DNA of 64,000 bases from assembly GCA_963759345.1 (NCBI GenBank), contig CAVWYW010000017.1, forward strand, positions 314,507 to 378,506, written 5' to 3'. The notes beneath the pieces are model-generated. The model was not told where the DNA came from and made no database searches. It saw only the letters and a program-made list of their open reading frames with translations. Position numbers and translations under genes: made by a program. Origin of the DNA: an uncultured Alphaproteobacteria bacterium (GTDB lineage Bacteria > Pseudomonadota > Alphaproteobacteria > Rhizobiales > Xanthobacteraceae). Shown in pieces: positions 1 through 64,000 of the stretch. Numbering within the stretch: position 1 is the stretch's first letter; each line of letters starts with the position of its first letter.

Positions 1-1321
1 AGCGGCTGCCGCGCTCGCGCGATCGAAGGGCCGCGACCGCGCGCAAGCCGATTGGCTACGACGCGTTGACCGGACTGCCCAATCGGCGCGCCATGATCGA
101 ACATCTCGACGATGCGTTGGCGCAGCGCCGTCTCGGCACTGTCGTTTTCATCCTGGTTGATCTCGACGGCTTTCACGAGGTTAACGACGCGTTGGGGCGG
201 GCAGGGGGCGATGCGGTCATGATGAACGTTGCCGAGCATTTGCGCGCCGGGCTGCCGGCGGGCGCGATGTTGGGACGCTTCGAGGAAGACGAATTTGCCG
301 ATCATCGCGAGCGGCGATGATCGGCGCATCGCGGCCGCGGTCGTGGATGCCTGCGCGCTTCGCTGCAGCGCCCGATCTTCGTCGACCGGATGTGGCAGAT
401 CACGGCCGGCATCGGCGTCGCGGAAGCGCCCGAGGATGGCACGACCAGCGACGAACTGGCGCGCCGTGCGGGTCTGGCGCTTCGCGCCGCCAAGCGCGAG
501 GGCCGCGGCCGGTTGCGCTTCTTCGAGCCGCAGATCGAAACCGAATACGCCGAGCGCCGTTCGCTGTTGCGCGAACTGCAATCCGCGATCTCCCTGCAAA
601 CCTTCGACGTCCACTATCAGCCGATTATTGCGGCCGACGGCGGCGCGATGGTCGGCGTCGAAGCGTTGCTGCGCTGGACCCACCCAAGCCGCGGTGCGAT
701 CCCGCCGGCGGTATTCATTCCGCTCGCCGAGCAAAGCGGTCTGATGTCGCAACTCGGCGAGATCGTGCTGCGCCGCGCGCTCGCCGACGCCTCGCGGTGG
801 CCGGCATTGTCGGTCGCCGTCAATCTTTCGCCGTTGCAGATTCGCGACCGCTGGCTGGTCGATCTGGTCGGCGCCGTGATGTCGGAGACCGGCATCGCTT
901 CGTCTCGTGTCGTGCTCGAAGTGACCGAAGGCATCCTGATCGATAACCCGCAGGAAGCGCTCGCCCGGCTCGAAGCTTTGCGTGCGCTCGGCGTCAGCTT
1001 GCGCTCGACGATTTCGGCACCGGCTTTTCGAGCCTGAACTACCTGCAGAAATTTCCGTTCGACCGCCTCAAGATCGATCGCGCCTTCGTTGCTTCGCTCG
1101 GCTCGTCCGGCACCACCGGTCCGATCATCCAGGCGATCGTCACTTTGGGCCATGCGCTCGGCATGAAAGTGCTGGCGGAAGGCGTTGAGACCGACGAACA
1201 GCGGGTCTTGCTGCGGCTTGCCGGCTGCGATGAAATGCAGGGCTTCCTGTTCGCTAAGCCCGGCCCGGCCGCCGAGATCGACAGGATGCTGACCAGGGTC
1301 GCCCGCTCCGCTGCCGGCTAA
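1..1321 (+). CDS. GGDEF/EAL-domain c-di-GMP signalling protein; 5' end lies outside the window; reading frame broken about 3 times
   Basis: Reading across frames gives [39 protein letters not shown] (GGDEF). This is followed by [39 protein letters not shown] and [11 protein letters not shown] (EAL). Stop TAA at 1319-1321. Frame changes fall near 297, 355 and 1000. Confidence 0.8.
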
Positions 1322-1406
1322 AAGGCCCCCACGCTGACACGGCGGGCGGCTAACCGCTATCGTTGGCGTACGTAGGCGCCGGCGCGGCGCTGCGGCAGAG
1401 CCAACG

Positions 1407-2580
1407 ATGATCTCGAACAGTCTTCCCGGCCTCGATTTTGATCTCGGCAGCGATATCGAGATGCTGCGCGACACCGTCGGCTCGTTCGCGCAGGCCAAGA
1501 TCGCTCCCAACGCCGCCGAGATCGACCGCTCCAACAAATTTCCGCGCGAGCTTTGGCCGCAGCTCGGCGAGCTCGGACTTCTCGGCATCACCGTCGAGGA
1601 GGAATGGGGCGGCGCCGGGATGGGCTACCTCGCGCACTGCGTGGCGATGGAAGAAATTTCGCGCGCCTCGGCGGCGATCGGCCTGTCCTACGGCGCGCAT
1701 TCGAACCTCTGCGTCAATCAGCTCCGGAGGAACGGCAGCCCCGAGCAGAAGAAGACACTATTTGCCGAAACTGATTTCCGGCGAGCATGTCGGCGCGCTG
1801 GCGATGTCGGAGCCCAATGCCGGCTCCGACGTGGTGTCGATGCGCACCCGCGCCGACCAGAAAGGCGACCGCTTCATCCTCAACGGCACGAAAATGTGGA
1901 TCACCAACGGTCCGCTCGCCGACACCATGGTGGTCTACGCCAAGACCGACTCGACCGCGGGCTCGCGCGGCATCACCGCCTTCGTTGTCGAGAAAACCTT
2001 CAAGGGATTTTCCACCGGCCAGAAACTCGACAAACTCGGCATGCGCGGCTCCGACACCGGCGAACTGGTGTTCGAGGATTGCGAGGTGCCGGCCGAAAAC
2101 GTGCTCGGCGTGGTCGGCAACGGCGTCAACATCCTGATGTCGGGTCTCGACTACGAGCGCGCGGTACTGGCGGCGGGACCGATCGGGGTGATGCAGGCCT
2201 GCCTCGATTTGGTCATGCCTTATGTCCATCAGCGCACCCAGTTCGGCCAGCCGATCGGCCGCTTTCAGCTCATCCAGGCCAAGCTCGCCGACATGTACGT
2301 CACGCTCAATGCCAGCAAGGCTTACGTTTATGCGGTCGCGAAAGCCTGCGACCGCGGCGAGACCACGCGCGAAGACGCCGCCGGCGCCATTCTCTACGCC
2401 GCCGAGCGCGCGACCTGGATGGCGCTCGAAACCATCCAATGCCTCGGCGGCAACGGCTACATCAACGATTTCCCCGCCGGTCGGCTCCTGCGCGACGCCA
2501 AGCTCTACGAAATCGGCGCCGGCACCAGCGAGATCCGCCGCATGCTGATCGGGCGGGAGATTTTCGAAAAGACCCGCTGA
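1407..2580 (+). CDS. ivd: Isovaleryl-CoA dehydrogenase (acyl-CoA dehydrogenase family); one frame break near 1755
   Basis: The N-terminus in the ORF 1407 frame (..[42 protein letters not shown]) continues in the ORF 1438-2580 frame ([54 protein letters not shown]). Confidence 0.85.
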
Positions 2581-2600
2581 CGCCAGCGACGACCTATGTT

Positions 2601-2644
2601 CCGTCATCCTGAGGCGCGCCTGCGCGCACCTCAGGATGCGACGG
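2601..2644. repeat. 44-bp palindromic REP hairpin (CCGTCATCCTGAGG..CCTCAGGATGcGACGG)
   Basis: Near-perfect inverted repeat read directly from the sequence. The same termini bound the longer element at 50175-50318. Confidence 0.7.
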
Positions 2645-2695
2645 CGGACCAGCTATCGTTCCCGCGACGCGCTCGCGTCCCGGGGTTTTCGAAAA

Positions 2696-2773
2696 TGTAG
2701 GGTGGGTTAGCTGCGAACGCAGCGTAACCCACCATGCTGAGCGGTGGGTTTCGCTTCGCTCAACCCACCCTAC
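2696..2773. repeat. REP element of the GTAGGGTGGGT..ACCCACCCTAC family
   Basis: Outer arms gtagggtgggtt / aacccaccctac enclose an internal copy of ggtgggtttcgcttcgctc. The structure matches the copies at 5986-6143. Confidence 0.7.
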
Positions 2774-3418
2774 GAAGCGAAAGAAAAAAGGAAGCGGAAC
2801 GCCGACAGACGTGTTCAGCCAACCTCCGCATCTTGCGATGCGGCGCGCGTGCAACGGCACGCGCTCGCCTATCGGCGTTCCACCGCGGCTCTAGCTTAGG
2901 CGACCGAACGCCACTGCTCAGCTTCAGACACGCGCTTCCTGGGACTTGGTCGGGGCGCACGATCCCGAAAGTTTCGAACAACCGGGTTCGAAAGATCGTG
3001 CACTGTTCAGCGGGCGTTACCCGCTCCTTCCTGTCCCAGTCCAGCGAGCTCCTCGCAGGCCGGTCGTAATGCCGGCCGGGCGTGATGCCCGAAGCCGCCC
3101 GGGTGCGGAGTGTATCGTTCCGCGCGCGGGCACCGCACTCGCTCCACCTCTCGGAATACCTTCGCGACAGGCGTCCTCGATCGAGCGAAATTCGTTGACC
3201 CAATACCTGAAATAGAGACAAATGTCAATGGAAGAGTGACGAGCTCGCCACCAACCCAAGCCACCCTGCGCCTTGGCGCAGGCAAATAGCCCGATTGAGC
3301 GCTAGGTGAAATCCAGCAAGCATGCCGCCTCAAATGCCACTCCCGGCTTTCGCTGCGCTCAAGCGGGGCTACGCTTGCTACGTCCTTGGAGATGCGTGAG
3401 GACGCAGAGATGTTGGTG

Positions 3419-3919
3419 CTAAGCCTCCGGCAGAGGTATTTCACGGCACATTGTGGCGATGAGACTCGTAAATTCGATCGATATGGAGCTAAACAGCGTC
3501 GCGATCGTCTCAAGGTGCTTCATCTCAAAGTGCAACTCGCCGACGCTGTAGAGACCCTCTCGATGATCGTACATCGTGAAAGCTATGTTCGTGCTGTTCC
3601 GTGGTACCATTATCGCGTGTACCATGAAGTTACGGTGTTCCGCGTATTGTTCGAACTCGTCAAGCCTTGGCTGGAGATCGGCTCGATAACTGGCAATGGG
3701 ACCAGCAAGTCCGATTATCTGATTAAGCCTTTTGAGCTTCTTTGCCGGCCCGAACGGAGGATGGCCTAGGTGGGAATAGGCCTGATGCAAGAATGCGCGG
3801 GACACCAATTCAGCGATTGCGAACTCAACGGCCGCGTAGCGGCTGATGAACAAGCCGCGCCAGTAGATCGCTTCTTTCACAAGCTTAAGATCAACTTCCA
3901 CGCCGCTCTTCCAATTCAT
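3419..3919 (-). CDS. Hypothetical protein with an HEPN-like R-x4-H motif (RNFMVH)
   Basis: 166-aa ORF in a patch of about 50% GC. Residues 96-101 read R-N-F-M-V-H (nt 3634-3617). I recognise no other family. Confidence 0.5.
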   Translation of the reverse strand: MNWKSGVEVDLKLVKEAIYWRGLFISRYAAVEFAIAELVSRAFLHQAYSHLGHPPFGPAKKLKRLNQIIGLAGPIASYRADLQPRLDEFEQYAEHRNFMVHAIMVPRNSTNIAFTMYDHREGLYSVGELHFEMKHLETIATLFSSISIEFTSLIATMCREIPLPEA

Positions 3920-4015
3920 CGATGCACGGTCGCATATCCCCGGCGCGGCGCGAATGAGTGATGAGTTTCGCGAGGCCTCATTTCATCCCACTTCGCTGGC
4001 TGAGAGGAACACTTC

Positions 4016-4756
4016 ATGGCTCGTATAGTCCCTTCTCAGATTGTTGCTCTGATTGACCAGAATCCCCCTGGCAACTCAGCGACCCTTGCTGTGGGCCATG
4101 GCACCGTTGGAATTCTGACAGCAGTTACTCGTTTGATTGATGAGCTTCCGGCGGAACTGTTGACGATTAGCGGACCGGATTACAGCGACCTCGTGTGCAG
4201 CGTAGAATCCATTAGAAACTCAGTTGCCTTCTGGCAGCAAAAAGGAGTCGGCCAAATTGGTAACTCCGGCATCCGGGGCAAGAACGTTCTTGTGCTTATC
4301 CGCGAGGTCTTGGCCAAGTGTCCTGATCAAGCCCCGTCTCTTGCGACAGCGGAGTTGGCTTTTATCACGGATAGTGGTTTGCGAGACAGCCTCCGACTAG
4401 ACATAAGCAGCGCGACAAGTGCGTTACACAACGGAGATTGGAAGGCTGCGACCGTTTTGGCGGGAGCTGCGGCGGAGGCCTTGCTGCTGTGGGCTATTAA
4501 AAGCGCACCTGGACTCCCAGCTCTCGCAAAGAAGCCCAACGGAGCTCCCGAAGATTGGAGCCTCGGAAACTACATAGCAGTCGCGAGCTCCCTCGCTCTG
4601 ATTAAAAGTGCTACCTCTCAACAAGCTAGTCTTGCCCAGAATTTCCGCAATCTCATCCATCCAGGTCGCGCTCAGCGTCTTGGTGAAGTTTGTGACCGGG
4701 CAACTGCCTTGACCGCGCTGGCCGCCGTTGAGCTCATTGTTCGCGATCTGAGCTAA
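4016..4756 (+). CDS. Hypothetical protein, helical C-terminal half with an RNLIHPGR motif
   Basis: 246-aa ORF divergent from 3419-3919 and in the same low-GC patch. It contains ..DWKAATVLAGAAAEALLLWAI.. and ..NFRNLIHPGR.. (nt 4646-4660). Confidence 0.55.
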   Translation: MARIVPSQIVALIDQNPPGNSATLAVGHGTVGILTAVTRLIDELPAELLTISGPDYSDLVCSVESIRNSVAFWQQKGVGQIGNSGIRGKNVLVLIREVLAKCPDQAPSLATAELAFITDSGLRDSLRLDISSATSALHNGDWKAATVLAGAAAEALLLWAIKSAPGLPALAKKPNGAPEDWSLGNYIAVASSLALIKSATSQQASLAQNFRNLIHPGRAQRLGEVCDRATALTALAAVELIVRDLS

Positions 4757-4774
4757 GTTAGCGATGCTCTGGCA

Positions 4775-4813
4775 GGTAATCCGCCGGCTCTTGGCAACGA
4801 ATGGCGGATTACC
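4775..4813 (+). terminator. Stem-loop downstream of ORF 4016-4756 (11-bp perfect stem, 17-nt loop)
   Basis: ggtaatccgcc (4775-4785) pairs with ggcggattacc (4803-4813). No U-tract follows, so terminator function is uncertain. Confidence 0.3.
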
Positions 4814-4889
4814 GTCCGCTAATCAGCCACCGCTTTCGGCAAATCCGCTCTGCACGCTCACTTCCTCGATGGATAACAAAGGATCATAG

Positions 4890-5990
4890 GTGACTTCTCC
4901 CAAGCGCATTCCGATCTTCGACGGCCACAACGACGTCATGCTCCGGCTGCATCTGCGCGGCGGTGCGGACGCGGTGACGGCATTTCTGCAAGGCGGGGAG
5001 AAGGGCCATCTGGATCTTCCTAAAGCGCACAAGGGCGGATTTGCCGGCGGTCTGTTCGCGATTTTCGTCCCTTCGCCGAAGCGGAAAGATCGCGCCAACG
5101 GCGAAACGCCTCCGCAAGAAACCGGTAGCGTCGCCGGCAACGACCCGGCGCCGCCTGCGGTCGATGTTGCAGAGGCGCAGCGGGTCGTGTTCGCGATGGC
5201 GTCGCTGCTGTTTCGGATCGAGCGGGAGTTCGAACGGGCGCGTTCGCGTTTGCCGGAATGTTGCCGATATCGAAAACTGCCTCGCCGACGACGCGCTGGC
5301 GGCGGTGCTTCATATCGAAGGCGCCGAAGCGATCGATGCGAACTTTGAGCTGCTCGGACGTGCTGTACGAAGCGGGGCTGCGCTCGCTCGGGCCGGTGTG
5401 GAGCCGGCCGAACGTGTTCGGCCATGGCGTGCCGTTCCGCTGTCCGTCATCGCCCGACACCGGCCCCGGTTTGACCGACCTCGGCAAGGCGCTGATCGGC
5501 GCCTGCAACCGGTTGCGGATTCTGATCGATCTGTCGCACCTGAACGAACGCGGCTTCTGGGACGTTGCCGAAATCAGCAACGCGCCGCTGGTCGCCACGC
5601 ACTCCAACGCCCACGCCGTCAGCCCGCATTCGCGCAATCTGACCGACAAGCAACTGGCGGCGATCGGTGAAACCGGCGGCCTCGTCGGCGTCAATTTTGC
5701 CACGAGCTTCCTGCGTCCGGACGGCCGTCACGACAGGGACACGCCGCTCGACCTGATGATCCAGCACATCGAGCACATGCTCGAACATGCCGGCAAGGAC
5801 TGCGGTCGGACTTGGCTCCGATTTCGACGGCGCCATGATCCCCGCGGCACTCGGCAATGCGGCCGGGCTGCAAAATCTGGTGCAGGCGATGCGCAAGCGC
5901 GGCTTTAAAAAGCCGCTGATCGAGAAAGTGTGCTTCCGAAATTGGCTGCGCGTGTTGGGGCGAACGTGGGGGAGGGTGGATGATCTGTAG
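4890..5990 (+). CDS. Membrane (renal-type) dipeptidase, peptidase family M19; about 3 frame breaks
   Basis: IPIFDGHNDVMLRL.., ..LHIEGAEAID.., ..LGPVWSRPNVFGHG.., LIDLSHLNERGFWDV..PLVATHSNAHA.., GLVGVNF.., GLGSDFDGA... Frame changes fall near 5230, 5357 and 5803. Confidence 0.8.
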
Positions 5991-6143
5991 GATGGGTAGA
6001 GCCCTTGCGAAACCCATCAAGCATCCTCGCCGCCGTATGATGGGTATCGCTTCGCTCCACCCATCCTACGTAATTGCTTGCGAAACCCATCACTCATCCT
6101 CGACGCCGCATGATGGGTATCGCTTCGCTCCACCCATCCTACG
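5986..6143. repeat. Two tandem REP copies of the GTAGGATGGGT..ACCCATCCTAC family
   Basis: 5986-6070 is a full copy and 6071-6143 is a partial second copy. Both end in gatgggtatcgcttcgctccacccatcctacg. The dipeptidase stop codon (5988-5990) lies in the first arm. Confidence 0.75.
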
Positions 6144-6149
6144 CATTAT

Positions 6150-6297
6150 CCGCCCCCGCGAAGTGAAACGAAGCGGGGAGGGGGACCATGCGAAGCATGG
6201 TGGAGGGGGCGTGCGGCGCTTGAGCTGGCGGCGTGGGCGACGCCCCTTCCACCGCCCTTCGGGCGGTCCCCCTTCCCCGCTTCGCGGGGCAGGATGA
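6150..6297. repeat. MITE-like element with CCCCGC..GCGGGG hairpin ends
   Basis: cgcccccgcgaagtgaaacgaagcggggagggggacc (left end) and ggtcccccttccccgcttcgcggggcagg (right end) are inverted relative to each other, about 80 bp apart. Confidence 0.6.
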
Positions 6298-6301
6298 GAA
6301 T

Positions 6302-7541
6302 TCACCCTAATCTTCGGTCGTATTCCAGCACCGCGTTGAGCAGCACCTGGGCGCCTGCGGCGCATTCGTCGAAGCTCGTCGACTCGGCTTCGTTGTGTGA
6401 AATGCCGCCGGCGCAGGGCACGAAGATCATCGTGGTCGGCGCGACGCGGGCGACGTAGGCGGCGTCGTGGCCGGCGCCGGAGATCATGTCGCGGGACTTA
6501 AAGCCGGCTTTCGCGGTGCCGACGCGCACGCAGTCGATCAGCTCCGGTGCGAATTTGACGGCGGGTGAGTGCCAGATCCGCGCCTCTTTGTAGGTGAGCT
6601 TCATCGGCTCGAGAATTTCGGCAAGCGATGCGCGCAGTTTCGCCTCCATGGCGTCGAGAACTTTTTCATCCGGGTGGCGGAAATCGATCGTGAAAAACAC
6701 TTCGCCGGGAATGACGTTGCGGCTGTTCGGCTTGTTTTCGATCAGGCCGACCGCACCGACAGCATCTGGCGCGTGCTCCCAGGCGATGGCGTCGATGCGC
6801 TCGATCATCCGCGCGGCGCCAAGGAGCGCATTCTTGCGCAGCCGCATCGGGGTCGCGCCGGTATGAGCCTCCTGGCCGGTGACGGTGACTTCGTACCAGC
6901 GCATGCCCTGCACGCCCTGGACGATGCCGATCATCTTGCCTTCGTCTTCCAGGATCGGGCCCTGCTCGATGTGCAGTTCGAACATGGCGCCGAATTTGCG
7001 CGCGCCGGCTTTCTCCTCGCCCTTGTAGCCGATGCGGTTGAGTTCCTCGCCGAAGGTCTTGCCGTCGCGGTCGGCGCGCGAATAGGCAAAGTCAGGGGTA
7101 AACACACCGGCGAAAACGCCGGAGGCCAGCATCGCCGGCGCATAGCGCGAGCCTTCCTCGTTGGTCCAATTGACGATCTCGATCGGCTGCGTTGGTCTCG
7201 TAGCCGGTCTCGTGCAGCGTGCGGAGCGCTTCGAGCGCGCCGAGAACGCCGAGCACGCCGTCGAACTTGCCGCCGGTCGGCTGGGTGTCGAGGTGCGAGC
7301 CCATGGCGATCGGCGGCAGCTTGTCGTTCTTGCCCGGCCGGCGCGCGAACATGTTGCCGACCTCATCGACCGTGACCGTGCAGCCCAACGCTTCGCAGCG
7401 CGCCTTGAACCAGTCGCGTACCTGCCGATCGAGGTCGGTCAAGGTGAGCCGGCAAATGCCGCCCTTCGCGGTGGCGCCGATCTTCGCCGTCTCCATCAGC
7501 GTATCCCAGAGCCGTTGGGCATCGATCTGAAGGTTTTGCAT
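6302..7541 (-). CDS. M20-family Zn amidohydrolase (N-carbamoyl-amino-acid / beta-ureidopropionase / allantoate amidohydrolase type); one frame break near 7195
   Basis: MQNLQIDAQRLWDTLMETAKIG..ICRLTLTD..GNMFARRPG..IAMGSHLDTQPTGGKFDGVLGV joins ..IEIVNWTNEEGSRYAPAMLASGVF..HTGATPM..GAGHDA.. A GAGGAG RBS lies upstream of the ATG at 7541. Confidence 0.8.
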
Positions 7542-7560
7542 TTGCTCCTCAGTCCTAAGA

Positions 7561-7968
7561 TTATTCGCCGGCCAAGTTCTCCCTCTCCCCGCGTGCGGGG
7601 AGAGGGTCGGGGTGAGGGGGCGCCGCCGCAGACGCTGCTGCGAAGATTGTGTCCCAAACGCCTTCGATGTTTCCCAGCACTTCGTTATTCCAGAAACGCA
7701 GGATGCGGTAGCGATGTTTGAGCAGCCATTCATCGCGGCGCGCGTCGCGTTCGTTCTCGGCATGTTGACCGCCGTCGACCTCGACGACGAGCCGCTTCTC
7801 CCTACAAATAAAATCGACTACGTAGGGCCCGAGGGGCTGCTGGCGCACGAACTTAAATCCGCCGAGTGATCGCGAACGGAGGTAGCGCCAAAGTCGCCGT
7901 TCGGCGGGCGTCGAATTTTTCCGCAATCGTCTCGCCAAACGGGTCTTCGCTACGTTTGCGCCGCGCAT
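7561..7968 (-). CDS. DUF559 (Vsr-like) endonuclease domain protein
   Basis: ..ARRLRKNSTPAERRLWRYLRSR..GFKFVRQQPLGPYVVDFICREKRLVVEVDGGQH..RDARRDEWLLKHRYRILRFWNNEV.. Both ORF ends run into the flanking inverted repeats. Confidence 0.8.
   Translation of the reverse strand: MRGANVAKTRLARRLRKNSTPAERRLWRYLRSRSLGGFKFVRQQPLGPYVVDFICREKRLVVEVDGGQHAENERDARRDEWLLKHRYRILRFWNNEVLGNIEGVWDTIFAAASAAAPPHPDPLPARGERENLAGE
7578..7622. repeat. REP hairpin (CCCTCTCCCCGCgtGCGGGGAGAGGG + GGGGTGAGGGGG), left inverted repeat of the DUF559 cassette
   Basis: Its reverse complement matches 7976-8019 apart from one indel and one loop mismatch. Confidence 0.8.
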
Positions 7969-7975
7969 GTTTCGA

Positions 7976-8019
7976 GGCCCCCTCACCCCACCCTCTCCCC
8001 GCATGCGGGGAGAGGGAGC
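7976..8019. repeat. REP hairpin, right inverted repeat of the DUF559 cassette
   Basis: ggccccctcaccccaccctctccccgcatgcggggagagggagc. This is the same family as the copy at 59130-59183. Confidence 0.8.
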
Positions 8020-8028
8020 TATTGTAAG

Positions 8029-9483
8029 CTATGGCGTGACTTCCATGCGTTCGACGCGGCGCGGCGCGTTGAGTTCGCGCCACGTCGCGTTGGCGACGTG
8101 CACGGCGGGGAAGGGATCGCGCGCCACGTATTGGCCGGCGCCGGCCGCGGCCCGCAGGTCGCCGTCGAGCCAGGTGATCTCGCCGCGCGACAAGGTCGCG
8201 CGCGGCAGGCCTTTGCATTGGAAGCCTTCGAACACATTGTAGTCGATCCGGCTCACTTGCTTTTTGGCTGAGATGGTTTTGCCGGCGCTTGGGTCCCAAA
8301 TGACCAGATCGGCGTCGGAGCCGATGGCGACCGCGCCTTTCTTCGGGTAGACGTTGAGGATGCGCGCGCAATTCGTTGAGGTGACGGCGACAAATTCCTC
8401 TTTGGTCAGCCGTCCGGTATTGACGCCGACGGCCCACAGCACCGGCATCCGGTCCTCAAGCCCGCCGGTGCCGTTCGGTATCTTGGTGAAGTCGGTGCGG
8501 CCAAGCCGTTTCTGTTCGGTTGTGAAAGCGCAGTGATCGGTTGCCACGACTTGCAGCGAGCCCGACTGCAGGCCGGCCCAGAGACTTGCCCGATGATCCT
8601 TGGTGCGAAATGGCGGCGACATCACTCGCTGCGCCGCGTACTCCCAGTCCTTATTGCGATATTCGGCCTCGTCGAGAACGAGGTGCTGGATGATCGGTTC
8701 GCCGAACACGCGCTGGCCGGCGGCGCGGGCGCGGGCGATCGCTTCGTGCGCGTCGCGGCTCGATGTATGTACGATGTAGACCGGACAGCCGGCCATGTCG
8801 GCGATCATGATGGCGCGATTGGTGGCTTCGCCTTCGACGGCAGGCGGGCGCGAATAAGCATGGCCCTCGGGGCCGGTGACGCCGGTGCTGAGATAATGCT
8901 GCTGCAGGTGCCAGACGACGTCGCCGTTCTCGGCGTGGATGAGCGGCATGGCGCCGAGGCCGGCGCAGCGCAGGAACGAATTGTACATCTCGTCGTCGTT
9001 GACCATCAACGCGCCCTTATAGGCCAGGAAATGTTTGAAGGTGTTGATGCCGTAGGTTTTGACGGTCGTCTCCATCTCGTCGAACACCTGCTTGTCCCAC
9101 CAGGTGATCGCCATGTGGAAGCCGTAGTCGCTGGCCGCGCCTTCGGCTTTCCGGCGCCAGTCCTGATAGGCGGCCAGCAGCGACTGCCCGGGATTGGGAA
9201 TGCAATGATCGATCACCATGGTGGTGCCGCCCGAGAGCGCCGCCTTGGTGCCCCATTCGAAATCGTCGGCCGTTACCGTGCCCATGAACTCGAACTCGAG
9301 GTGCGTATGCGGATCGATACCGCCGGGCATAACATAGCAGCCGCCGGCATCGATCACTTCGGCGCCGGCCGGCGCTTCGAGGTTGACGCCGATCGCAGCG
9401 ATTATGCCGTCGCGTAGGAGAACGTCGGCGCGCCGTGAATAGTCGTGGTTGACGACGGTGCCGCCGCGAATGAGTTTGATCAT
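8029..9483 (-). CDS. hydA: Dihydropyrimidinase / D-hydantoinase
   Basis: Intact 484-aa ORF. It contains GGIDPHTHLEF, ..FKHFLAYKG.., PLIHAENGD.., YIVHTSS.. and ATDHC.., the cyclic-amidohydrolase signature. Confidence 0.9.
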   Translation of the reverse strand: MIKLIRGGTVVNHDYSRRADVLLRDGIIAAIGVNLEAPAGAEVIDAGGCYVMPGGIDPHTHLEFEFMGTVTADDFEWGTKAALSGGTTMVIDHCIPNPGQSLLAAYQDWRRKAEGAASDYGFHMAITWWDKQVFDEMETTVKTYGINTFKHFLAYKGALMVNDDEMYNSFLRCAGLGAMPLIHAENGDVVWHLQQHYLSTGVTGPEGHAYSRPPAVEGEATNRAIMIADMAGCPVYIVHTSSRDAHEAIARARAAGQRVFGEPIIQHLVLDEAEYRNKDWEYAAQRVMSPPFRTKDHRASLWAGLQSGSLQVVATDHCAFTTEQKRLGRTDFTKIPNGTGGLEDRMPVLWAVGVNTGRLTKEEFVAVTSTNCARILNVYPKKGAVAIGSDADLVIWDPSAGKTISAKKQVSRIDYNVFEGFQCKGLPRATLSRGEITWLDGDLRAAAGAGQYVARDPFPAVHVANATWRELNAPRRVERMEVTP

Positions 9484-9576
9484 GAGGGTGCCTTTTCTCG
9501 TTGTTGGTAAGACGCCTGGCCCGCATTTTTGTATGTTTGTCGGGAGTTCGTCAAAGCGCGTCCGCAGGGGGAGTCA

Positions 9577-10071
9577 ATGTCGAAGTGGTCAAGTTGGATC
9601 GCGCCCACGGGCTTGGCGGTGCTGCTATTAGGCGGGACGCAAGCCGCGCGGGCCCAGGACGAAATGCCGACGGCGCAGCAGATTGCCGCCATTCGCTCCT
9701 GCGCCGAGAAGAACCAGGACGATATCACCGAGGCGGAACGGCAATGCCTGTTCGAACTTGTCGCCACGCCCTGCCAAAGCACGCCTGAAGGCCAATCCAA
9801 TCTCGGAATGGCCGATTGCTTCCGCCTCGAAGCGAAGATCTGGGACGACCTGCTCAACGAGAACTACAAGCGCTTGCGCGATGTTATCGACGCCGGACAA
9901 GCGGCCAAGCTGCGCGACATGCAGTGGGCCTGGATCGCGTCGCGCGATGCCACCTGCGCGTTCTACGACGTGAAAATCCAGGGCAGCATGGCGATCCCGA
10001 TGGGGGCAGCTTGCCTCGCGCGCGAGACGGCGCGCCGGGCGCTGTTGCTCAAATTCTTCACCGGTTTGTGA
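9577..10071 (+). CDS. Secreted DUF1311 (LprI-like lysozyme-inhibitor fold) protein
   Basis: Signal peptide MSKWSSWIAPTGLAVLLLGGTQAARA. Then ..LNENYKRL..LRDMQWAWIASRDATC..C..ETARRALLL. A GGGGGAG RBS lies before the ATG at 9577. Confidence 0.65.
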   Translation: MSKWSSWIAPTGLAVLLLGGTQAARAQDEMPTAQQIAAIRSCAEKNQDDITEAERQCLFELVATPCQSTPEGQSNLGMADCFRLEAKIWDDLLNENYKRLRDVIDAGQAAKLRDMQWAWIASRDATCAFYDVKIQGSMAIPMGAACLARETARRALLLKFFTGL

Positions 10072-10276
10072 AACGGCTGTCATCTCGACCGGCTGTGACT
10101 TGTCGCGTGAAGCCGCTTACAATGTCGATGGTCATTTGCGCCGAAGCTGACTGCCGAACCCGGCTGCCGTGCCGGCGCAACTACCGTCCGCATCCGGAAC
10201 TGCAGCCAACCCTGTTTGTTCTCGAGGTGAAGAAACCACGCCTCTTGGCACCAACACGATCGTAAGGAGTCGAGCC

Positions 10277-10735
10277 ATGAACCTTTCGCTCTCGCGTCGC
10301 GTCGTCGTATTGGCGGCATGCACCGCCGGCATCGCCGCTTGGGCCGCGGCATCGAATGCCGCGCCGGAATCGTTCAAGGTTGCACTGAGCGGAGCGCAGC
10401 AGGTGCCGGCGGTAGAAACTCCGGGCAAGGGGACAGCCGATCTCACCTACGATCCGGCAACGCGGATGTTGACCTGGAGCATCAGCTACGAAGGGCTGTC
10501 GGCGCCGGCCACCATGGCGCATTTCCACGGACCCGCGGCGGCGGGAAAGAACGGACCGGTAGTAATCTGGCTAAGCAAACAGGGTAGCCCGCCCGCGAGC
10601 CCCATCAAGGGCGAAGCCACACTCACTCCCGAGCAGGCGGCGCAGTTCACCGCCGGCGAGTGGTATGTCAATTTCCACACCCAGTCGCATCCGGCAGGCG
10701 AGATCCGCGGTCAGGTCGTGCCGCCTAAAAGCTGA
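10277..10735 (+). CDS. CHRD domain-containing secreted protein
   Basis: Signal peptide, then L..AQQVP..GTA.L.YD...L.W...Y.GL..P.TMAHFHGPA..G.NG and ..YVNFHT..HP.GEIRGQV. An AAGGAG RBS is present. Confidence 0.75.
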   Translation: MNLSLSRRVVVLAACTAGIAAWAAASNAAPESFKVALSGAQQVPAVETPGKGTADLTYDPATRMLTWSISYEGLSAPATMAHFHGPAAAGKNGPVVIWLSKQGSPPASPIKGEATLTPEQAAQFTAGEWYVNFHTQSHPAGEIRGQVVPPKS

Positions 10736-10754
10736 TCGCGCCGGGTGAGTGTAC

Positions 10755-11438
10755 TCATAGTACGTTGACGAGAACGGCGACAGCGAGCGCGCTGGCGGCA
10801 AGAAGAGCGCTGGCGCGCACCAGGCTGCCGATGCGGGGGTGCGGCACGTCGGGCGGCAGGTTCTTTCGCCCGGTGATCATCGGCGTAAGCAGATCGTGTC
10901 CCTTAGCAATGGCGTAAATCGCGATCGCGAGGACATGCAGCGCGACGGCCGCCAACAGCAGGTCCCAAAAAATCCAGTGCAGGGCGGTGATCGCGTTGGC
11001 GATCCGCGCGGGTGTGAGTTCGGTCAGCGGTCCCTGATCGGCGACGTCGTTGGCGACGTAGAGCCCGCTCAGGGTTTCGCCGAGCAGTAGCCCAAGGAGG
11101 AGCAGCACCATCCAGCCGCCAGCCGGGTTATGGCCGACTTGACGGTCAGGTTCGCGACGGAAAACTTCGGCAAGATGGTGGAGAGCGAGCGGCGGCGAAG
11201 CAACAAAGCGCGAGAAGCGCGCCGTGTCGCTGCCGGCGAAGCCCCACAGCAGCCGAAACACGACGAGCGTAAGAACCGCGTAGCCGGCCTTGGCGTGCCA
11301 ATTCATCCAGTCCAATCGCCAGGTGATGTACGCCGCGAACACCAGAGCGGCCGTCAGCCAATGAAACAGCCGCGTTGGGACATCCCAGACCTCAATGCGG
11401 CTCGAGCTATTCGGAAAGGAATCGCCGCTGCGCTCCAT
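10755..11438 (-). CDS. Cytochrome b561 / b-type cytochrome membrane protein
   Basis: VWDVPTRLFHWLTAALVFAAYIT..AKAGYAVLTLVVFRLLWGF.GS..ARFS.F. Four or more TM helices with conserved His residues. Confidence 0.75.
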   Translation of the reverse strand: MERSGDSFPNSSSRIEVWDVPTRLFHWLTAALVFAAYITWRLDWMNWHAKAGYAVLTLVVFRLLWGFAGSDTARFSRFVASPPLALHHLAEVFRREPDRQVGHNPAGGWMVLLLLGLLLGETLSGLYVANDVADQGPLTELTPARIANAITALHWIFWDLLLAAVALHVLAIAIYAIAKGHDLLTPMITGRKNLPPDVPHPRIGSLVRASALLAASALAVAVLVNVL

Positions 11439-11628
11439 TGGATGCCGCCGACAATGTTGCCGCCAAGCTTGAGCCCGGATACGTCAAGCGTTTAAAGGGG
11501 GCAATGGCCTACTAAGCCAAAGAATTAGTCGTTCAAAGAAAACTTTATCTGCAGCAAAGCAAACCTACTAACTCATTGAATCCAAGCCGAATCAGCTATG
11601 GTGTCCGCAGCCGGGAACGCTGGAGCCT

Positions 11629-11979
11629 ATGCCCATGCTGCGCGTTCGGTTGAAAGCTGATGGACGCTTGGTGGAAATCCTGCCTGACGGCAGCGAAGGT
11701 CCGATTTTGATTTCCAACGGCGCGCACGCGCCGCGCGTCAACGGTGCAAGACATTCGGCGAACGGCCGCTTCGTTGAGGCCGCCTACGCGCGCAATGTGC
11801 GCGGGCAGACCGGCCTGACCCAGACCGCGTTCGCAGCGCGGATCGGAGTGCCGGTCGAGACCGTGCGTAATTGGGAACAGGGCAAACGTTCGCCGCGCGG
11901 ACCGGCCCGGGCGTTGCTCAAGGTCATTGAACGGGCGCCCGAAGCAGCGTTCGCGGTGCTTGGCGCCAAGCCGCCGTAA
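11629..11979 (+). CDS. XRE-family HTH protein, MqsA/HigA antitoxin-like
   Basis: ..RGQTGLTQTAFAARIGVPVETVRNWEQGKRSPRGPARALLKVIERAPE... No partner ORF lies upstream. Confidence 0.6.
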   Translation: MPMLRVRLKADGRLVEILPDGSEGPILISNGAHAPRVNGARHSANGRFVEAAYARNVRGQTGLTQTAFAARIGVPVETVRNWEQGKRSPRGPARALLKVIERAPEAAFAVLGAKPP

Positions 11980-12004
11980 GCGTTGTGCCGTCCGCGGACT
12001 CGAT

Positions 12005-12826
12005 ATGGCCGACGTAATCACGACGAGAGCGGGCGTTCCGGCCATCGAGGTCAAAGGCGTCCGCATTCCTTTGCTCGGGCTCGGCACTTGGGAGCTGCGC
12101 GGTCGCGTTTGCGCGCGGGTCGTCGAGCAGGCATTGCGTCTCGGCTACCGGCACATCGACACCGCCGAAATGTACGACAACGAGCGCGAGGTGGGCGAGG
12201 GCCTGCGCGGGTCGGGCGTCGAACGCGACGAAGTGTTCATAACGACGAAGATCTGGCCGACGCATTTCACTCCGCGCGAATTCGATCGCGCGGTGCACGA
12301 GTGCCTGGCGCGGCTGCGCTTGAGCGAGGTCGATCTGCTGCTGTTGCACTGGCCCAGTACCCGGCTGCCGCTTGCGGAGACAATCGGCGTCCTCGTCAAG
12401 GCCAAGCGCGACGGGCTTGCGCGTCACATCGGCGTCTCCAACTTCAGCGTGGCGCAGATCGAAGAGGCGGTGCAGGTCAGCAGCGAACCGCTGATATGCA
12501 ATCAGTTTGAATGTAACCCTTTCCTCGACCAGTCCGCGCTGATCGCCGCTTGCCACAAACTCGGGATGGCCGTCGTCGCCTATAGCCCGATCGCGCGCGG
12601 CCGGGTTCGCGACAATGAGGTGTTGTCGCGGATCGGCGCGGCGCACAAGAAAAGCGCCACGCAAGTGTGCCTGCGCTTTCTGGTACAGCAGCACATGGTG
12701 GTCATTCCGCGGACTAGCAAAGTGGAGCGCTTATCCGGGAACGCGGCGGTTTTCGATTTTTCGCTCAGCGAGACCGAGATGGCGACAATTTTCGGTCTGG
12801 CGCACGCAAGCGTACCGTCCAACTAG
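12005..12826 (+). CDS. Aldo/keto reductase (2,5-diketo-D-gluconate reductase-like); the stop codon is supplied by the IS end
   Basis: LGLGTWEL.., YRHIDTAEMYDNEREVGEGL.., VFITTKIW.., DLLLLHWP.., IGVSNF.., NQFECNPFL.., VVAYSPIARG.., VVIPRTSK... TAG at 12824-12826 is the first three nt of the IS inverted repeat. Confidence 0.85.
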   Translation: MADVITTRAGVPAIEVKGVRIPLLGLGTWELRGRVCARVVEQALRLGYRHIDTAEMYDNEREVGEGLRGSGVERDEVFITTKIWPTHFTPREFDRAVHECLARLRLSEVDLLLLHWPSTRLPLAETIGVLVKAKRDGLARHIGVSNFSVAQIEEAVQVSSEPLICNQFECNPFLDQSALIAACHKLGMAVVAYSPIARGRVRDNEVLSRIGAAHKKSATQVCLRFLVQQHMVVIPRTSKVERLSGNAAVFDFSLSETEMATIFGLAHASVPSN

Positions 12827-14277
12827 CACTACTTTGGCAGATTTTTAGCGGCACGGGATTCCCAAATCAGTTTTTCAATGATTCATGGGTGGTCGGCTTT
12901 TGGAGGGCCGACCATGGTAGGCACAACGTCGAATTGGGAAGACGAGCTTCGAGGATGGCTCAAGCCGTTCTTGGATCGCCTGGGCCATAAATCGCGGCGG
13001 CGAATGTGTCCGCTTTATGTGGCAGGGCTGATCGGACCCGGCGATCGCAAGAGCGTTCAGCCAATGGCGGAGCGGCTTGCGCCTGGCGATTACGACCAGC
13101 TGCATCATTTTGTTGCGGCTGGCGTCTGGGACGCGGCGCCATTGGAGACAGAGCTGCTCATTCAAGCGGATCGGCTCGTTGGTGGCAGCGACGCCGTGTT
13201 GGTAATCGACGATACGGCGGTGCCGAAGAAGGGCACGCACTCGGTCGGCGTCGCTGCGCAATACGCTTCAGCGCTAGGCAAGACCGCCAACTGCCAGACT
13301 CTGGTGTCACTGACGCTCGCCCGCGGCGAAGTTCCGGTGATGGTGGCATTGCGGCTTTTCCTTCCAGACAGTTGGGTCAACGATCGGCGGCGGCTGAAGC
13401 GAGCTGGTGTTCCGGCCGAATATCGAACTTCACGGACAAAGCCCGAGATCGCACTGGCGGAGATTGATCGCTTGATATCGATCGGCGTGCGCTTCCGCTG
13501 TGTGCTGGCGGATGCCGGTTACGGTCTCAGTGCGCCTTTCCGTCAAGGGCTGACGGCCCGCAAGCTTGCCTGGGCGGTTGGCATCCCTCGTCACCTCAAG
13601 GTGTACCCTGTTGGGGTACAGCTCATTTGGCCAGTTACCAAAGTTCGAGGCCGGCCACGTAAACGGCACGTGCCGGATAGTCTATCGACAGCAGCTGAAG
13701 ACATGTTGGCCAGTGCGCAGTGGAGAACTGTGAGTTGGCGCAGCGGTACGAAGGGTCGGCTCAAAGCCCGGTTTGCCGCCGTCCGTGTGCGTACTGCCGA
13801 CGGTCCTCCCCAGCGGATATGGGACAAGGGGCAGCAGCATCTTCCAGGGGACGAGGCTTGGCTGATCGGCGAGCACCGCGCGTCGGGAGAGAAGAAATAC
13901 TATCTCGCCAACTTGGCCGCCGGAATGGACCTCCGCAGCTTAGCTGCGACGATCAAGGCACGATGGATTTGCGAGCAGGCCCATCAACAGTTGAAGGAGG
14001 AACTCGGGCTCGACCACTTCGAGGGAAGGTCTTGGCACGGCCTTCATCGTCATGCGCTGATGGCGATGATTGCTTACGCGTTCCTCCAACATCGCCGGCT
14101 CAAAAAAGTGAGGCGGGGAAAAAAGAATCAACGGCCCGCCCCCTCAACCGACGTTGCCGGCGGTTCGCCACGCCATCGTCGACCTCATCATGCGATCAAG
14201 TCCTCAGCGATGTCCGTACTGCCGATCCTGGATCAGCGAGGAAAAGCAGCGTGAGTAAATCTGCCAAAGTAGTGCTA
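12824..14277 (+). mobile_element. IS701-family insertion sequence (1454 bp)
   Basis: Perfect 21-bp terminal inverted repeats: tagcactactttggcagattt (12824-12844) and aaatctgccaaagtagtgcta (14257-14277). They enclose a single transposase gene. Confidence 0.85.
12878..14258 (+). CDS. IS701-family DDE transposase; one frame break near 14120 in an A-run
   Basis: ..SVQPMAERL..VLVIDDTAVPKKG..VGVAAQY..GKTANCQ..VLADAGYG..W.IEQ-type ..RWICEQAHQQLKEELGLDHFEGRSW.G.HRH... The usual C-terminus ..PTLPAVRHAIVDLIMRSSPQRCPYCRSWISEEKQRE* is readable in the +1 frame. Confidence 0.85.
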
Positions 14278-14485
14278 AGACGTGGACTCATGAGCCGCAG
14301 CCAGATGCTGATAGCTGCCAGCTTGACTTCCGCTTTCGCGGCGTAGCCGACATGGCCGGACTTGCTACTGGCTCGGCCTGGTCGCGAATGGCCCATCAGG
14401 TCATTTCGGCACCGTCGATTGTTGCATTGCGAGAAGTTGCGCGGCATCACTGGTAGGACCTAGCTTTGAGAGTGCGCTTAGGTCC

Positions 14486-14689
14486 TCAGAACTGGTTGTA
14501 CTGCTCAATCAAGGCTCCGAGATCCGGGAAACGAAGAATCACATTGATCGTGATTAAAAGGACAATCGCGTAAACGCAAAGGACCGTGTTTAAATTGTAG
14601 TCGTTGATGATCCGATCGCTACGGTAGTCGCGGTCATCGACTTTGACCTCTGCAGAGGCTCTATAATGTGAAGATAACGTTGTTGGCAT
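14486..14689 (-). CDS. Small hypothetical membrane protein (67 aa)
   Basis: GGAGGA lies 4 nt before the ATG at 14689. One hydrophobic helix (VLCVYAIVLLITINVIL). Low-GC context. I recognise no family. Confidence 0.35.
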   Translation of the reverse strand: MPTTLSSHYRASAEVKVDDRDYRSDRIINDYNLNTVLCVYAIVLLITINVILRFPDLGALIEQYNQF

Positions 14690-15149
14690 GATCTCCTCCA
14701 ACTAAACCAATGCGCCCCCGCAGCGCCCACCGTCGATCATCACGCTGGCGATGAATTCTTCCATATCCAAGTAGCGAGAGGTTACGAGCGGTCCCTACGC
14801 GCCCTGTCGCAAGCCCGCTCGAGCCGACGCGACCCCGTGCCTGAGCGGCCGCCACTTTGCGGCGCTCTGGCCAAGCAATCAAGGCGGTGAGCAAATGGCG
14901 CGTGTTCGCGGTGGCTTTGCGGTAGGAGGGTTGAGACCTGACAAGCTCCGTGAGCCGAAGGATGTTAAGCGGCAGCAGTAGCAGATGGAGACAAAACACG
15001 GGTGGAAGCCAATTAAGCGCTCCATATGTAATGAACGCGATGTTGCTGAAGATTGCGACGCTGCGCAGAAGCCGCATGTCCTTTGTCATAAAGGTCAGCA
15101 GGACCAAGGTCGATGCGATGTAGCCACTCAGTTCGGATATCGTTCCCAT
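14661..15149 (-). pseudogene. Truncated membrane-protein gene; only about 75 N-terminal residues look genuine
   Basis: MGTISELSGYIASTLVLLTFMTKDMRLLRSVAIFSNIAFITYGALNWLPPVFCLHLLLLPLNILRL is membrane-like and AT-rich. Past about 14935 the frame continues through GC-rich Arg/Gly sequence that looks non-coding. Confidence 0.3.
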
Positions 15150-15506
15150 GGCTTGATCCTTCTCAAATCGCCAAATCTTTTAGTAGCGACCGTGTGTGAA
15201 GCATGGGGCAAGCCGCGTCGGAAGTCGTGAAGGTGTCGGTGCTGCCAATGCCGCGGTCATCGCGATCGGTGTTGTCACGTTTTGTCGGCTTGGAAATTGA
15301 CACAACAGTCCGTGGGGGGCTTGTGAAATGCTTGCTAAAAATCAAAAGCACTCGCGAAAAGCTCACCATCGACCGAGTGTGAAGTCTTTGACAAGTAATT
15401 CACGAGCGGACGCTCGTCGGTAGTGTTACGATCTTGCCGCCGGTGCCGAAGAGAGTTGTCTCGTCGACCTTTCCGGGAACCCACGACCTTTCGGATTGCG
15501 ATCGCC

Positions 15507-17624
15507 ATGCTGCAATTGCGCCTGTTCGGTCGTTTTGATCTTCGCCGCGATGATGGCTCTGCCGTGTCACTTCCGGGCCGTCAATCTATGGCCGTTCTTG
15601 CCTGCCTTGGGCTGGCCGAAGACTTCACCTTGGCTCGCGAACGGCTTGCCGAGCTGATCTGGGCCGGCCGTGGTACCGAACAGGCCAACGGGAGTCTTCG
15701 ACAGGAACTGGTGCGTCTGCGTCGCACAATCGGCGAGGAGGTTTTGCCAGCGGCAGGTACAACCTCGCAGCCCGTTCGTCTCGATGCAACCGACATTGAC
15801 ATTGATGTCGTGCGCTTTCGCGGCGCTGCCGCTGCTCCAGGCGGTGGGGCGGAGGCGATCGCACTATATCGCGGCCCGCTGTTGGAGGATTTTGCAGTAC
15901 GTCCACGTGATCCATTTGGCGATTGGATCGCTGTACATCGCCAAAAGCTGCGGGATATCGCAAGGGCGCTGATGTTGCGCATGCTGCGTGGGGGTGAAGG
16001 CAGTCCCGCTTTGGCTCAACGACTGGTGGCTCTCGACCCATTGTGCGAGGAAGCCTATCGGTTTCTCATCCGTTACCATGTCGGGGAGGGAGACCTGCCC
16101 GGCGCGCAAAAGTGGTTTGATAGCTGCGCAGCGTCGTTTGGTGCAGCCGGAGTCGAAACCTCCTTGGAAATCCGCTCCCTGATGAAGGACGCTAAGGCCG
16201 AGATCTCCCGGAGTTCGGCGCACTCATTCCAAATCATGCATCCCGCTGCGGCGGCCGGGACTACGCAGTGGTTGCGCGCGTCGCTCGCTTCCCCGGGCAG
16301 GCTGCATCGGCCACCCGCGCGGAAGCTACCGGAAATAACCGACCGCCCGTCGATCGTTGTTCTGCCGTTCGACGATTTGACCGAGTCCTCGGAATTTCGT
16401 GACCACCTGCTTGGCGATATCATCACTGAGGCGACAACGGCAGCGCTCGCACGGGTAAACGGACTATTTGTCACCGCGCGGCATTCAGCGATGGCCTACC
16501 GTAATGCGGCGATCGATGTGCGCTTGATCGCTGCAGAGCTTGGCGTGCGCTATCTCATCGAAGGCAGCGTCGTCCGTTCCGGCCGGTCACTACGTTGCAA
16601 CGTGCGGCTCATCGACGGGCACACCGGATTGCATATCTGGGCCGACCAAGTCGAAAGCGCTGCAGACGACGAGCTGGCGCTGCGCGATCGGATCGTGCAC
16701 GAAACACTTGGACGACTGATGCCGCGGCTTTTGGTCGCCGAAATGGTACGCGCCGGCGCAGGGCAGAAAGCACCGCGCGACGCCTACACCTCGCTAATGG
16801 GCGCGCGCGCCGAGTTGCTGCGCGAGCAGCCATTCGACGACGCGCTGCGTCGGGCCATGACGCGCGTCGAACTGGCACTCACCCTGGATCCTGAGAACGC
16901 CGAGGCGCATGCCATGGCCGCCTATTTGCTCATGCATCAGACTTGGTCGCGGTTCTCGGCCCAGCCATTGCGCGACCGATGGCGCGCGCGTCGGTTCATG
17001 CGAGGCGCCCTCCGCCGGGACTCCGAAAACGCAACAGTACTAACAATGTGCTCAGAGGTCGCGCTGATTTGCGCCTCCGATATCGATCAAGCGCTCGCGC
17101 TTTCCGAAGCCGCGGTGCGCCACGACGCTAATGACGCGCAGGCGCTAGCGCTGCTCGGCCATATCCGACGCATGGCGGGCGACGACCCTCGTGGCTCCCT
17201 GGCGTTAATCGAGCACGCCCAGCGCCTGAGCCCGCGTGATCCGCGTACCTTCCTTTGGCTGCTTTACGGCGTTTGGTGCCGCTGGAAGCTTGGTGAGTAC
17301 ACAGAAATGGAGGCCATGGCGCGCCGGTCAATTGGGCTTTATGCCAACATCCCGTGGAACTGGTTAGGCCTCGCTGCTGCCCTGGCGCTGCAGAATAAGC
17401 ACGCCGAAGCCGCCGAGGCCTTGAGCTCTACTCGTGCAATGATGCCGACTTACACGCCCTCGCGGTTCCACTGGGGAGCGCAATATGTTTATGGCCGTCG
17501 CTTTCGCGATCACGTGAAGGACGATTACCGGCGGCTTCGCGATGCGTTGAATGCAAGCCTTGCCCAGAGCACTGGGACCGTCTTTCCGGCGGACGCTGCT
17601 CGCACTCACCGACGGCGTGAATGA
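15507..17624 (+). CDS. SARP/BTAD-type transcriptional activator with TolB-N-like and TPR region
   Basis: MLQLRLFGRFDLRR..G..V.LPGRQSMAVLA.L...., ..ALYRGPLLEDF.., ..DPLCEEAYR.LIRYH...GD...A...F (BTAD). Then PSIVVLPFDDL..EF..LGDIITEA.T.ALAR..GLFV.AR.S...Y.....DV..IA.ELGVRYL.EGSV, followed by TPR-like helices. Confidence 0.75.
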   Translation: MLQLRLFGRFDLRRDDGSAVSLPGRQSMAVLACLGLAEDFTLARERLAELIWAGRGTEQANGSLRQELVRLRRTIGEEVLPAAGTTSQPVRLDATDIDIDVVRFRGAAAAPGGGAEAIALYRGPLLEDFAVRPRDPFGDWIAVHRQKLRDIARALMLRMLRGGEGSPALAQRLVALDPLCEEAYRFLIRYHVGEGDLPGAQKWFDSCAASFGAAGVETSLEIRSLMKDAKAEISRSSAHSFQIMHPAAAAGTTQWLRASLASPGRLHRPPARKLPEITDRPSIVVLPFDDLTESSEFRDHLLGDIITEATTAALARVNGLFVTARHSAMAYRNAAIDVRLIAAELGVRYLIEGSVVRSGRSLRCNVRLIDGHTGLHIWADQVESAADDELALRDRIVHETLGRLMPRLLVAEMVRAGAGQKAPRDAYTSLMGARAELLREQPFDDALRRAMTRVELALTLDPENAEAHAMAAYLLMHQTWSRFSAQPLRDRWRARRFMRGALRRDSENATVLTMCSEVALICASDIDQALALSEAAVRHDANDAQALALLGHIRRMAGDDPRGSLALIEHAQRLSPRDPRTFLWLLYGVWCRWKLGEYTEMEAMARRSIGLYANIPWNWLGLAAALALQNKHAEAAEALSSTRAMMPTYTPSRFHWGAQYVYGRRFRDHVKDDYRRLRDALNASLAQSTGTVFPADAARTHRRRE

Positions 17625-17741
17625 ATGAGACCGTCGACTTCAGGTATAGGCCCATCGCGTCGGATGCTGCGGCGCAATCGATGTGGTGCAAATAGTCAAG
17701 GCTATTAGCGCCGTTAATGGCGCAATAACGGGAAGGTACAG

Positions 17742-18863
17742 ATGTCGGTAATATCCACCATTGTAGACGTCTTAGCCGGCCAAAGCTCCAGCGGTGATGT
17801 TCTTATCGCGCCGGGCGGCTTCGTAGTAGCGAGCGGCGGGTCGATCGCTAATAACGTCGTCGCTGATTTCGGCTTTACGGAAATCGCGATTGGCGGCACG
17901 GCGAGTGCAACAACGCTGCAACAGGGTGACCAGCTCGATGATGGCACGGCGGTCAAGACCTTGATCGCGTCCGATGGCGTAGAGCAGGTCGGTGCCGGCG
18001 GCGTGACCTTTGGAGCGGAGGTGTTTACCAGCGGGCTCGAAAAAGTCTTCACATCCGGTCTTGCCATCGCGATGACCGTCAATGGGGGCTCGGCAGTGAT
18101 CTTTAGCGGCGGTACCGCGTCTGGAACCGATGTCATCAATGGCGGCGTGCTGACCGTCTCCAGCGGCGGCACGGACAAAGGTGCAACGGTGGGCACCGGC
18201 GGCACGCTAAACGTATCTTCGGGCGGCACCGACAGCGGCACGTCAGTAACCGGCAGCACGATGAACGTGTATTCCGGCGGCACGGCCGACCATACCTCGG
18301 TCGGCACCGGTGGCACGATGAACGTGTCTTCAGGAGGCGCCGCCAGCGGCGTTTCAGTCGGCAGCGGCGGCACGCTCACCGTCTCTTCCGGCGGCGTCGT
18401 CAGCGCGCTGACGATTAATGATTCGAATGACCCGGTTGTCACCGCGGTAGCCAATGTGCTGTCCGGCGGTACCGTCGATGGCAATACCAAGATCGACGGC
18501 GGAGCATTGGTTTTGGACGCCGGCGCCGTCTTTGAAGCCCACTCCACGCTGACCATCGCCAAAACCGGTGAGCTAGTGCTGGAACAGGACTCGTTCAAAG
18601 GCACCATCCACGACTTCAGCGGACAGGATTTCATGGACCTGACCAAGATCAGATTCATCGGCCAGGGGATGGCGGAAACGACCGCGACTTTTACGCAAAC
18701 CAATGGGGCCGGCGGCCTGCTTCAAATCGCACAAGGAAACCACGTCGCCGACCTTCACCTGACCGGCACTTACACGACGGCTAACTTCGCTTTGCAGAGC
18801 GATGGTGCGCACGGGACGACGGTTGTTTTTGTTCCCGATGCTGCGCTGGCGGGTCACGGCTAG
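17742..18863 (+). CDS. AIDA-repeat beta-helix protein without signal peptide or translocator barrel
   Basis: Five consecutive 19-aa repeats (TVSSGGTDKGATVGTGG / TLNVSSGGTDSGTSVTGS / TMNVYSGGTADHTSVGTGG ..). The C-terminal module is ..GTIHDFSGQDFMDLTKIRF....LLQIAQGNHVADLHLTGTYTTANFALQSDG.GTTV. Confidence 0.75.
   Translation: MSVISTIVDVLAGQSSSGDVLIAPGGFVVASGGSIANNVVADFGFTEIAIGGTASATTLQQGDQLDDGTAVKTLIASDGVEQVGAGGVTFGAEVFTSGLEKVFTSGLAIAMTVNGGSAVIFSGGTASGTDVINGGVLTVSSGGTDKGATVGTGGTLNVSSGGTDSGTSVTGSTMNVYSGGTADHTSVGTGGTMNVSSGGAASGVSVGSGGTLTVSSGGVVSALTINDSNDPVVTAVANVLSGGTVDGNTKIDGGALVLDAGAVFEAHSTLTIAKTGELVLEQDSFKGTIHDFSGQDFMDLTKIRFIGQGMAETTATFTQTNGAGGLLQIAQGNHVADLHLTGTYTTANFALQSDGAHGTTVVFVPDAALAGHG
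18120..18420 (+). repeat. In-frame 57-bp tandem repeats encoding the AIDA-type 19-aa units
   Basis: The periodicity is read directly from the translation of 17742-18863. It also generates the long spurious antisense ORF 17714-18703. Confidence 0.7.
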
Positions 18864-19120
18864 GAGAAATCGCTGTTGTTTTAGGATCGTTACCCGTCCG
18901 CGCCCGGCGCAGCAGCACGTCGCGATTCGGACGTCTCACGCGCGATGGGCGATCTCGCCTCATGGCCCATCGCGACGTGTGGCCCTGCAATGGTTGTCGG
19001 TCGCTTTCGGGGGACAGAGCGGACGTCGCAAGTCGTTCGTCCGGACACTGTTCATGAGTTCACGGCCTAGCGCGCCCTTTGCAGGCCGACACAAACGCGA
19101 TTTAGTCCACAGGACGCAGC

Positions 19121-19777
19121 TCAAAATTCGACGTCGAGCTCTTCAAGCTCGTCGGGCTCGACTTTGGCCGCCGCGATCCATTCCTGCATCAGCGGCATTG
19201 CCATGATGGTGCGGCAGTATTGCGCCGACACCGGATCTAGCGCGACGTCGTACGTGACAAAGCGGGTGCAAACCGGAGCGTACATGGCGTCGGCGGCACA
19301 GGGCTTTTTGCCGAACAGGTATGGTCCCTGGTACTTCTCCAGGCATTCGCGCCAGATCGCGGTGATGCGCTCGATATCGCCGCGGGCGCCGGCCCAGGAT
19401 TTGAAGCCCGGAAAATGCGCTTTGAGATTCATCGGCAGCGCCGAGCGCAGATTGGCGAAGCCGGAATGCATCTCACCGCAGATCGCGCGGCAATGCGCGC
19501 GTTGCGCTTGATCGGCCGGCAACAGGCCCGCTTCGGGCTTGATCTCATTCAGATATTCGACGATCGCCAGCGTGTCCCAAACCTTCAGCCCGTCGTGGAT
19601 CAGGCAAGGCACCAGGAAGGACGGCGACAGCAACAGCAATTCCGCGCGCGTCGAGGGGTCATCGGTGCCGACATGCTGTTCATCGAAATCGAGGCCGGAC
19701 ATTTTGCAGAGCAACCAGCCGCGCAGCGACCATGAGCCATAATTCTTGCTTGCAATTGTCAGGGTGGCCTTAGACAT
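19121..19777 (-). CDS. Glutathione S-transferase family protein
   Basis: Intact 218-aa ORF with ..NYGSWSLRGWLL....GL.F........, VPCLIHDGLKVWDTLAIVEYL (GST N-terminal fold) and a helical C-terminal domain. Confidence 0.85.
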   Translation of the reverse strand: MSKATLTIASKNYGSWSLRGWLLCKMSGLDFDEQHVGTDDPSTRAELLLLSPSFLVPCLIHDGLKVWDTLAIVEYLNEIKPEAGLLPADQAQRAHCRAICGEMHSGFANLRSALPMNLKAHFPGFKSWAGARGDIERITAIWRECLEKYQGPYLFGKKPCAADAMYAPVCTRFVTYDVALDPVSAQYCRTIMAMPLMQEWIAAAKVEPDELEELDVEF

Positions 19778-20002
19778 TGAGCGCTCGTGATGGCGGGAAG
19801 GTTGCTGTTTATCAATCGGTTACGGCCAATTTCAGGGATTCGGCGGTGCTTGCTTCCGCGCACCGATTCCCGCGTTCCGCTCCCTTAATGCAGGATGTTC
19901 ACAATTTTGTCGCAGCGCAACAAGAAATGCACTAGTTTCCCCGCGCTTGGGGGGTCGCAGGTGTGCTGTCGCCAGACAGCCTACGGCGCCCGTGGGTAAC
20001 GG

Positions 20003-21214
20003 ATGCTGTATTTCGCCTATCAGACCCACGCCGACATTATAACGCCGATGAAAGCGTGGGCGACCATGGCGCTTGCCGCCGGCCGCCAGCCGCTCGTCGC
20101 CGAAAATTCCGCCATCCGCAATCTGACCGCGGCTTACGAGTTGGTCTCGCGGATGGGGCTGACCCATACCCGCCCGCCCTTTGCCATCCGCTCGATCAAC
20201 GTCGGCAACCGCGAGGTCGAAGTCCGCGAGGAGGCCGCGCACAAGACGCCGTTCGGCACGCTGCTTCACTTCAAGAAGGATGTTGCGACGACGCAGCCGC
20301 GCGTGCTGCTGGTAGCGCCGCTGTCCGGGCACTTCGCCACGCTGCTGCGGGCGACGGTGCGTACGATGCTTCCGGATCATGACGTTTTCATCACCGACTG
20401 GCACAATGCGCGCGACATCCCGCTGATCGCGGGCCGCTTCGGCGTCGATGAATATGTCGACCATCTGATCAAGTTTCTCGAAGTGATGGGGCCCGGCTCT
20501 CACGTCCTTGCGGTGTGCCAGCCCTGCGTCGCGGTACTCTCCGCCGTTGCGGCGATGGCGCAGCAGAGCAATCCGGCGCAGCCGCGTTCGATGACGCTGA
20601 TGGCCGGACCGATCGACTGCCGCGTCAATCCGACCAAAGTGAACGATCTTGCCAACAAGCGCGACATGGCCTGGTTCGAGCGGATGCTCACCGCATCGGT
20701 GCCGATCCGTTATCCTGGCGCGTTCCGCCGGGTCTATCCGGGTTTCGTTCAGCTCACCGCCTTCATGAGCATGAACATCGAGCGGCACGTGAAAGCGCAC
20801 AAGGAGCTTTACGAGCATCTCGCCAACGGCGAAACCGAAAAGGCGGCGACCACCAAAGCCTTCTACGACGAATATTTCGCCGTGCTCGATCTCACCGCCG
20901 AGTTTTATCTGGAGACGGTGCGGCTGATCTTCCAGGAATACGCGCTGCCGCTCGGCAAGCTGGAATGGCACGGCACCCGCATCGATCCGAGCGCGATCCG
21001 CCGCACCATGCTGCTCACGGTCGAAGGCGAGCGCGACGACATCTGCGCCGTCGGCCAGACCGTCGCGGCGCACGACCTGTGCAGCAAGCTCCGCCCATAT
21101 CTGAAGCGCCACCACATGCAGGCCGGCGTCGGCCATTACGGCGTGTTCTCCGGCAAGCGCTGGGAGAACCAGGTTTATCCGATCGTCAAGAACGTGATCC
21201 TGTCGAGCGATTGA
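20003..21214 (+). CDS. phaZ: Intracellular polyhydroxyalkanoate (PHB) depolymerase
   Basis: Intact 403-aa ORF. MLYFAYQTHADI..P......., ..LLHFKKD...QPRVLLVAPLSGHFATLLR.TV..MLPDHDV.ITDW.NARD.., ..VCQP.V..L.A.A.M., ..EGE.DDI...GQT.AAHDLC. Confidence 0.85.
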   Translation: MLYFAYQTHADIITPMKAWATMALAAGRQPLVAENSAIRNLTAAYELVSRMGLTHTRPPFAIRSINVGNREVEVREEAAHKTPFGTLLHFKKDVATTQPRVLLVAPLSGHFATLLRATVRTMLPDHDVFITDWHNARDIPLIAGRFGVDEYVDHLIKFLEVMGPGSHVLAVCQPCVAVLSAVAAMAQQSNPAQPRSMTLMAGPIDCRVNPTKVNDLANKRDMAWFERMLTASVPIRYPGAFRRVYPGFVQLTAFMSMNIERHVKAHKELYEHLANGETEKAATTKAFYDEYFAVLDLTAEFYLETVRLIFQEYALPLGKLEWHGTRIDPSAIRRTMLLTVEGERDDICAVGQTVAAHDLCSKLRPYLKRHHMQAGVGHYGVFSGKRWENQVYPIVKNVILSSD

Positions 21215-21234
21215 GCGGAAGTGGCTAACCGGCG

Positions 21235-21465
21235 AAAGGCCCCGCAGGCCAACTGATCGGCCGAGTTTTGGCCAATCGCTATCGTGACGGCCTAGAGCGG
21301 GCGGGATGGAGCGGCCATCACAGTTTCGTGTTCATTCCGCGCGATGGCGTTGCCTTCGCTAAGATGTGGTGGTGGTCACGCGTTCGCTCGACGGCGTCGC
21401 GCTGGAACTGACGATCGAGGCCTGGCGCAGGCCGCCGCGATGTCCCGAGGCCGCGAATGCGTGAG
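21235..21465 (+). pseudogene. Orphan 3' fragment paralogous to the tail of the Hint-domain gene (26340-26540)
   Basis: GQLIGRVLANRYRDGLERAGWSGHHSFVFIPRDGVAFAK / DVVVVTRSLDGVALELTIEAWRR aligns with GQILANCYREDLKQAGIGSGHHGFEFVLPAELLFAPKDIDVRRSVDGAALELTIDAWRAR. There is no upstream coding partner and one internal frame break. Confidence 0.6.
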
Positions 21466-21573
21466 CGCGGTGGCTTAGCGACGCATCGATGTTCGCCGCA
21501 CTGAGCGGACGAAGGGGATATCCGTTGTTGGCGTAGCGGTGACCCGCGAGGGTCGAAAGAGTTGGTGGGATAG

Positions 21574-24082
21574 GTGTCAGTGGCGGAAACAGCGGCTTCC
21601 GATCTCGGTAACGACCGCGTTGGAATGTTGACCGCGCTGCGCGACCAAGGCGCCGCACGCTTGCGCGCAAATTCTTTCGTCGAAGCGATCGAACTACTTG
21701 CCCGCGCCGTTTCGCTCGAGCCGAACGATCCAAAGGCACAACTCAGTCTCGGCGTCGCTTTGCAAAGCGCCGGTCGTCACGCCGATGCCGTAAGGGTCCT
21801 TGCGTCCGTGCAAAAGTTGCTGCCGGACGATCCAACAGCGTTCCTGCATGCTGCGTCGTCGCTGCTCGCTCTCGGAGACGCGGTCGGTGCGCTGCGTGCC
21901 GCAAGCGATGCGTGCCACCGCGACCCGAGGCTGCCGCAAGCGCATTATATGTACGGGCGGGCTTGGTTGGCTCAGAACGATCCCACGAAAGCCGAGCGTG
22001 CTTTTGCCGAAGCGCTTCGGCTCGCGCCGGGATCGGCCGACGCCTGGGTCAGTTATGGTATTGCCCGATACAACCAGGGCGCCACCGAAGACGCCAAGAC
22101 CGCGATGCGCCAGGCGCTCAAGTTCGCGCCGAACCATTCGACGGCGTCATCAAATCTCGCCGCCTTTATGCGGATCAGCGGCGAATCCGAAGCCGCCGTA
22201 CAATTGCTTCAGGCGACCATCACCAGAGATCCAAATAACACCGGAGCACGGCTTAACCTGGCGGCGGACTTTTTGCAGGACGAACGCGCCGGCGACGCGT
22301 TGGCGGTGCTTGACGGGGCGCCGCCGGCCAGCGGTGGTCTGCGCGCGGCGCGCCACTGGCATCTGCAGAAGTCGCTGGCGCTCCTGCAGCTTGGCCACGC
22401 AACGGAGGCAAAAGCAGAGCTTGATGCTCTCTCCGCCCTCGGCCCGATCCCGCCCGGTCTCGCGCCGCTGTGGCACTGGCGCCAGGTGCTGCTGGCGCAC
22501 GCCGACAACGACCTGCCGCGTGCGTGTGCGGCGGCCGAGCAGATGGAAGCGGCGCTCGAAACGATGGGGCCGGAGGCCGTTCTCGAACACCGTGTTATGG
22601 GGCACTACGACCTCGCCAAGTTCTGGTCGGGGCAAAATGCCCGCTCGCGTGCATTCGCGCATTGGCAAGCGGGCCACAAGCTCATCAAAAGGAGCCAACC
22701 ATTTTCGCGTGACGCGCACCGCTCTTTCGTCGACGCCAATATCGCCGCCTTCGATAAGGATCGCTTCGTCAACGGTCCGCGGGCGCAGAACGCCGATCCC
22801 GCGCCGGTCTTCATTGTCGGCATGCCGCGCTCGGGCACGACCTTGTGCGAACAAATTCTCGCCGCGCACGCGCAGGTTCTCGGAGCCGGCGAAAGGAATG
22901 CGCTTCCGACCGCGCTTTCACGCGCTGGGCGGTGGAGAAGATCAGGCCGGGTCGGTTCGCCGTATTGCCGCGCTCGGCGCCGGTGCGCTCGACGCTGCGG
23001 CATCGCAATATCTCGCCGAACTTCATGCGCTTGCGCCGGACAAGGCCCGTATCGTCGACAAGCTTCCCGGCAACTTCAACTATCTCGGCCTTGTCGGCCT
23101 GATGCTGCCGGGCGCGAAGATCATTTACTGCGCGCGCGACCCGCGCGACATCGGGCTGTCGATTTTCACCTTCCGCTTCCACGGCGCGCACGGCTACGCG
23201 CACGATCTTGCCAATCTCGGCTGGTATATCGGCGAGCACGACCGGCTGATGCAGCATTGGAAGACCGTGCTGCCGAATCCAATCCTCACCGTGAATTTGT
23301 CGGATTGGGTCGAGGATTTTGACGGTACGCTCGCTCGCGTTTTGGCGCATGCCGATCTGCCGCCCGATCCCAACTGTGCGCGCTTCTACGAAGGCGACAA
23401 CCGCGTGCGAACGGTCAGTTACGCACAAGTGCGCCAACCGGTTAACGCGCGCGGCATCGGCCGCTGGAAGGCCTATGCCGCAGAGCTTGCGCCGTTGATC
23501 GGCGAGCTCGAGAAGGCGGGATTGATCGCTCCCGACCAAACGAAGATTGCCGACCGGTCAGCAGGCTCGCCGGAGCTGAGCTTGTGGAAGCCGGCTGAGC
23601 CCGCCACTGCGCTCGGCTTGGCGGTCGAGTTTCTCATGAAGGAGCCGGTGTTCGCGAGATTGCCATTCGGCGACTGGTCGCAGGTGCTGATCGGGCAGAT
23701 CAATCGCGATCAGTTTTGTTTTGTCGTTGACGCACAGCGGCGCGTCCAGGGATTTCTCGGCTGGGCATACACGCAAGAACGTCTCGCCGAGCAATGGGTC
23801 GAGAGCCGCGCGTCGCTCACCGACGAGGATTGCCGGGAAGGCGATTGCGTCATTATCAACGCCTGGGCAGCCTCTTCGACGGCAGCGCATCGGCTGTTGA
23901 TCGATGAAGGGCTCAAGCTGTTCGGTCGAAAGCTCCGAATCTATGCCCGGCGATACAACATCCGCGGTCGGCCCCGGCCGCTACGGATCGGTGGCCATGA
24001 GGCGGCCGACAAATTTGCGGCGATGATGCGGGCGGTCGCCAACGTTCAGGATGAAAACGCGACGCGTCGTCAGGACGCCTAG
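21574..24082 (+). CDS. TPR-repeat sulfotransferase continuing without a stop into an HlyC/RtxC-like acyltransferase-type domain; one frame break near 22900
   Basis: TPR helices span 21.6-22.7 kb. Sulfotransferase motifs are PVFIVGMPRSGTTL and YCARDPRDIGLS..GRWKAY. The C-terminus reads LGLAVEFLMKEPVFARLPFGDW..FCFVVD..VQGFLGWAYTQERLAEQW..LTDEDCREGDCVIINAWAA. Confidence 0.65.
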
Positions 24083-24109
24083 GAAAAGCAAACAGGTCGG
24101 TGAGCAGTC

Positions 24110-26596
24110 ATGGGCAACGTCTACACGGTTACCACGACGTCGGATGTCGATCCGAGTCCCGGCAACGATCTGACGCTGAGCGAGGCGATCAATGACGCCA
24201 ACGCCAATCCCGGCTCGACCATTGATTTCTCACCATCGGTCTTCACGGCGGGAAACGACACCTACACGCTGACCGGCACGCTGCCGGAGATCACCGCCAA
24301 CGTCACCATCGACGGCACGACCACCGACGGTCAGGGCATCACGCTCGACGGCGGCGGCAAGTATCAAGGCCTCTACGTCTATTCGGGTACGGCCGTCATT
24401 GAAAACCTCACGCTCGACGACACGCCCGCCATCGGCCAAGCCGGAAGTAATGGTGCTGACGGCAACGCCGTCTTCACTCCTGGGGGTGGTGGTGTATTTG
24501 GCGCGGGTGGCGGTGGCGGCGGCGGTGCGGGCCTTGGCGGCGGCCTCCTGGTCGGGAGTCGAGCGTCGGTCACGTTGAGCAACGTCGCCTTCGCGGCGGA
24601 GTTGGCGACGGGCGGCCAAGGCGGCGCTGGCGGCAGCTACGATGTCACACACGATATGGGTAACAACCGCGGCGGGTCGGGCGGCGGTTTTGAGAGCGGC
24701 GCCGGCGGCCAAGGCGCCCAGACAAAGGGTGTCGGTGGCAGTGCCGGCGGTTTCGGTGCCGGGGGTGGCGGTGGCGCGGGGAGCGCCGGGACAGGTGGAG
24801 CCGGCGGCTTCGGCGGGGGTGGCGGTGGCGGCGGCGGGCTCTCGAAGCCTGGCGAGAACGGGGCCGGAGTTGGTGGTGCTGGTGGGTTCGGCGCTGGCGC
24901 CGGCCGCGGGATCGCAGGTCCCTTCAGTTTAAGCGGTGGCGGCGGTGGCGGCGGCCTTGGCGCCGGCGGCGACATTTTTGTCGAACAAGGCGGATCGCTG
25001 ACGATCGATGCCGCTTCGCTTGGCGCGGCGACGGTGAGTGGCGGCCTCCTCGGTTCTGATGGTGAGGGCAACACCGCCGGGACCGGCGGAGCCTACGGCA
25101 GCGGGCTCTTCATCCAGGGCGACCAGTCGGTGACCTTTGCACCGGCCGCGGACCAGACCGTTACCATCTCCGGCGTCGTTGCCGATCAGAGCGGGTCGGG
25201 CGGCACCGGCGTCAACGCCGGCACAGGATCGTTGATCATGGACGGTGCCGGCGCGCTGGTGCTCGCCGCCGACAACATGCCCGGCTCGTCGAGCGACCCC
25301 GACCACGGGGGTTTCACCGGCGGCATCACGATCGAAGCGGGGACGGTCGATCTGACGGCGGCGGGCGCGGCCGGCTCAGGTCCGATCACCTTCGATCCCG
25401 GCACGCTGGAATTTACGCCGGCGACAGCACCGACCAACGAGATCGACGGTTTCGGCGCCGGCGACAGCATCCAGATTGACGATTTTCGGGAGACGTCGGC
25501 GCCGACTTACGCAAACGGCATCCTGACGCTCACGGGAACGGATGAAAACGGAAATCCAATTTCGCCTTTTACCCTCGACATTCCGGGGCAGGCGCTCGGG
25601 AATTTCCAGGTCAATGTCGGTTCGACCGACACGGTGATCGACTACGCCGCCTGCTATTGCGCAGGCACGCTCATCCGCACGGCGTGCGGGGAACAAGCGA
25701 GTTGAGAAGCTTAAGATTGGCGATGAGGTGATGACCGCGTCCGGCGTGGCGCGGCCGATCAAATGGACGGGCGCAGAAGCTACCTTGGGCGCTTCGTGAT
25801 GGGACGGAAAGACATTCTCCCGGTCTGCATCAAAGCCAGCGCGCTCGACGACAACGTGCCCAAACGTGATCTGTGGATTTCGCCGAACCACGCCATGTTT
25901 GAGATCTGGACGGCGTGCTGATCGAGGCGAAAGACCTCGTCAACGGCGTCTCAGTCGTGCAGGTCGAGAGGTCGAGCAAGTCGAATACTTCCACATCGAG
26001 CTTGAGACCCACGACGTGATCGTCGCCGAGGGCGCGCTGTCGGAGACGTTCATCGACGACGACAGCCGCGGAATGTTCCACAACGCGCACGAATACCGCG
26101 TGCTCTACCCGGGGGCGGCGGCGGTCGCGCGCTTATTGCGCGCCGCGGCTTGACGATGGCTACGAAGTGGAGGCGATCCGGCGGCGCCTCGCGCGGCGCG
26201 CCGGATTGGTCTCGGAGGAGACCTCGACGTTGGCGGGCCAGCTGCGCGGTTTCATCGATCGGATCACGCCGCATGTCCTTGAAGGCTGGGCGCAGAACGT
26301 CGATCATCCGGAGGCGCCGGTTTGTTTGGACATCTTTGCCGGCTGACCGACTGATTGGTCAGATACTGGCCAATTGTTATCGAGAGGATCTCAAGCAAGC
26401 CGGCATCGGCAGCGGTCATCATGGCTTTGAGTTCGTACTGCCAGCGGAGCTTTTGTTCGCTCCCAAAGACATCGATGTGCGGCGCTCGGTCGACGGTGCG
26501 GCGCTGGAGCTGACAATCGACGCCTGGCGAGCGCGTGCGATCCGCCGCTTAGCCCGCCTCCTTTCCTTTGCGCCGCCGGTAAAGCGTGCCGGCTAG
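24110..26596 (+). pseudogene. Gly-rich CSLREA-type beta-helix protein with C-terminal Hint domain and about 150-aa tail; the last 0.9 kb has at least 6 frame breaks
   Basis: 24110-25705 is one open frame (YTVTTTSD..LSEAINDAN..IDF, poly-Gly tracts, beta-strand repeats). Then C.CAGTLIRT..VEKLKIGDEVMTASG.ARPIKW..LWISPNHAMF..VEYFHIELETHDVIVAEG (Hint). The tail ends ..LELTIDAWRARAIRR.. with a stop at 26594-26596. Confidence 0.65.
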
Positions 26597-26666
26597 CGGG
26601 ACAGGTCGCGTTGGGAGTAGGCTTGTTTCGCGCGTATCGTCTTTAGCGCGCGGACAGGAGGCGCAC

Positions 26667-27043
26667 ATGGTCACAAGCGTCAAACAAATGCTGGAAGCCG
26701 CCAACGCTGCGGTGCCGAAGATTACGCCGGCGCAGGCGAGGAGATGATCGCGAAAGGCGACACGCTCGTGGTCGACGTGCGCGACGCGCCCGAGGTGCAG
26801 GCGAGCGGCAAGGTGGCGGGCGCCGTCCATGTCTCCCGCGGCATGCTGGAGTTCCGCGCCGATCCGGATTTGCCCTCGCACGACAAGAATTTCAGCAAGG
26901 ACAAGACCGTCATTCTTTATTGCGGCTCGGGCGGGCGCGCCGCGCTCGCCGGCAAGATGCTCAAGGATTTGGGCTACGAGAAAGTTTACAATCTCGGCGG
27001 GTTCAAAGACTGGGCCGACTCGGGCGGCGCGGTGGAGAAGTAA
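26667..27043 (+). CDS. Rhodanese-like (sulfurtransferase) single-domain protein; one frame break near 26737
   Basis: MVTSVKQMLEAANAAVPKITPAQA / EMIAKGDTLVVDVRDAPE..G.V.GAVHVSRGMLEF..D....., VILYCGSGGRAALAGKMLKDLGY.KVYNLGGFKDW. Confidence 0.75.
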
Positions 27044-27080
27044 TCAAGCCGACGTTGCTAGGGACGCGGCTCCGCGGAGA

Positions 27081-29134
27081 TCACCGCATCGCGGCTGCGA
27101 TATTGCCGCCGTCGACGGTGGTGACGTCGGCCGTGGTCTTCAGCGCCAGCGCCTGATGCACAAACGCTTGCGCCACATCCTCCGCCGTCACTTCGCGGCC
27201 GAGCAGATTGCCGCTCATATAGTCTTTTTCACTTAAGCCTCGCGCCTTGGAGCGCGACGCGATCATTTCCTTTGTCAGCAGCCCGGAGCGGATGCGGTCG
27301 GCATTGACGGCGTTGGCGCGGATGCCGTCTGCGCCGTAATCGAGCGCGTATTGGCGCATCAGCGCCAGCAGCGCCGCTTTCGGGATCCCGTACGGGCCGA
27401 AATTCGGGCCGGGATTGACCGCCTGTTTGGAGACGTTGAAGAGGAGGCAGCCGCCGGTTTTCTGGGCCAGCATGATTTTGACCGCCGCCTGCGCGGCGCG
27501 CTGCTGGCCGTAAAAATTCAGCTCAAAGCTTTTGCGCAAAACTTCTTCGTCGACCTCGCCGATGCGGCCTTGCCAGGCCGCGCCGGCATTGGCGACCAAG
27601 ATATCGACGCCGCCGAAGGCCGCTGCTACGGCATCGAAGGCAGCGTGCACGGAAGCCGCGTCGGTCACGTCGCATTGCACCGGTAATGCGGTCGGACCGA
27701 TCGCCTCGGCCTTCTCGCGCGCCGCGGCGAGATTGAGGTCGAGCAGGGCGACTTCCGCGCCCGCCGCGGCGAACGCCTTCGCGGTCGCTGCGCCGATGGC
27801 GCCCGCGGCGCCGGTGACGACCGCAATCTGGCCGGCCAGCGGCGGCTCCTTGCGCGCGCCGAGCTTGGCTTGCTCCAGCGGCCAATATTCGACGTCAAAC
27901 ATGTCGGCCTCCGAGATCGACTCGAAGCGGCCGATGCTTTCCGCGCCGGTGACGACAGCGATCCATTCCTCGGCGATGTCGGCGGCGATGACCGCGTCGC
28001 GTTTGGAGCGGCCCAAACCAAAAAGACCGAGCCCCGGAACCAGGACAACGCGGGGCAGGGGATCGAGCTCGTGCTTGATCCCGCCGACACGATGGTTGTG
28101 ATGCGAAAAATAGTTGCGGTAGCGCTCGGCGAAATCGCCTGCCGCTTTGCGCGCCGCCGCGGCGAAATCATCCAGCTTGCCGGTCTGAGGCGCAGGCAAA
28201 ACCAGCGGCCAGTTCTTGGTGCGAATGGTGTGATCCGGCGTCACCACGCCCGCCTGGCTCAAGCGCGGCAAATCGTCGGCGTTGACGAATGCCTGAAGCG
28301 TTGTTGCCGGCGAAAATCCAACACCAGCCTTCGCCAGGCGCCTTCGATGTTTTCGTCTCTTTCACTGCACGCGCCGCGCACAATCGGCGCGACTTCGGCG
28401 AGTGAGGCGGCCTCGCGCCGCGCGGTGACGGCGGCGGATTTGCCGTGCCGGGCAATGAAATCTTCCGCCAGCGACACCATCTCGATCATGCGCTCATAGG
28501 CTTCGCGCGCGGTTTCGCCGAAGGTGACGATGCCGTGCTTGCTGAGAATGAGCCCGTCGCTTGGTTTGTTTCGCTCGAAAACCTCGATCGCGGCTTTGGC
28601 CAGGCCGAAACCGGGCATGAGGTAGGGCACGAACGCCAGCCGGCCGCGAAACACTTCCGCGCATTTTTCTTCGCCGCGCGGCTGATCGATCACGCTGAGC
28701 ACCGCCGTCGCATGGGTGTGATCGATGAATTTGTGCGGCAGGAACGCATGCAACATGATCTCGACGGACGGATTTGGCGCTGCCGGATCGATCAGGTTGG
28801 CGCGCTCAATGGCCACCAGCTCTTCGTCGGCGATGGCGTCGATCGCGCGCAGTTGGCGCAACGGCGCAAGCCGTACCGCGGGCAGCCCTTCAGGCTCGGT
28901 GGTTGCCATGTCGGCGCCGGAGGCTTTCACCCGCAAAACCTCGACATCCTCACCGAGCAGATCGCGGGCGCGGGTCTTCAGCGAGGTGTTGCCGCCGCCG
29001 TGGAGGACGAGCTTTGGATCGCGGCCGAGAAGCCGCGTGGTGTAGACCCGAAGCGCCAGGTCGCGCTCGACGCCCGCCCTGGCGCCGTGGGCGACGATCG
29101 CCTCGGCGTCACGGTCGACCCACGCGCTTTTCAT
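27081..29134 (-). CDS. Bifunctional class II aldolase / short-chain dehydrogenase; one frame break near 28318
   Basis: N-terminal half: ..LVLHGGGNTS.K......G....VL.VK.SG.DM.. (aldolase/adducin). It joins ..FVNADDLPRLSQAGVVTPDHTIRTKN to the SDR half with VVTGAAGAIG and ..YG..KAA.... Confidence 0.8.
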
Positions 29135-29152
29135 GGCGTGTCGAGAGTTGGA

Positions 29153-32092
29153 TCAACCGCCGGCGAAGCGCCGGGACCACCAGCCGCTGCGGCGCGGCTT
29201 GTCGGTGCTTTCGCTTTCGCCGACTTCGGTGATCACCGGTTGCGGAGGCGGCGACGATGCCGGCACTGGCGTCGGGCTGTGGCGCGTCCGCGCTCACAAT
29301 CGGTGCCGGCTCGCGAACGGTCGAGCGCCGGCGCGGCGGCTCCGGTTGGCTCGCCGGGGCCGAGGGCGTCGACTCAACGACGGCCGGCTCGCTGGAAGGT
29401 GCCGCTGCGGCGAATGGCGGCGCAGCATCAAGGTCGGCGACGGCCGTCGCTCAGTTCCGCTTCGGTCGGCGGCGCTCCGGTGAGCTCTTCAGGCGGCGTC
29501 GGCGGCGGCTCATGCGGCTCGTAAGTATCGTGCCCCTCCGCCAGAGGCGCAGCTTCGCCGATACGTTCCGGACGATTGCGCCGGCCGCCGCGACGGCCGC
29601 GGCGGCGCCGGCGCCGCTCGCCATCGCGCTGCGCCTCGTTGCGGTTGTCTGAGCCGTTTTCGCTGGCCTCTTCGGCGAGTTCGTCCGCCGACAACTCGCC
29701 AATTTCGTCTGCGGCCTGGTCGCCGGCCGTCTCTGCCATCTCTTCGTGATGGTGCGGCTGCGGGTGCGCGCCGCCACCATTGCGTCCGCGGCGTCGCCGC
29801 CGGCGCCGGCGGCGTCCGCCGCCTTCCGCATGCTCGGCGGAAACTTCCGCCGCTGATCCCTCAGCCTCAGTCTCGACCTCGGCGTCGGACTCTTCTTCTT
29901 CCAACACCGCCGCGTCTTCAAGATCGTCGTCCTCCTCGAGCGGGGCGGCGATTGCTTCGTTCCGTTCGGCCAGCGCTTTGGCCGCTTCCAGCGTGTGCAC
30001 CTGCTCACCGCGATCGATGGCGAACGCCAGCGGCGCCGCGATGGTCGGCATCCGCGCTGATGGTGATGGTAATGGCGAACCGCTCCTCCAGTGCCCGCAG
30101 GTGCGCGCGCTTCTGGTTGAGCACATAAAGCGCCACGTCGGGGCGGGTGCGGGCGATCAGATTGTGGGTCGCGCCCTTGATCAGCTGCTCTTCCAGCGCC
30201 CGCAGTACCTGCAGCGCCAGCGACGAAACCGAGCGCACGTGGCCGCTGCCGCCGCAGTACGGACACTTCTCCGTCGAGCTTTCGAGCACGCTGGCGCGGA
30301 TGCGCTGGCGCGACATTTCGAGCAGGCCGAAGTGCGAGATGCGGCCGACCTGGATGCGGGCGCGATCCTGCTTGAGGCATTCCTTCAGCCGGCGCTCGAC
30401 CGAGCGGTTGTTGCGCTTCTCGTCCATATCGATGAAGTCGATGACGATCAGCCCGGCGAGGTCGCGCAATCTGAGCTGGCGCGCGATCTCATCGGCGGCT
30501 TCCAGATTGGTCTTGAGCGCGGTGTCCTCGATATGATGCTCGCGCGTGGCGCGGCCGGAATTGACGTCGATCGCGACCAGCGCTTCGGCCTGGTTGAGCA
30601 CGATGTAACCGCCGGAGCGCAGCTGCACTACCGGCGAGAACATGCCGTCGAGCTGGTTCTCGACCCCGTAGCGCGAGAGCAGCGGCTGGGTGTCGGAATA
30701 CGGCTTCACGTTCTTTGCATGACTCGGCATGAGCATGCGCATGAAGTCTTTGGCCTCGTTATAGGCCTCCGGCCCGGCGACGATCACCTCGTCGATTTCC
30801 TTGGAGTACAGGTCGCGGATCGAGCGTTTGACCAGCGAACCCTCTTCGTAGACGAGCTTCGGCGCCGTCGATTTCAGGGTCAGGTCGCGCACGGTTTCCC
30901 AGAGCCGCAGCAGATATTCGAAATCGCGCTTGATCTCGGTCTTGGTGCGGCTGGCACCGGCGGTGCGCACAATCACGCCCATGCCTTCCGGAACTTCGAG
31001 CTCCTGCGCGATCTCCTTGAGCCTGGAACGATCCTCGCCGCTGGTGATTTTGCGGCTGATCCCGCCGCCGCGCGCGGTATTGGGCATCAGCACCGAATAG
31101 CGGCCGGCGAGCGACAGATAGGTCGTCAGCGCGGCGCCTTTGGTGCCGCGCTCCTCTTTGACCACCTGCACCAGCATGACCTGCCGGCGCTTGATGACTT
31201 CCTGGATTTTATACTGGCGGCGATAGCGCGGGGCGCGATCGGGGACTTCTTCGAGCGCATCGGCGCCGCCGACGGATTCAACGATCTCCTCGGCGGCTTC
31301 GTCGTCTTCGCCGTTCTCGCCGCCGTTGTGACGTTCGGAAACTTCCCGAACGTTATCCGCGTCGGCGGCCTCAGCCGCCATCGGCTCGGCGCTCTCAGTG
31401 GCGGGTTCGCCGGCCGTCTCGACCAGAGAGGGTGCGTCGTGCGCCTCGGCGTCGTCGCCGTGCGGTGGCAAATTTTCGGAAGCGACGGGAACCTCGGATT
31501 CGCCTTCGGCTTCGGCAGGCGAGGGGGCCTCGGCGTGATCTGCGGAGTGTTCGGCAGCAAGCTGTTGCTCGTGCTCTGCCTCGCCGACCAACTCGGTAAC
31601 GGTCGGGCCTTCGGTGTCCTCGGCCTCGACCGCGGCCTCATCTTCGATCGCGGTTTCTTCGGCTGGCCGCGCTTCAGCGTGTTCGTGGGCCTCGGCCGCC
31701 TCGCCGTGCACCACCTCATCCCCGCGCCGCGCTTGCGACGAGCGGCTGTTGCCGCGATGCCGGCGCGAGCGCCGATCCGATCGCTCGTCTTCTGCTGCGC
31801 GCTGGGCGCGGCCCTCTTCGTCGATCAGGGCCTGCCGGTCGGCGACCGGGATCTGATAGTAGTCCGGATGGATTTCGCTGAACGCCAGAAAGCCGTGGCG
31901 GTTGCCGCCGTAATCGACAAAGGCTGCTTGCAGCGACGGCTCAACGCGCGTCACTTTCGCCAGATAGATATTGCCTCTGAGCTGTTTACGCTGAGCAGAC
32001 TCGAAGTCGAATTCCTCGACGCGATTGCCGCGCAAGACGACTACCCGGGTCTCTTCCGGATGCGTCGCGTCGATAAGCATTTTGTTGGCCAT
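29153..32092 (-). CDS. rne: Ribonuclease E; at least 3 frame breaks in the acidic/Arg-rich C-terminal half
   Basis: MANKMLIDATHPEETRVVVLRGNRVEEFDFES..KQLRGNIYLAKVTRVEPSLQAAFVDYGGNRHGFL, ..GGGISRKI.., ..VAIDVNSG.., CPYCGGSGH... The tail ends ..KPRRSGWWSRRFAGG*. Frame changes fall near 30050, 29445 and 29235. Confidence 0.85.
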
Positions 32093-32769
32093 TGCAAATC
32101 TCGTGAAGGCGCTCGTGCCGCACGCTCCGCGCCGCAGCGGCGAGGGAGGACGGTGAACTGCCTGTTAGTCGGTGAAGGAAAAGGATCGGAAATCCCGAAC
32201 GCGCTGAACGGAACTCGGTCCGCCGGTTGCAGAGCGCGTGAACGCCGCTGCACCAATCTGATCGAACCTGTTGCGCCTCGAACATGAATTCCAAACCGTG
32301 ATGGACGGCGGCGCCTTAAGCCGCCGCGATTACTCTCCAGTGCCTACGGCATCGGCGACGCCGCATCGGCAATGCATTTCGTGCCGGCACGGCGCCGCGC
32401 GGTAAGTTCCGGCCGCCCTGCTCCTTTAAGGTATTTGGCTCGCTTGTTCGTCCATCTGCATCGGCCGGCGCGCTATCTGCGCCGGATCGGATCGAAAAGC
32501 GCCGTCCGCTTAAGCTTCCCCCAATCGGAAGCGATTGCGGCGGACATGCCGGATACCCTGACGGGACACAGCCTGAACACTTGACCGTCGGCAACCTCTT
32601 CTTAAGGCCGCGGCTACGGAATTGGCAAGCCGGATACGACATTTACCCAAAGCAGCCGAATTGCGGGTTTGCCCGCTGCCTTGTCCGCTTGCCTCTAATT
32701 TAGGTACTTAAGTTTCGATTAACCACGCCTGCCTAATGCAGTAAGAGGGGCGCGGAGGGCTGAAAACCG

Positions 32770-34011
32770 ATGGCTGTCCGAGCGGCGCGCTGGGCTTTCC
32801 TCGGTCTGATCTTCGCGACGGCCGCATTTGCCGGGGACCGGGCTATGGCCCCCTCGGCTGCTGGCGGCGATTCGCCCCCGGTTGCGACCGATGCGCGGCT
32901 CGGCGGCGACGAATCGCAGACCCGGTTTGTCATGGATGTCAGCCGCAAGATCGATCTCCACGCCTTTACGCTGGCCGATCCGTATCGCGTCGTAATCGAC
33001 ATTCCGCAGGTAACCTTTCAGCTTCCGCCGAAAACGGGCGACAGCGGCCGCGGCCTGATCAAGGCCTTTCGCTTCGGCCTGGTGATGCAGGGCGGGTCAC
33101 GGCTGGTGTTCGACCTCGCCAAGCCCGTGCGCGTCGAAAAAGCCTTCGTCGTCGATGCCGCTGCCGACGCGCCCGCGCGATTGGTGCTTGATCTTGTCGC
33201 AACCGATCGCGAGAGCTTCTTGCGCCGGATCGCTTTGGAAAACAGCCAGGTGCGCGCCGAGCCTCAACACGAGAGCAATCAGGCGGCCAAGGACACCGAT
33301 CTGCGTCCGCTTGTCGCGCTTGATCCCGGCCACGGCGGCATCGACACCGGCAGCAAAGCGGCGAGCGGCGAACTGGAAAAAGACATTGTCTTGAGTTTCG
33401 CCCAACACTTGCGTGACCGCATCGAGAAAACCGGCAAGTACCGCGTCCTCATGACGCGGACCGACGACACGTTCGTGCCGCTTGCCGAGCGGGTGCGCAT
33501 CGCGCGCAACGCCGGCGCTTCGCTGTTCGTTTCGATTCACGCCAATTCGCTGCCGCACGGGGAGGGTGATGCGCAAGGCGCGAGCATCTACACATTGTCG
33601 GATACTGCGACCGACTCGGAGGCCGCGCGTCTTGCCGAGAAGGAAAACCGTGCCGATGTTATCGCCGGTGTCGATCTCAAAGCCGAGCCGGATGACGTAG
33701 CCGGCATTCTGCTCGACCTTGCCGAGCGGGAGACCAAAGGTTTTTCGCTGCGATTTGCCCAGAAACTGGTCAGTGACCTGAAGACCGCTACCGTGCTGCA
33801 CAAGAAGCCGCTGAAGTCGGCCGGCTTTCGCGTGTTGCGTGCGCCCGACGTGCCCTCCGTGCTAGTAGAGCTCGGCTACGTCTCGAACCGCTCTGACCTG
33901 CACTCACTGCTTTCCGAAACCTGGCGCAATCGGACGTCGGAGACTATGGCGCAGGCCATCGACTCTTTCATGGCGGCTCGCACTACCAACACCCGCACCG
34001 GCGCGAATTAG
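32770..34011 (+). CDS. N-acetylmuramoyl-L-alanine amidase with N-terminal AMIN domain
   Basis: Signal peptide. RFVMDVSRKIDLHAFTLADPYRVVIDIP (AMIN). VALDPGHGGIDTG..SIHANS..GASIYTLS..ESN-type ..LVELGYVSN (Amidase_3). Confidence 0.85.
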   Translation: MAVRAARWAFLGLIFATAAFAGDRAMAPSAAGGDSPPVATDARLGGDESQTRFVMDVSRKIDLHAFTLADPYRVVIDIPQVTFQLPPKTGDSGRGLIKAFRFGLVMQGGSRLVFDLAKPVRVEKAFVVDAAADAPARLVLDLVATDRESFLRRIALENSQVRAEPQHESNQAAKDTDLRPLVALDPGHGGIDTGSKAASGELEKDIVLSFAQHLRDRIEKTGKYRVLMTRTDDTFVPLAERVRIARNAGASLFVSIHANSLPHGEGDAQGASIYTLSDTATDSEAARLAEKENRADVIAGVDLKAEPDDVAGILLDLAERETKGFSLRFAQKLVSDLKTATVLHKKPLKSAGFRVLRAPDVPSVLVELGYVSNRSDLHSLLSETWRNRTSETMAQAIDSFMAARTTNTRTGAN

Positions 34012-34187
34012 GGATCCCGACCAGTGCTAGCCCGAGCTATCGCCGGCCTCAGTTTGAACAAAAACCGGAGCGACGAAACGTGATGGCGATCGGGGCTAAC
34101 GGGGAATTGGGGCCGATAGCGCCCAACCGGATGTTCGCCGCGTGGCCGCTTTTGACCGCGCGCCGCGGCGAGGTAGGGCGCTGGTAA

Positions 34188-36650
34188 ATGAAGCTCTTGC
34201 TACGATTCCTCGGCTTCCTGTTCGCGGCGGGTACCATTCTGTTCCTTGTCGGCATCGGCGCAGTCGCCGGCGTATTATGGCATTTCTCCAAGGACTTGCC
34301 GGACTATTCTCAACTAAAGGACTATGAGCCTCCGGTCATGACGCGGGTACACGCCGCGGACGGCTCGTTATTGGCTGAATATGCCAACGAACGCCGGCTC
34401 TATCTTCCGATCCAGGCGGTGCCGAAGCTGGTGGTCAACGCGTTCATCTCGGCGGAAGACAAAAACTTTTACCAACATCCCGGAATTGACGTTGCCGGCA
34501 TTGCCCGCGCGGGCCTGCTCTATGTCCAGAACTTTGGCAGTAGCCGGCGTCCGCAAGGTGCTTCGACCATCACCCAACAGGTGGCAAAGAACTTCCTGCT
34601 GACCAACGAACTATCGATTACCCGCAAAATCAAGGAAGCGCTGCTCGCGCTGCGCATCGAACGGACCTATTCGAAGGACAAGATTCTCGAACTCTATCTC
34701 AATCAAATTTACCTCGGACTCGGCGCCTACGGCATTGCCGCGGCTTCGCTGCTGTACTTCGACAAGTCGGTGCATGAGCTGACGATCGCCGAGGCGGCGT
34801 ATCTCGCGGCCTTGCCCAAGGGTCCGAACAATTACAATCCATTCCGCCACCACGACGAAGCGGTCGCGCGCCGCAATTACGTGATCGACCGCATGGTCGA
34901 GGACGGCTACATCACCGCGCAAGTCGGGGACGACGCCAAGAAGCAGCCGCTCAATATCGCGGTACGGCCGACCGGCGCTCACACTTTCGCGGCCGAATAT
35001 TTCGCCGAAGAAGTACGCCGGTACATCTTCGAAAACTACGGCGAGAAAAAGCTCTACGAGGGCGGGCTTTCTGTTCGCACCACGCTTGATCCAAAGATGC
35101 AGGTGCTGGCGCGCAAAACCATGGCCGACGGCCTGGTTAATTTTGATGAGACGCAAGGCTGGCGCGGTGCGGTCACCAAGATCGATATCAGCGGCGATTG
35201 GGGTGCGAAGCTCGCCGACGTGAAATCGCTGTCTGACATCGATCCGTGGCGGCTCGCGGTCGTGCTCCAGGTCGATGATCAATCGGCGCGCATCGGGCTC
35301 CAGCCCCCCCGCGATCCCGGCGGCGCCGTGGTCAAGGCCCGCGAGGTTGGTATCGTCCCGGCCGAAGGCGCCAAATGGGCGAAACCGGCGGGCACACCGG
35401 CAAAACAGGCAGTGCGGGTCAGTCAGATCCTCACACCTGGCGACGTCATCTATGTCGAGCCGCTGAAGGAGCAACAAGGCCAGTTTCGGCTGCGCCAGAT
35501 ACCGGAAATCTCGGGCGCCATGGTCGTCATGGATCCGCACACCGGCCGCGTGCTGGCGATGGTTGGCGGCTTCTCTTACGACCAGAGCCAGTTCAACCGC
35601 GCGACCCAGGCGCTGCGGCAGCCCGGCTCGTCGTTCAAACCGCTCGTCTATGCTTCAGCGATCGACAACGGCTACACACCCTCAACCATTGTGCTCGATG
35701 CTCCCCTCGAAATTGACATGGGGCCTGGTGGTGGCGGCGTTTGGAAGCCAGAAAACTACGGCGGCAAATTCTATGGGCCCTCGACGCTGCGCTTCGGCCT
35801 TGAACTGTCGCGCAACGTGATGACGGTACGGTTGGCGCAAGAAATCGGCATGCCGTTGATTGCGGAATACGCCAAGCGGTTCGGCGTCTACGACGATTTG
35901 CCGCCTTACCTTTCGTACGCGCTCGGTGCCGGCGAGACCACGGTATTGCGGATGGTCGCCGCTTATTCGATGCTCGATAATGGCGGTAAACGCGTCAAGC
36001 CGACCTTGATCGACCGGATACAGGACCGCTACGGCCACACCATCTACAAGCACGACCAGCGCGAGTGCCGCGGCTGCGACGCCGATCAATGGACCAATCA
36101 GCCGGAACCAACGCTGGTGGATCGCCGCGAACAGGTGATTGATACGATGACCGCCTATCAGATCACCTCGATGATGGAGGGCGTCGTCCAGCGCGGCACA
36201 GCGACCGTGGTGCGCGACGTTGGCAAGCCCATCGCCGGCAAAACCGGCACCACCAATGAAGAGAAGGACGTGTGGTTCATCGGCTTTTCGCCGGATATCG
36301 TGTGCGGCGTCTATATGGGGTACGACAAGCCGCGCCACATCGCGCGCCTTGCCACCGGCGGGCACTTGGCCGCGCCGGTCGTTCGCGATTTCCTCAAGGT
36401 CGCGCTCGCCGACAAGCCGCCGATCCCGTTCCGCGTGCCGCCCGGCATCAAGCTGATCCGGGTCAACGCCAAAACCGGCATGCGCGCCGCCGCTGGCGAT
36501 ACCCGAGTCATTCTCGAAGCCTTCAAGCCGGGCACTGCGCCGCCCGATAGCTACTCGGTCATCGGGACCGAATCCGCCAACGGCAAGGCGCTGCCAGTTC
36601 CGCCCGAAGCGGATCGCGCGGTCCGCGGCGGCACCAGCGGCTTGTACTAA
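34188..36650 (+). CDS. mrcA: Penicillin-binding protein 1A (bifunctional transglycosylase/transpeptidase)
   Basis: Intact 820-aa ORF. FISAEDKNFY.H.G.D, GASTITQQVAKN, RKIKE (GT51). Also SSFKP, SRN and KTGTT (transpeptidase). Confidence 0.9.
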   Translation: MKLLLRFLGFLFAAGTILFLVGIGAVAGVLWHFSKDLPDYSQLKDYEPPVMTRVHAADGSLLAEYANERRLYLPIQAVPKLVVNAFISAEDKNFYQHPGIDVAGIARAGLLYVQNFGSSRRPQGASTITQQVAKNFLLTNELSITRKIKEALLALRIERTYSKDKILELYLNQIYLGLGAYGIAAASLLYFDKSVHELTIAEAAYLAALPKGPNNYNPFRHHDEAVARRNYVIDRMVEDGYITAQVGDDAKKQPLNIAVRPTGAHTFAAEYFAEEVRRYIFENYGEKKLYEGGLSVRTTLDPKMQVLARKTMADGLVNFDETQGWRGAVTKIDISGDWGAKLADVKSLSDIDPWRLAVVLQVDDQSARIGLQPPRDPGGAVVKAREVGIVPAEGAKWAKPAGTPAKQAVRVSQILTPGDVIYVEPLKEQQGQFRLRQIPEISGAMVVMDPHTGRVLAMVGGFSYDQSQFNRATQALRQPGSSFKPLVYASAIDNGYTPSTIVLDAPLEIDMGPGGGGVWKPENYGGKFYGPSTLRFGLELSRNVMTVRLAQEIGMPLIAEYAKRFGVYDDLPPYLSYALGAGETTVLRMVAAYSMLDNGGKRVKPTLIDRIQDRYGHTIYKHDQRECRGCDADQWTNQPEPTLVDRREQVIDTMTAYQITSMMEGVVQRGTATVVRDVGKPIAGKTGTTNEEKDVWFIGFSPDIVCGVYMGYDKPRHIARLATGGHLAAPVVRDFLKVALADKPPIPFRVPPGIKLIRVNAKTGMRAAAGDTRVILEAFKPGTAPPDSYSVIGTESANGKALPVPPEADRAVRGGTSGLY

Positions 36651-36739
36651 GATCAAGGATCGGGCGCTAGCGATCAGGTCACGCCAGCCGCCAGGGCGCG
36701 ATCATTGACACCTGATGTCCGACGCCTGATATCTGACCG

Positions 36740-37872
36740 ATGCGCGCGGAAATCACGGCCGTCGTCGAGGAGATTAAGCAGTCCGTCGGGCTGCTGAGGA
36801 GGCATCTTTGACGTCGACAAAGCCCGCGTGCGGCTTGCCGAGCTGAACCGGCAGGCCGAAGACCCCAATCTCTGGAATGATCCGCAGCGCGCCAGCCGCG
36901 TCATGCAGGAGCGCACCGCGCTCGACGACCAGCTCACCGCGCTGTCCCGCATCGAGCAGGAGCTCGACGATCAGGGGATGCTGATCGAACTCGGCGAAGC
37001 AGAGGACGATCAGAAAGTTATCGCCGAGGCTGAAGGGGCGCTGCGTAAGCTCAAAGCCGAAGTGGCGCGCCGCGAGCTTGAGGCGCTGCTGTCTGGCGAG
37101 GCTGACGCCAACGATTGCTATCTCGAAGTGCATGCCGGCGCCGGCGGTACCGAGAGCCAGGATTGGACCAATATGCTGCTGCGCATGTATGTGCGCTGGG
37201 CCGAGCAGCACGGCTTCAAGGTCGATTACATCGAGGAAACCCAGGGCGAAGAGGCCGGCATCAAATCAGCCACCATTGAGGTCAAGGGCCACAACGCCTA
37301 TGGCTGGCTGAAAACCGAGAATGGCGTGCACCGCCTCGTGCGCATCTCGCCATTTGACGCCAATGCGCGCCGGCATACCTCGTTCGCCAGCGTCAACGTC
37401 TATCCGGTGGTCGATGACCGCATCAATATCGACATCAAGGAAGCCGACGTGCGTGTCGACACGATGCGCGCCGGCGGCGCCGGCGGTCAGCACGTCAACA
37501 AGACCGAATTCGGCGATCCGTCTCACCCACATTCCGACCAACATCGTAGTCGTGTGCCAGAACGATCGTTCCCAGCACCGCAATCGGGCACAGGCCTGGC
37601 AGATGCTGCGCGCCAAACTCTATGAAGCCGAGCTGAAAAAACGCGAGGCGCAGGCCGCCGCTGAACAGGCCGCCAAGACCGACATCGGCTGGGGCCATCA
37701 GATCCGTTCCTACGTGTTGCAGCCCTATCAGATGGTGAAGGATTTGCGCACCGGCGTCGCGACGTCCAACACCGGCGGCGTGCTCGATGGCGACATCGAT
37801 CAATTCATGGAAGCGGCACTGGCGCAGAAGGCGTTCGGCGGCGAGCCGGTTGCGGTGGAAGACGTCGAGTAG
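36740..37872 (+). CDS. prfB: Peptide chain release factor 2, with the programmed +1 frameshift at 36809 plus one unprogrammed frame break near 37509
   Basis: [26 protein letters not shown]. The +1 frame then reads [24 protein letters not shown].., [24 protein letters not shown].., ..[19 protein letters not shown]. Confidence 0.9.
36797..36812 (+). promoter_or_regulatory. prfB: prfB autoregulatory +1 frameshift site (AGGAGG CAT CTT TGA C)
   Basis: An internal SD-like AGGAGG lies 3 nt upstream of the slippery CTT followed by an in-frame TGA-C. This is the same architecture as the classical RF2 recoding site. Confidence 0.85.
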
Positions 37873-38178
37873 AGTTCGTGCCCTTAAATCGGGTTCAATG
37901 TCCGCATCGCCCCGAAGGCAACTGAATTGCTGCGTCGCCGCGAAATGACGCGATGGGGCCATGCAAACCTCAAAGCCGCGTCCGAGCCAGGTCCCTCGAA
38001 GCCGACTTGTGGAGGTACTGCGGCGGTGCCAAAAAAGCGCAAGCTCGCGGGCGAACCTTTCCGAGGTGTGCTCCGACAAAGAGGTTGTTCCCGGGGAGAA
38101 ATTCCGAGGCGGGGCTACCGTTACGCCGTAGCTGGGGGCTTTTCGCTCAAAACCCCTTGAAGCCGTCGATGGCCACCC

Positions 38179-39753
38179 ATGCATTGGATGCTCACCGTGA
38201 CGATCCTTGCTGCGACGCTTGTGGCTACCGCGCCGTTGCTCGTCCAAACCTGCCGGCCGATGGAAAGCTCAGCAGTCGGTGTTGATACCGGCATGACGGA
38301 CGTGCTTCCGCAGCGCTGCGATGAGTCTGGCAAATGCCGAATCTTCGACATCAGCGGACGGCCGCTCGGCGAGCCCGGCGACTTTGTCGTTCCGCGAACC
38401 GCGTCGGCCTTTGGTCTGGTTGCGGTCGAAACAAAGAACAGCGGCTTGCGGGGCTACATGAACACTGATGGCACCTGGAAGATCGAACCGCAATTCAAGC
38501 GCGCGGGTCCATATTGTGGCGACCGCGCGGCCGTCCAGCGCGTCGACGGTCTCTGGGTCTACCTTGATCGTGAAGGCCAGGAGGTCGGCGGTCCCTGGGA
38601 CGGCGCGGAAGCGTTCACCGAAGGCCGCGGCCTCGTTACATCCTACAAGGGGGGCGACAAGTTCCTCCACGGATATGTCGACACCAGCCGGCAAAGTCGC
38701 CATTCTCAATTCAATTCGCTGGCGCGCGATTGTTTTCGGAAGGGCTTGCGGCGGTGCTGGTCGACGGAAAATGGGGTTACATCGACCGCGACGGCAAGAT
38801 GGCCATCAGTCCGCGCTTCGCCGAGGCCGAAGCTTTTCGGGACGGTCGTGCCGTGGTGCGTGTCGGTGCCGGCTGGGGAAGGAACAGCGGCCTGATCGAT
38901 GCGACCGGGAAATTCATCATCGACCCGCAATACGAGCAGATCAGCAGGATCGGCGACCGCTTCTGGAGCGTCGGCATCACCGACCGGGCCCATCGTGGCA
39001 ACGGCGAACCTCCGCTGTTGTCGCGGCTCGTCGATGCGGAGGGACACTTTGTTTCAAGGAAGTCCTACAATGCCTTCGGCGCGCTGGAGGATGGGCTGAT
39101 TTCAGTCTGCCGCAAGGATCGCTGCGGATTCATGGACATCCATGGCAAACTTGCCATTCCCTTGAAGTACAAGGGCGTGGACGATTTCCAGGAAGGGCTC
39201 GCCGCGGTAACCACCCACGGAAACCGCTACGGCTTCATCGATCGAAGGGCAAGCTTGTTCTCGCCGAACGTTACCAAGCCTCGGTCCGCACCACGAACAT
39301 TTTGGCGCGGGACCATTCGTGAACGGCCTGGCGCCGGCGGGCTGCAAGGGACGTTGGGGCTTCATCGACAAGGAGGGCGCTTGGGCGATCCCGCCGATCT
39401 ACCGGTTCGCGCAGTCGTTCGAAAACGGCTTCGCACCCGTCCGGATCAAGACCGGAACCGGGCATCTGCGGCCCGACGGCAGCGCCATCGATTTCAGTCC
39501 AGCTGAAGTCAACGAGATCACGCTGCCGTCGCGTCCCTGCGGTGCTCCGTTGGCGCACGCTAATCGGGATCAGGATGAAGCCGGCGTCCACGCCGCAGTC
39601 GTCACCGCGAAACACGCTTGCAGGACGATTAACCATCTGCCTGTTCGTCGGTGCGGGCCCGGCTTCCCTCGCGCTGTTGCTCTTGTGCCGGCATTGGCCG
39701 CGAGCATCCTCGCAGGGTGCCTTTCGTTCGAAGCTTGGTTACTTCAGATTTAA
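38179..39753 (+). CDS. WG-repeat (KWG) containing secreted protein; at least 3 frame breaks
   Basis: Repeated units of the form G.WGYID..G...I.P.F..A..F..G.A.V (e.g. DGKWGYIDRDGKMAISPRFAEAEAFRDGRAVV, RCGFMDIHGKLAIPLKYKGVDDFQEGLAAV, GRWGFIDKEGAWAIPPIYRFAQSFENGFAPV). Frame changes fall near 38700, 39250 and 39300. Confidence 0.65.
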
Positions 39754-40208
39754 GCCTCCGGTTCTGAAACGCTACTGCGTTTGCTCGACGTTCTCAGGAT
39801 CGGCCGATGACTTATTCCTCGCTTTCAGCGCGGCGTTTCTGCTGTTCGCCGTCGACGAACTGTTCCACGCCTTGGCAGCGGTTCGCAATTCGGCGGCTGG
39901 GCCTTTTCATTCCGGCTTGCGGGTTTCGGCGTGTTGATTTTTGCGATCCTGCGAAAGAACCTCAGATAACCGATCCCGGGAACGCCGGGGCATTTGCGGA
40001 GGGGCTTCGATTGGCCGGGCTGCGCGCCGGTTCTATTAATTTCAAATTGGTCGGGACCGCTCTGCTTTGGTTGTTCGGGCAGTATGCGTCGAAGTGCAGC
40101 GCATCGAGTCGTATTTTCGACGTAATACCGCTCGCATCCTGCCAGCTTGAGGGGAAGCGTGCGCGGATCCTTCCTGGTTGGTGCATCATTGTCGGCTAGG
40201 GGACGACG

Positions 40209-40826
40209 ATGAAATTCGTCATTCGCTACGGCTTGGCGGCCCTTCTCATCATCACCGCAATCGTGCTGGTGATACCCCATTTGCCGACTTCTTCGAACAA
40301 AGTCGGCGAGCGAGTCAATCGCGCTCGGTATTGGCCTTCATGCGGCGTCCAACTCACTAGCACTAGTCGCTCGGCTAATCGACTTAAAGTAATCATGATG
40401 CTGTTCATCGGTGGCCTACGAGAGCAAGTTGGCGAGCGATTTTGCGACGACAATGGGACGCTCGTTACAAGAAAAGAAATGTCGAAGGGCTTCGTTTTCA
40501 AGAAGCCGGTCATCGAACACTGCGTGATTGTCAAACTCAACGTCGGCCGCCTGAGCCTCATGGTGTCGAGCTTCCCGGTCGTGACGCCCGACGAGCGCGG
40601 GCAGATGGTGCTGGTACATGATCTGGCGGTCGTCGCGCAGCGCACCGCCGAGGCGAGGCGATGGATTATCGTCGTTCTCGTCGGCGTGGTGTTTCTTGCC
40701 GCGGCCTTTGCCGGTCTGGTCACGATCTTGTTGACACGGGCTGGCTCCGATCGTTGCGGCGCGCGAACGAGGCCATATCTATCGGCGGCAGCGGCAGCAT
40801 CGCGGCTTCCAGAGCAACAAAATTAG
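40209..40826 (+). CDS. Hypothetical protein with N- and C-terminal TM helices
   Basis: 205-aa ORF in lower-GC DNA. TM helices are YGLAALLIITAIVLVI and WIIVVLVGVVFLAAAFAGLVTILL. I recognise no family. Confidence 0.4.
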   Translation: MKFVIRYGLAALLIITAIVLVIPHLPTSSNKVGERVNRARYWPSCGVQLTSTSRSANRLKVIMMLFIGGLREQVGERFCDDNGTLVTRKEMSKGFVFKKPVIEHCVIVKLNVGRLSLMVSSFPVVTPDERGQMVLVHDLAVVAQRTAEARRWIIVVLVGVVFLAAAFAGLVTILLTRAGSDRCGARTRPYLSAAAAASRLPEQQN

Positions 40827-40905
40827 CCGACTCAGTCACTCTTGACGCGACCTTGAGCTGAGCCAGATTCCGGCCGACGAACCCGATGTCGAAAGGTCTC
40901 CCGCC

Positions 40906-42425
40906 ATGCTTCGCAACGTGCTGGCGCGGAAGCTGCCGGGCGCCGAAGTGATCGTGGTCTCGAATCGCGAGCCGTAGAACAACAATCGCGAAGGTGCAGA
41001 CATTGTCGTGCAACCGCCGGCTAGCGGTCTGGTGCGGCCATCGAGCCCATCATGCGTGCCTGTGGCGGCACCTGGGTCGCTCACGGCAGCGGCAGCGCCG
41101 ACGCTGAAACCGTCGACCGGTTTGATCGCATCCGTGTGCCGCCGGCCCAACCGAGCTACTTGCTACGGCGCGTCTGGGTGACGGAGGAGGAGCAAAACGG
41201 CTACTACTACGGACTCGCCAACGAGGGCTTGTGGCCGTTGTGTCACATGGCTTACGTGCGGCCGAATTTCCGCGATCGCGACTGGAATGAGTACAAGCTC
41301 GTCAACGCCCGTTACGCTCAGGCCGTCGCAGATGAGGCCAAACGGCCCGATCCGATCATCCTCGTTCAGGATTACCATTTTGCGCTATTGCCGAGCATGC
41401 TGCGCAAGAAGCTCCCGAACGCGACCATCATTACGTTCTGGCAATCCCGTGGCCAAATCCCGAGAATTCGGAATTGCCCGTGGAAGGAGGAAATCATCGC
41501 CGGACTGCTGGGCAGTTCGGTGAATCGGTTTAACACCCGGATTTATTGCAATAATTTCCTCGATACTGTTGACCGCTTTATGGAAGCCCGGACTGATCGG
41601 GAGCACTCGCTAATCACCTTCGGCAGCCATTGACACGCTCGTCCGACCCTACCCGATCTCGATCGAGTGGCCGCCCGCCGCCATGGCCGGACAGAAGCCG
41701 GTCGCCGAATGTCCGCGCTGGTCCGGCAGCGCTTCGGACCGCCAATAACGTGGCGCCTGGAGTCGGAATCAAACGTGTCATTATACAAGGGCATTTTCGA
41801 CCGCTCCAGGCGATTATGCCCTGCCGGCTGATGTCCGGAGTGGAAGAACCAGTTCGTCTTCGTGCAAGTCGCAGCGCCGACGAGGAGCAAACTTGCCGTC
41901 TATACCGCGCTGCAAAAGCAGGCGCTGATGCCGGGAGAAATCAAGGCCCGCATGGTAACTGCGGCGCTATCAGCTGATCGGTCTGGTCGTGCGGCCATAT
42001 CGAGCCGCACGAAATATTCGAACTGTTCCGCGCCGCCGACCTGTGCATCGTGTTCAAGCCTGCAGGATGGAATGAATCTCGTCGCCAAGGAGTTTGTCGC
42101 GGCGCGTGACGATGACGATGGAGTCTTGCTGCTGTCGACTTTCGCCGGCGCTTCGCAGGAGTTGGCAGAAGCACTGATCGTTAATCCCTATAACGTCCAC
42201 AACACGAGCGTCGCCATCGAGCAGGCTCTGCTGATGTCGCCCACGGAAAAACGCGAACGGATGCGGCTGCATGCGCGAAATCGTGCGGTTAAGAAATGTC
42301 ACCGCTGGGCTGGCATCAGATGCTGCTCGATGGCGGCGACCTCAGGAAACGACAGCCGCATCATGCAGTTGATGTCTCAGCAGCGCTCCACGCTTGAGGC
42401 GCCGAAGCGAGTTGCCTTGAAGTAA
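40906..42425 (+). pseudogene. otsA: Decayed trehalose-6-phosphate synthase gene
   Basis: ..VIVVSNREP-TAG(stop)-.., MRACGGTWVAHGSG.., YYYGLANEGLWPLCH.., ILVQDYHFALLP.., CNNFLDTVDRF.., ..[40 protein letters not shown].. These are spread over all three frames, with an in-frame TAG where the conserved Tyr belongs. Confidence 0.75.
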
Positions 42426-42509
42426 TCGGTTTTCGCAGGCGGCGGGCCGCGGGTGAACAATCTTCCGATGTGTATTGCCAGACCTCTTGCGCGGCACTAT
42501 ACGCGGCGA

Positions 42510-43136
42510 TCACTCCGCATAGCGGTACGCACCGCCTTTCTCGAGCGCCCGCTTGTAAGCAGGTCGCGCGTGGATCCGCTCCAGGAAATTCATCAGCCTG
42601 GGGCGTGTTTCGTCGAGACCGCCGCGGTCGGTGGCGACTTCGAGCGGAAAACTCAACATGATGTCGGCGGCGGAGAAGTGATCGCCCAGGAACCATGGCG
42701 CCGCGAGTAGCTCGGCTTCCAAATAGTCCAAGTGAAGCTTTAGTTGCGACTTCACGAATGCTTTCGCCGGCAACGCCAAAAGTCCAAGCCGGTCCACGAC
42801 AAGCTTGAGGAGCAGCGGCGGCATCAGCGAGCCTTCGGCGTAATGCAGCCAATATTTGTAGCGCCAATACAGCTCGGAATCGCGGGACGGCGCCAAATTC
42901 GAGCCATAACGCGCGACCAGATATTCGACGATTGGTCCAGTCTCGGCGAATTTTTTGTCGTTGTCTTCGATAATTGGCGATTTGCCGAGCGGATGGATGC
43001 GGCGCAGTTCCTTCGGCGCCAGCATCGTCCGCCGGTCACGCTCGTAACGCACGACTTCGTACGGTGTGCCGGTTTCCTCGAGCAGCCAGAGAACGCGCTG
43101 GCTGCGTGAATTGTTCAGATGATGAACACGGATCAT
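42510..43136 (-). CDS. Glutathione S-transferase family protein
   Basis: MIRVHHLNNSRSQRVLWLLEETGTPYEVV.Y.RD......P.ELRRIHPLGKSPIIED... It also has a C-terminal GST helix domain. Confidence 0.8.
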   Translation of the reverse strand: MIRVHHLNNSRSQRVLWLLEETGTPYEVVRYERDRRTMLAPKELRRIHPLGKSPIIEDNDKKFAETGPIVEYLVARYGSNLAPSRDSELYWRYKYWLHYAEGSLMPPLLLKLVVDRLGLLALPAKAFVKSQLKLHLDYLEAELLAAPWFLGDHFSAADIMLSFPLEVATDRGGLDETRPRLMNFLERIHARPAYKRALEKGGAYRYAE

Positions 43137-43241
43137 GTCGCGGCCAAAGCAACGGTGAAGCCGGTGACTGGAAAATCGTAACAAACAAAGTCGGGAATAG
43201 CGATACGACGGTTCACTATTTCCGATGGCTACAGCAAATCG

Positions 43242-44567
43242 CTATTGGGTCGTCGCACCTTCGAGCCTGGCGCCGGCATTGAGGAATTTCAGCGGATCGA
43301 CTGCCTCGCCGTCGATGCGGGTTTCGTAGTGCACGTGCGGCCCAGTCGAGCGTCCGGTCGAGCCGAGGCGGCCGACCACCTGGCCAATCCGAATCTTGTC
43401 GCCGACGTCGACGTCGATCTGCGAGAGATGGCCATAGCGGGTCGCAAGCCCGTTGCCGTGATCGATCTCGACCATCTTGCCGTACCCGCCGGTCCAGCCG
43501 GCGGCGGTGACGGTTCCCGCGGCGGTTGCCCGGATCGGGTCGCCGACTTCGCCGCGGAAGTCGAGGCCGGTGTGCATTGCCGGGATGCGCAGAAACGGAT
43601 CAATACGCACGCCGAACTGTGAAGACATATCGATCTCGCCGCTCACCGGCTTGCGCACCGGAACGTAGACCAGCGCGCGGTTTAACTGTTCGGTCTGTGC
43701 ACGCGCGATATTGAGGCGCATGAGCTCCCGCTCGAACGTATTGCTTTCGCCGGGCAGTTTGACCGGCACGAATGGTCCGCCGCTTGCCGCCGCCGGCGGC
43801 GCGTTAATCTTCAAGCCAAGCTCGGCAAATACATTCCGCAGTCGGCGGGCTCTGCCCTCGTAGCGTTCCTCAATTTGCGTGAGCGCCAGCGACTGGCGTC
43901 GCTCGACACGCTCAAGAGTGGTTTCGGCGCGCGCGAGCTTGGCGGTAACATCCCCACCTTTGCCGGTTTTGCGGCTGGTCTGCATCCAATCGGGATCAAG
44001 GAGCGACTGGCGGTCGCGACCGGACGGTGCGGTAAACGTCGCTCCCGAGCCGCCACGTGCTGAAGGCCTGATCGCACCGGTCGTCGCCGGATCGACGATG
44101 CCAACCAAAGCTGACGCCCGCAACTCCAGTGTGCTTTGACGGCGCAGCAGGTCGTCGAGCTTTTGCTGGAACTGTTCCTGATCGAGCAGTTGGCGGCTCG
44201 TGGTGCGGTCGAGGCGGGCACGCAGTTCAGCGATGCGGTCCTCATAGGCGTATTGCTGTTCGACCTGGCGGGCGAGGAGACCTCGGAGAACGTCCTCGCG
44301 GAAGGCGAAATAAGTGGCGGCGGTCAACGACCAGCCGGCCATGATCACCACCGTACCGACGGCGATCCAGAATGCGACCGGTCCGAATCGAATCTGCCGC
44401 CCGGCATGGGCGAATGTGTAACCAGAACCTGCTCGGCTTACGCTTCGCTCACGCGGAACGGCGTGCCCCTGAAAGCGCACGACTTCACGCGACTGAGCCG
44501 CTTTCCCACCCGACATTGACGCTCCCACAAGAGCCGGTTGTTTGGTCCGGCTCGCCCGGAAAGGCAT
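43242..44567 (-). CDS. M23-family metallopeptidase with TM anchor and coiled-coil region
   Basis: ..FG.R.DPF....AMHTGLDF.G..G.PI.A.A.G.V..AGW.GGYG..V.IDHGNG..T.YGHLS.I.V..G..I..GQ..G..GSTGRSTGPHVHYE. The start is alternatively ATG 44516. Confidence 0.8.
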   Translation of the reverse strand: MPFRASRTKQPALVGASMSGGKAAQSREVVRFQGHAVPRERSVSRAGSGYTFAHAGRQIRFGPVAFWIAVGTVVIMAGWSLTAATYFAFREDVLRGLLARQVEQQYAYEDRIAELRARLDRTTSRQLLDQEQFQQKLDDLLRRQSTLELRASALVGIVDPATTGAIRPSARGGSGATFTAPSGRDRQSLLDPDWMQTSRKTGKGGDVTAKLARAETTLERVERRQSLALTQIEERYEGRARRLRNVFAELGLKINAPPAAASGGPFVPVKLPGESNTFERELMRLNIARAQTEQLNRALVYVPVRKPVSGEIDMSSQFGVRIDPFLRIPAMHTGLDFRGEVGDPIRATAAGTVTAAGWTGGYGKMVEIDHGNGLATRYGHLSQIDVDVGDKIRIGQVVGRLGSTGRSTGPHVHYETRIDGEAVDPLKFLNAGARLEGATTQ

Positions 44568-44682
44568 TTGAGCGCCGTATGGTTAATATTCCGCAAATTG
44601 CGGCTGACATTTTGTGACCTGGGGTAAATGCTTCGGCAATTTCGAACGTACCGCGACAGTAACCGCCGGTTTTCGGACGAGG

Positions 44683-45189
44683 TCATGCTTCATAGCGACT
44701 TGCTTCATAGTGATTTGCTTCAAGCGACTTGGCGGCCGCCAGCACCTCTTCGGCGTGTCCTTCGACCGAGACTTTTGGCCACACGCGGGCAAGACGTTGG
44801 TCAGGCCCGATCAGGACGGTGGTTCGCACGACCCCCATGAACTTTCGCCCATACATCGACTTCTCCTGCCAGACACCATAGGCTTCCAGCATCAGATGTT
44901 TTTCGTCGGACGCCAGTGCGATCGAGAGTTTGTGCTTGGATTTGAATTTGTCCTGTGCCGGTACCGGGTCGGCCGACACGCCGAGGATGTCGGTATCGAC
45001 TTTCGCAAAAGCGGCCTTGAGGCGGGAGAAGTCGATGGCCTCTTTGGTACAGCCGGGCGTATCCGCTTTCGGATAGAAATAGAGTACAAGCTTGCGGCCG
45101 GCGAAATCGGCCAGCGAGACAGTGCCGCCTCCGTCCCGGGGCAATGTGAACGCGGGGGCCTTGGTGCCGGGGTCAAGCTTGGTGGACAT
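44683..45189 (-). CDS. bcp: Thioredoxin-dependent thiol peroxidase (peroxiredoxin Bcp)
   Basis: ..APAFTLP.DGG..VSLADF.G.KLVLYFYPKADTPGCTKEAI.F......F......ILGVS.D.... Confidence 0.85.
   Translation of the reverse strand: MSTKLDPGTKAPAFTLPRDGGGTVSLADFAGRKLVLYFYPKADTPGCTKEAIDFSRLKAAFAKVDTDILGVSADPVPAQDKFKSKHKLSIALASDEKHLMLEAYGVWQEKSMYGRKFMGVVRTTVLIGPDQRLARVWPKVSVEGHAEEVLAAAKSLEANHYEASRYEA
44686..44730. repeat. Three tandem 15-bp units at the 3' end of bcp
   Basis: tgcttcatagcgact / tgcttcatagtgatt / tgcttcaagcgactt. On the coding strand these encode ..KSLEA NHYEA SRYEA*. Confidence 0.6.
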
Positions 45190-45313
45190 GCGCCTTCCTT
45201 TCGACGCTTTCAAAGCGGCATTGTGCGGCGCCAGAATACGCGCGCTCGTGGACGGGGTCGATGGCGCCGGGTTATTCTGAAATCACCGCGGACGAGGGGC
45301 CACCCGAGGGGGC

Positions 45314-48300
45314 ATGACCAGCCAGCAAAGGCAGCGGGCCGCGCTTCCGCGATGGAGGTCGGTCGTTCATCTGCGGCGAAGGATACGCTCTGCCGCGACC
45401 GACGGCGCGCTCCGCGCCAGCGATGTCCCGCGCGTTTCGCCCTTCCGGCCGTTGCTGGCGTTCTTTGCGCGTCATCAGACATGGATCCGCCGCTCGGCGA
45501 TCGGCATTGGGGTCGTCTGTATGCTCGTCGCGGCGGGCTTTCTCACACTGTGGTGGCGGCTTGCGAGCGGACCGATTCAGCTCGACGTGGCGACGCCCTG
45601 GCTTGCCTCCGCGATCGAGGAGAATTTCGGCAGTCATCACCACGTCGCGGTCGGCGGCACCCAGATCGAACGCACCGAAAATGGCGGCACTGCGGTACGC
45701 ATCCGCGACATTGTCGTGCGCGATGCGGACGGGAGCATCGTGGCCAGCGCACCAAAAGCCGAGGTCCGCGTGTCCGGCTCGGGCCTCTTGAGCGGACACC
45801 TGCGCGCCGAAAGCCTCAATCTCGTCGGTGCCGAGATGGCCGTGCGCATCGAGCAGGATGGCGAAGTCACGGTTTTTGCCGGCGCTGACAAACGCCCGAT
45901 TGCCACGGCCTCGGTACCGGTTTCCGCCGCCGCGCTGTTGCGCGCTGCCCAGGAGAAAGCCAACGAGCAAACGGCTTCAATACCGGTCCAGCCGGTCGCC
46001 TCACGCCGTGCCCGCGACGTGTTCGCGGCGCTGTTGTCCTGGATTGACGGCATCAGCCAGAGCGGGCTCGACGGCCACGACCTGCGCGAGCTCGGGCTCA
46101 AGAACGGCAATCTGACGGTCGACGACAAGCGCACCGGCAAGCACTGGACGTTTAAGGATATCAATCTCAGCGTTGAACGCGCGCACGGCGGTGTCGAAGT
46201 CAGCGTCGGCTCTGACAATCCGGCGCGGCCGTGGGGCCTGGTCGCGGCGGTGACGCCAACCCGTCAGGGCTACCGGAGGATCAAATTCAAGCTCGCCGCG
46301 TCTCCGCCAGCGACCTTCTTCTGGTGACGCGCCTTGACGAAGGCAATGTCCGGGTTGACGCGACATTGTCCGCGAGCATCGACGGCGAGATCGGCCCCGA
46401 CGGATTGCCGCAGATCGCCACCGCCCGCCTCGTTGCCGAGACCGGTTCGATCGGGTACGTGAATGACGACGACAGCCGTCTCACGTTCGATCGCGCCGAG
46501 TTCAAACTGAATTGGGAAGCCGGGACCCGTCTGCTGTCGGTGCCGTTCCAAGTTCTTTCCGGCGGCGCCCGCGTCACGCTCCTGGGACAGATCGAAGCGC
46601 CGCCCGAGGCCGGCGGCATCTGGTCGTTCAAGGTCGGCGGCGGCACGATCGTGTTGACCTCTCCTGGTGCGGCCAGCGATCCGCCTTTAGTCCTGAACCG
46701 CATCGCCGTGAGCGGCCGCTACGACGCGGGTAAGCAGCGCTTCATCATGGACGAGGGCGATATCGGCAACACCAGCGTCGGTGTCGCCATGTCCGGCAAC
46801 ATGGATTTTTCAGGCGGCGCTGCGCGCTTGACAGCTGGTTTTGCCGGCACGCGCATGCCGGTCGAATCCCTGAAACGGATTTGGCCGATTTTCATCAATC
46901 CGCAGGTGCGTGGCTGGTTCAACGAGCACCTTCTGAGCGGCACCGTCGAGCGCATCGTGATTGCGGTGAACGCACCGTTCGATACGCTTAAGGCCGGCGG
47001 CCCGCCGGTTCCCGACGACGGATTTCAATCGAAGCGCTGGCGACGGGCTGCGTGCTGCGGCCGGTGGCTAGCCTGCCGGCACTGCGCGATGCCGATCTCA
47101 ACATGCGTATCGTCGGCCGTAACGCCGTCGTGGCGGTCAGCAAGGCGACGGCTGATCTGCCATCCGGGCGCAAGCTTGTCCTGTCGTCCGGCGCGTTCGA
47201 AGTGCCCGATACGGACGTGCATCCGCCCCAGGCGCGCGTGCATTTTAAGCTCGAGGTCCGGCGCCGGCCGCCGCGGAATTGTTGCGCACCGAACGGCTGC
47301 GCGACATTGCCGACGCTCCGTTCGATCCGTCGACCATTCGCGGGACGGTGAGCGCGCAAGTCACGCTCGGGATGCCGATCAAGTCCAATCTGCCGCCAGG
47401 ATCGACCAGTTACGCAATCACGGTCGACGCCACCAATTTTTCCGCCGACCGGATGATCATGGGCAGAAGGCGACGCCGCGCTGCTGCGCGCGACCGCTAC
47501 GGCGCAAGGCTTCCAGCTTAAGGGCGACGTGAAGATCGGCAGCACGCCGGTCAGTCTCGAATATCGCAAGGCGCGCGGCGACGCCGACGCGGAAATCCGC
47601 ATCACCGGCATGCTCGATGAGGCGGCGCGCAAAGTCTCGGCTTCGACGTCGGCGAGGCAATCGCCGGGGCAATTCCGATCCGGCTGACCGGGCGTGTCGC
47701 CATGACGGCCGAGCGAGAGGGGCACTTCACCGTCGATGCCGACCTGACGCCCGCGCAGATCGACGGGCTGCTGCCGGGATGGTCCAAGGCGTCCGGCAAA
47801 CCGGCCAGGGCAACGTTTACGCTGACGACCAAGCCGCAATCGATCCGGATCGAGGATCTGCTGATCGAAGGCTCCGGCGGCGGCGTGAAAGGATCGATTG
47901 ATCTCGACGGTTCCGGCGAAGTGCAGTCGGCGCATTTTCCGGCCTACGGTTTCTCCGACGGCGACCGGGCGAACCTCAAGATCGACCGCGCTGGCGACGG
48001 GGCGCTGCGTGTTGTCCTTCGCGGCGACGTCTATGACGGACGCGGCTTCATCAAGACGGCAGCTGGTGCTGCTTCATCGAGCGCGAACAGCAAACGCCGC
48101 CAGGTGGACGTCGACGTCGATATGAAACTCGGCGCCGTAGTCGGCTTCAACGGCGAGGCGTTGCGCAGCGTTGATCTGAAAATGTCGCGCCGCGCCGGCG
48201 AAATTCGCAGCTTCGGTTTAAACGCCAAGATCGGGCGCGACGCCACGCTCACCGGCGATCTGCGCAGCCGCGGCAGCGGCCGCCAGCTGATCTATCTGGA

Positions 48301-48895
48301 AAGCAGCGATGCCGGCGCGTTCTTTCGCTTCACCGACGTCTACACTCGCATGACCGGCGGGCAGGTGGCGATCGCGATGGAGACGCCGTCGGCCGATAAC
48401 AGCGCGCAGCAGGGTATGCTCAGCGCGCACAATTTTGCCATCCACGACGAAACCCAGCTTGAGCGCGCGGTCACGACCGGCAACCAGCCCCGCCGCGGCA
48501 ATGCCATCGACTTCTCGAACATGCGCCTCGACTTTACGCGCATGCCCGGGCGCGTCGCGCTGCGCGACGGCGTGGTCCGCGGGCCGATCCTCGGCGGCAC
48601 CATCGACGGTGTCGTCGATTACGCCCGCGACGATGTGCACCTGCACGGCACGCTGGTACCGCTCTACGGACCAAACAATCTACTCGGGCAGTTGCCGCTG
48701 CTCGGCCTGTTCCTGGGCGGCGAAAAGGAAGGGTTGGTCGGCATCACCTACGAAGTGATAGGCAAGGCGGGCAGTCCGCAGCTCCGCATCAACCCGATCT
48801 CGGCGCTCGCCCCAGGACTGCTGCGCAAGGTGTTCGAATTCCCAGCCAACGGCAGCGATCCGGGCACCGAGCGGCTTCCCAGCCAGTTTCGCTGA
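45314..48895 (+). CDS. AsmA-like / DUF3971-type large envelope protein (YhdP-like); at least 5 frame breaks
   Basis: N-terminal TM (IGIGVVCMLVAAGFLTLWW). The long beta-rich body is readable only by switching frames near 46310, 47020, 47255, 47465 and 47640. The C-terminus reads ..LHGTLVPLYGPNNLLGQLPLLGLFLGGEKEGL.GITY.V.G....P....NP.S.LAPG.LR..F. Confidence 0.65.
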
Positions 48896-48899
48896 GGCT

Positions 48900-50153
48900 T
48901 AACCGGTTTAAGCAGTACGTGACGCTTCCGGCCGAACGAGAGCTTGATCACGCCCTCCGCCGTGAGGTCTTTTTCGCCTATCGCAAAATTCGAAATTGGT
49001 TATTCGAGTGTCATTGACAGAAATACTGTTATTGGCGATCGCGCGGCGCACCTCGCCCTTGGAATTGCAAAAACCAGCCAGAAGTGAAGCGTCGCCGATG
49101 GCAATGCCTTCTTCAAGAGTCTTTCCGCGGGACATGAGCCGTAGGCAAGTTCGCGCTAAACTGTTCCTTCCTCGAACGTCGTGCGCGCCGTCGCAGCGGC
49201 TTTGTCCGCCTCGGCCGCCCGTGCAACAGCGCCGTCGCTTCCGTCGCGAGAATTTTCTTCGCGTCGTTGACGTCCGCACCTTTCAGCGCGGCGAGACGTT
49301 CGATCTCGTCGAGCGGCAGCACCGTGAACAACTTGAGGAAGCGGGCAACATCGGCGTCTTCGGTGTTGCGCCAGTATTGCCAATACTCGTAGGGGCTCAC
49401 CAAATCAGCGTTGAGCCACACCGCGCCGGCGGCGGTCTTGCCCATCTTGGCGCCCGACGACGTGGTGATCAGCGGCGAGGTCAATGCGAAGAGTTGCGCG
49501 TTGTGCAGGCGGCGGCCGAGATCGATGCCGTTGACGATGTTGCCCCACTGATCTGAGCCGCCCATTTGCAGCGCGCAGTCGTAACGGCGATGCAGCTCCA
49601 CAAAGTCGTACGCCTGCAGGATCATGTAGTTGAATTCGAGAAACGACAATTCCTGCTGGCGCTCGAGCCGAAGCTTGACCGAATTGAACGCCAGCATCCG
49701 GTTAATCGAGAAGTGTCGGCCGACGTCACGAAGAAAATCGACATAGTTGAGCCTGTTGAGCCAGTCGGCGTTGTTGGCCATGATGGCGTTGCCGCCGCCG
49801 CCTTCGAATTTCAGGAACTTGTCGAAGACCGCGCGAATGCCCTTCAGGTTTTCGTTGATCTCTCGTCGGTGAGCAGCCGGCGGCTCTCGTCCTTTCCCGA
49901 CGGATCGCCGACGCGCGTAGTGCCGCCGCCCATCAGCGCGATCGGCCGGTGGCCGGTCTGCTGCAGCCAGTACAGCAGCATGATCGGCAGCAGCGAGCCG
50001 ACATGAAGCGACGCGTGCGGTGCAGTCGAAACCGATATAGGCGGTAATGGTCGACGAGCGCGCCAGCGCATCCAGCGCCTCGGGTTCCGAGACCTGGTGG
50101 ATAAAGCCCCGGCTGGCGAGGACGTTGAGAAAATCGGACTTGTAAGTGCTCAT
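48900..50153 (-). CDS. tyrS: Tyrosyl-tRNA synthetase; about 6 frame breaks, 3' end uncertain
   Basis: [20 protein letters not shown].., YIGFDCTA / [42 protein letters not shown] / .., [11 protein letters not shown].., KMGKT motif (SGAKMGKTA). An S4-like C-terminus follows (..[16 protein letters not shown].., [18 protein letters not shown]). Confidence 0.85.
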
Positions 50154-50174
50154 CGCGTTCCGGCGATATATGTT

Positions 50175-50318
50175 CCGTCACTCTGAGATGCGAGCCAACG
50201 GATCCGACCCGAAGTGGTCGGCCCGATGATAAACTCCGCGAGCCTCGAAGGGCGACGGCCCGGGCGCCTCGGCCGTTCATCCTTTGACGGCCGCCTTGCG
50301 GCCACCTCAGGATGACGG
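50175..50318. repeat. MITE-like repeat bounded by CCGTCAcTCTGAG / CTCAGgATGACGG
   Basis: It has the same termini as the 44-bp hairpin at 2601-2644, with about 100 bp of internal sequence. It lies between the tyrS start and the anmK remnant. Confidence 0.6.
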
Positions 50319-50369
50319 TGAATAAGCGGCGGCGCTGGTGTAACAGGTCCACCGGCTGATTCAACCAAA

Positions 50370-50713
50370 GATACCGCAAATGGCGTCGCCATCGTCCTGG
50401 CAACCCGACGCTGCTGCGCATCTCGCCAAAGCGCGTCGCGCCGGCGCGGGTCGAAACCGCGCACGACGCCGGCTGGTCGATCGACTTGCTCGAGGCACAA
50501 GCCTTCGCCTACTTGGCGGTGCGCAGTCTGCACGGTCTGCCGATCACCTTCCCCGGCACCACCGGCGTGCCGCGCCCGCTCTGCGGCGGCGTGCTGGCAA
50601 GACCCTGGCGCGAGCGGCAAGTAATCGTTAAGGAAAGGGTTAAGCTCGCCGTCGCCAGCCACGACTGTGACGCTAGCTTTCACGTTACTCGCTCAACGTT
50701 AAAACCGCCATGA
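50370..50713 (+). pseudogene. anmK: 3' remnant of the anhydro-N-acetylmuramic acid kinase gene
   Basis: Only the C-terminal part is present: ..[67 protein letters not shown]. No coding sequence for about 290 N-terminal residues exists between it and tyrS. Confidence 0.6.
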
Positions 50714-50950
50714 AAGCGAAAATTGCGGTCAGGACGGCGGCCGCGCCGATCGCGCCGGGCGTCGGATCGGTCGCGATGGTTACTGTCCAGAACGCGACTG
50801 TCAGCAATACGCAAGCACTTCGAAAAATATCTGGATACCGAGCTTATAAGATGTCTTTTCATTTCGGCGATCTTAATCTGGCGGCGCAAGCCGCTGATCG
50901 CGAGAGACGCGCGTGATTTGTCGGCTACAAGGTTTGTGCGCGACCTTCCT

Positions 50951-53017
50951 TCAAAATGCGCTATGCAATCGCGCGCCAAAGACGGAAACCGGGCCGCGGT
51001 CGATGTTGTAGGCAGGGTTCGCGATAAACTGATAGTCGAAGGTGACTTTCGTCGAAGACGTGACGGCGTAGCTGTAATACGCTTCGACGATCTGCTCCAT
51101 TCCAGGATGCGGCAGTTGTCCATCGCCAATCAGAATGCCGAGCCCGCCAGCGTTGAAAAAGGCTTCGTGCTCGCCCGAAATGCCATTGATGACGCCGGCC
51201 ACTCCGATCGTATCGTCGGGACGGCCCCATTGCGCGCCGTTGAGCGACAATCCGGCCGCTACGGTCCGATCAATGTCGGTAAACTCGTAAGGCTCGATAT
51301 CGCCATTGGCGATACCGGCGCGGACGAACGCGCCTAGATCGGATGTGATTTCCTGCTCGATATTCATGCTCAACCCGCCGCGACTGCGATATTGCCGGAC
51401 CGCGGAAATATCGGCCGGGCCGCCGGTGATCTGCGCCAGTGCGATTGCGTCCTGATAGCTGCCCATGCGCCCGCGACTGAGAAATCCGGTAACTGCGATC
51501 TTGTCAGGATGCCCCCACAGGTCGAAGCGGCGCTCGATTTCGCCGACCCATTGGAACTGGCCGAATGTCGGATCGAGTTCGAGATTGTTGGGGAGGATCG
51601 ACAGATCGAATAGGCCGCCGCGCAATGTCCAGCCGCCATGATACCACTCGGCGGCGGCGCCGAGCGTGTAGCCCCATGGTTCGGCCGCGTAATCGAACGT
51701 TCCGGTATCGACGACTGACCAGTTCAAGAAGTCATTGCGCGGATCGTGGGCATATTTGTTGTTGTCGAAGACATCGGCGACACTGAATTTTCCCACCGTT
51801 AGCACGAGGCGATCAGCGGTTTGGCTCCCGGCAAACTGATTGATCCCCGCGTCCACCTTCTGCGAGTCCCCGCCAAGATCGATGGTTTGACGGATGAAGG
51901 CGCGCTGTAATCGCGTATAGGGATAGGCAAAACCGATCTTGTAGGCTTCGCCGCTCGTATAACCGGCGATACCGAGCGTGTTGCCGATCCCGAATCCCTG
52001 GTCGATCTCGGGATTGAGCCATAGCTCTGCGCCCCGCCACAGCCGAATACCCGCAAACAACGTGGCGTCCCAGGTTTCACGACCCAAGCCGTCACCAGGA
52101 AGACTGTTGGTACCCTCATAGGGCGATCGGAACGCCGGATATCCCTGCCAAGTGAAAGTGGTCTGGCCGTGAAAATTGACGATATCCGGGTCCGGTGTAG
52201 ACGACGATACGGTTGACGAAGCCACGTCGTCGCCGAAACGATAATTCAAGCCGGCACGCAGAACCTGCAGCGACAAATCCGAATTGAACCGCTGACCCGC
52301 ATTGGCGAACAACACGCTGCTGCTGCCATAGTCTGTGAAAAGGTATTCCAGCCGCGCAGTCCAGTGCGGCGCCACTGGAGCCTCGACGCCGACACCGGCC
52401 GTCCATCCCAAGCGCCACAAAAACGGCATGTCAGTGGCGCCGGTGGCCAGTTGGGTCAGAGTCAGCCGATCATACGTCCAGGCAAAGCCCCCCGTCGCAT
52501 AAAACAGCCAGTTCGCCGGTGCATAGCCGATGCGGCCACGCACGGTACCGGAAGAAAGCACTGTCTCGCTGTAGCTCTCGGCACCAAATGGCGAGGATAA
52601 TGTTGAGGTGCCGCCGATAGAAATGCCGTCGGGATTTTCAATACTTGGAAACGACGCGTCGACCTCGGCACCAACGACGAACCGGTTCGGCAGCATGTAA
52701 TTGTAGCCAGCTTGCAGTCCGGTGGAAAAACTTCCCGTCCCTTTGAAGAGATCGAACGACTGAAACATGTCGAGTGCCCCGCTGAGGCCTGGCGCTGCCG
52801 TCCAGTTCGATCTGCCCAAGGTGTAACCCATGTTCATGCCGGCATAGAAACCGCTCCGGTCATAGGCTGGAGACGATGGTGCTGCTTTCACCAACAGGTC
52901 CGCAGCGACGGCTGTAGGCATCTGCGCCGTGGCAACAAACATCATGGCGCAAACTGCAAACCAGATTGCACGCACAACACGGCCCCCTTCACCCTTGCCG
53001 GTCACGCCTTCGATCAC
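50951..53017 (-). CDS. Carbohydrate-selective porin (OprB family) with an N-terminal OMP beta-barrel-like extension
   Basis: Intact 688-aa ORF. Signal peptide ..FVATAQMPTAVAA. N-terminal part: ..GFYAGMNMGY..W. C-terminal part: NFHGQTTFTWQGYPAFRSPYEG.NSL......RETWDATLFAG.RLW.GAE...NPE..QG.G. The start codon is uncertain. Confidence 0.8.
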   Translation of the reverse strand: MIEGVTGKGEGGRVVRAIWFAVCAMMFVATAQMPTAVAADLLVKAAPSSPAYDRSGFYAGMNMGYTLGRSNWTAAPGLSGALDMFQSFDLFKGTGSFSTGLQAGYNYMLPNRFVVGAEVDASFPSIENPDGISIGGTSTLSSPFGAESYSETVLSSGTVRGRIGYAPANWLFYATGGFAWTYDRLTLTQLATGATDMPFLWRLGWTAGVGVEAPVAPHWTARLEYLFTDYGSSSVLFANAGQRFNSDLSLQVLRAGLNYRFGDDVASSTVSSSTPDPDIVNFHGQTTFTWQGYPAFRSPYEGTNSLPGDGLGRETWDATLFAGIRLWRGAELWLNPEIDQGFGIGNTLGIAGYTSGEAYKIGFAYPYTRLQRAFIRQTIDLGGDSQKVDAGINQFAGSQTADRLVLTVGKFSVADVFDNNKYAHDPRNDFLNWSVVDTGTFDYAAEPWGYTLGAAAEWYHGGWTLRGGLFDLSILPNNLELDPTFGQFQWVGEIERRFDLWGHPDKIAVTGFLSRGRMGSYQDAIALAQITGGPADISAVRQYRSRGGLSMNIEQEITSDLGAFVRAGIANGDIEPYEFTDIDRTVAAGLSLNGAQWGRPDDTIGVAGVINGISGEHEAFFNAGGLGILIGDGQLPHPGMEQIVEAYYSYAVTSSTKVTFDYQFIANPAYNIDRGPVSVFGARLHSAF

Positions 53018-53165
53018 CTACCGGAAGGTGTAGCATAGGCTACAGGCTAAGGGCCGTGCTTCGGTTGTCAATGGTCATAGATGTAGCCAAGGCTCTATTT
53101 TGACATCAAAAGCAAAGCGTGCTCATCGTGCAACACAATTGGTCCGAGTAAGTGTGGCCGCCGAA

Positions 53166-53639
53166 ATGAGATCAAACGCTTCGAGCGACGTGAGGCCAAA
53201 GCATCGCGGTGCCGCGACGGCGTTACCGGCGGAGCTAATCCAAGCGAGCCGTTTCGGTAAGACCCGATCGGCCCAATCGACAGCGCTGCTGGAAGACTAT
53301 GTTGAGTTGATTGCGGACCTGCTGGCCAATGAAGGCGAGGCGCGGCCGACCGACATCGCGCGCCGGCTCGGCGTCTCCCATGCCACGGCAATTAAGACCG
53401 TTTCTCGCTTGAAGCGGACAGGGTTGGCGACCGCGCGCCCATATCGCGGGGTATTTTTAACGGAGAAGGGTGAGGCGCTGGCGCAAAGAGTCCGCGCTCG
53501 TCATCGGCTCGTTGTCGACGTTCTTCGCGCGATAGGAGTGCCAGTAGAATCCGCCGAGGCCGATGCCGAAGGCATCGAGCATTATGTGTCGGAAGCGACG
53601 CTTCAGGCGTTTTCCCGCTTCTTGCGTGGTCGAGCTTGA
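53166..53639 (+). CDS. mntR: DtxR/MntR-family manganese-responsive repressor
   Basis: ..ALLEDYVELIADLLANEGEARPTDIARRLGVSHATAIKTVSRLKRTGLATARPYRGVFLTEKGEALAQRVRARHRLVVDVL.AIGV....AE.DAEGIEH.VS. It lies next to mntH. Confidence 0.75.
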   Translation: MRSNASSDVRPKHRGAATALPAELIQASRFGKTRSAQSTALLEDYVELIADLLANEGEARPTDIARRLGVSHATAIKTVSRLKRTGLATARPYRGVFLTEKGEALAQRVRARHRLVVDVLRAIGVPVESAEADAEGIEHYVSEATLQAFSRFLRGRA

Positions 53640-53769
53640 TATTTTCCGCCTAATTTGGATCGCACGCGAATATCGCGCACAGGCTTTCGCCCACGACTTC
53701 TTCGCTCTCAGGTGGCCAATTCTGCAACGGCCTGCGCCCTTCGCGCTGACGTAACGCCTCCTACTGCCG

Positions 53770-53860
53770 GGATTGCAAATCCGTCAAACAACCGCAATAT
53801 TATGCCGACACACCGAATTGTAGCGTATTGCATATTATCGATACGTGGCTACTGTGAGGA
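53770..53860 (+). promoter_or_regulatory. Candidate mntH operator region with repeated ATTGCA hexamers and an imperfect palindrome
   Basis: ATTGCA at 53772-53777 and 53827-53832, and GCAAT at 53794-53798. gtagcgtat..atacgtggctac (53820-53852) is an imperfect inverted repeat 35 bp upstream of the mntH ATG. Confidence 0.3.
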
Positions 53861-53888
53861 TTGAATATTTGTGGCAGGGAGTGCCGGC

Positions 53889-55250
53889 ATGTCCGATCTG
53901 CAGGGTGCCGTTCCGCGATCCAAATGGAGATTTTCGCGGCTGGACGATGAGAACGAACCGAGTTTGCCCGAGGTTTATGGCTCGATAGCAGTGCCGCAGT
54001 CGGCGGTCTGGTTTCGGCGCATGTTCGTTTTCATGGGGCCGGGCTACATGGTCTCGGTCGGCTACATGGACCCAGGCAATTGGGCGACCGATCTCGCCGG
54101 CGGCGCCTCATTCGGCTACACGCTCCTTTTCATCATTATGCTGTCGAACCTGATGGCGATTTTGCTGCAGGCCCTTGCCGCGAGGCTCGGCATCGTCACC
54201 GGCCGTGATCTTGCACAAGCCTGCCGCGCCTATTACCCGAGGCCGATCAATCTGCTGCTGTGGATTGCCTGCGAATTGGCGATCATCGCCTGCGACTTGG
54301 CCGAAGTGATCGGAACAGCAATCGCTCTTCAGCTCCTCTTCAACATTCCGCTGATTGCCGGTGCAGCGATCGCCGGGCTCGACGCCTTTTTGCTGTTGTT
54401 CTTGATGAACAGCGGGTTCCGTTTCCTAGAAGCTTTCATCATTGCGCTGCTCGTTGTGATATTTGCATGCTTTACGATCCAGATCATTGCCGCGGCGCCG
54501 CCAGCAGGTGAACTGCTCAAAAATTTATTCATTCCATCGCCGGAGATCGTAACCAATCCGGCGATGCTCTATGTCGCGATTGGCATCATCGGCGCCACTG
54601 TGATGCCGCATAATCTCTACTTACATTCCTCGATCGTGCAGACCCGCGACTATGCCAAAACCGACGAGGGAAAGCGCGACGCCATTAAATGGGCGGTAAC
54701 GGACTCAACCATTGCACTGATGCTGGCACTGTTCGTCAATGCAGCAATCTTGATCGTCTCGGCCGTCGCTTTCCACACCAGTGGCCATCAGGACATTGCC
54801 GATATTGGTCAAGCCTTTAAGTTGTTGTCGCCGCTGCTGGGCCTCGGCATCGGGTCCTTCCTTTTCGCAATCGCGCTGCTCGCGTCCGGGGTCAACTCGA
54901 CTGTGACCGCAACTCTGGCAGGCCAGATCGTCATGGAAGGCTTTCTGCGCCTGCGTATTCCGCACTGGGTAAGACGATTAATTACGCGTGGCATTGCCAT
55001 CGTTCCAGTGATCATCATAACCGCGATATACGGTGAGAAGGGCAGCGGCAACCTGTTGATTTTCAGCCAAGTCGTCCTTTCGATGCAATTGCCGTTTGCG
55101 GTAATTCCGCTCGTGCAATTCGTTTCGGACAGGAAGAAGATGGGCGACCTCGCGATTTCACGCGGAGTTGCGATTTTGTCGTGGATCGTTGCGGCAATCA
55201 TTCTCGTCCTTAACTTCAAGCTGCTTTATGATTCGATCTTCGGCAATTAA
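53889..55250 (+). CDS. mntH: Nramp-family divalent metal (Mn2+/Fe2+) transporter
   Basis: Intact ORF with ..[23 protein letters not shown]..., ..[13 protein letters not shown].. and about 11 TM helices. Confidence 0.9.
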
Positions 55251-55336
55251 CGGCATCGCGTCCTCTTCGCTCCGCTCGCGATGACGAGCGCATGGCGCGA
55301 TTGACTGAGGCGGATTAGAGAGAATGGATCGCGGCC

Positions 55337-56302
55337 TCATTTGAAGCCGGCCAGCGCTGATTTCACGCCGGACAGGCCCGCGTTCCAGGACAATGTCGCG
55401 ATAACGGCCGGATTGCAGCCGTTTGAGCCTGCTGTTGCCGATCCCGTTCCGGTGATCAGAAAGCAGGCTTGTTTGGACAGCGTCGTTGCGTGGTAACGCA
55501 AATCGAAGGTCAGGGACTTGTGGGTATAGGAAAATCCGACATTGCCATAGGTGTAATCGGGCAGTGCGAGACCGGGAGACGTTGCCGTCGCTCTCGTTGA
55601 GCTGAAAATTTGGTGGCCGAGCTCGGCCGAGAACGAAAGGCCCCGGCCGATGTCATATTTGGCGGTGATCAAGTCGTAGTTCTCCCAGATCCCCATGCGA
55701 TAATAATCCGGCGCGTAATAAGCGTTCAGCGCGACAGCAAGTTTGGGCGTAACGGCGTATGTGGGCGATACATAAAGCTCCGCATAGCCCGGATCGTTCG
55801 AGCCTCCCGGATAGCTGTAGTAGGCAACGGCGGTTTCAACCGTGACCGCTCCAATTGCCGGCCGGATGCCGACCGTATCGGTCATCTGAAAATGCGACAG
55901 GTTCGGCATCTGCACCGAAGCCGTATTCACGCTGGCGAACAAGATATTATAGGTGGCTTCGACATTGGCCGAGGCGCTCGGCAGGTGATCCGAAAGCGTG
56001 TAGCCGCGGTAATTGTAGTCAGTGGTGCCGGCGACGCCGAACTTAGCGTCGAATGTGGATGCTGGCGGTGTGCTTCCGGGCGGTGCCGCCGCGGGGGTGT
56101 CTGTCGCTGCGGGCGCTTTGACCACGATCGGTGAAGCGCTCAGCGCCGAACCTGGCGCTTCCTGGGCTTGGGTCGTCGGCGACGCAACGCTCGTAGCAAT
56201 GGTCGCAAACAGCGCAATAGTCGCCGTCTGAGCAAACTTTGCTGGCGCGCTGAGTGCTCGAAGAGAGCTGTGATTTTCAGTTAGCGGTGTCGGCTTATTC
56301 AT
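55337..56302 (-). CDS. Outer-membrane beta-barrel protein, TorF-family-like putative porin
   Basis: Signal peptide ..IALFATIATSVASPTTQA. A Pro/Ala/Thr linker follows. Then F.VAGTTDYNYRGYTLSD..PS..A..E.TY and alternating beta-strand pattern to the C-terminal ..L..F. Confidence 0.55.
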   Translation of the reverse strand: MNKPTPLTENHSSLRALSAPAKFAQTATIALFATIATSVASPTTQAQEAPGSALSASPIVVKAPAATDTPAAAPPGSTPPASTFDAKFGVAGTTDYNYRGYTLSDHLPSASANVEATYNILFASVNTASVQMPNLSHFQMTDTVGIRPAIGAVTVETAVAYYSYPGGSNDPGYAELYVSPTYAVTPKLAVALNAYYAPDYYRMGIWENYDLITAKYDIGRGLSFSAELGHQIFSSTRATATSPGLALPDYTYGNVGFSYTHKSLTFDLRYHATTLSKQACFLITGTGSATAGSNGCNPAVIATLSWNAGLSGVKSALAGFK

Positions 56303-56421
56303 CAAATTGCCGCGTGGCTGGCTCGCACGAACGCCGCACGCGGGACATCGCACTGAATGGATTACGCGCAGAAACCGAGCGAAAGTCTTCGGTAACCCGC
56401 CGCGCGCCGCAAGGGCAGGAG

Positions 56422-57090
56422 CTACGCCGCCGTGGTCGCGCGTCCGCTCTTGGTGCCGAGCCGCTTGTCGAGATAGCCGCTGATCGAGGTCATCAGCGCG
56501 TCGACCTTGCCGTCGAAGAAGTGGTTGGCGCCGGGGACGACCTTCTGCTCGATGACGATGCCCTTTTGCGTCTTTAGCTTCTCCACCAGCGTGGTGACAT
56601 CGCGATGCGGCACGACCGCGTCCTTGTCGCCGTGGATGATCAGGCCGGAAGACGGGCAAGGGGCGAGGAACGAAAAGTCGTAGAGATTGGCGGGCGGCGC
56701 GATCGAGATGAAGCCCTCGATTTCCGGCCGGCGCATCAGGAGCTGCATGCCGATCCAGGCGCCGAACGAAAAGCCCGCAATCCAGCAGCTGCGCGCTTCC
56801 GGGTTGACCGATTGCGCCCAGTCAAGCGCGGAGGCGGCGTCTGAAAGTTCGCCGATGCCGTGGTCGAAGCCGCCCTGGCTCCGTCCGACGCCGCGGAAGT
56901 TAAAGCGCAGTGCGGAAAAGTTCCGGTGCACAAAGGAGTAGTAGAGCTGGTACACGATCTGATGGTTCATCGTGCCGCCGAACTGCGGGTGCGGGTGCAG
57001 CACGATGCCGATCGGCGCATTCTTTTGCCGCGCCGGGTGATAACGGCCCTCAATGCGGCCAGCTGGGCCGGTGAAGATGACCTCGGGCAT
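56422..57090 (-). CDS. Alpha/beta hydrolase fold protein
   Basis: Intact 222-aa ORF. ..IVLHPHPQFGGTMNHQ.V......F......ALRFNFRGVG.S.G.FD.G.GE..DA..ALDW......, GFSFGAW (nucleophile elbow), ..IHGD.D..V. Confidence 0.8.
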   Translation of the reverse strand: MPEVIFTGPAGRIEGRYHPARQKNAPIGIVLHPHPQFGGTMNHQIVYQLYYSFVHRNFSALRFNFRGVGRSQGGFDHGIGELSDAASALDWAQSVNPEARSCWIAGFSFGAWIGMQLLMRRPEIEGFISIAPPANLYDFSFLAPCPSSGLIIHGDKDAVVPHRDVTTLVEKLKTQKGIVIEQKVVPGANHFFDGKVDALMTSISGYLDKRLGTKSGRATTAA

Positions 57091-57403
57091 TTTTCTTTAA
57101 GTCCTTAATCGGTTTGAAGCGAGTTTGAGCGACGCCTGGGGGTACGCTTGACGGCGCCAGTGGCGCACGTAAGTGACTATAACCACTTAAGTTTTGGAAC
57201 TGGCGGCGTGCTTTAAGCCGGCGAACATTTGAGCTGGCGACTTTTAGCACAGGCCAGGGGACAAAAAGCAAGCGTAACGAGAGGCGCCTTGCTACCTTGA
57301 TCCGCTCGTCCCCCCGAAAGTGGGGACCCACATGAAGCCCGACAAGGCGGGGCTGCCTGCTAGGGCCGGAAGGCGTTGGCAATAGCAAGTTGGCGATAGC
57401 AAG

Positions 57404-58569
57404 ATGGCTGAACGTAGCTATTTCGATTGGAACGCGACCACGCCGCTGCGGCCGGAGGCGTTGGCGGCGTTAGCCGATGCGCTGGCGGTCACCGGTAATC
57501 CATCCTCGGTGCATGCCGAGGGACGCGCGGCGCGAAAACTCGTGGAGCGGGCCCGGGAGCAGGTGGCGCAGCTCGTCGGCGCGCGGCCGGCAGACGTTAT
57601 CTTCACCGGCAGCGGTACCGAAGCCAACATGCTGGCGTTGACGCCGGCGATCGAGACAGCGGGCGAGAAGCGGCCACGCGACAAACTCTTGATGTCGGCG
57701 ATCGAGCATTCCTCGGTGCGCGCGGGCGGCAGATTTTCACGCGACGCGATCGAGGACATTCCCGTCGATGCGGACGGCCGCGTAAACCTTGCGGCGCTTG
57801 CGGAGGCCGTTTCCAAGGCTTCTCGGCCGCTCGTCTCACTCATGCTCGCCAATAATGAGACCGGTGTGGTGCAGCCCGTTGCGGAAGCCGCCGCGATCGT
57901 GCATGCGGCCGGCGGATTGCTGCATGTCGATGCTGTGCAGGCGGCCGGACGCATTGCATTCAATATCGGTGCGCTCGGCGCGGACTTGTTGACGCTTTCG
58001 GGCCACAAGATCGGCGGACTTAAAGGCGTCGGCGCCCTGGTGCGGGGCCGCGAGGACATTCATTTCTCCGATCCGCTCATTCGCGGTGGCGGCCAGGAGC
58101 GCGGCGCGCGCGCCGGGACCGAAAACGTCGCCGGGATCGCTGGCGTTCGGCGCCGCAGCAGAGGTTGCGCACCGGCAGCTTGCCGACGAAGCCGCGCACA
58201 TGCGCGGACTTCGGGACCTCCTCGAAGAAGGTCTCCGCGCGATCTCTCCGCAGGCAATTATTTTCGGCGAACACCGCCGAGCGGCTGCCGAATACGACCC
58301 TGTTTGCGTTGGCAGGCGTAAAGGCCGAGACCGCAGTGATCGCCTTCGACCTCGATGGCGTGGCGGTTTCCTCAGGCGCCGCGTGCTCGTCCGGGAAGGT
58401 GCAACCCTCCCATGTCCTTGCCGCCATGGGGGTTTCGCCCCCGCTCATCCGCGGCGCGGTTCGCGTCAGCCTCGGCTGGACGACCACAAAAGCCGACGTC
58501 GAACGCTTCCTTGGCGCTTGGAGAAAGCTCGCAAGTGCACTATCTAAGGGGCCAGGGATCGCGGCCTAA
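57404..58569 (+). CDS. Cysteine desulfurase (NifS/IscS class); 2 frame breaks
   Basis: YFDWNATTP.., ..GNPSSVH.EGR.., FTGSGTEANMLAL.., LSGHKIGG.KGVGAL.., RGGGQERG.RAGTENV.GI.G.. / ..SSGAACSSG... Frame changes fall near 58140 and 58275. Confidence 0.8.
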
Positions 58570-58741
58570 CCGGCTGCACAACCGAACGATTTTTCGGCCG
58601 TTTGGAATCGTTCAAGCGGTCGTCATTGCGTCAACAGGGAATTGAGTCACCAGGGAACAGGACGAACCGAACCCAGGTAACATCATCACCATACCGACTT
58701 AATCCAACCCGCGGTCCTTGAAACCGTGAGCGGAGGGACGA

Positions 58742-60290
58742 ATGCCGGCAGTGCAAGAGACCGTCGATCAGGTCCGCAGTATCGACGTCGATCAGTATAA
58801 GTATGGCTTTGAGACGCTGATCGAATCCGACAAGGCCCCGAAGGGCCTGTCCGAAGATACGATCCGGTTTATCTCGGCGAAGAAGAACGAGCCCGAATGG
58901 ATGCTGGCTTGGCGGCTCGATGCCTACAAGCGCTGGCTGACCATGCGCGAGCCGAAATGGGCCAAGGTCGAATACGGCCCGATCGACTACCAGGACCTCT
59001 ATTACTACTCCGCACCGAAGAAGAAGGACGGGCCGAAATCGCTCGACGAGATCGATCCGGAAATTCTGCGCACCTACGAGAAACTCGGCATTCCGTTGCG
59101 CGAGCGGGAGGCGCTGCTGGGCATCCAGAAGAGCCCTCACCTAACCCTCCCCCGCAAGCGGGGGAGGGAAGGAGGGGGAGGACACTGAAGCAGGCGAGGG
59201 CGGCAGCTATGGCCGCGTCGCCGTCGACGCGGTGTTCGATTCCGTTTCGGTGGCGACCACGTTCAAGGCGGAGCTTGCCAAGGCCGGCGTGTTGTTCATG
59301 CCGATCTCGGAAGCGGTGCACGAGCATCCCGAGCTGGTGAAGAAGTATCTCGGCACGGTGGTGCCGATCAGCGACAATTTCTTCGCCACGCTCAATTCGG
59401 CGGTGTTCTCCGACGGCTCGTTTGTCTACGTGCCGCCGGGCGTTCGCTGCCCGATGGAGCTGTCGACCTATTTCCGCATCAATGAGAAGAATACCGGCCA
59501 GTTCGAGCGCACGCTGATCATCGCCGACAAGGGCTCCTACGTGAGCTATCTCGAAGGCTGCACGGCGCCGATGCGCGATGAAAACCAGCTTCACGCCGCC
59601 GTGGTCGAGCTGGTCGCGCTCGACGATGCCGAAATCAAATATTCGACCATCCAGAACTGGTATCCCGGCGACGCGCCGGGCCGCGGCGGCATCTACAATT
59701 TCGTCACCAAGCGCGGCGATTGCCGCGGCCGGAACGCCAAGATTTCGTGGACGCAGGTGGAAACCGGCTCGGCCATCACCTGGAAATATCCGAGCTGCAT
59801 CCTGCGCGGCGACAATTCGCGCGGCGAGTTCTATTCGATCGCGATCTCCAATGGCTACCAGCAGGTCAATTCCGGCACCAAGATGCTGCACCTCGGCAAG
59901 AACTCGACGAGCCGCATCATCAGTAAGGGCATCGCCGCTGGCCACTCCAACAACACCTATCGCGGGCTCGTCACCTCGCACCGCCGCGCCGCCGGCGCGC
60001 GCAACTTCACCAATTGCGACTCGCTCCTGATCGGCGACAAGTGCGGCGCGCACACCGTGCCGTACATCGAGACCAAAAACTCCTCGACCGTGTTCGAGCA
60101 CGAGGCGACGACCTCGAAGATTTCCGAGGAGATGCTGTTCTACTGCATGCAGCGCGGGCTCTCGGCGGAGGAGGCGACGGCGCTCGTCGTCAACGGCTTC
60201 GTCAAGGACGTGCTGCAGCAATTGCCGATGGAATTTGCGGTCGAGGCGCAGAAGCTGATCTCGGTCAGCCTCGAGGGCTCGGTCGGCTAG
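58742..60290 (+). CDS. sufB: Fe-S cluster assembly scaffold SufB, interrupted by a REP element and frame break at 59130-59190
   Basis: [23 protein letters not shown].., ..[18 protein letters not shown]. [REP] ..[18 protein letters not shown].., ..[32 protein letters not shown].., ..[19 protein letters not shown].., ..[15 protein letters not shown]...RG. Confidence 0.85.
59130..59183. repeat. REP hairpin of the DUF559-flanking family, located inside sufB
   Basis: agccctcacctaaccctcccccgcaagcgggggagggaagg.. Compare 7976-8019 (ggccccctcaccccaccctctccccgcatgcggggagagggagc). It is in the same orientation. Confidence 0.7.
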
Positions 60291-60347
60291 GTTCGAGCGG
60301 CCTCCTCGAAAGAAACGACAAACGAAACGGAAAGGCAGTGCGGTTCG

Positions 60348-61103
60348 ATGCCGTTGCTTGAAATCAAAGACCTCCACGTCGAGATCGACGGCCGGGAAAT
60401 TCTCAAAGGGCTCGATCTGACGGTCAACGCCGGCGAGGTCCACGCGATCATGGGCCCGAACGGCTCGGGCAAGTCGACGCTCGCCTACGTGCTTGCCGGC
60501 AAGGCGGGCTACGAGCCTACTTCCGGTGAGGTGCTGTTCAACGGCAAGAACATTTTCGACATGACGCCCGACGAGCGCGCTGCGGCCGGGCTGTTCCTCG
60601 CCTTCCAATATCCGCTGGAAATTCCCGGCGTCGCCACCATGACGTTCCTGCGCACCGCGCTCAATGCGCAAAGGAAGAAACGCGGCGAGGCCGAATTTTC
60701 CACGCCGGAGTTCCTGAAGAAAGTTCGCGAACTCGCCAAGAAGCTCGGCATCGAACAGGAAATGCTGCGCCGCGCGGTCAATGTCGGCTTCTCCGGTGGC
60801 GAGAAGAAGCGCAACGAAATTCTGCAGATGGCACTGCTGGAACCGAAGCTCGCCGTGCTCGACGAGACCGATTCCGGCCTCGACATCGACGCGCTGAAGA
60901 TCGTCTCGGACGGCGTCAATCGGCTGCGCTCGCCGCAAACGTCATTCGTCGTGATCACCCACTACCAGCGGCTGCTCAACTACATCGTGCCGGACGTGGT
61001 GCATGTGCTCTCCAAGGGCCGCATCGTAAAAACCGGCGGCAAGGAATTGGCGCTCGAACTCGAAGCGCGCGGTTATGCCGAATATCAGGAAGCGGCGGCA
61101 TAG
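60348..61103 (+). CDS. sufC: Fe-S cluster assembly ATPase SufC
   Basis: Intact 251-aa ORF. MPLLEIKDLHV.., GPNGSGKST (Walker A), ..FSGGEKKRNEILQM.., LAVLDETDSGLDIDAL.., ITHYQRLL. Confidence 0.95.
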   Translation: MPLLEIKDLHVEIDGREILKGLDLTVNAGEVHAIMGPNGSGKSTLAYVLAGKAGYEPTSGEVLFNGKNIFDMTPDERAAAGLFLAFQYPLEIPGVATMTFLRTALNAQRKKRGEAEFSTPEFLKKVRELAKKLGIEQEMLRRAVNVGFSGGEKKRNEILQMALLEPKLAVLDETDSGLDIDALKIVSDGVNRLRSPQTSFVVITHYQRLLNYIVPDVVHVLSKGRIVKTGGKELALELEARGYAEYQEAAA

Positions 61104-61133
61104 CCCGATGCGGCGCCCTGCGAGCAAAGACTT

Positions 61134-62475
61134 ATGAATGCCATGGCCGACGTAAAGGTGATGAAGACCGCGGCGGAGACCGCCTTGGCGCAGACCTATG
61201 CGCAGGCCCATGCCGTCGCTGCCGGGCGGCGCGGCGATTGCGCAACAGCGCGCGGCCGCGTTCGATCTGTTTGCCAAAGAAGGCCTGCCGCATCGCCGCG
61301 TCGAGGACTGGAAGTACACCGACCTGCGCGCGCTGATGCGCGACGCCAAGCCGCTCGCCGGGCCGCCCGATGCCGCCGCCAGGAAGCGGGCGAAGGCGGC
61401 GGGACAAATGCTCGGCGATATCGGGGCGCGCCGGCTGGTCTTCGTCGACGGCGCATTCGTGCCGGAATTGTCCGACACCGCGGCGCTTGAGGCCGGCCTG
61501 TCGATCGGTTCGCTCGCCGACGCTCTCGCCGGCAACGATGCCACGCTCGTCGCGCATCTCGGCAAACTCGCTCCGGCAAGCGATGTCGCGGTTGCGCTCA
61601 ACACCGCACTGATGGGCGACGGCGCGGTCATCCGCGTCGCCGCCGGCTCGACCATCGAGCGGCCGTTGCATCTGCTCTTTGTCGCTTCGGAAAAGCCCGC
61701 GGCGAGCTTCGTGCGGTCGCTCGTGGTCGTGGAGCAGGGCGCCCGCGCCATGCTGATCGAAAGTTATGAGGGGCCGGCCGGCAGCGACTATCAGATCAAC
61801 GCCGCGCTGGAACTGTTTGTCGGCGACCAGGCGCATGTCGATCACGTCAAGATCATCGGCGAAGGCTCCGACGCGCTGCATGTTTCGACGTTGGCGGCGG
61901 CGGTCGGCGCGAAAGCCCGCTTCAACGCCTTTACTTTCACCGCCGGCGGTGCCGTCGTACGCAATCAGTTGTTTTTGAAGTTTGACGGCGAAGACACGGT
62001 CGCCAACATTCGCGGCGCGACCTTGATCAAGGGCCGTCAGCACGCCGACACGACGCTGCTTGCCACCCACATCGCGCGCAACTGCCAAAGCCGCGAAGTG
62101 TTCAAGTCCGTGCTTGACGATGAGGCGCACGGCGTGTTCCAGGGCCGCATCGTGGTTCGCCCGGGTGCGCAAAAGACCGACGCCAAGATGATGACGCGGG
62201 CGCTGCTTCTCTCCGAGCGCGCCGAAGCTGACAACAAGCCGGAACTGGAAATCTTTGCCGACGACGTGCAGTGCGGCCACGGCGCTACCGCCGGCGCGCT
62301 CGACGGGGACCTGAAATTCTACCTGATGGCGCGCGGCGTTCCGGAGGCCGAGGCAGAGGCTTTGTTGATTCAGGCGTTCCTCGGCGAAGCAATCGAGGGC
62401 GTCGAGCATGCCGGGCTGCGCGAGGCGCTGCTGGATCAGGTCGCGGCCTGGCTCAAGGTGCGGGCGAAGGCGTGA
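61134..62475 (+). CDS. sufD: Fe-S cluster assembly protein SufD; one frame break near 61210
   Basis: ..AFDLFAKEGLPHRRVEDWKYTDLR.., ..GRIVVRPGAQKTDAKM.TRALLLS..AE.D.KPELEIFADDV.C.HGAT.G.LD.D..FYL..RG. It sits between sufC and sufS. Confidence 0.85.
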
Positions 62476-63718
62476 TGCATCCGGCAGTGACCAACGGGAC
62501 TTATGACGTAAACCGTATCCGCGCGGATTTCCCGATCCTCGCGCCAGCAGGTCTACGGCAAGCCGCTCGTCTATCTCGACAACGCCGCCTCGGCGCAGAA
62601 GCCGCGCGCGGTGCTCGACCGGCTTGAGCAGGCCTACACCACGCAATACGCCAACGTGCATCGCGGGCTGCATTATCTCGCCAACGAGGCGACCGAAGCT
62701 TACGAAGGCGCGCGGGAAAAAGTGGCGGCGTTCCTCAACGCCGAACGCAAGGAAGAGATCATCTTCACCCGCAATGCGACCGAGGCCATCAATCTCGTCG
62801 CCTACACGTTCGGGCGCGAGCGGATCAAGCCCGGCGACGAGATCGTGCTCTCGATCATGGAGCACCACTCCAACATCGTGCCTTGGCATTTCCTGCGCGA
62901 GCGTCAGGGCGCGGTGATCAAGTGGGCGCCGGTCGACGACGAGGGACTATTTCCTGGTCGACGAATTCGAGAAGCTGCTGAGCCCGCGCACCAGGATGGT
63001 CGCCATCACCCACATGTCGAACATGCTGGGCACGCTGGTTCCGGTCAAAGAGGTGACCCGGATCGCGCACGCCCACGGCATCCCGGTGCTGATCGATGGC
63101 GCGCAGGGCGCCGTGCACGCCGACGTCGACGTTCAGGACATCGGTTGCGATTTCTATGCGTTCACCGGCCACAAGCTCTACGGCCCGACCGGAATCGGCG
63201 TGCTCTACGGCAAATACGATCATCTCGCCGCCATGCCGCCGTTCAACGGCGGTGGCGAGATGATCCGCGAAGTGTCCGAGGACCGCGTCACCTATGGCGA
63301 TCCGCCCTACAAATTCGAGGCTGGTACGCCGTCGATCGTGCAGGCGATCGGACTGGGCGCTGCGCTCGACTATGTCGCGTCTGTCGGCAAAGAGCGGATC
63401 CGCAGCCATGAAACGGGCCTGCTGCACTACGCCCACGACCGGCTGCGGGAAATCAATTCGCTCCGCATCTTCGGCACCACGAAGGACAAGGGGCCGATCG
63501 TCTCCTTTGAAATCAAGGGTGCGCATCCTCACGACGTGGCGACGATCATCGATCGCTCCGGCGTTGCGGTTCGCGCCGGCACCCATTGCGTGATGCCGCT
63601 GCTTGCCCGCTTCGGCGTGACCGCAAGCTGCCGCGCGTCGTTTGCGATGTATAATACGCCTGAGGAGGTCGATTGCCTGGCGCAAGCGCTGGTCAAAGCT
63701 CAAGGTTTCTTCGCATGA
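62475..63718 (+). CDS. sufS: Cysteine desulfurase SufS (group II); 2 frame breaks
   Basis: ..IRADFPIL / ..VYGKPLVYLDNAASAQKP.., ..YANVHRG.H.LA.EAT..YE.AR.., ..EHHSNIVPW.., ..FTGHKLYGPTGIGVLYGK.., ..GGGEMI.., ..FE.GTP.., ..VR.GTHC..PL... The ATG overlaps the sufD TGA. Frame changes fall near 62548 and 62945. Confidence 0.85.
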
Positions 63719-64000
63719 TGGACGATCAAACAAACCCCGATGCGGGCGCTGTTGCGGCCGCTGACACCGCGGAACGGCCGTCAGCCATTCCGGCGGACGA
63801 AATGGCGCGTCTGACCGACGATATCGTCGGCGCGCTCAAGACCGTCTATGACCCGGAGATTCCGGCCGACATCTACGAGATCGGCCTCATCTACAAGGTC
63901 GACATCGACGACGACCGCGCGGTCAAGATCGACATGACGCTGACCACGCCGAACTGTCCGTCGGCGGCGGAACTGCCGACCATGGTCGAGAACGCCGTCG
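63715..64000 (+). CDS. SUF-associated DUF59 / MIP18-family Fe-S assembly protein (SufT-like); 3' end lies outside the window
   Basis: ..DDIVGALKTVYDPEIPADIYEIGLIYKVDIDDDRAVKIDMTLTTPNCPSAAELP..VENAV. The start overlaps the sufS stop codon. Confidence 0.75.
   Translation, partial: MMDDQTNPDAGAVAAADTAERPSAIPADEMARLTDDIVGALKTVYDPEIPADIYEIGLIYKVDIDDDRAVKIDMTLTTPNCPSAAELPTMVENAV

Follow-up and report, generated by a model that had tools for sequence, protein, structure and literature searches.

The window, a 64,000-nucleotide stretch of DNA from an uncultured Xanthobacteraceae bacterium, carries on its + strand from position 24110 a gene whose product combines a glycine-rich N-terminal part, a Hint (intein/Hedgehog-type) domain and a C-terminal tail. 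An initial annotation of this gene, made from the letters of the DNA, described a polymorphic-toxin-like protein in which the Hint domain would release the tail as an effector. At issue are which half of the protein would be set free and whether the frame breaks in its Hint and tail part are real. The reading we favor, with a probability of about 0.6, is that a swappable cargo is joined to a constant C-terminal autoprocessing cassette (Hint plus tail) which would cut at Ala514|Cys515 and so set the cargo free. For this locus the result is mainly corrective: it very probably does not encode a toxin, and its broken frames probably stem from sequencing errors.

Domain architecture of the predicted protein

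When the reading frames are stitched together, the 828-aa protein matches Pfam Hint_2 (PF13403) far outside chance (E=7.3e-43; 146.9 bits against a cut-off of 28.4). The match is full-length, covering residues 515-650 and profile positions 2-146 of 147, and homologues reach about 150 bits against the same profile. The Hint domain occupies 25652..26060, across frame hops at about 25700, 25768, 25905 and 25968. Its first residue is Cys515 (codon 25652-25654, context VIDYAA|CYCAGTLI), the predicted nucleophile, which is found in all 108 homologues checked, with Pro or Ala at position -1. The block B Ser and His of 'SPNH' (S94 at 25880-25882 and H97 at 25889-25891) are invariant in the family, as is H131, and block F reads 'YFHIELETHDVIVAEG'. 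At the DNA level, homology to a paralogue begins at 25650, that is, at the Cys1 codon. The hallmarks of the Hint superfamily, a block A Cys and a block B Ser-x-x-His, are therefore all present, as the initial annotation had seen, and its order of cargo, Hint and tail stands as well. Autoprocessing competence is predicted from these residues, with Ala514|Cys515 as the predicted scissile bond. Searches of PDB sequences with profiles of the tail and of Hint plus tail gave marginal matches only, among them the bacterial intein-like (BIL) domain 2LWY at E=0.55; Cys515 aligns, weakly (E=0.15), to Cys1 of the PI-SceI intein. In an AF2 model of Hint plus tail, the Hint domain has pLDDT <50 over much of its length.

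Shortly downstream of the Hint_2 match, by 8-10 residues, lies a Phe-His-Asn motif ('MFHNAHEY', 26076..26084), some 14 residues beyond block F. Every family member has F159 and N161, and 90% or more keep H160; distant relatives fused to GT domains retain the motif as F[HQ]N[AV]. It may correspond to block G of inteins in a displaced position and hence to a C-terminal cleavage site.

The cargo half (residues 1-514, 24110..25651) consists of an 'LTLSEAINDAN' segment, a Gly-rich tract and a region of beta-strand repeats that runs to VIDYAA. It is read from a + strand ORF of 531 aa (24110-25705) that starts with MGNVYTVTTTSDVDPSPGNDLTLSEAINDANANPGSTIDF and has no interruption, just as first described. 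The Gly tract is also there, at 22-56% Gly per 50-aa block over residues ~115-330 of this ORF and 30-56% across residues ~101-300, but its length is closer to 200 aa than to the ~250 aa given initially. Residues 1-513 had no Pfam or NCBIfam match even at E<=10, and neither the CSLREA HMM nor that of the autotransporter-associated beta-strand repeat (PF12951) matched the window protein at E<=10. The CSLREA-type start claimed for this protein is thus a motif resemblance only, and the claim of autotransporter-type repeats comes down to resemblance plus relatives that bear PF12951; relatives also show 'GSLRAAL' starts. RTX repeats (PF00353) were likewise without a match in the window protein. A Sec-type hydrophobic N-terminus is absent and no Pfam family of translocator beta-barrels was matched, in line with the earlier statement that the protein has neither a Sec signal nor a barrel. 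As part of the overall explanation that we favor, the cargo is probably of the adhesin or passenger type, Gly-rich and with beta-strand repeats.

The tail (26061..26552) is made up of a helical linker, an Ig-like beta-sandwich at ~26242-26510 and a short end, with frame hops at ~26133, ~26344 and probably ~26530. The last of these, an extra hop, gives an end '...ERVRSAA*' with the stop at 26550-26552. Because the ...RVRSAA end fits the Ala-Ala signature of C-termini in the family, 26552 is likely the real end, and the end originally proposed, 26596, probably overshoots by 44 nt. A tail does follow the Hint domain, but it would be ~165 aa long rather than ~150, and the full protein, within the same overall explanation, is probably about 810 aa without a signal peptide. 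AF2 models the sandwich with pLDDT >90, and a Foldseek search with the tail model returned generic Ig-like matches only, the best in PDB being antibody-type domains at E~0.02; no toxin fold was found in the AF2 model and Foldseek search. No Pfam, NCBIfam or significant PDB sequence match to the tail was obtained, and a match of the tail profile to a fluorinase C-domain motif (PDB, E=0.07) was treated as probable chance. A search with the tail profile collected 984 representatives at E<1e-30, and T9SS-sorted proteins carry the sandwich module as well, repeated in tandem up to 15 times.

Frame breaks in the Hint and tail region

The Hint and tail part can be read only across six to eight frame hops, six of which lie about where the initial annotation had placed them. 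The pieces on the + strand are 25649-25702 in frame f2, 25698-25766 in f0, 25769-25903 in f2, 25906-25968 in f1, 25968-26135 in f0, 26134-26343 in f1 and 26345-26593 in f2. Indels were called relative to the orthologue L001. One of them, a '+5' at 25899, sits at an indel hotspot of the family and is readable as +6 -1. Broken frames are frequent elsewhere in the window: a codon-usage HMM found ~45 same-strand frame switches across 54 kb of coding sequence. The gene tyrS (48.9-50.18 kb, minus strand), found by its N-terminal sequence, needs about 5-6 hops in 1.25 kb, a density similar to that of the Hint and tail part as first stated. RNase E needs three, and the rhodanese, aldolase/SDR and TPR-sulfotransferase genes need one each.

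Of 135 columns conserved at 90% or more, the stitched protein departs from the family at just 3. For this reason, and because tyrS and RNase E are broken alike, we consider single-base assembly errors, not decay, the most likely origin of the breaks. Real frameshifts could instead have inactivated Hint and tail and left a truncated 531-aa cargo protein. What speaks for such a pseudogene is the break density: with 7-8 breaks in 0.9 kb, no part of the window is more densely broken, and the immediate neighbours (~0.4/kb) have roughly 20 times fewer. A decayed tail relic 3 kb upstream points the same way, as does the L001 orthologue, which is also split, in its poly-Gly region. Cassette-less forms also exist, because 17721-18806 encodes an AIDA cargo-like protein without a cassette. 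However, tyrS is essential and, like RNase E, shows the same breakage; the deviations at conserved positions are no surplus, with a family median of 4; a single-base indel explains each break; and Hint plus tail is found as one tblastn segment in the 77 other loci. Inactivation thus appears unlikely, and the earlier caution that the breaks alone do not prove decay was justified.

The family, its neighbourhood and the toxin proposal

Among 120 homologues, the Hint plus tail part has an all-versus-all median identity of 67% over ~291 aa, whereas the N-terminal parts of the 84 members clustered fall into at least 32 unrelated clusters. The cassette is at the extreme C-terminus in all 77 loci (L001 and 76 loci from genome contigs), in proteins of 296-2736 aa. 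Pfam types found in the cargos include PF12951, AIDA, RTX with Peptidase_M10_C, DUF4214 and DUF7507. A hydrophobic N-terminus was found in none of 68 full-length members. Orthologues conserve both halves, with L001 sharing 87% identity over cargo residues 291-512 and 78% over Hint plus tail. For the same cargo residues, identity is 65-69% to L002_11 and to L033_9, the latter an intact full-length homologue of 860 aa. Metagenome-assembled genomes (MAGs) of Xanthobacteraceae/Bradyrhizobium hold 5-9 or more copies each, often in tandem. As a further part of the favored explanation, this is probably a soil-bacterial family of Xanthobacteraceae/Bradyrhizobium in which the cassette is retained and the cargo swapped.

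Three candidate features of the family were rejected. Short matches that resembled Hint-less 'tail-only' alleles are N-terminally truncated gene calls starting inside Hint. A cluster of antisense ORFs in nine loci lies inside the conserved cassette and was dismissed as spurious. The relative P0105 is named 'Hcp' (JGI), a name that Pfam does not confirm, so no link to T6SS was drawn.

Directly upstream of the Hint gene, with 28 nt between them, lies a gene on the + strand (21574..24082) for a protein with TPR, sulfotransferase and HlyC-like acyltransferase parts. It is seen as two ORFs, 21574-23322 and 21800-24082, which overlap in different frames, with a +1 indel near 22915. In L001 the orthologue is a single 803-aa ORF with TPR repeats that matches Sulfotransfer_3 at 1.6e-31 and HlyC with 27.8 bits (cut-off 25). 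The same type of gene is also directly upstream in L057, L065 and L073; altogether, 12 of the 77 loci have a TPR-sulfotransferase gene, and in several it immediately precedes the family gene, at a spacing of -4 to 28 nt. The gene is a probable operon partner of the Hint gene. HlyC-like enzymes are often beside family members, and genes for TibC-like and GT41 enzymes also adjoin family loci. Recurrent secretion genes, including an ABC/MFP cluster, were not found next to the 77 loci.

Further upstream, between the PHB depolymerase and TPR-sulfotransferase genes, tblastn detected the relic of a tail (21250..21428, + strand), which corresponds to the C-terminal ~65 aa of the tail in a different family member and is spread over two frames; the segments 'QLIGRVLANRYRDGLERAGWSGHHSFVF' and 'VTRSLDGVALELTIEAWR' have a joint E=1e-8. 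The relic is absent at this place in L001, and the interval that holds it is 636 bp in the window versus 360 bp in L001. On the other side, the rhodanese frame begins at ~26668, is syntenic in L001 and lies ~71-115 nt past the stop of the Hint gene.

These data bear directly on the proposal that Hint frees the tail as a strain-variable effector which a downstream immunity protein neutralises. In its favor, the protein is multidomain with Hint near the C-terminus, the family is multi-copy, the orphan-like tail fragment at 21250-21428 would be in keeping with it, and the order of Hint and tail superficially resembles the architectures of polymorphic toxins with pretoxin HINT (PF07591) described by Zhang et al. 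(cited in PMC3417536). The polarity of variation is reversed, however: it is the tail that is constant and kept by orthologues and the N-termini that are exchanged. The tail is an Ig-like sandwich without a toxin fold, of a type that elsewhere is arrayed in tandem in T9SS-sorted proteins, and the protein has no trafficking domain. Its Hint falls outside the pretoxin family in Pfam, with Hint_2 as the only match at E<=0.1, and the best PT-HINT score, in one relative, is 19.5 bits, under the cut-off of 27.7. As only ~71-115 nt separate the stop (26552 or 26596) from the syntenic rhodanese, no ORF, and hence no immunity gene, lies between them. On sequence evidence the toxin proposal is close to refuted. 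The initial annotation had itself set against it a tail that is invariant and lacks a cleavage-site Cys; the tail is invariant, but the Cys is still present and invariant too.

Predicted processing and comparison with known systems

An invariant Cys at the cleavage site makes self-cleavage likely, and what it would free is the N-terminal cargo, not a C-terminal effector. By analogy with the chemistry of inteins, BIL domains and Hedgehog proteins, from which our mechanism is drawn, Cys515, aided by the block B Ser and His, would turn the Ala514-Cys515 bond into a thioester, and its resolution by water or another nucleophile would detach the cargo from the cassette. As the sole element common to all members, the cassette would be the likeliest carrier of a shared role in targeting, export or quality control, after which it would be shed. 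An export role is a conjecture, since no secretion genes recur beside the loci. The adjacent TPR-sulfotransferase-HlyC-like enzyme would probably modify the cargo first.

What bacterial intein-like (Hint_2) domains do for their hosts has, to our knowledge, been an unanswered question since 2003, and literature searches on a Hint-domain exoproteome or on Hint_2/PF13403 returned nothing relevant. The family is an unusually clean natural experiment, in which dozens of unrelated surface-type cargos share one Hint plus Ig-like cassette, export signals are not recognisable and protein-modifying enzymes recur as neighbours or fusions. Should the cassette turn out to be a module for targeting or ligation that removes itself, it would represent a new route of surface-protein deployment in abundant soil bacteria, and possibly a tool for protein engineering.

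The Hint domain might also act like a type-A BIL domain, cutting both at Ala514|Cys515 and at the Asn|Ala bond of FHN-A, and would then either splice the cargo to the tail through aminolysis, with a mature product of cargo plus Ig-like tail, or give three pieces. This rests on the invariant F-H-N, which is followed by Ala with no +1 nucleophile. The motif, however, is outside the Pfam Hint_2 model and is placed by AF2 without confidence, no member with its cargo fused straight to the tail was among the homologues found, and the ~14 residues from the 'AEG' of block F are presumably a wider spacing than in inteins, which we count against splicing. We therefore regard splicing as rather improbable, even though FHN-A fits the features given for type-A BIL domains, namely a C-terminal His-Asn, no +1 nucleophile and ligation via a freed amine (PMC4031507).

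Detachment of the cargo by cleavage at Cys515 resembles what is described for B-type BIL domains (Amitai et al. 2003; Dassa et al. 2004). As summarised in PMC4031507 and PMC7765530, these domains have the intein motifs minus block G, no +1 nucleophile and variable hosts; types A and B both cleave at their ends, and in type B this is uncoupled from splicing. The window family likewise combines a Hint fold, an N-terminal Cys and intein blocks A, B and F; it lacks a +1 nucleophile and a canonical block G where one would usually stand, and its Hint is embedded in variable, non-conserved bacterial proteins. We infer that Pfam Hint_2 corresponds to the B-type BIL domain. In contrast to that type, the window family always adds the conserved ~165-aa tail (Ig-like, Ala-Ala), which those reviews do not describe, and has an invariant His-Asn shortly downstream, which is a type-A feature.

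In architecture only, the family also resembles Hedgehog and Hog proteins, in which diverse N-termini sit on a constant Hint plus ARR (PMC2362128): here too a diverse cargo precedes a constant Hint with Cys1 and a constant C-terminal region, the cargo is the part released (for the window family, by prediction), and multigene families with swapped N-termini are formed, as in nematode warthog, groundhog and quahog (PMC2362128). Unlike those proteins, the window family has no signal peptide and carries an Ig-like sandwich in its tail where they have an SRR; sequence similarity is at the Hint superfamily level only, and adduct transfer in the window family is a conjecture. A bolder and, in our estimate, quite improbable extension of this likeness is that the cassette is a bacterial counterpart of the Hog module which moves signal-less adhesin-type cargos to an envelope glycan or lipid, or else a self-removing export or quality-control tag. 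After the thioester has formed at Cys515, the tail would direct the transfer; the sulfo-, acyl- and glycosyltransferases that recur next to family members or as fusions would make the cargo or the acceptor ready for it, and the Ala-Ala end would mark the spent cassette for degradation.

The cargo types themselves match those of glycosylated autotransporter and TPS adhesins such as AIDA-I/Aah, TibA/TibC and HMW1/HMW1C. Cargos in the family carry AIDA, PF12951 and beta-helix-like Gly-rich repeats, and genes for a TibC-like heptosyltransferase and GT41-type enzymes are adjacent to family loci. Unlike autotransporter and TPS adhesins, the family has no Sec signal, barrel or TpsB, and Hint plus tail takes the position of the barrel. 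Type I secretion is a further comparison: although the window protein has no RTX repeats and no ABC/MFP genes recur in the 77 loci, the family lacks an N-terminal signal and has its conserved element at the C-terminus, where T1SS signals lie. Some members carry RTX and Peptidase_M10_C before Hint, as in the RTX/T1SS substrates with Hedgehog/Intein homology (PMC3034196).

The Hint gene and its frame-corrected product

The initial annotation described a Gly-rich protein with a Hint module and a C-terminal tail, and this gene is confirmed. Its uninterrupted ORF at 24110-25705 (+) encodes 531 aa from the start quoted there, with the Gly-rich tract at residues ~115-330 (22-56% Gly per 50-aa block; 30-56% over ~101-300). 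The Hint and tail peptides, scattered across three frames, were recovered by three-frame translation and stitched from seven pieces on the + strand: 25649-25702 (f2), 25698-25766 (f0), 25769-25903 (f2), 25906-25968 (f1), 25968-26135 (f0), 26134-26343 (f1) and 26345-26593 (f2). The only Pfam match of the stitched 828-aa protein was Hint_2 (PF13403; E=7.3e-43), nearly complete over residues 515-650, and NCBIfam gave no match. Searched alone against Pfam and NCBIfam, the N-terminal 513 aa gave no match even at E<=10, and so the CSLREA-type start and autotransporter repeats reported for the window protein are motif-level impressions; its relatives begin with 'M..ITV.N.NDSG.GSLRAAL' and bear PF12951. 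Cys1 is residue 515 (codon 25652-25654; VIDYAA before it, CYCAGTLI from it), and as judged from sequence it forms with the block-B Ser/His an invariant catalytic complement for N-terminal thioester formation.

A constant cassette on exchanged cargos

Searching with the Hint and tail retrieved 699 proteins; sources give relatives no name beyond 'Hint domain-containing protein'. The best 120 of the 699 shared 60-78% identity with the query across ~90% of its length and differed in length and N-terminal Pfam domains. In the family alignment, conservation sets in abruptly at (P/A) followed by C-Y-C-x-G-T-L-I, with Cys1 invariant (108/108 homologues), and paralogue DNA homology starts at window position 25650, at the Cys1 codon. 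All-vs-all comparison gave the cassette (Hint plus tail) a median identity of 67% over ~291 aa; N-termini of at least 50 aa (n=84) were similar in only 11% of pairs and fell into 32 clusters. These cargos carry PF12951 repeats, AIDA repeats, RTX with Peptidase_M10_C, DUF4214 or DUF7507/DUF11, and many have no Pfam family. Scanning 185,579 species genomes yielded 196 relatives; the 76 retained loci all belong to Xanthobacteraceae, Bradyrhizobium, Rhodoplanes or unclassified alphaproteobacterial MAGs. Among these loci a MAG carries 5-9 or more copies, often in tandem. The cassette is the extreme C-terminus in 77/77 loci (these 76 and the syntenic JGI metagenome contig L001), in proteins of 296-2736 aa.

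This pattern, a constant cassette behind variable cargos, is opposite to that of a polymorphic toxin, for which a variable tail on a conserved N-terminus was expected. Residues 291-512 are 87% identical to the L001 orthologue, and another scanned locus (L033_9) encodes an undisrupted homologue of 860 aa that begins in the same way, so orthologues keep both halves. Nor does the Hint belong to the PT-HINT family, and there is no immunity ORF between the Hint gene and the syntenic rhodanese gene. As for a toxin fold in the tail, AF2 modelled residues 65-165 with confidence (pLDDT above 90) as a beta-sandwich, with low-confidence helices before it and a helix after it, and a Foldseek search of this model against the PDB returned generic Ig-like domains alone (E~0.02). 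The polymorphic-toxin interpretation is not supported, and we consider it very improbable.

When Hint and tail were modelled together, AF2 gave the same predicted sandwich and a poorly predicted Hint part; PDB sequence searches with the tail and Hint-plus-tail profiles found nothing meaningful. A profile built from 27 tails and searched against 1.84 billion proteins matched 9854 representatives at E<=1e-3 and 984 at E<=1e-30. Its positions ~64-148 make up a stand-alone module of ~80 aa with no Pfam family, which also occurs in 9-15 tandem copies in the library proteins P0121 and P0122 with a terminal T9SS Por_Secre_tail sorting domain. In more distant relatives (P0164, P0170, P0228, P0241), one polypeptide combines cargo (AIDA), Hint_2, tail, a second sandwich module and a GT4 glycosyltransferase. 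Profile positions 100-128 ('GxxLANxYRxDLExAGxGxGxH') bear a marginal likeness (E=0.07), probably by chance, to the C-terminal domain of fluorinase (5'-fluoro-5'-deoxyadenosine synthase).

Two further features mark the cassette. An F-H-N(-A) motif (26076-26084; F[HQ]N[AV] in distant relatives) is invariant 8-10 residues past the Hint_2 match. The C-terminal residue is Ala in 81 of 120 members (68%) versus 15% of neighbouring proteins, and AA, VA, RA or SA ends occur in 62% of the 120 versus 7% of 648 neighbours; this terminus may be a degron or export signal.

Origin of the frame breaks

Window 19120-36469 and L001 are 84-93% identical at the nucleotide level and share the gene order GST, PHB depolymerase, TPR-sulfotransferase-HlyC, Hint gene, rhodanese, aldolase/SDR, RNase E, amidase and PBP1A. 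Relative to L001, the Hint and tail carry frame-shifting indels at 25691, 25768, 25899, 25971, 26130/26134, 26348 and 26521/26530. Others lie in the TPR-sulfotransferase gene (22915), rhodanese (26586-27043, +; 26741), the fused aldolase/SDR gene (27081-29134, -; one at 28298/28308) and RNase E (29150-32160, -; three +1 insertions at 29272, 29446 and 30048). The caution raised earlier about tyrS (48900-50180, -) holds, with ~5-6 frame hops in 1.25 kb. Because these genes are shifted and amidase, PBP1A, PHB depolymerase and GST have zero frameshifts versus L001, indel errors appear window-wide yet clustered. Over 54 kb of coding sequence, a codon-usage HMM called ~45 changes of frame without a change of strand; these bunch at several spots, and some of them are true gene borders.

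Real inactivation of the window copy would fit its break density, which at 7-8 per 0.9 kb is the window maximum. However, only 3 of 135 columns conserved at >=90% deviate in the stitched Hint and tail (family median 4), so there is no decay-type substitution excess, and a genuine pseudogene seems unlikely. The '+5' indel at 25899 falls in a loop where paralogues bear in-frame insertions, and it can therefore be read as +6 -1. Consensus indel errors are most likely (about 75-80%), and the breaks are probably artefacts. An extra hop near 26530 gives a C-terminal end at 26514-26552 (+) reading '...ERVRSAA' in frame 0, and we favour its stop (26550-26552) because it agrees with the family C-terminal signature. 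The closest genomes are MAGs with long contigs, all from one soil survey. The L001 orthologue (9195-11608) has an intact Hint and tail but is split inside the poly-Gly coding tract into two ORFs (269 and 535 aa); the tract may be an indel hotspot or assembly problem there.

Modifying enzymes and a possible role of the cassette

The window protein was noted to lack a Sec signal, and no hydrophobic N-terminal segment occurs in any of 68 full-length members; secretion genes do not recur near the 77 loci. The commonest recurrent neighbours (12/77 loci) are TPR-sulfotransferase proteins, variously fused to an HlyC-like acyltransferase (27.8 bits, cut-off 25) or a GT41 domain; a TibC-like heptosyltransferase, stand-alone sulfotransferases and DUF4915 recur as well. 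In the window, L001 and three scanned loci (L057, L065, L073) the TPR-sulfotransferase gene lies directly upstream on the same strand (gaps -4 to 28 nt); the window gene (21574-24082, +; one hop at ~22915) encodes TPR, sulfotransferase and an HlyC-like RTX-toxin acyltransferase. AIDA-I/Aah, TibA/TibC and HMW1/HMW1C are glycosylated adhesins, and by analogy these neighbours suggest that the cargos, too, are of the adhesin type and undergo cytoplasmic modification before they are deployed.

The window gene joins a known but uncharacterised kind of Hint protein. B-type BIL domains come closest in chemistry and in being embedded in variable proteins, and Hedgehog/Hog proteins in layout. Predicted RTX proteins with Hedgehog/Intein homology had been pointed out before in an RTX review (PMC3034196). 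By the chemistry established for Hint domains (PMC4031507, PMC7765530, PMC2362128), the bond between Ala514 and Cys515 would undergo an N-to-S acyl shift, and hydrolysis or nucleophilic attack would then detach the cargo. Conjecturally, the cassette would carry a common targeting, export or quality-control function and be discarded afterwards, its Ala-Ala end could serve as a degron of the spent cassette, and the adjacent TPR-sulfotransferase-HlyC enzyme could modify the cargo. It is doubtful that the cassette works as a Hog-like transfer module or as a self-removing targeting module; this would be of high interest if true. Equally doubtful is type-A-BIL-like double cleavage or splicing between FHN and A; the motif resembles block G of inteins and type-A BILs but lacks the +1 nucleophile. 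In the literature searched we found no description of the conserved Ig-like tail with its Ala-Ala end, of the FHN motif in this Hint family, or of its association with modifying enzymes; these family-level features may be new and are worth a note.

Upstream, 21250-21428 (+) preserves in two frames a remnant of a further Hint-family tail, namely its last ~65 aa ('QLIGRVLANRYRDGLERAGWSGHHSFVF', 'VTRSLDGVALELTIEAWR'). The spacer around this relic is 636 bp in the window versus 360 bp in L001, which suggests that a family member was rearranged or lost here in the past. At 17721-18806 (+) lies the gene of an AIDA-repeat protein (Pfam AIDA, 3.7e-8) whose C-terminus resembles that of a cargo ('...FALQSDGAHGTTVVFVPDAALAGHG' before the stop). 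Having no Hint or tail, it is related to the cargo type but lacks the cassette; a 703-aa TPR regulator-like ORF (15483-17591) adjoins its gene. A lower-GC stretch (13.5-19 kb), which departs from L001 synteny, has a DDE_5 transposase fragment (12959-13513, +; 3.3e-63) at its edge.
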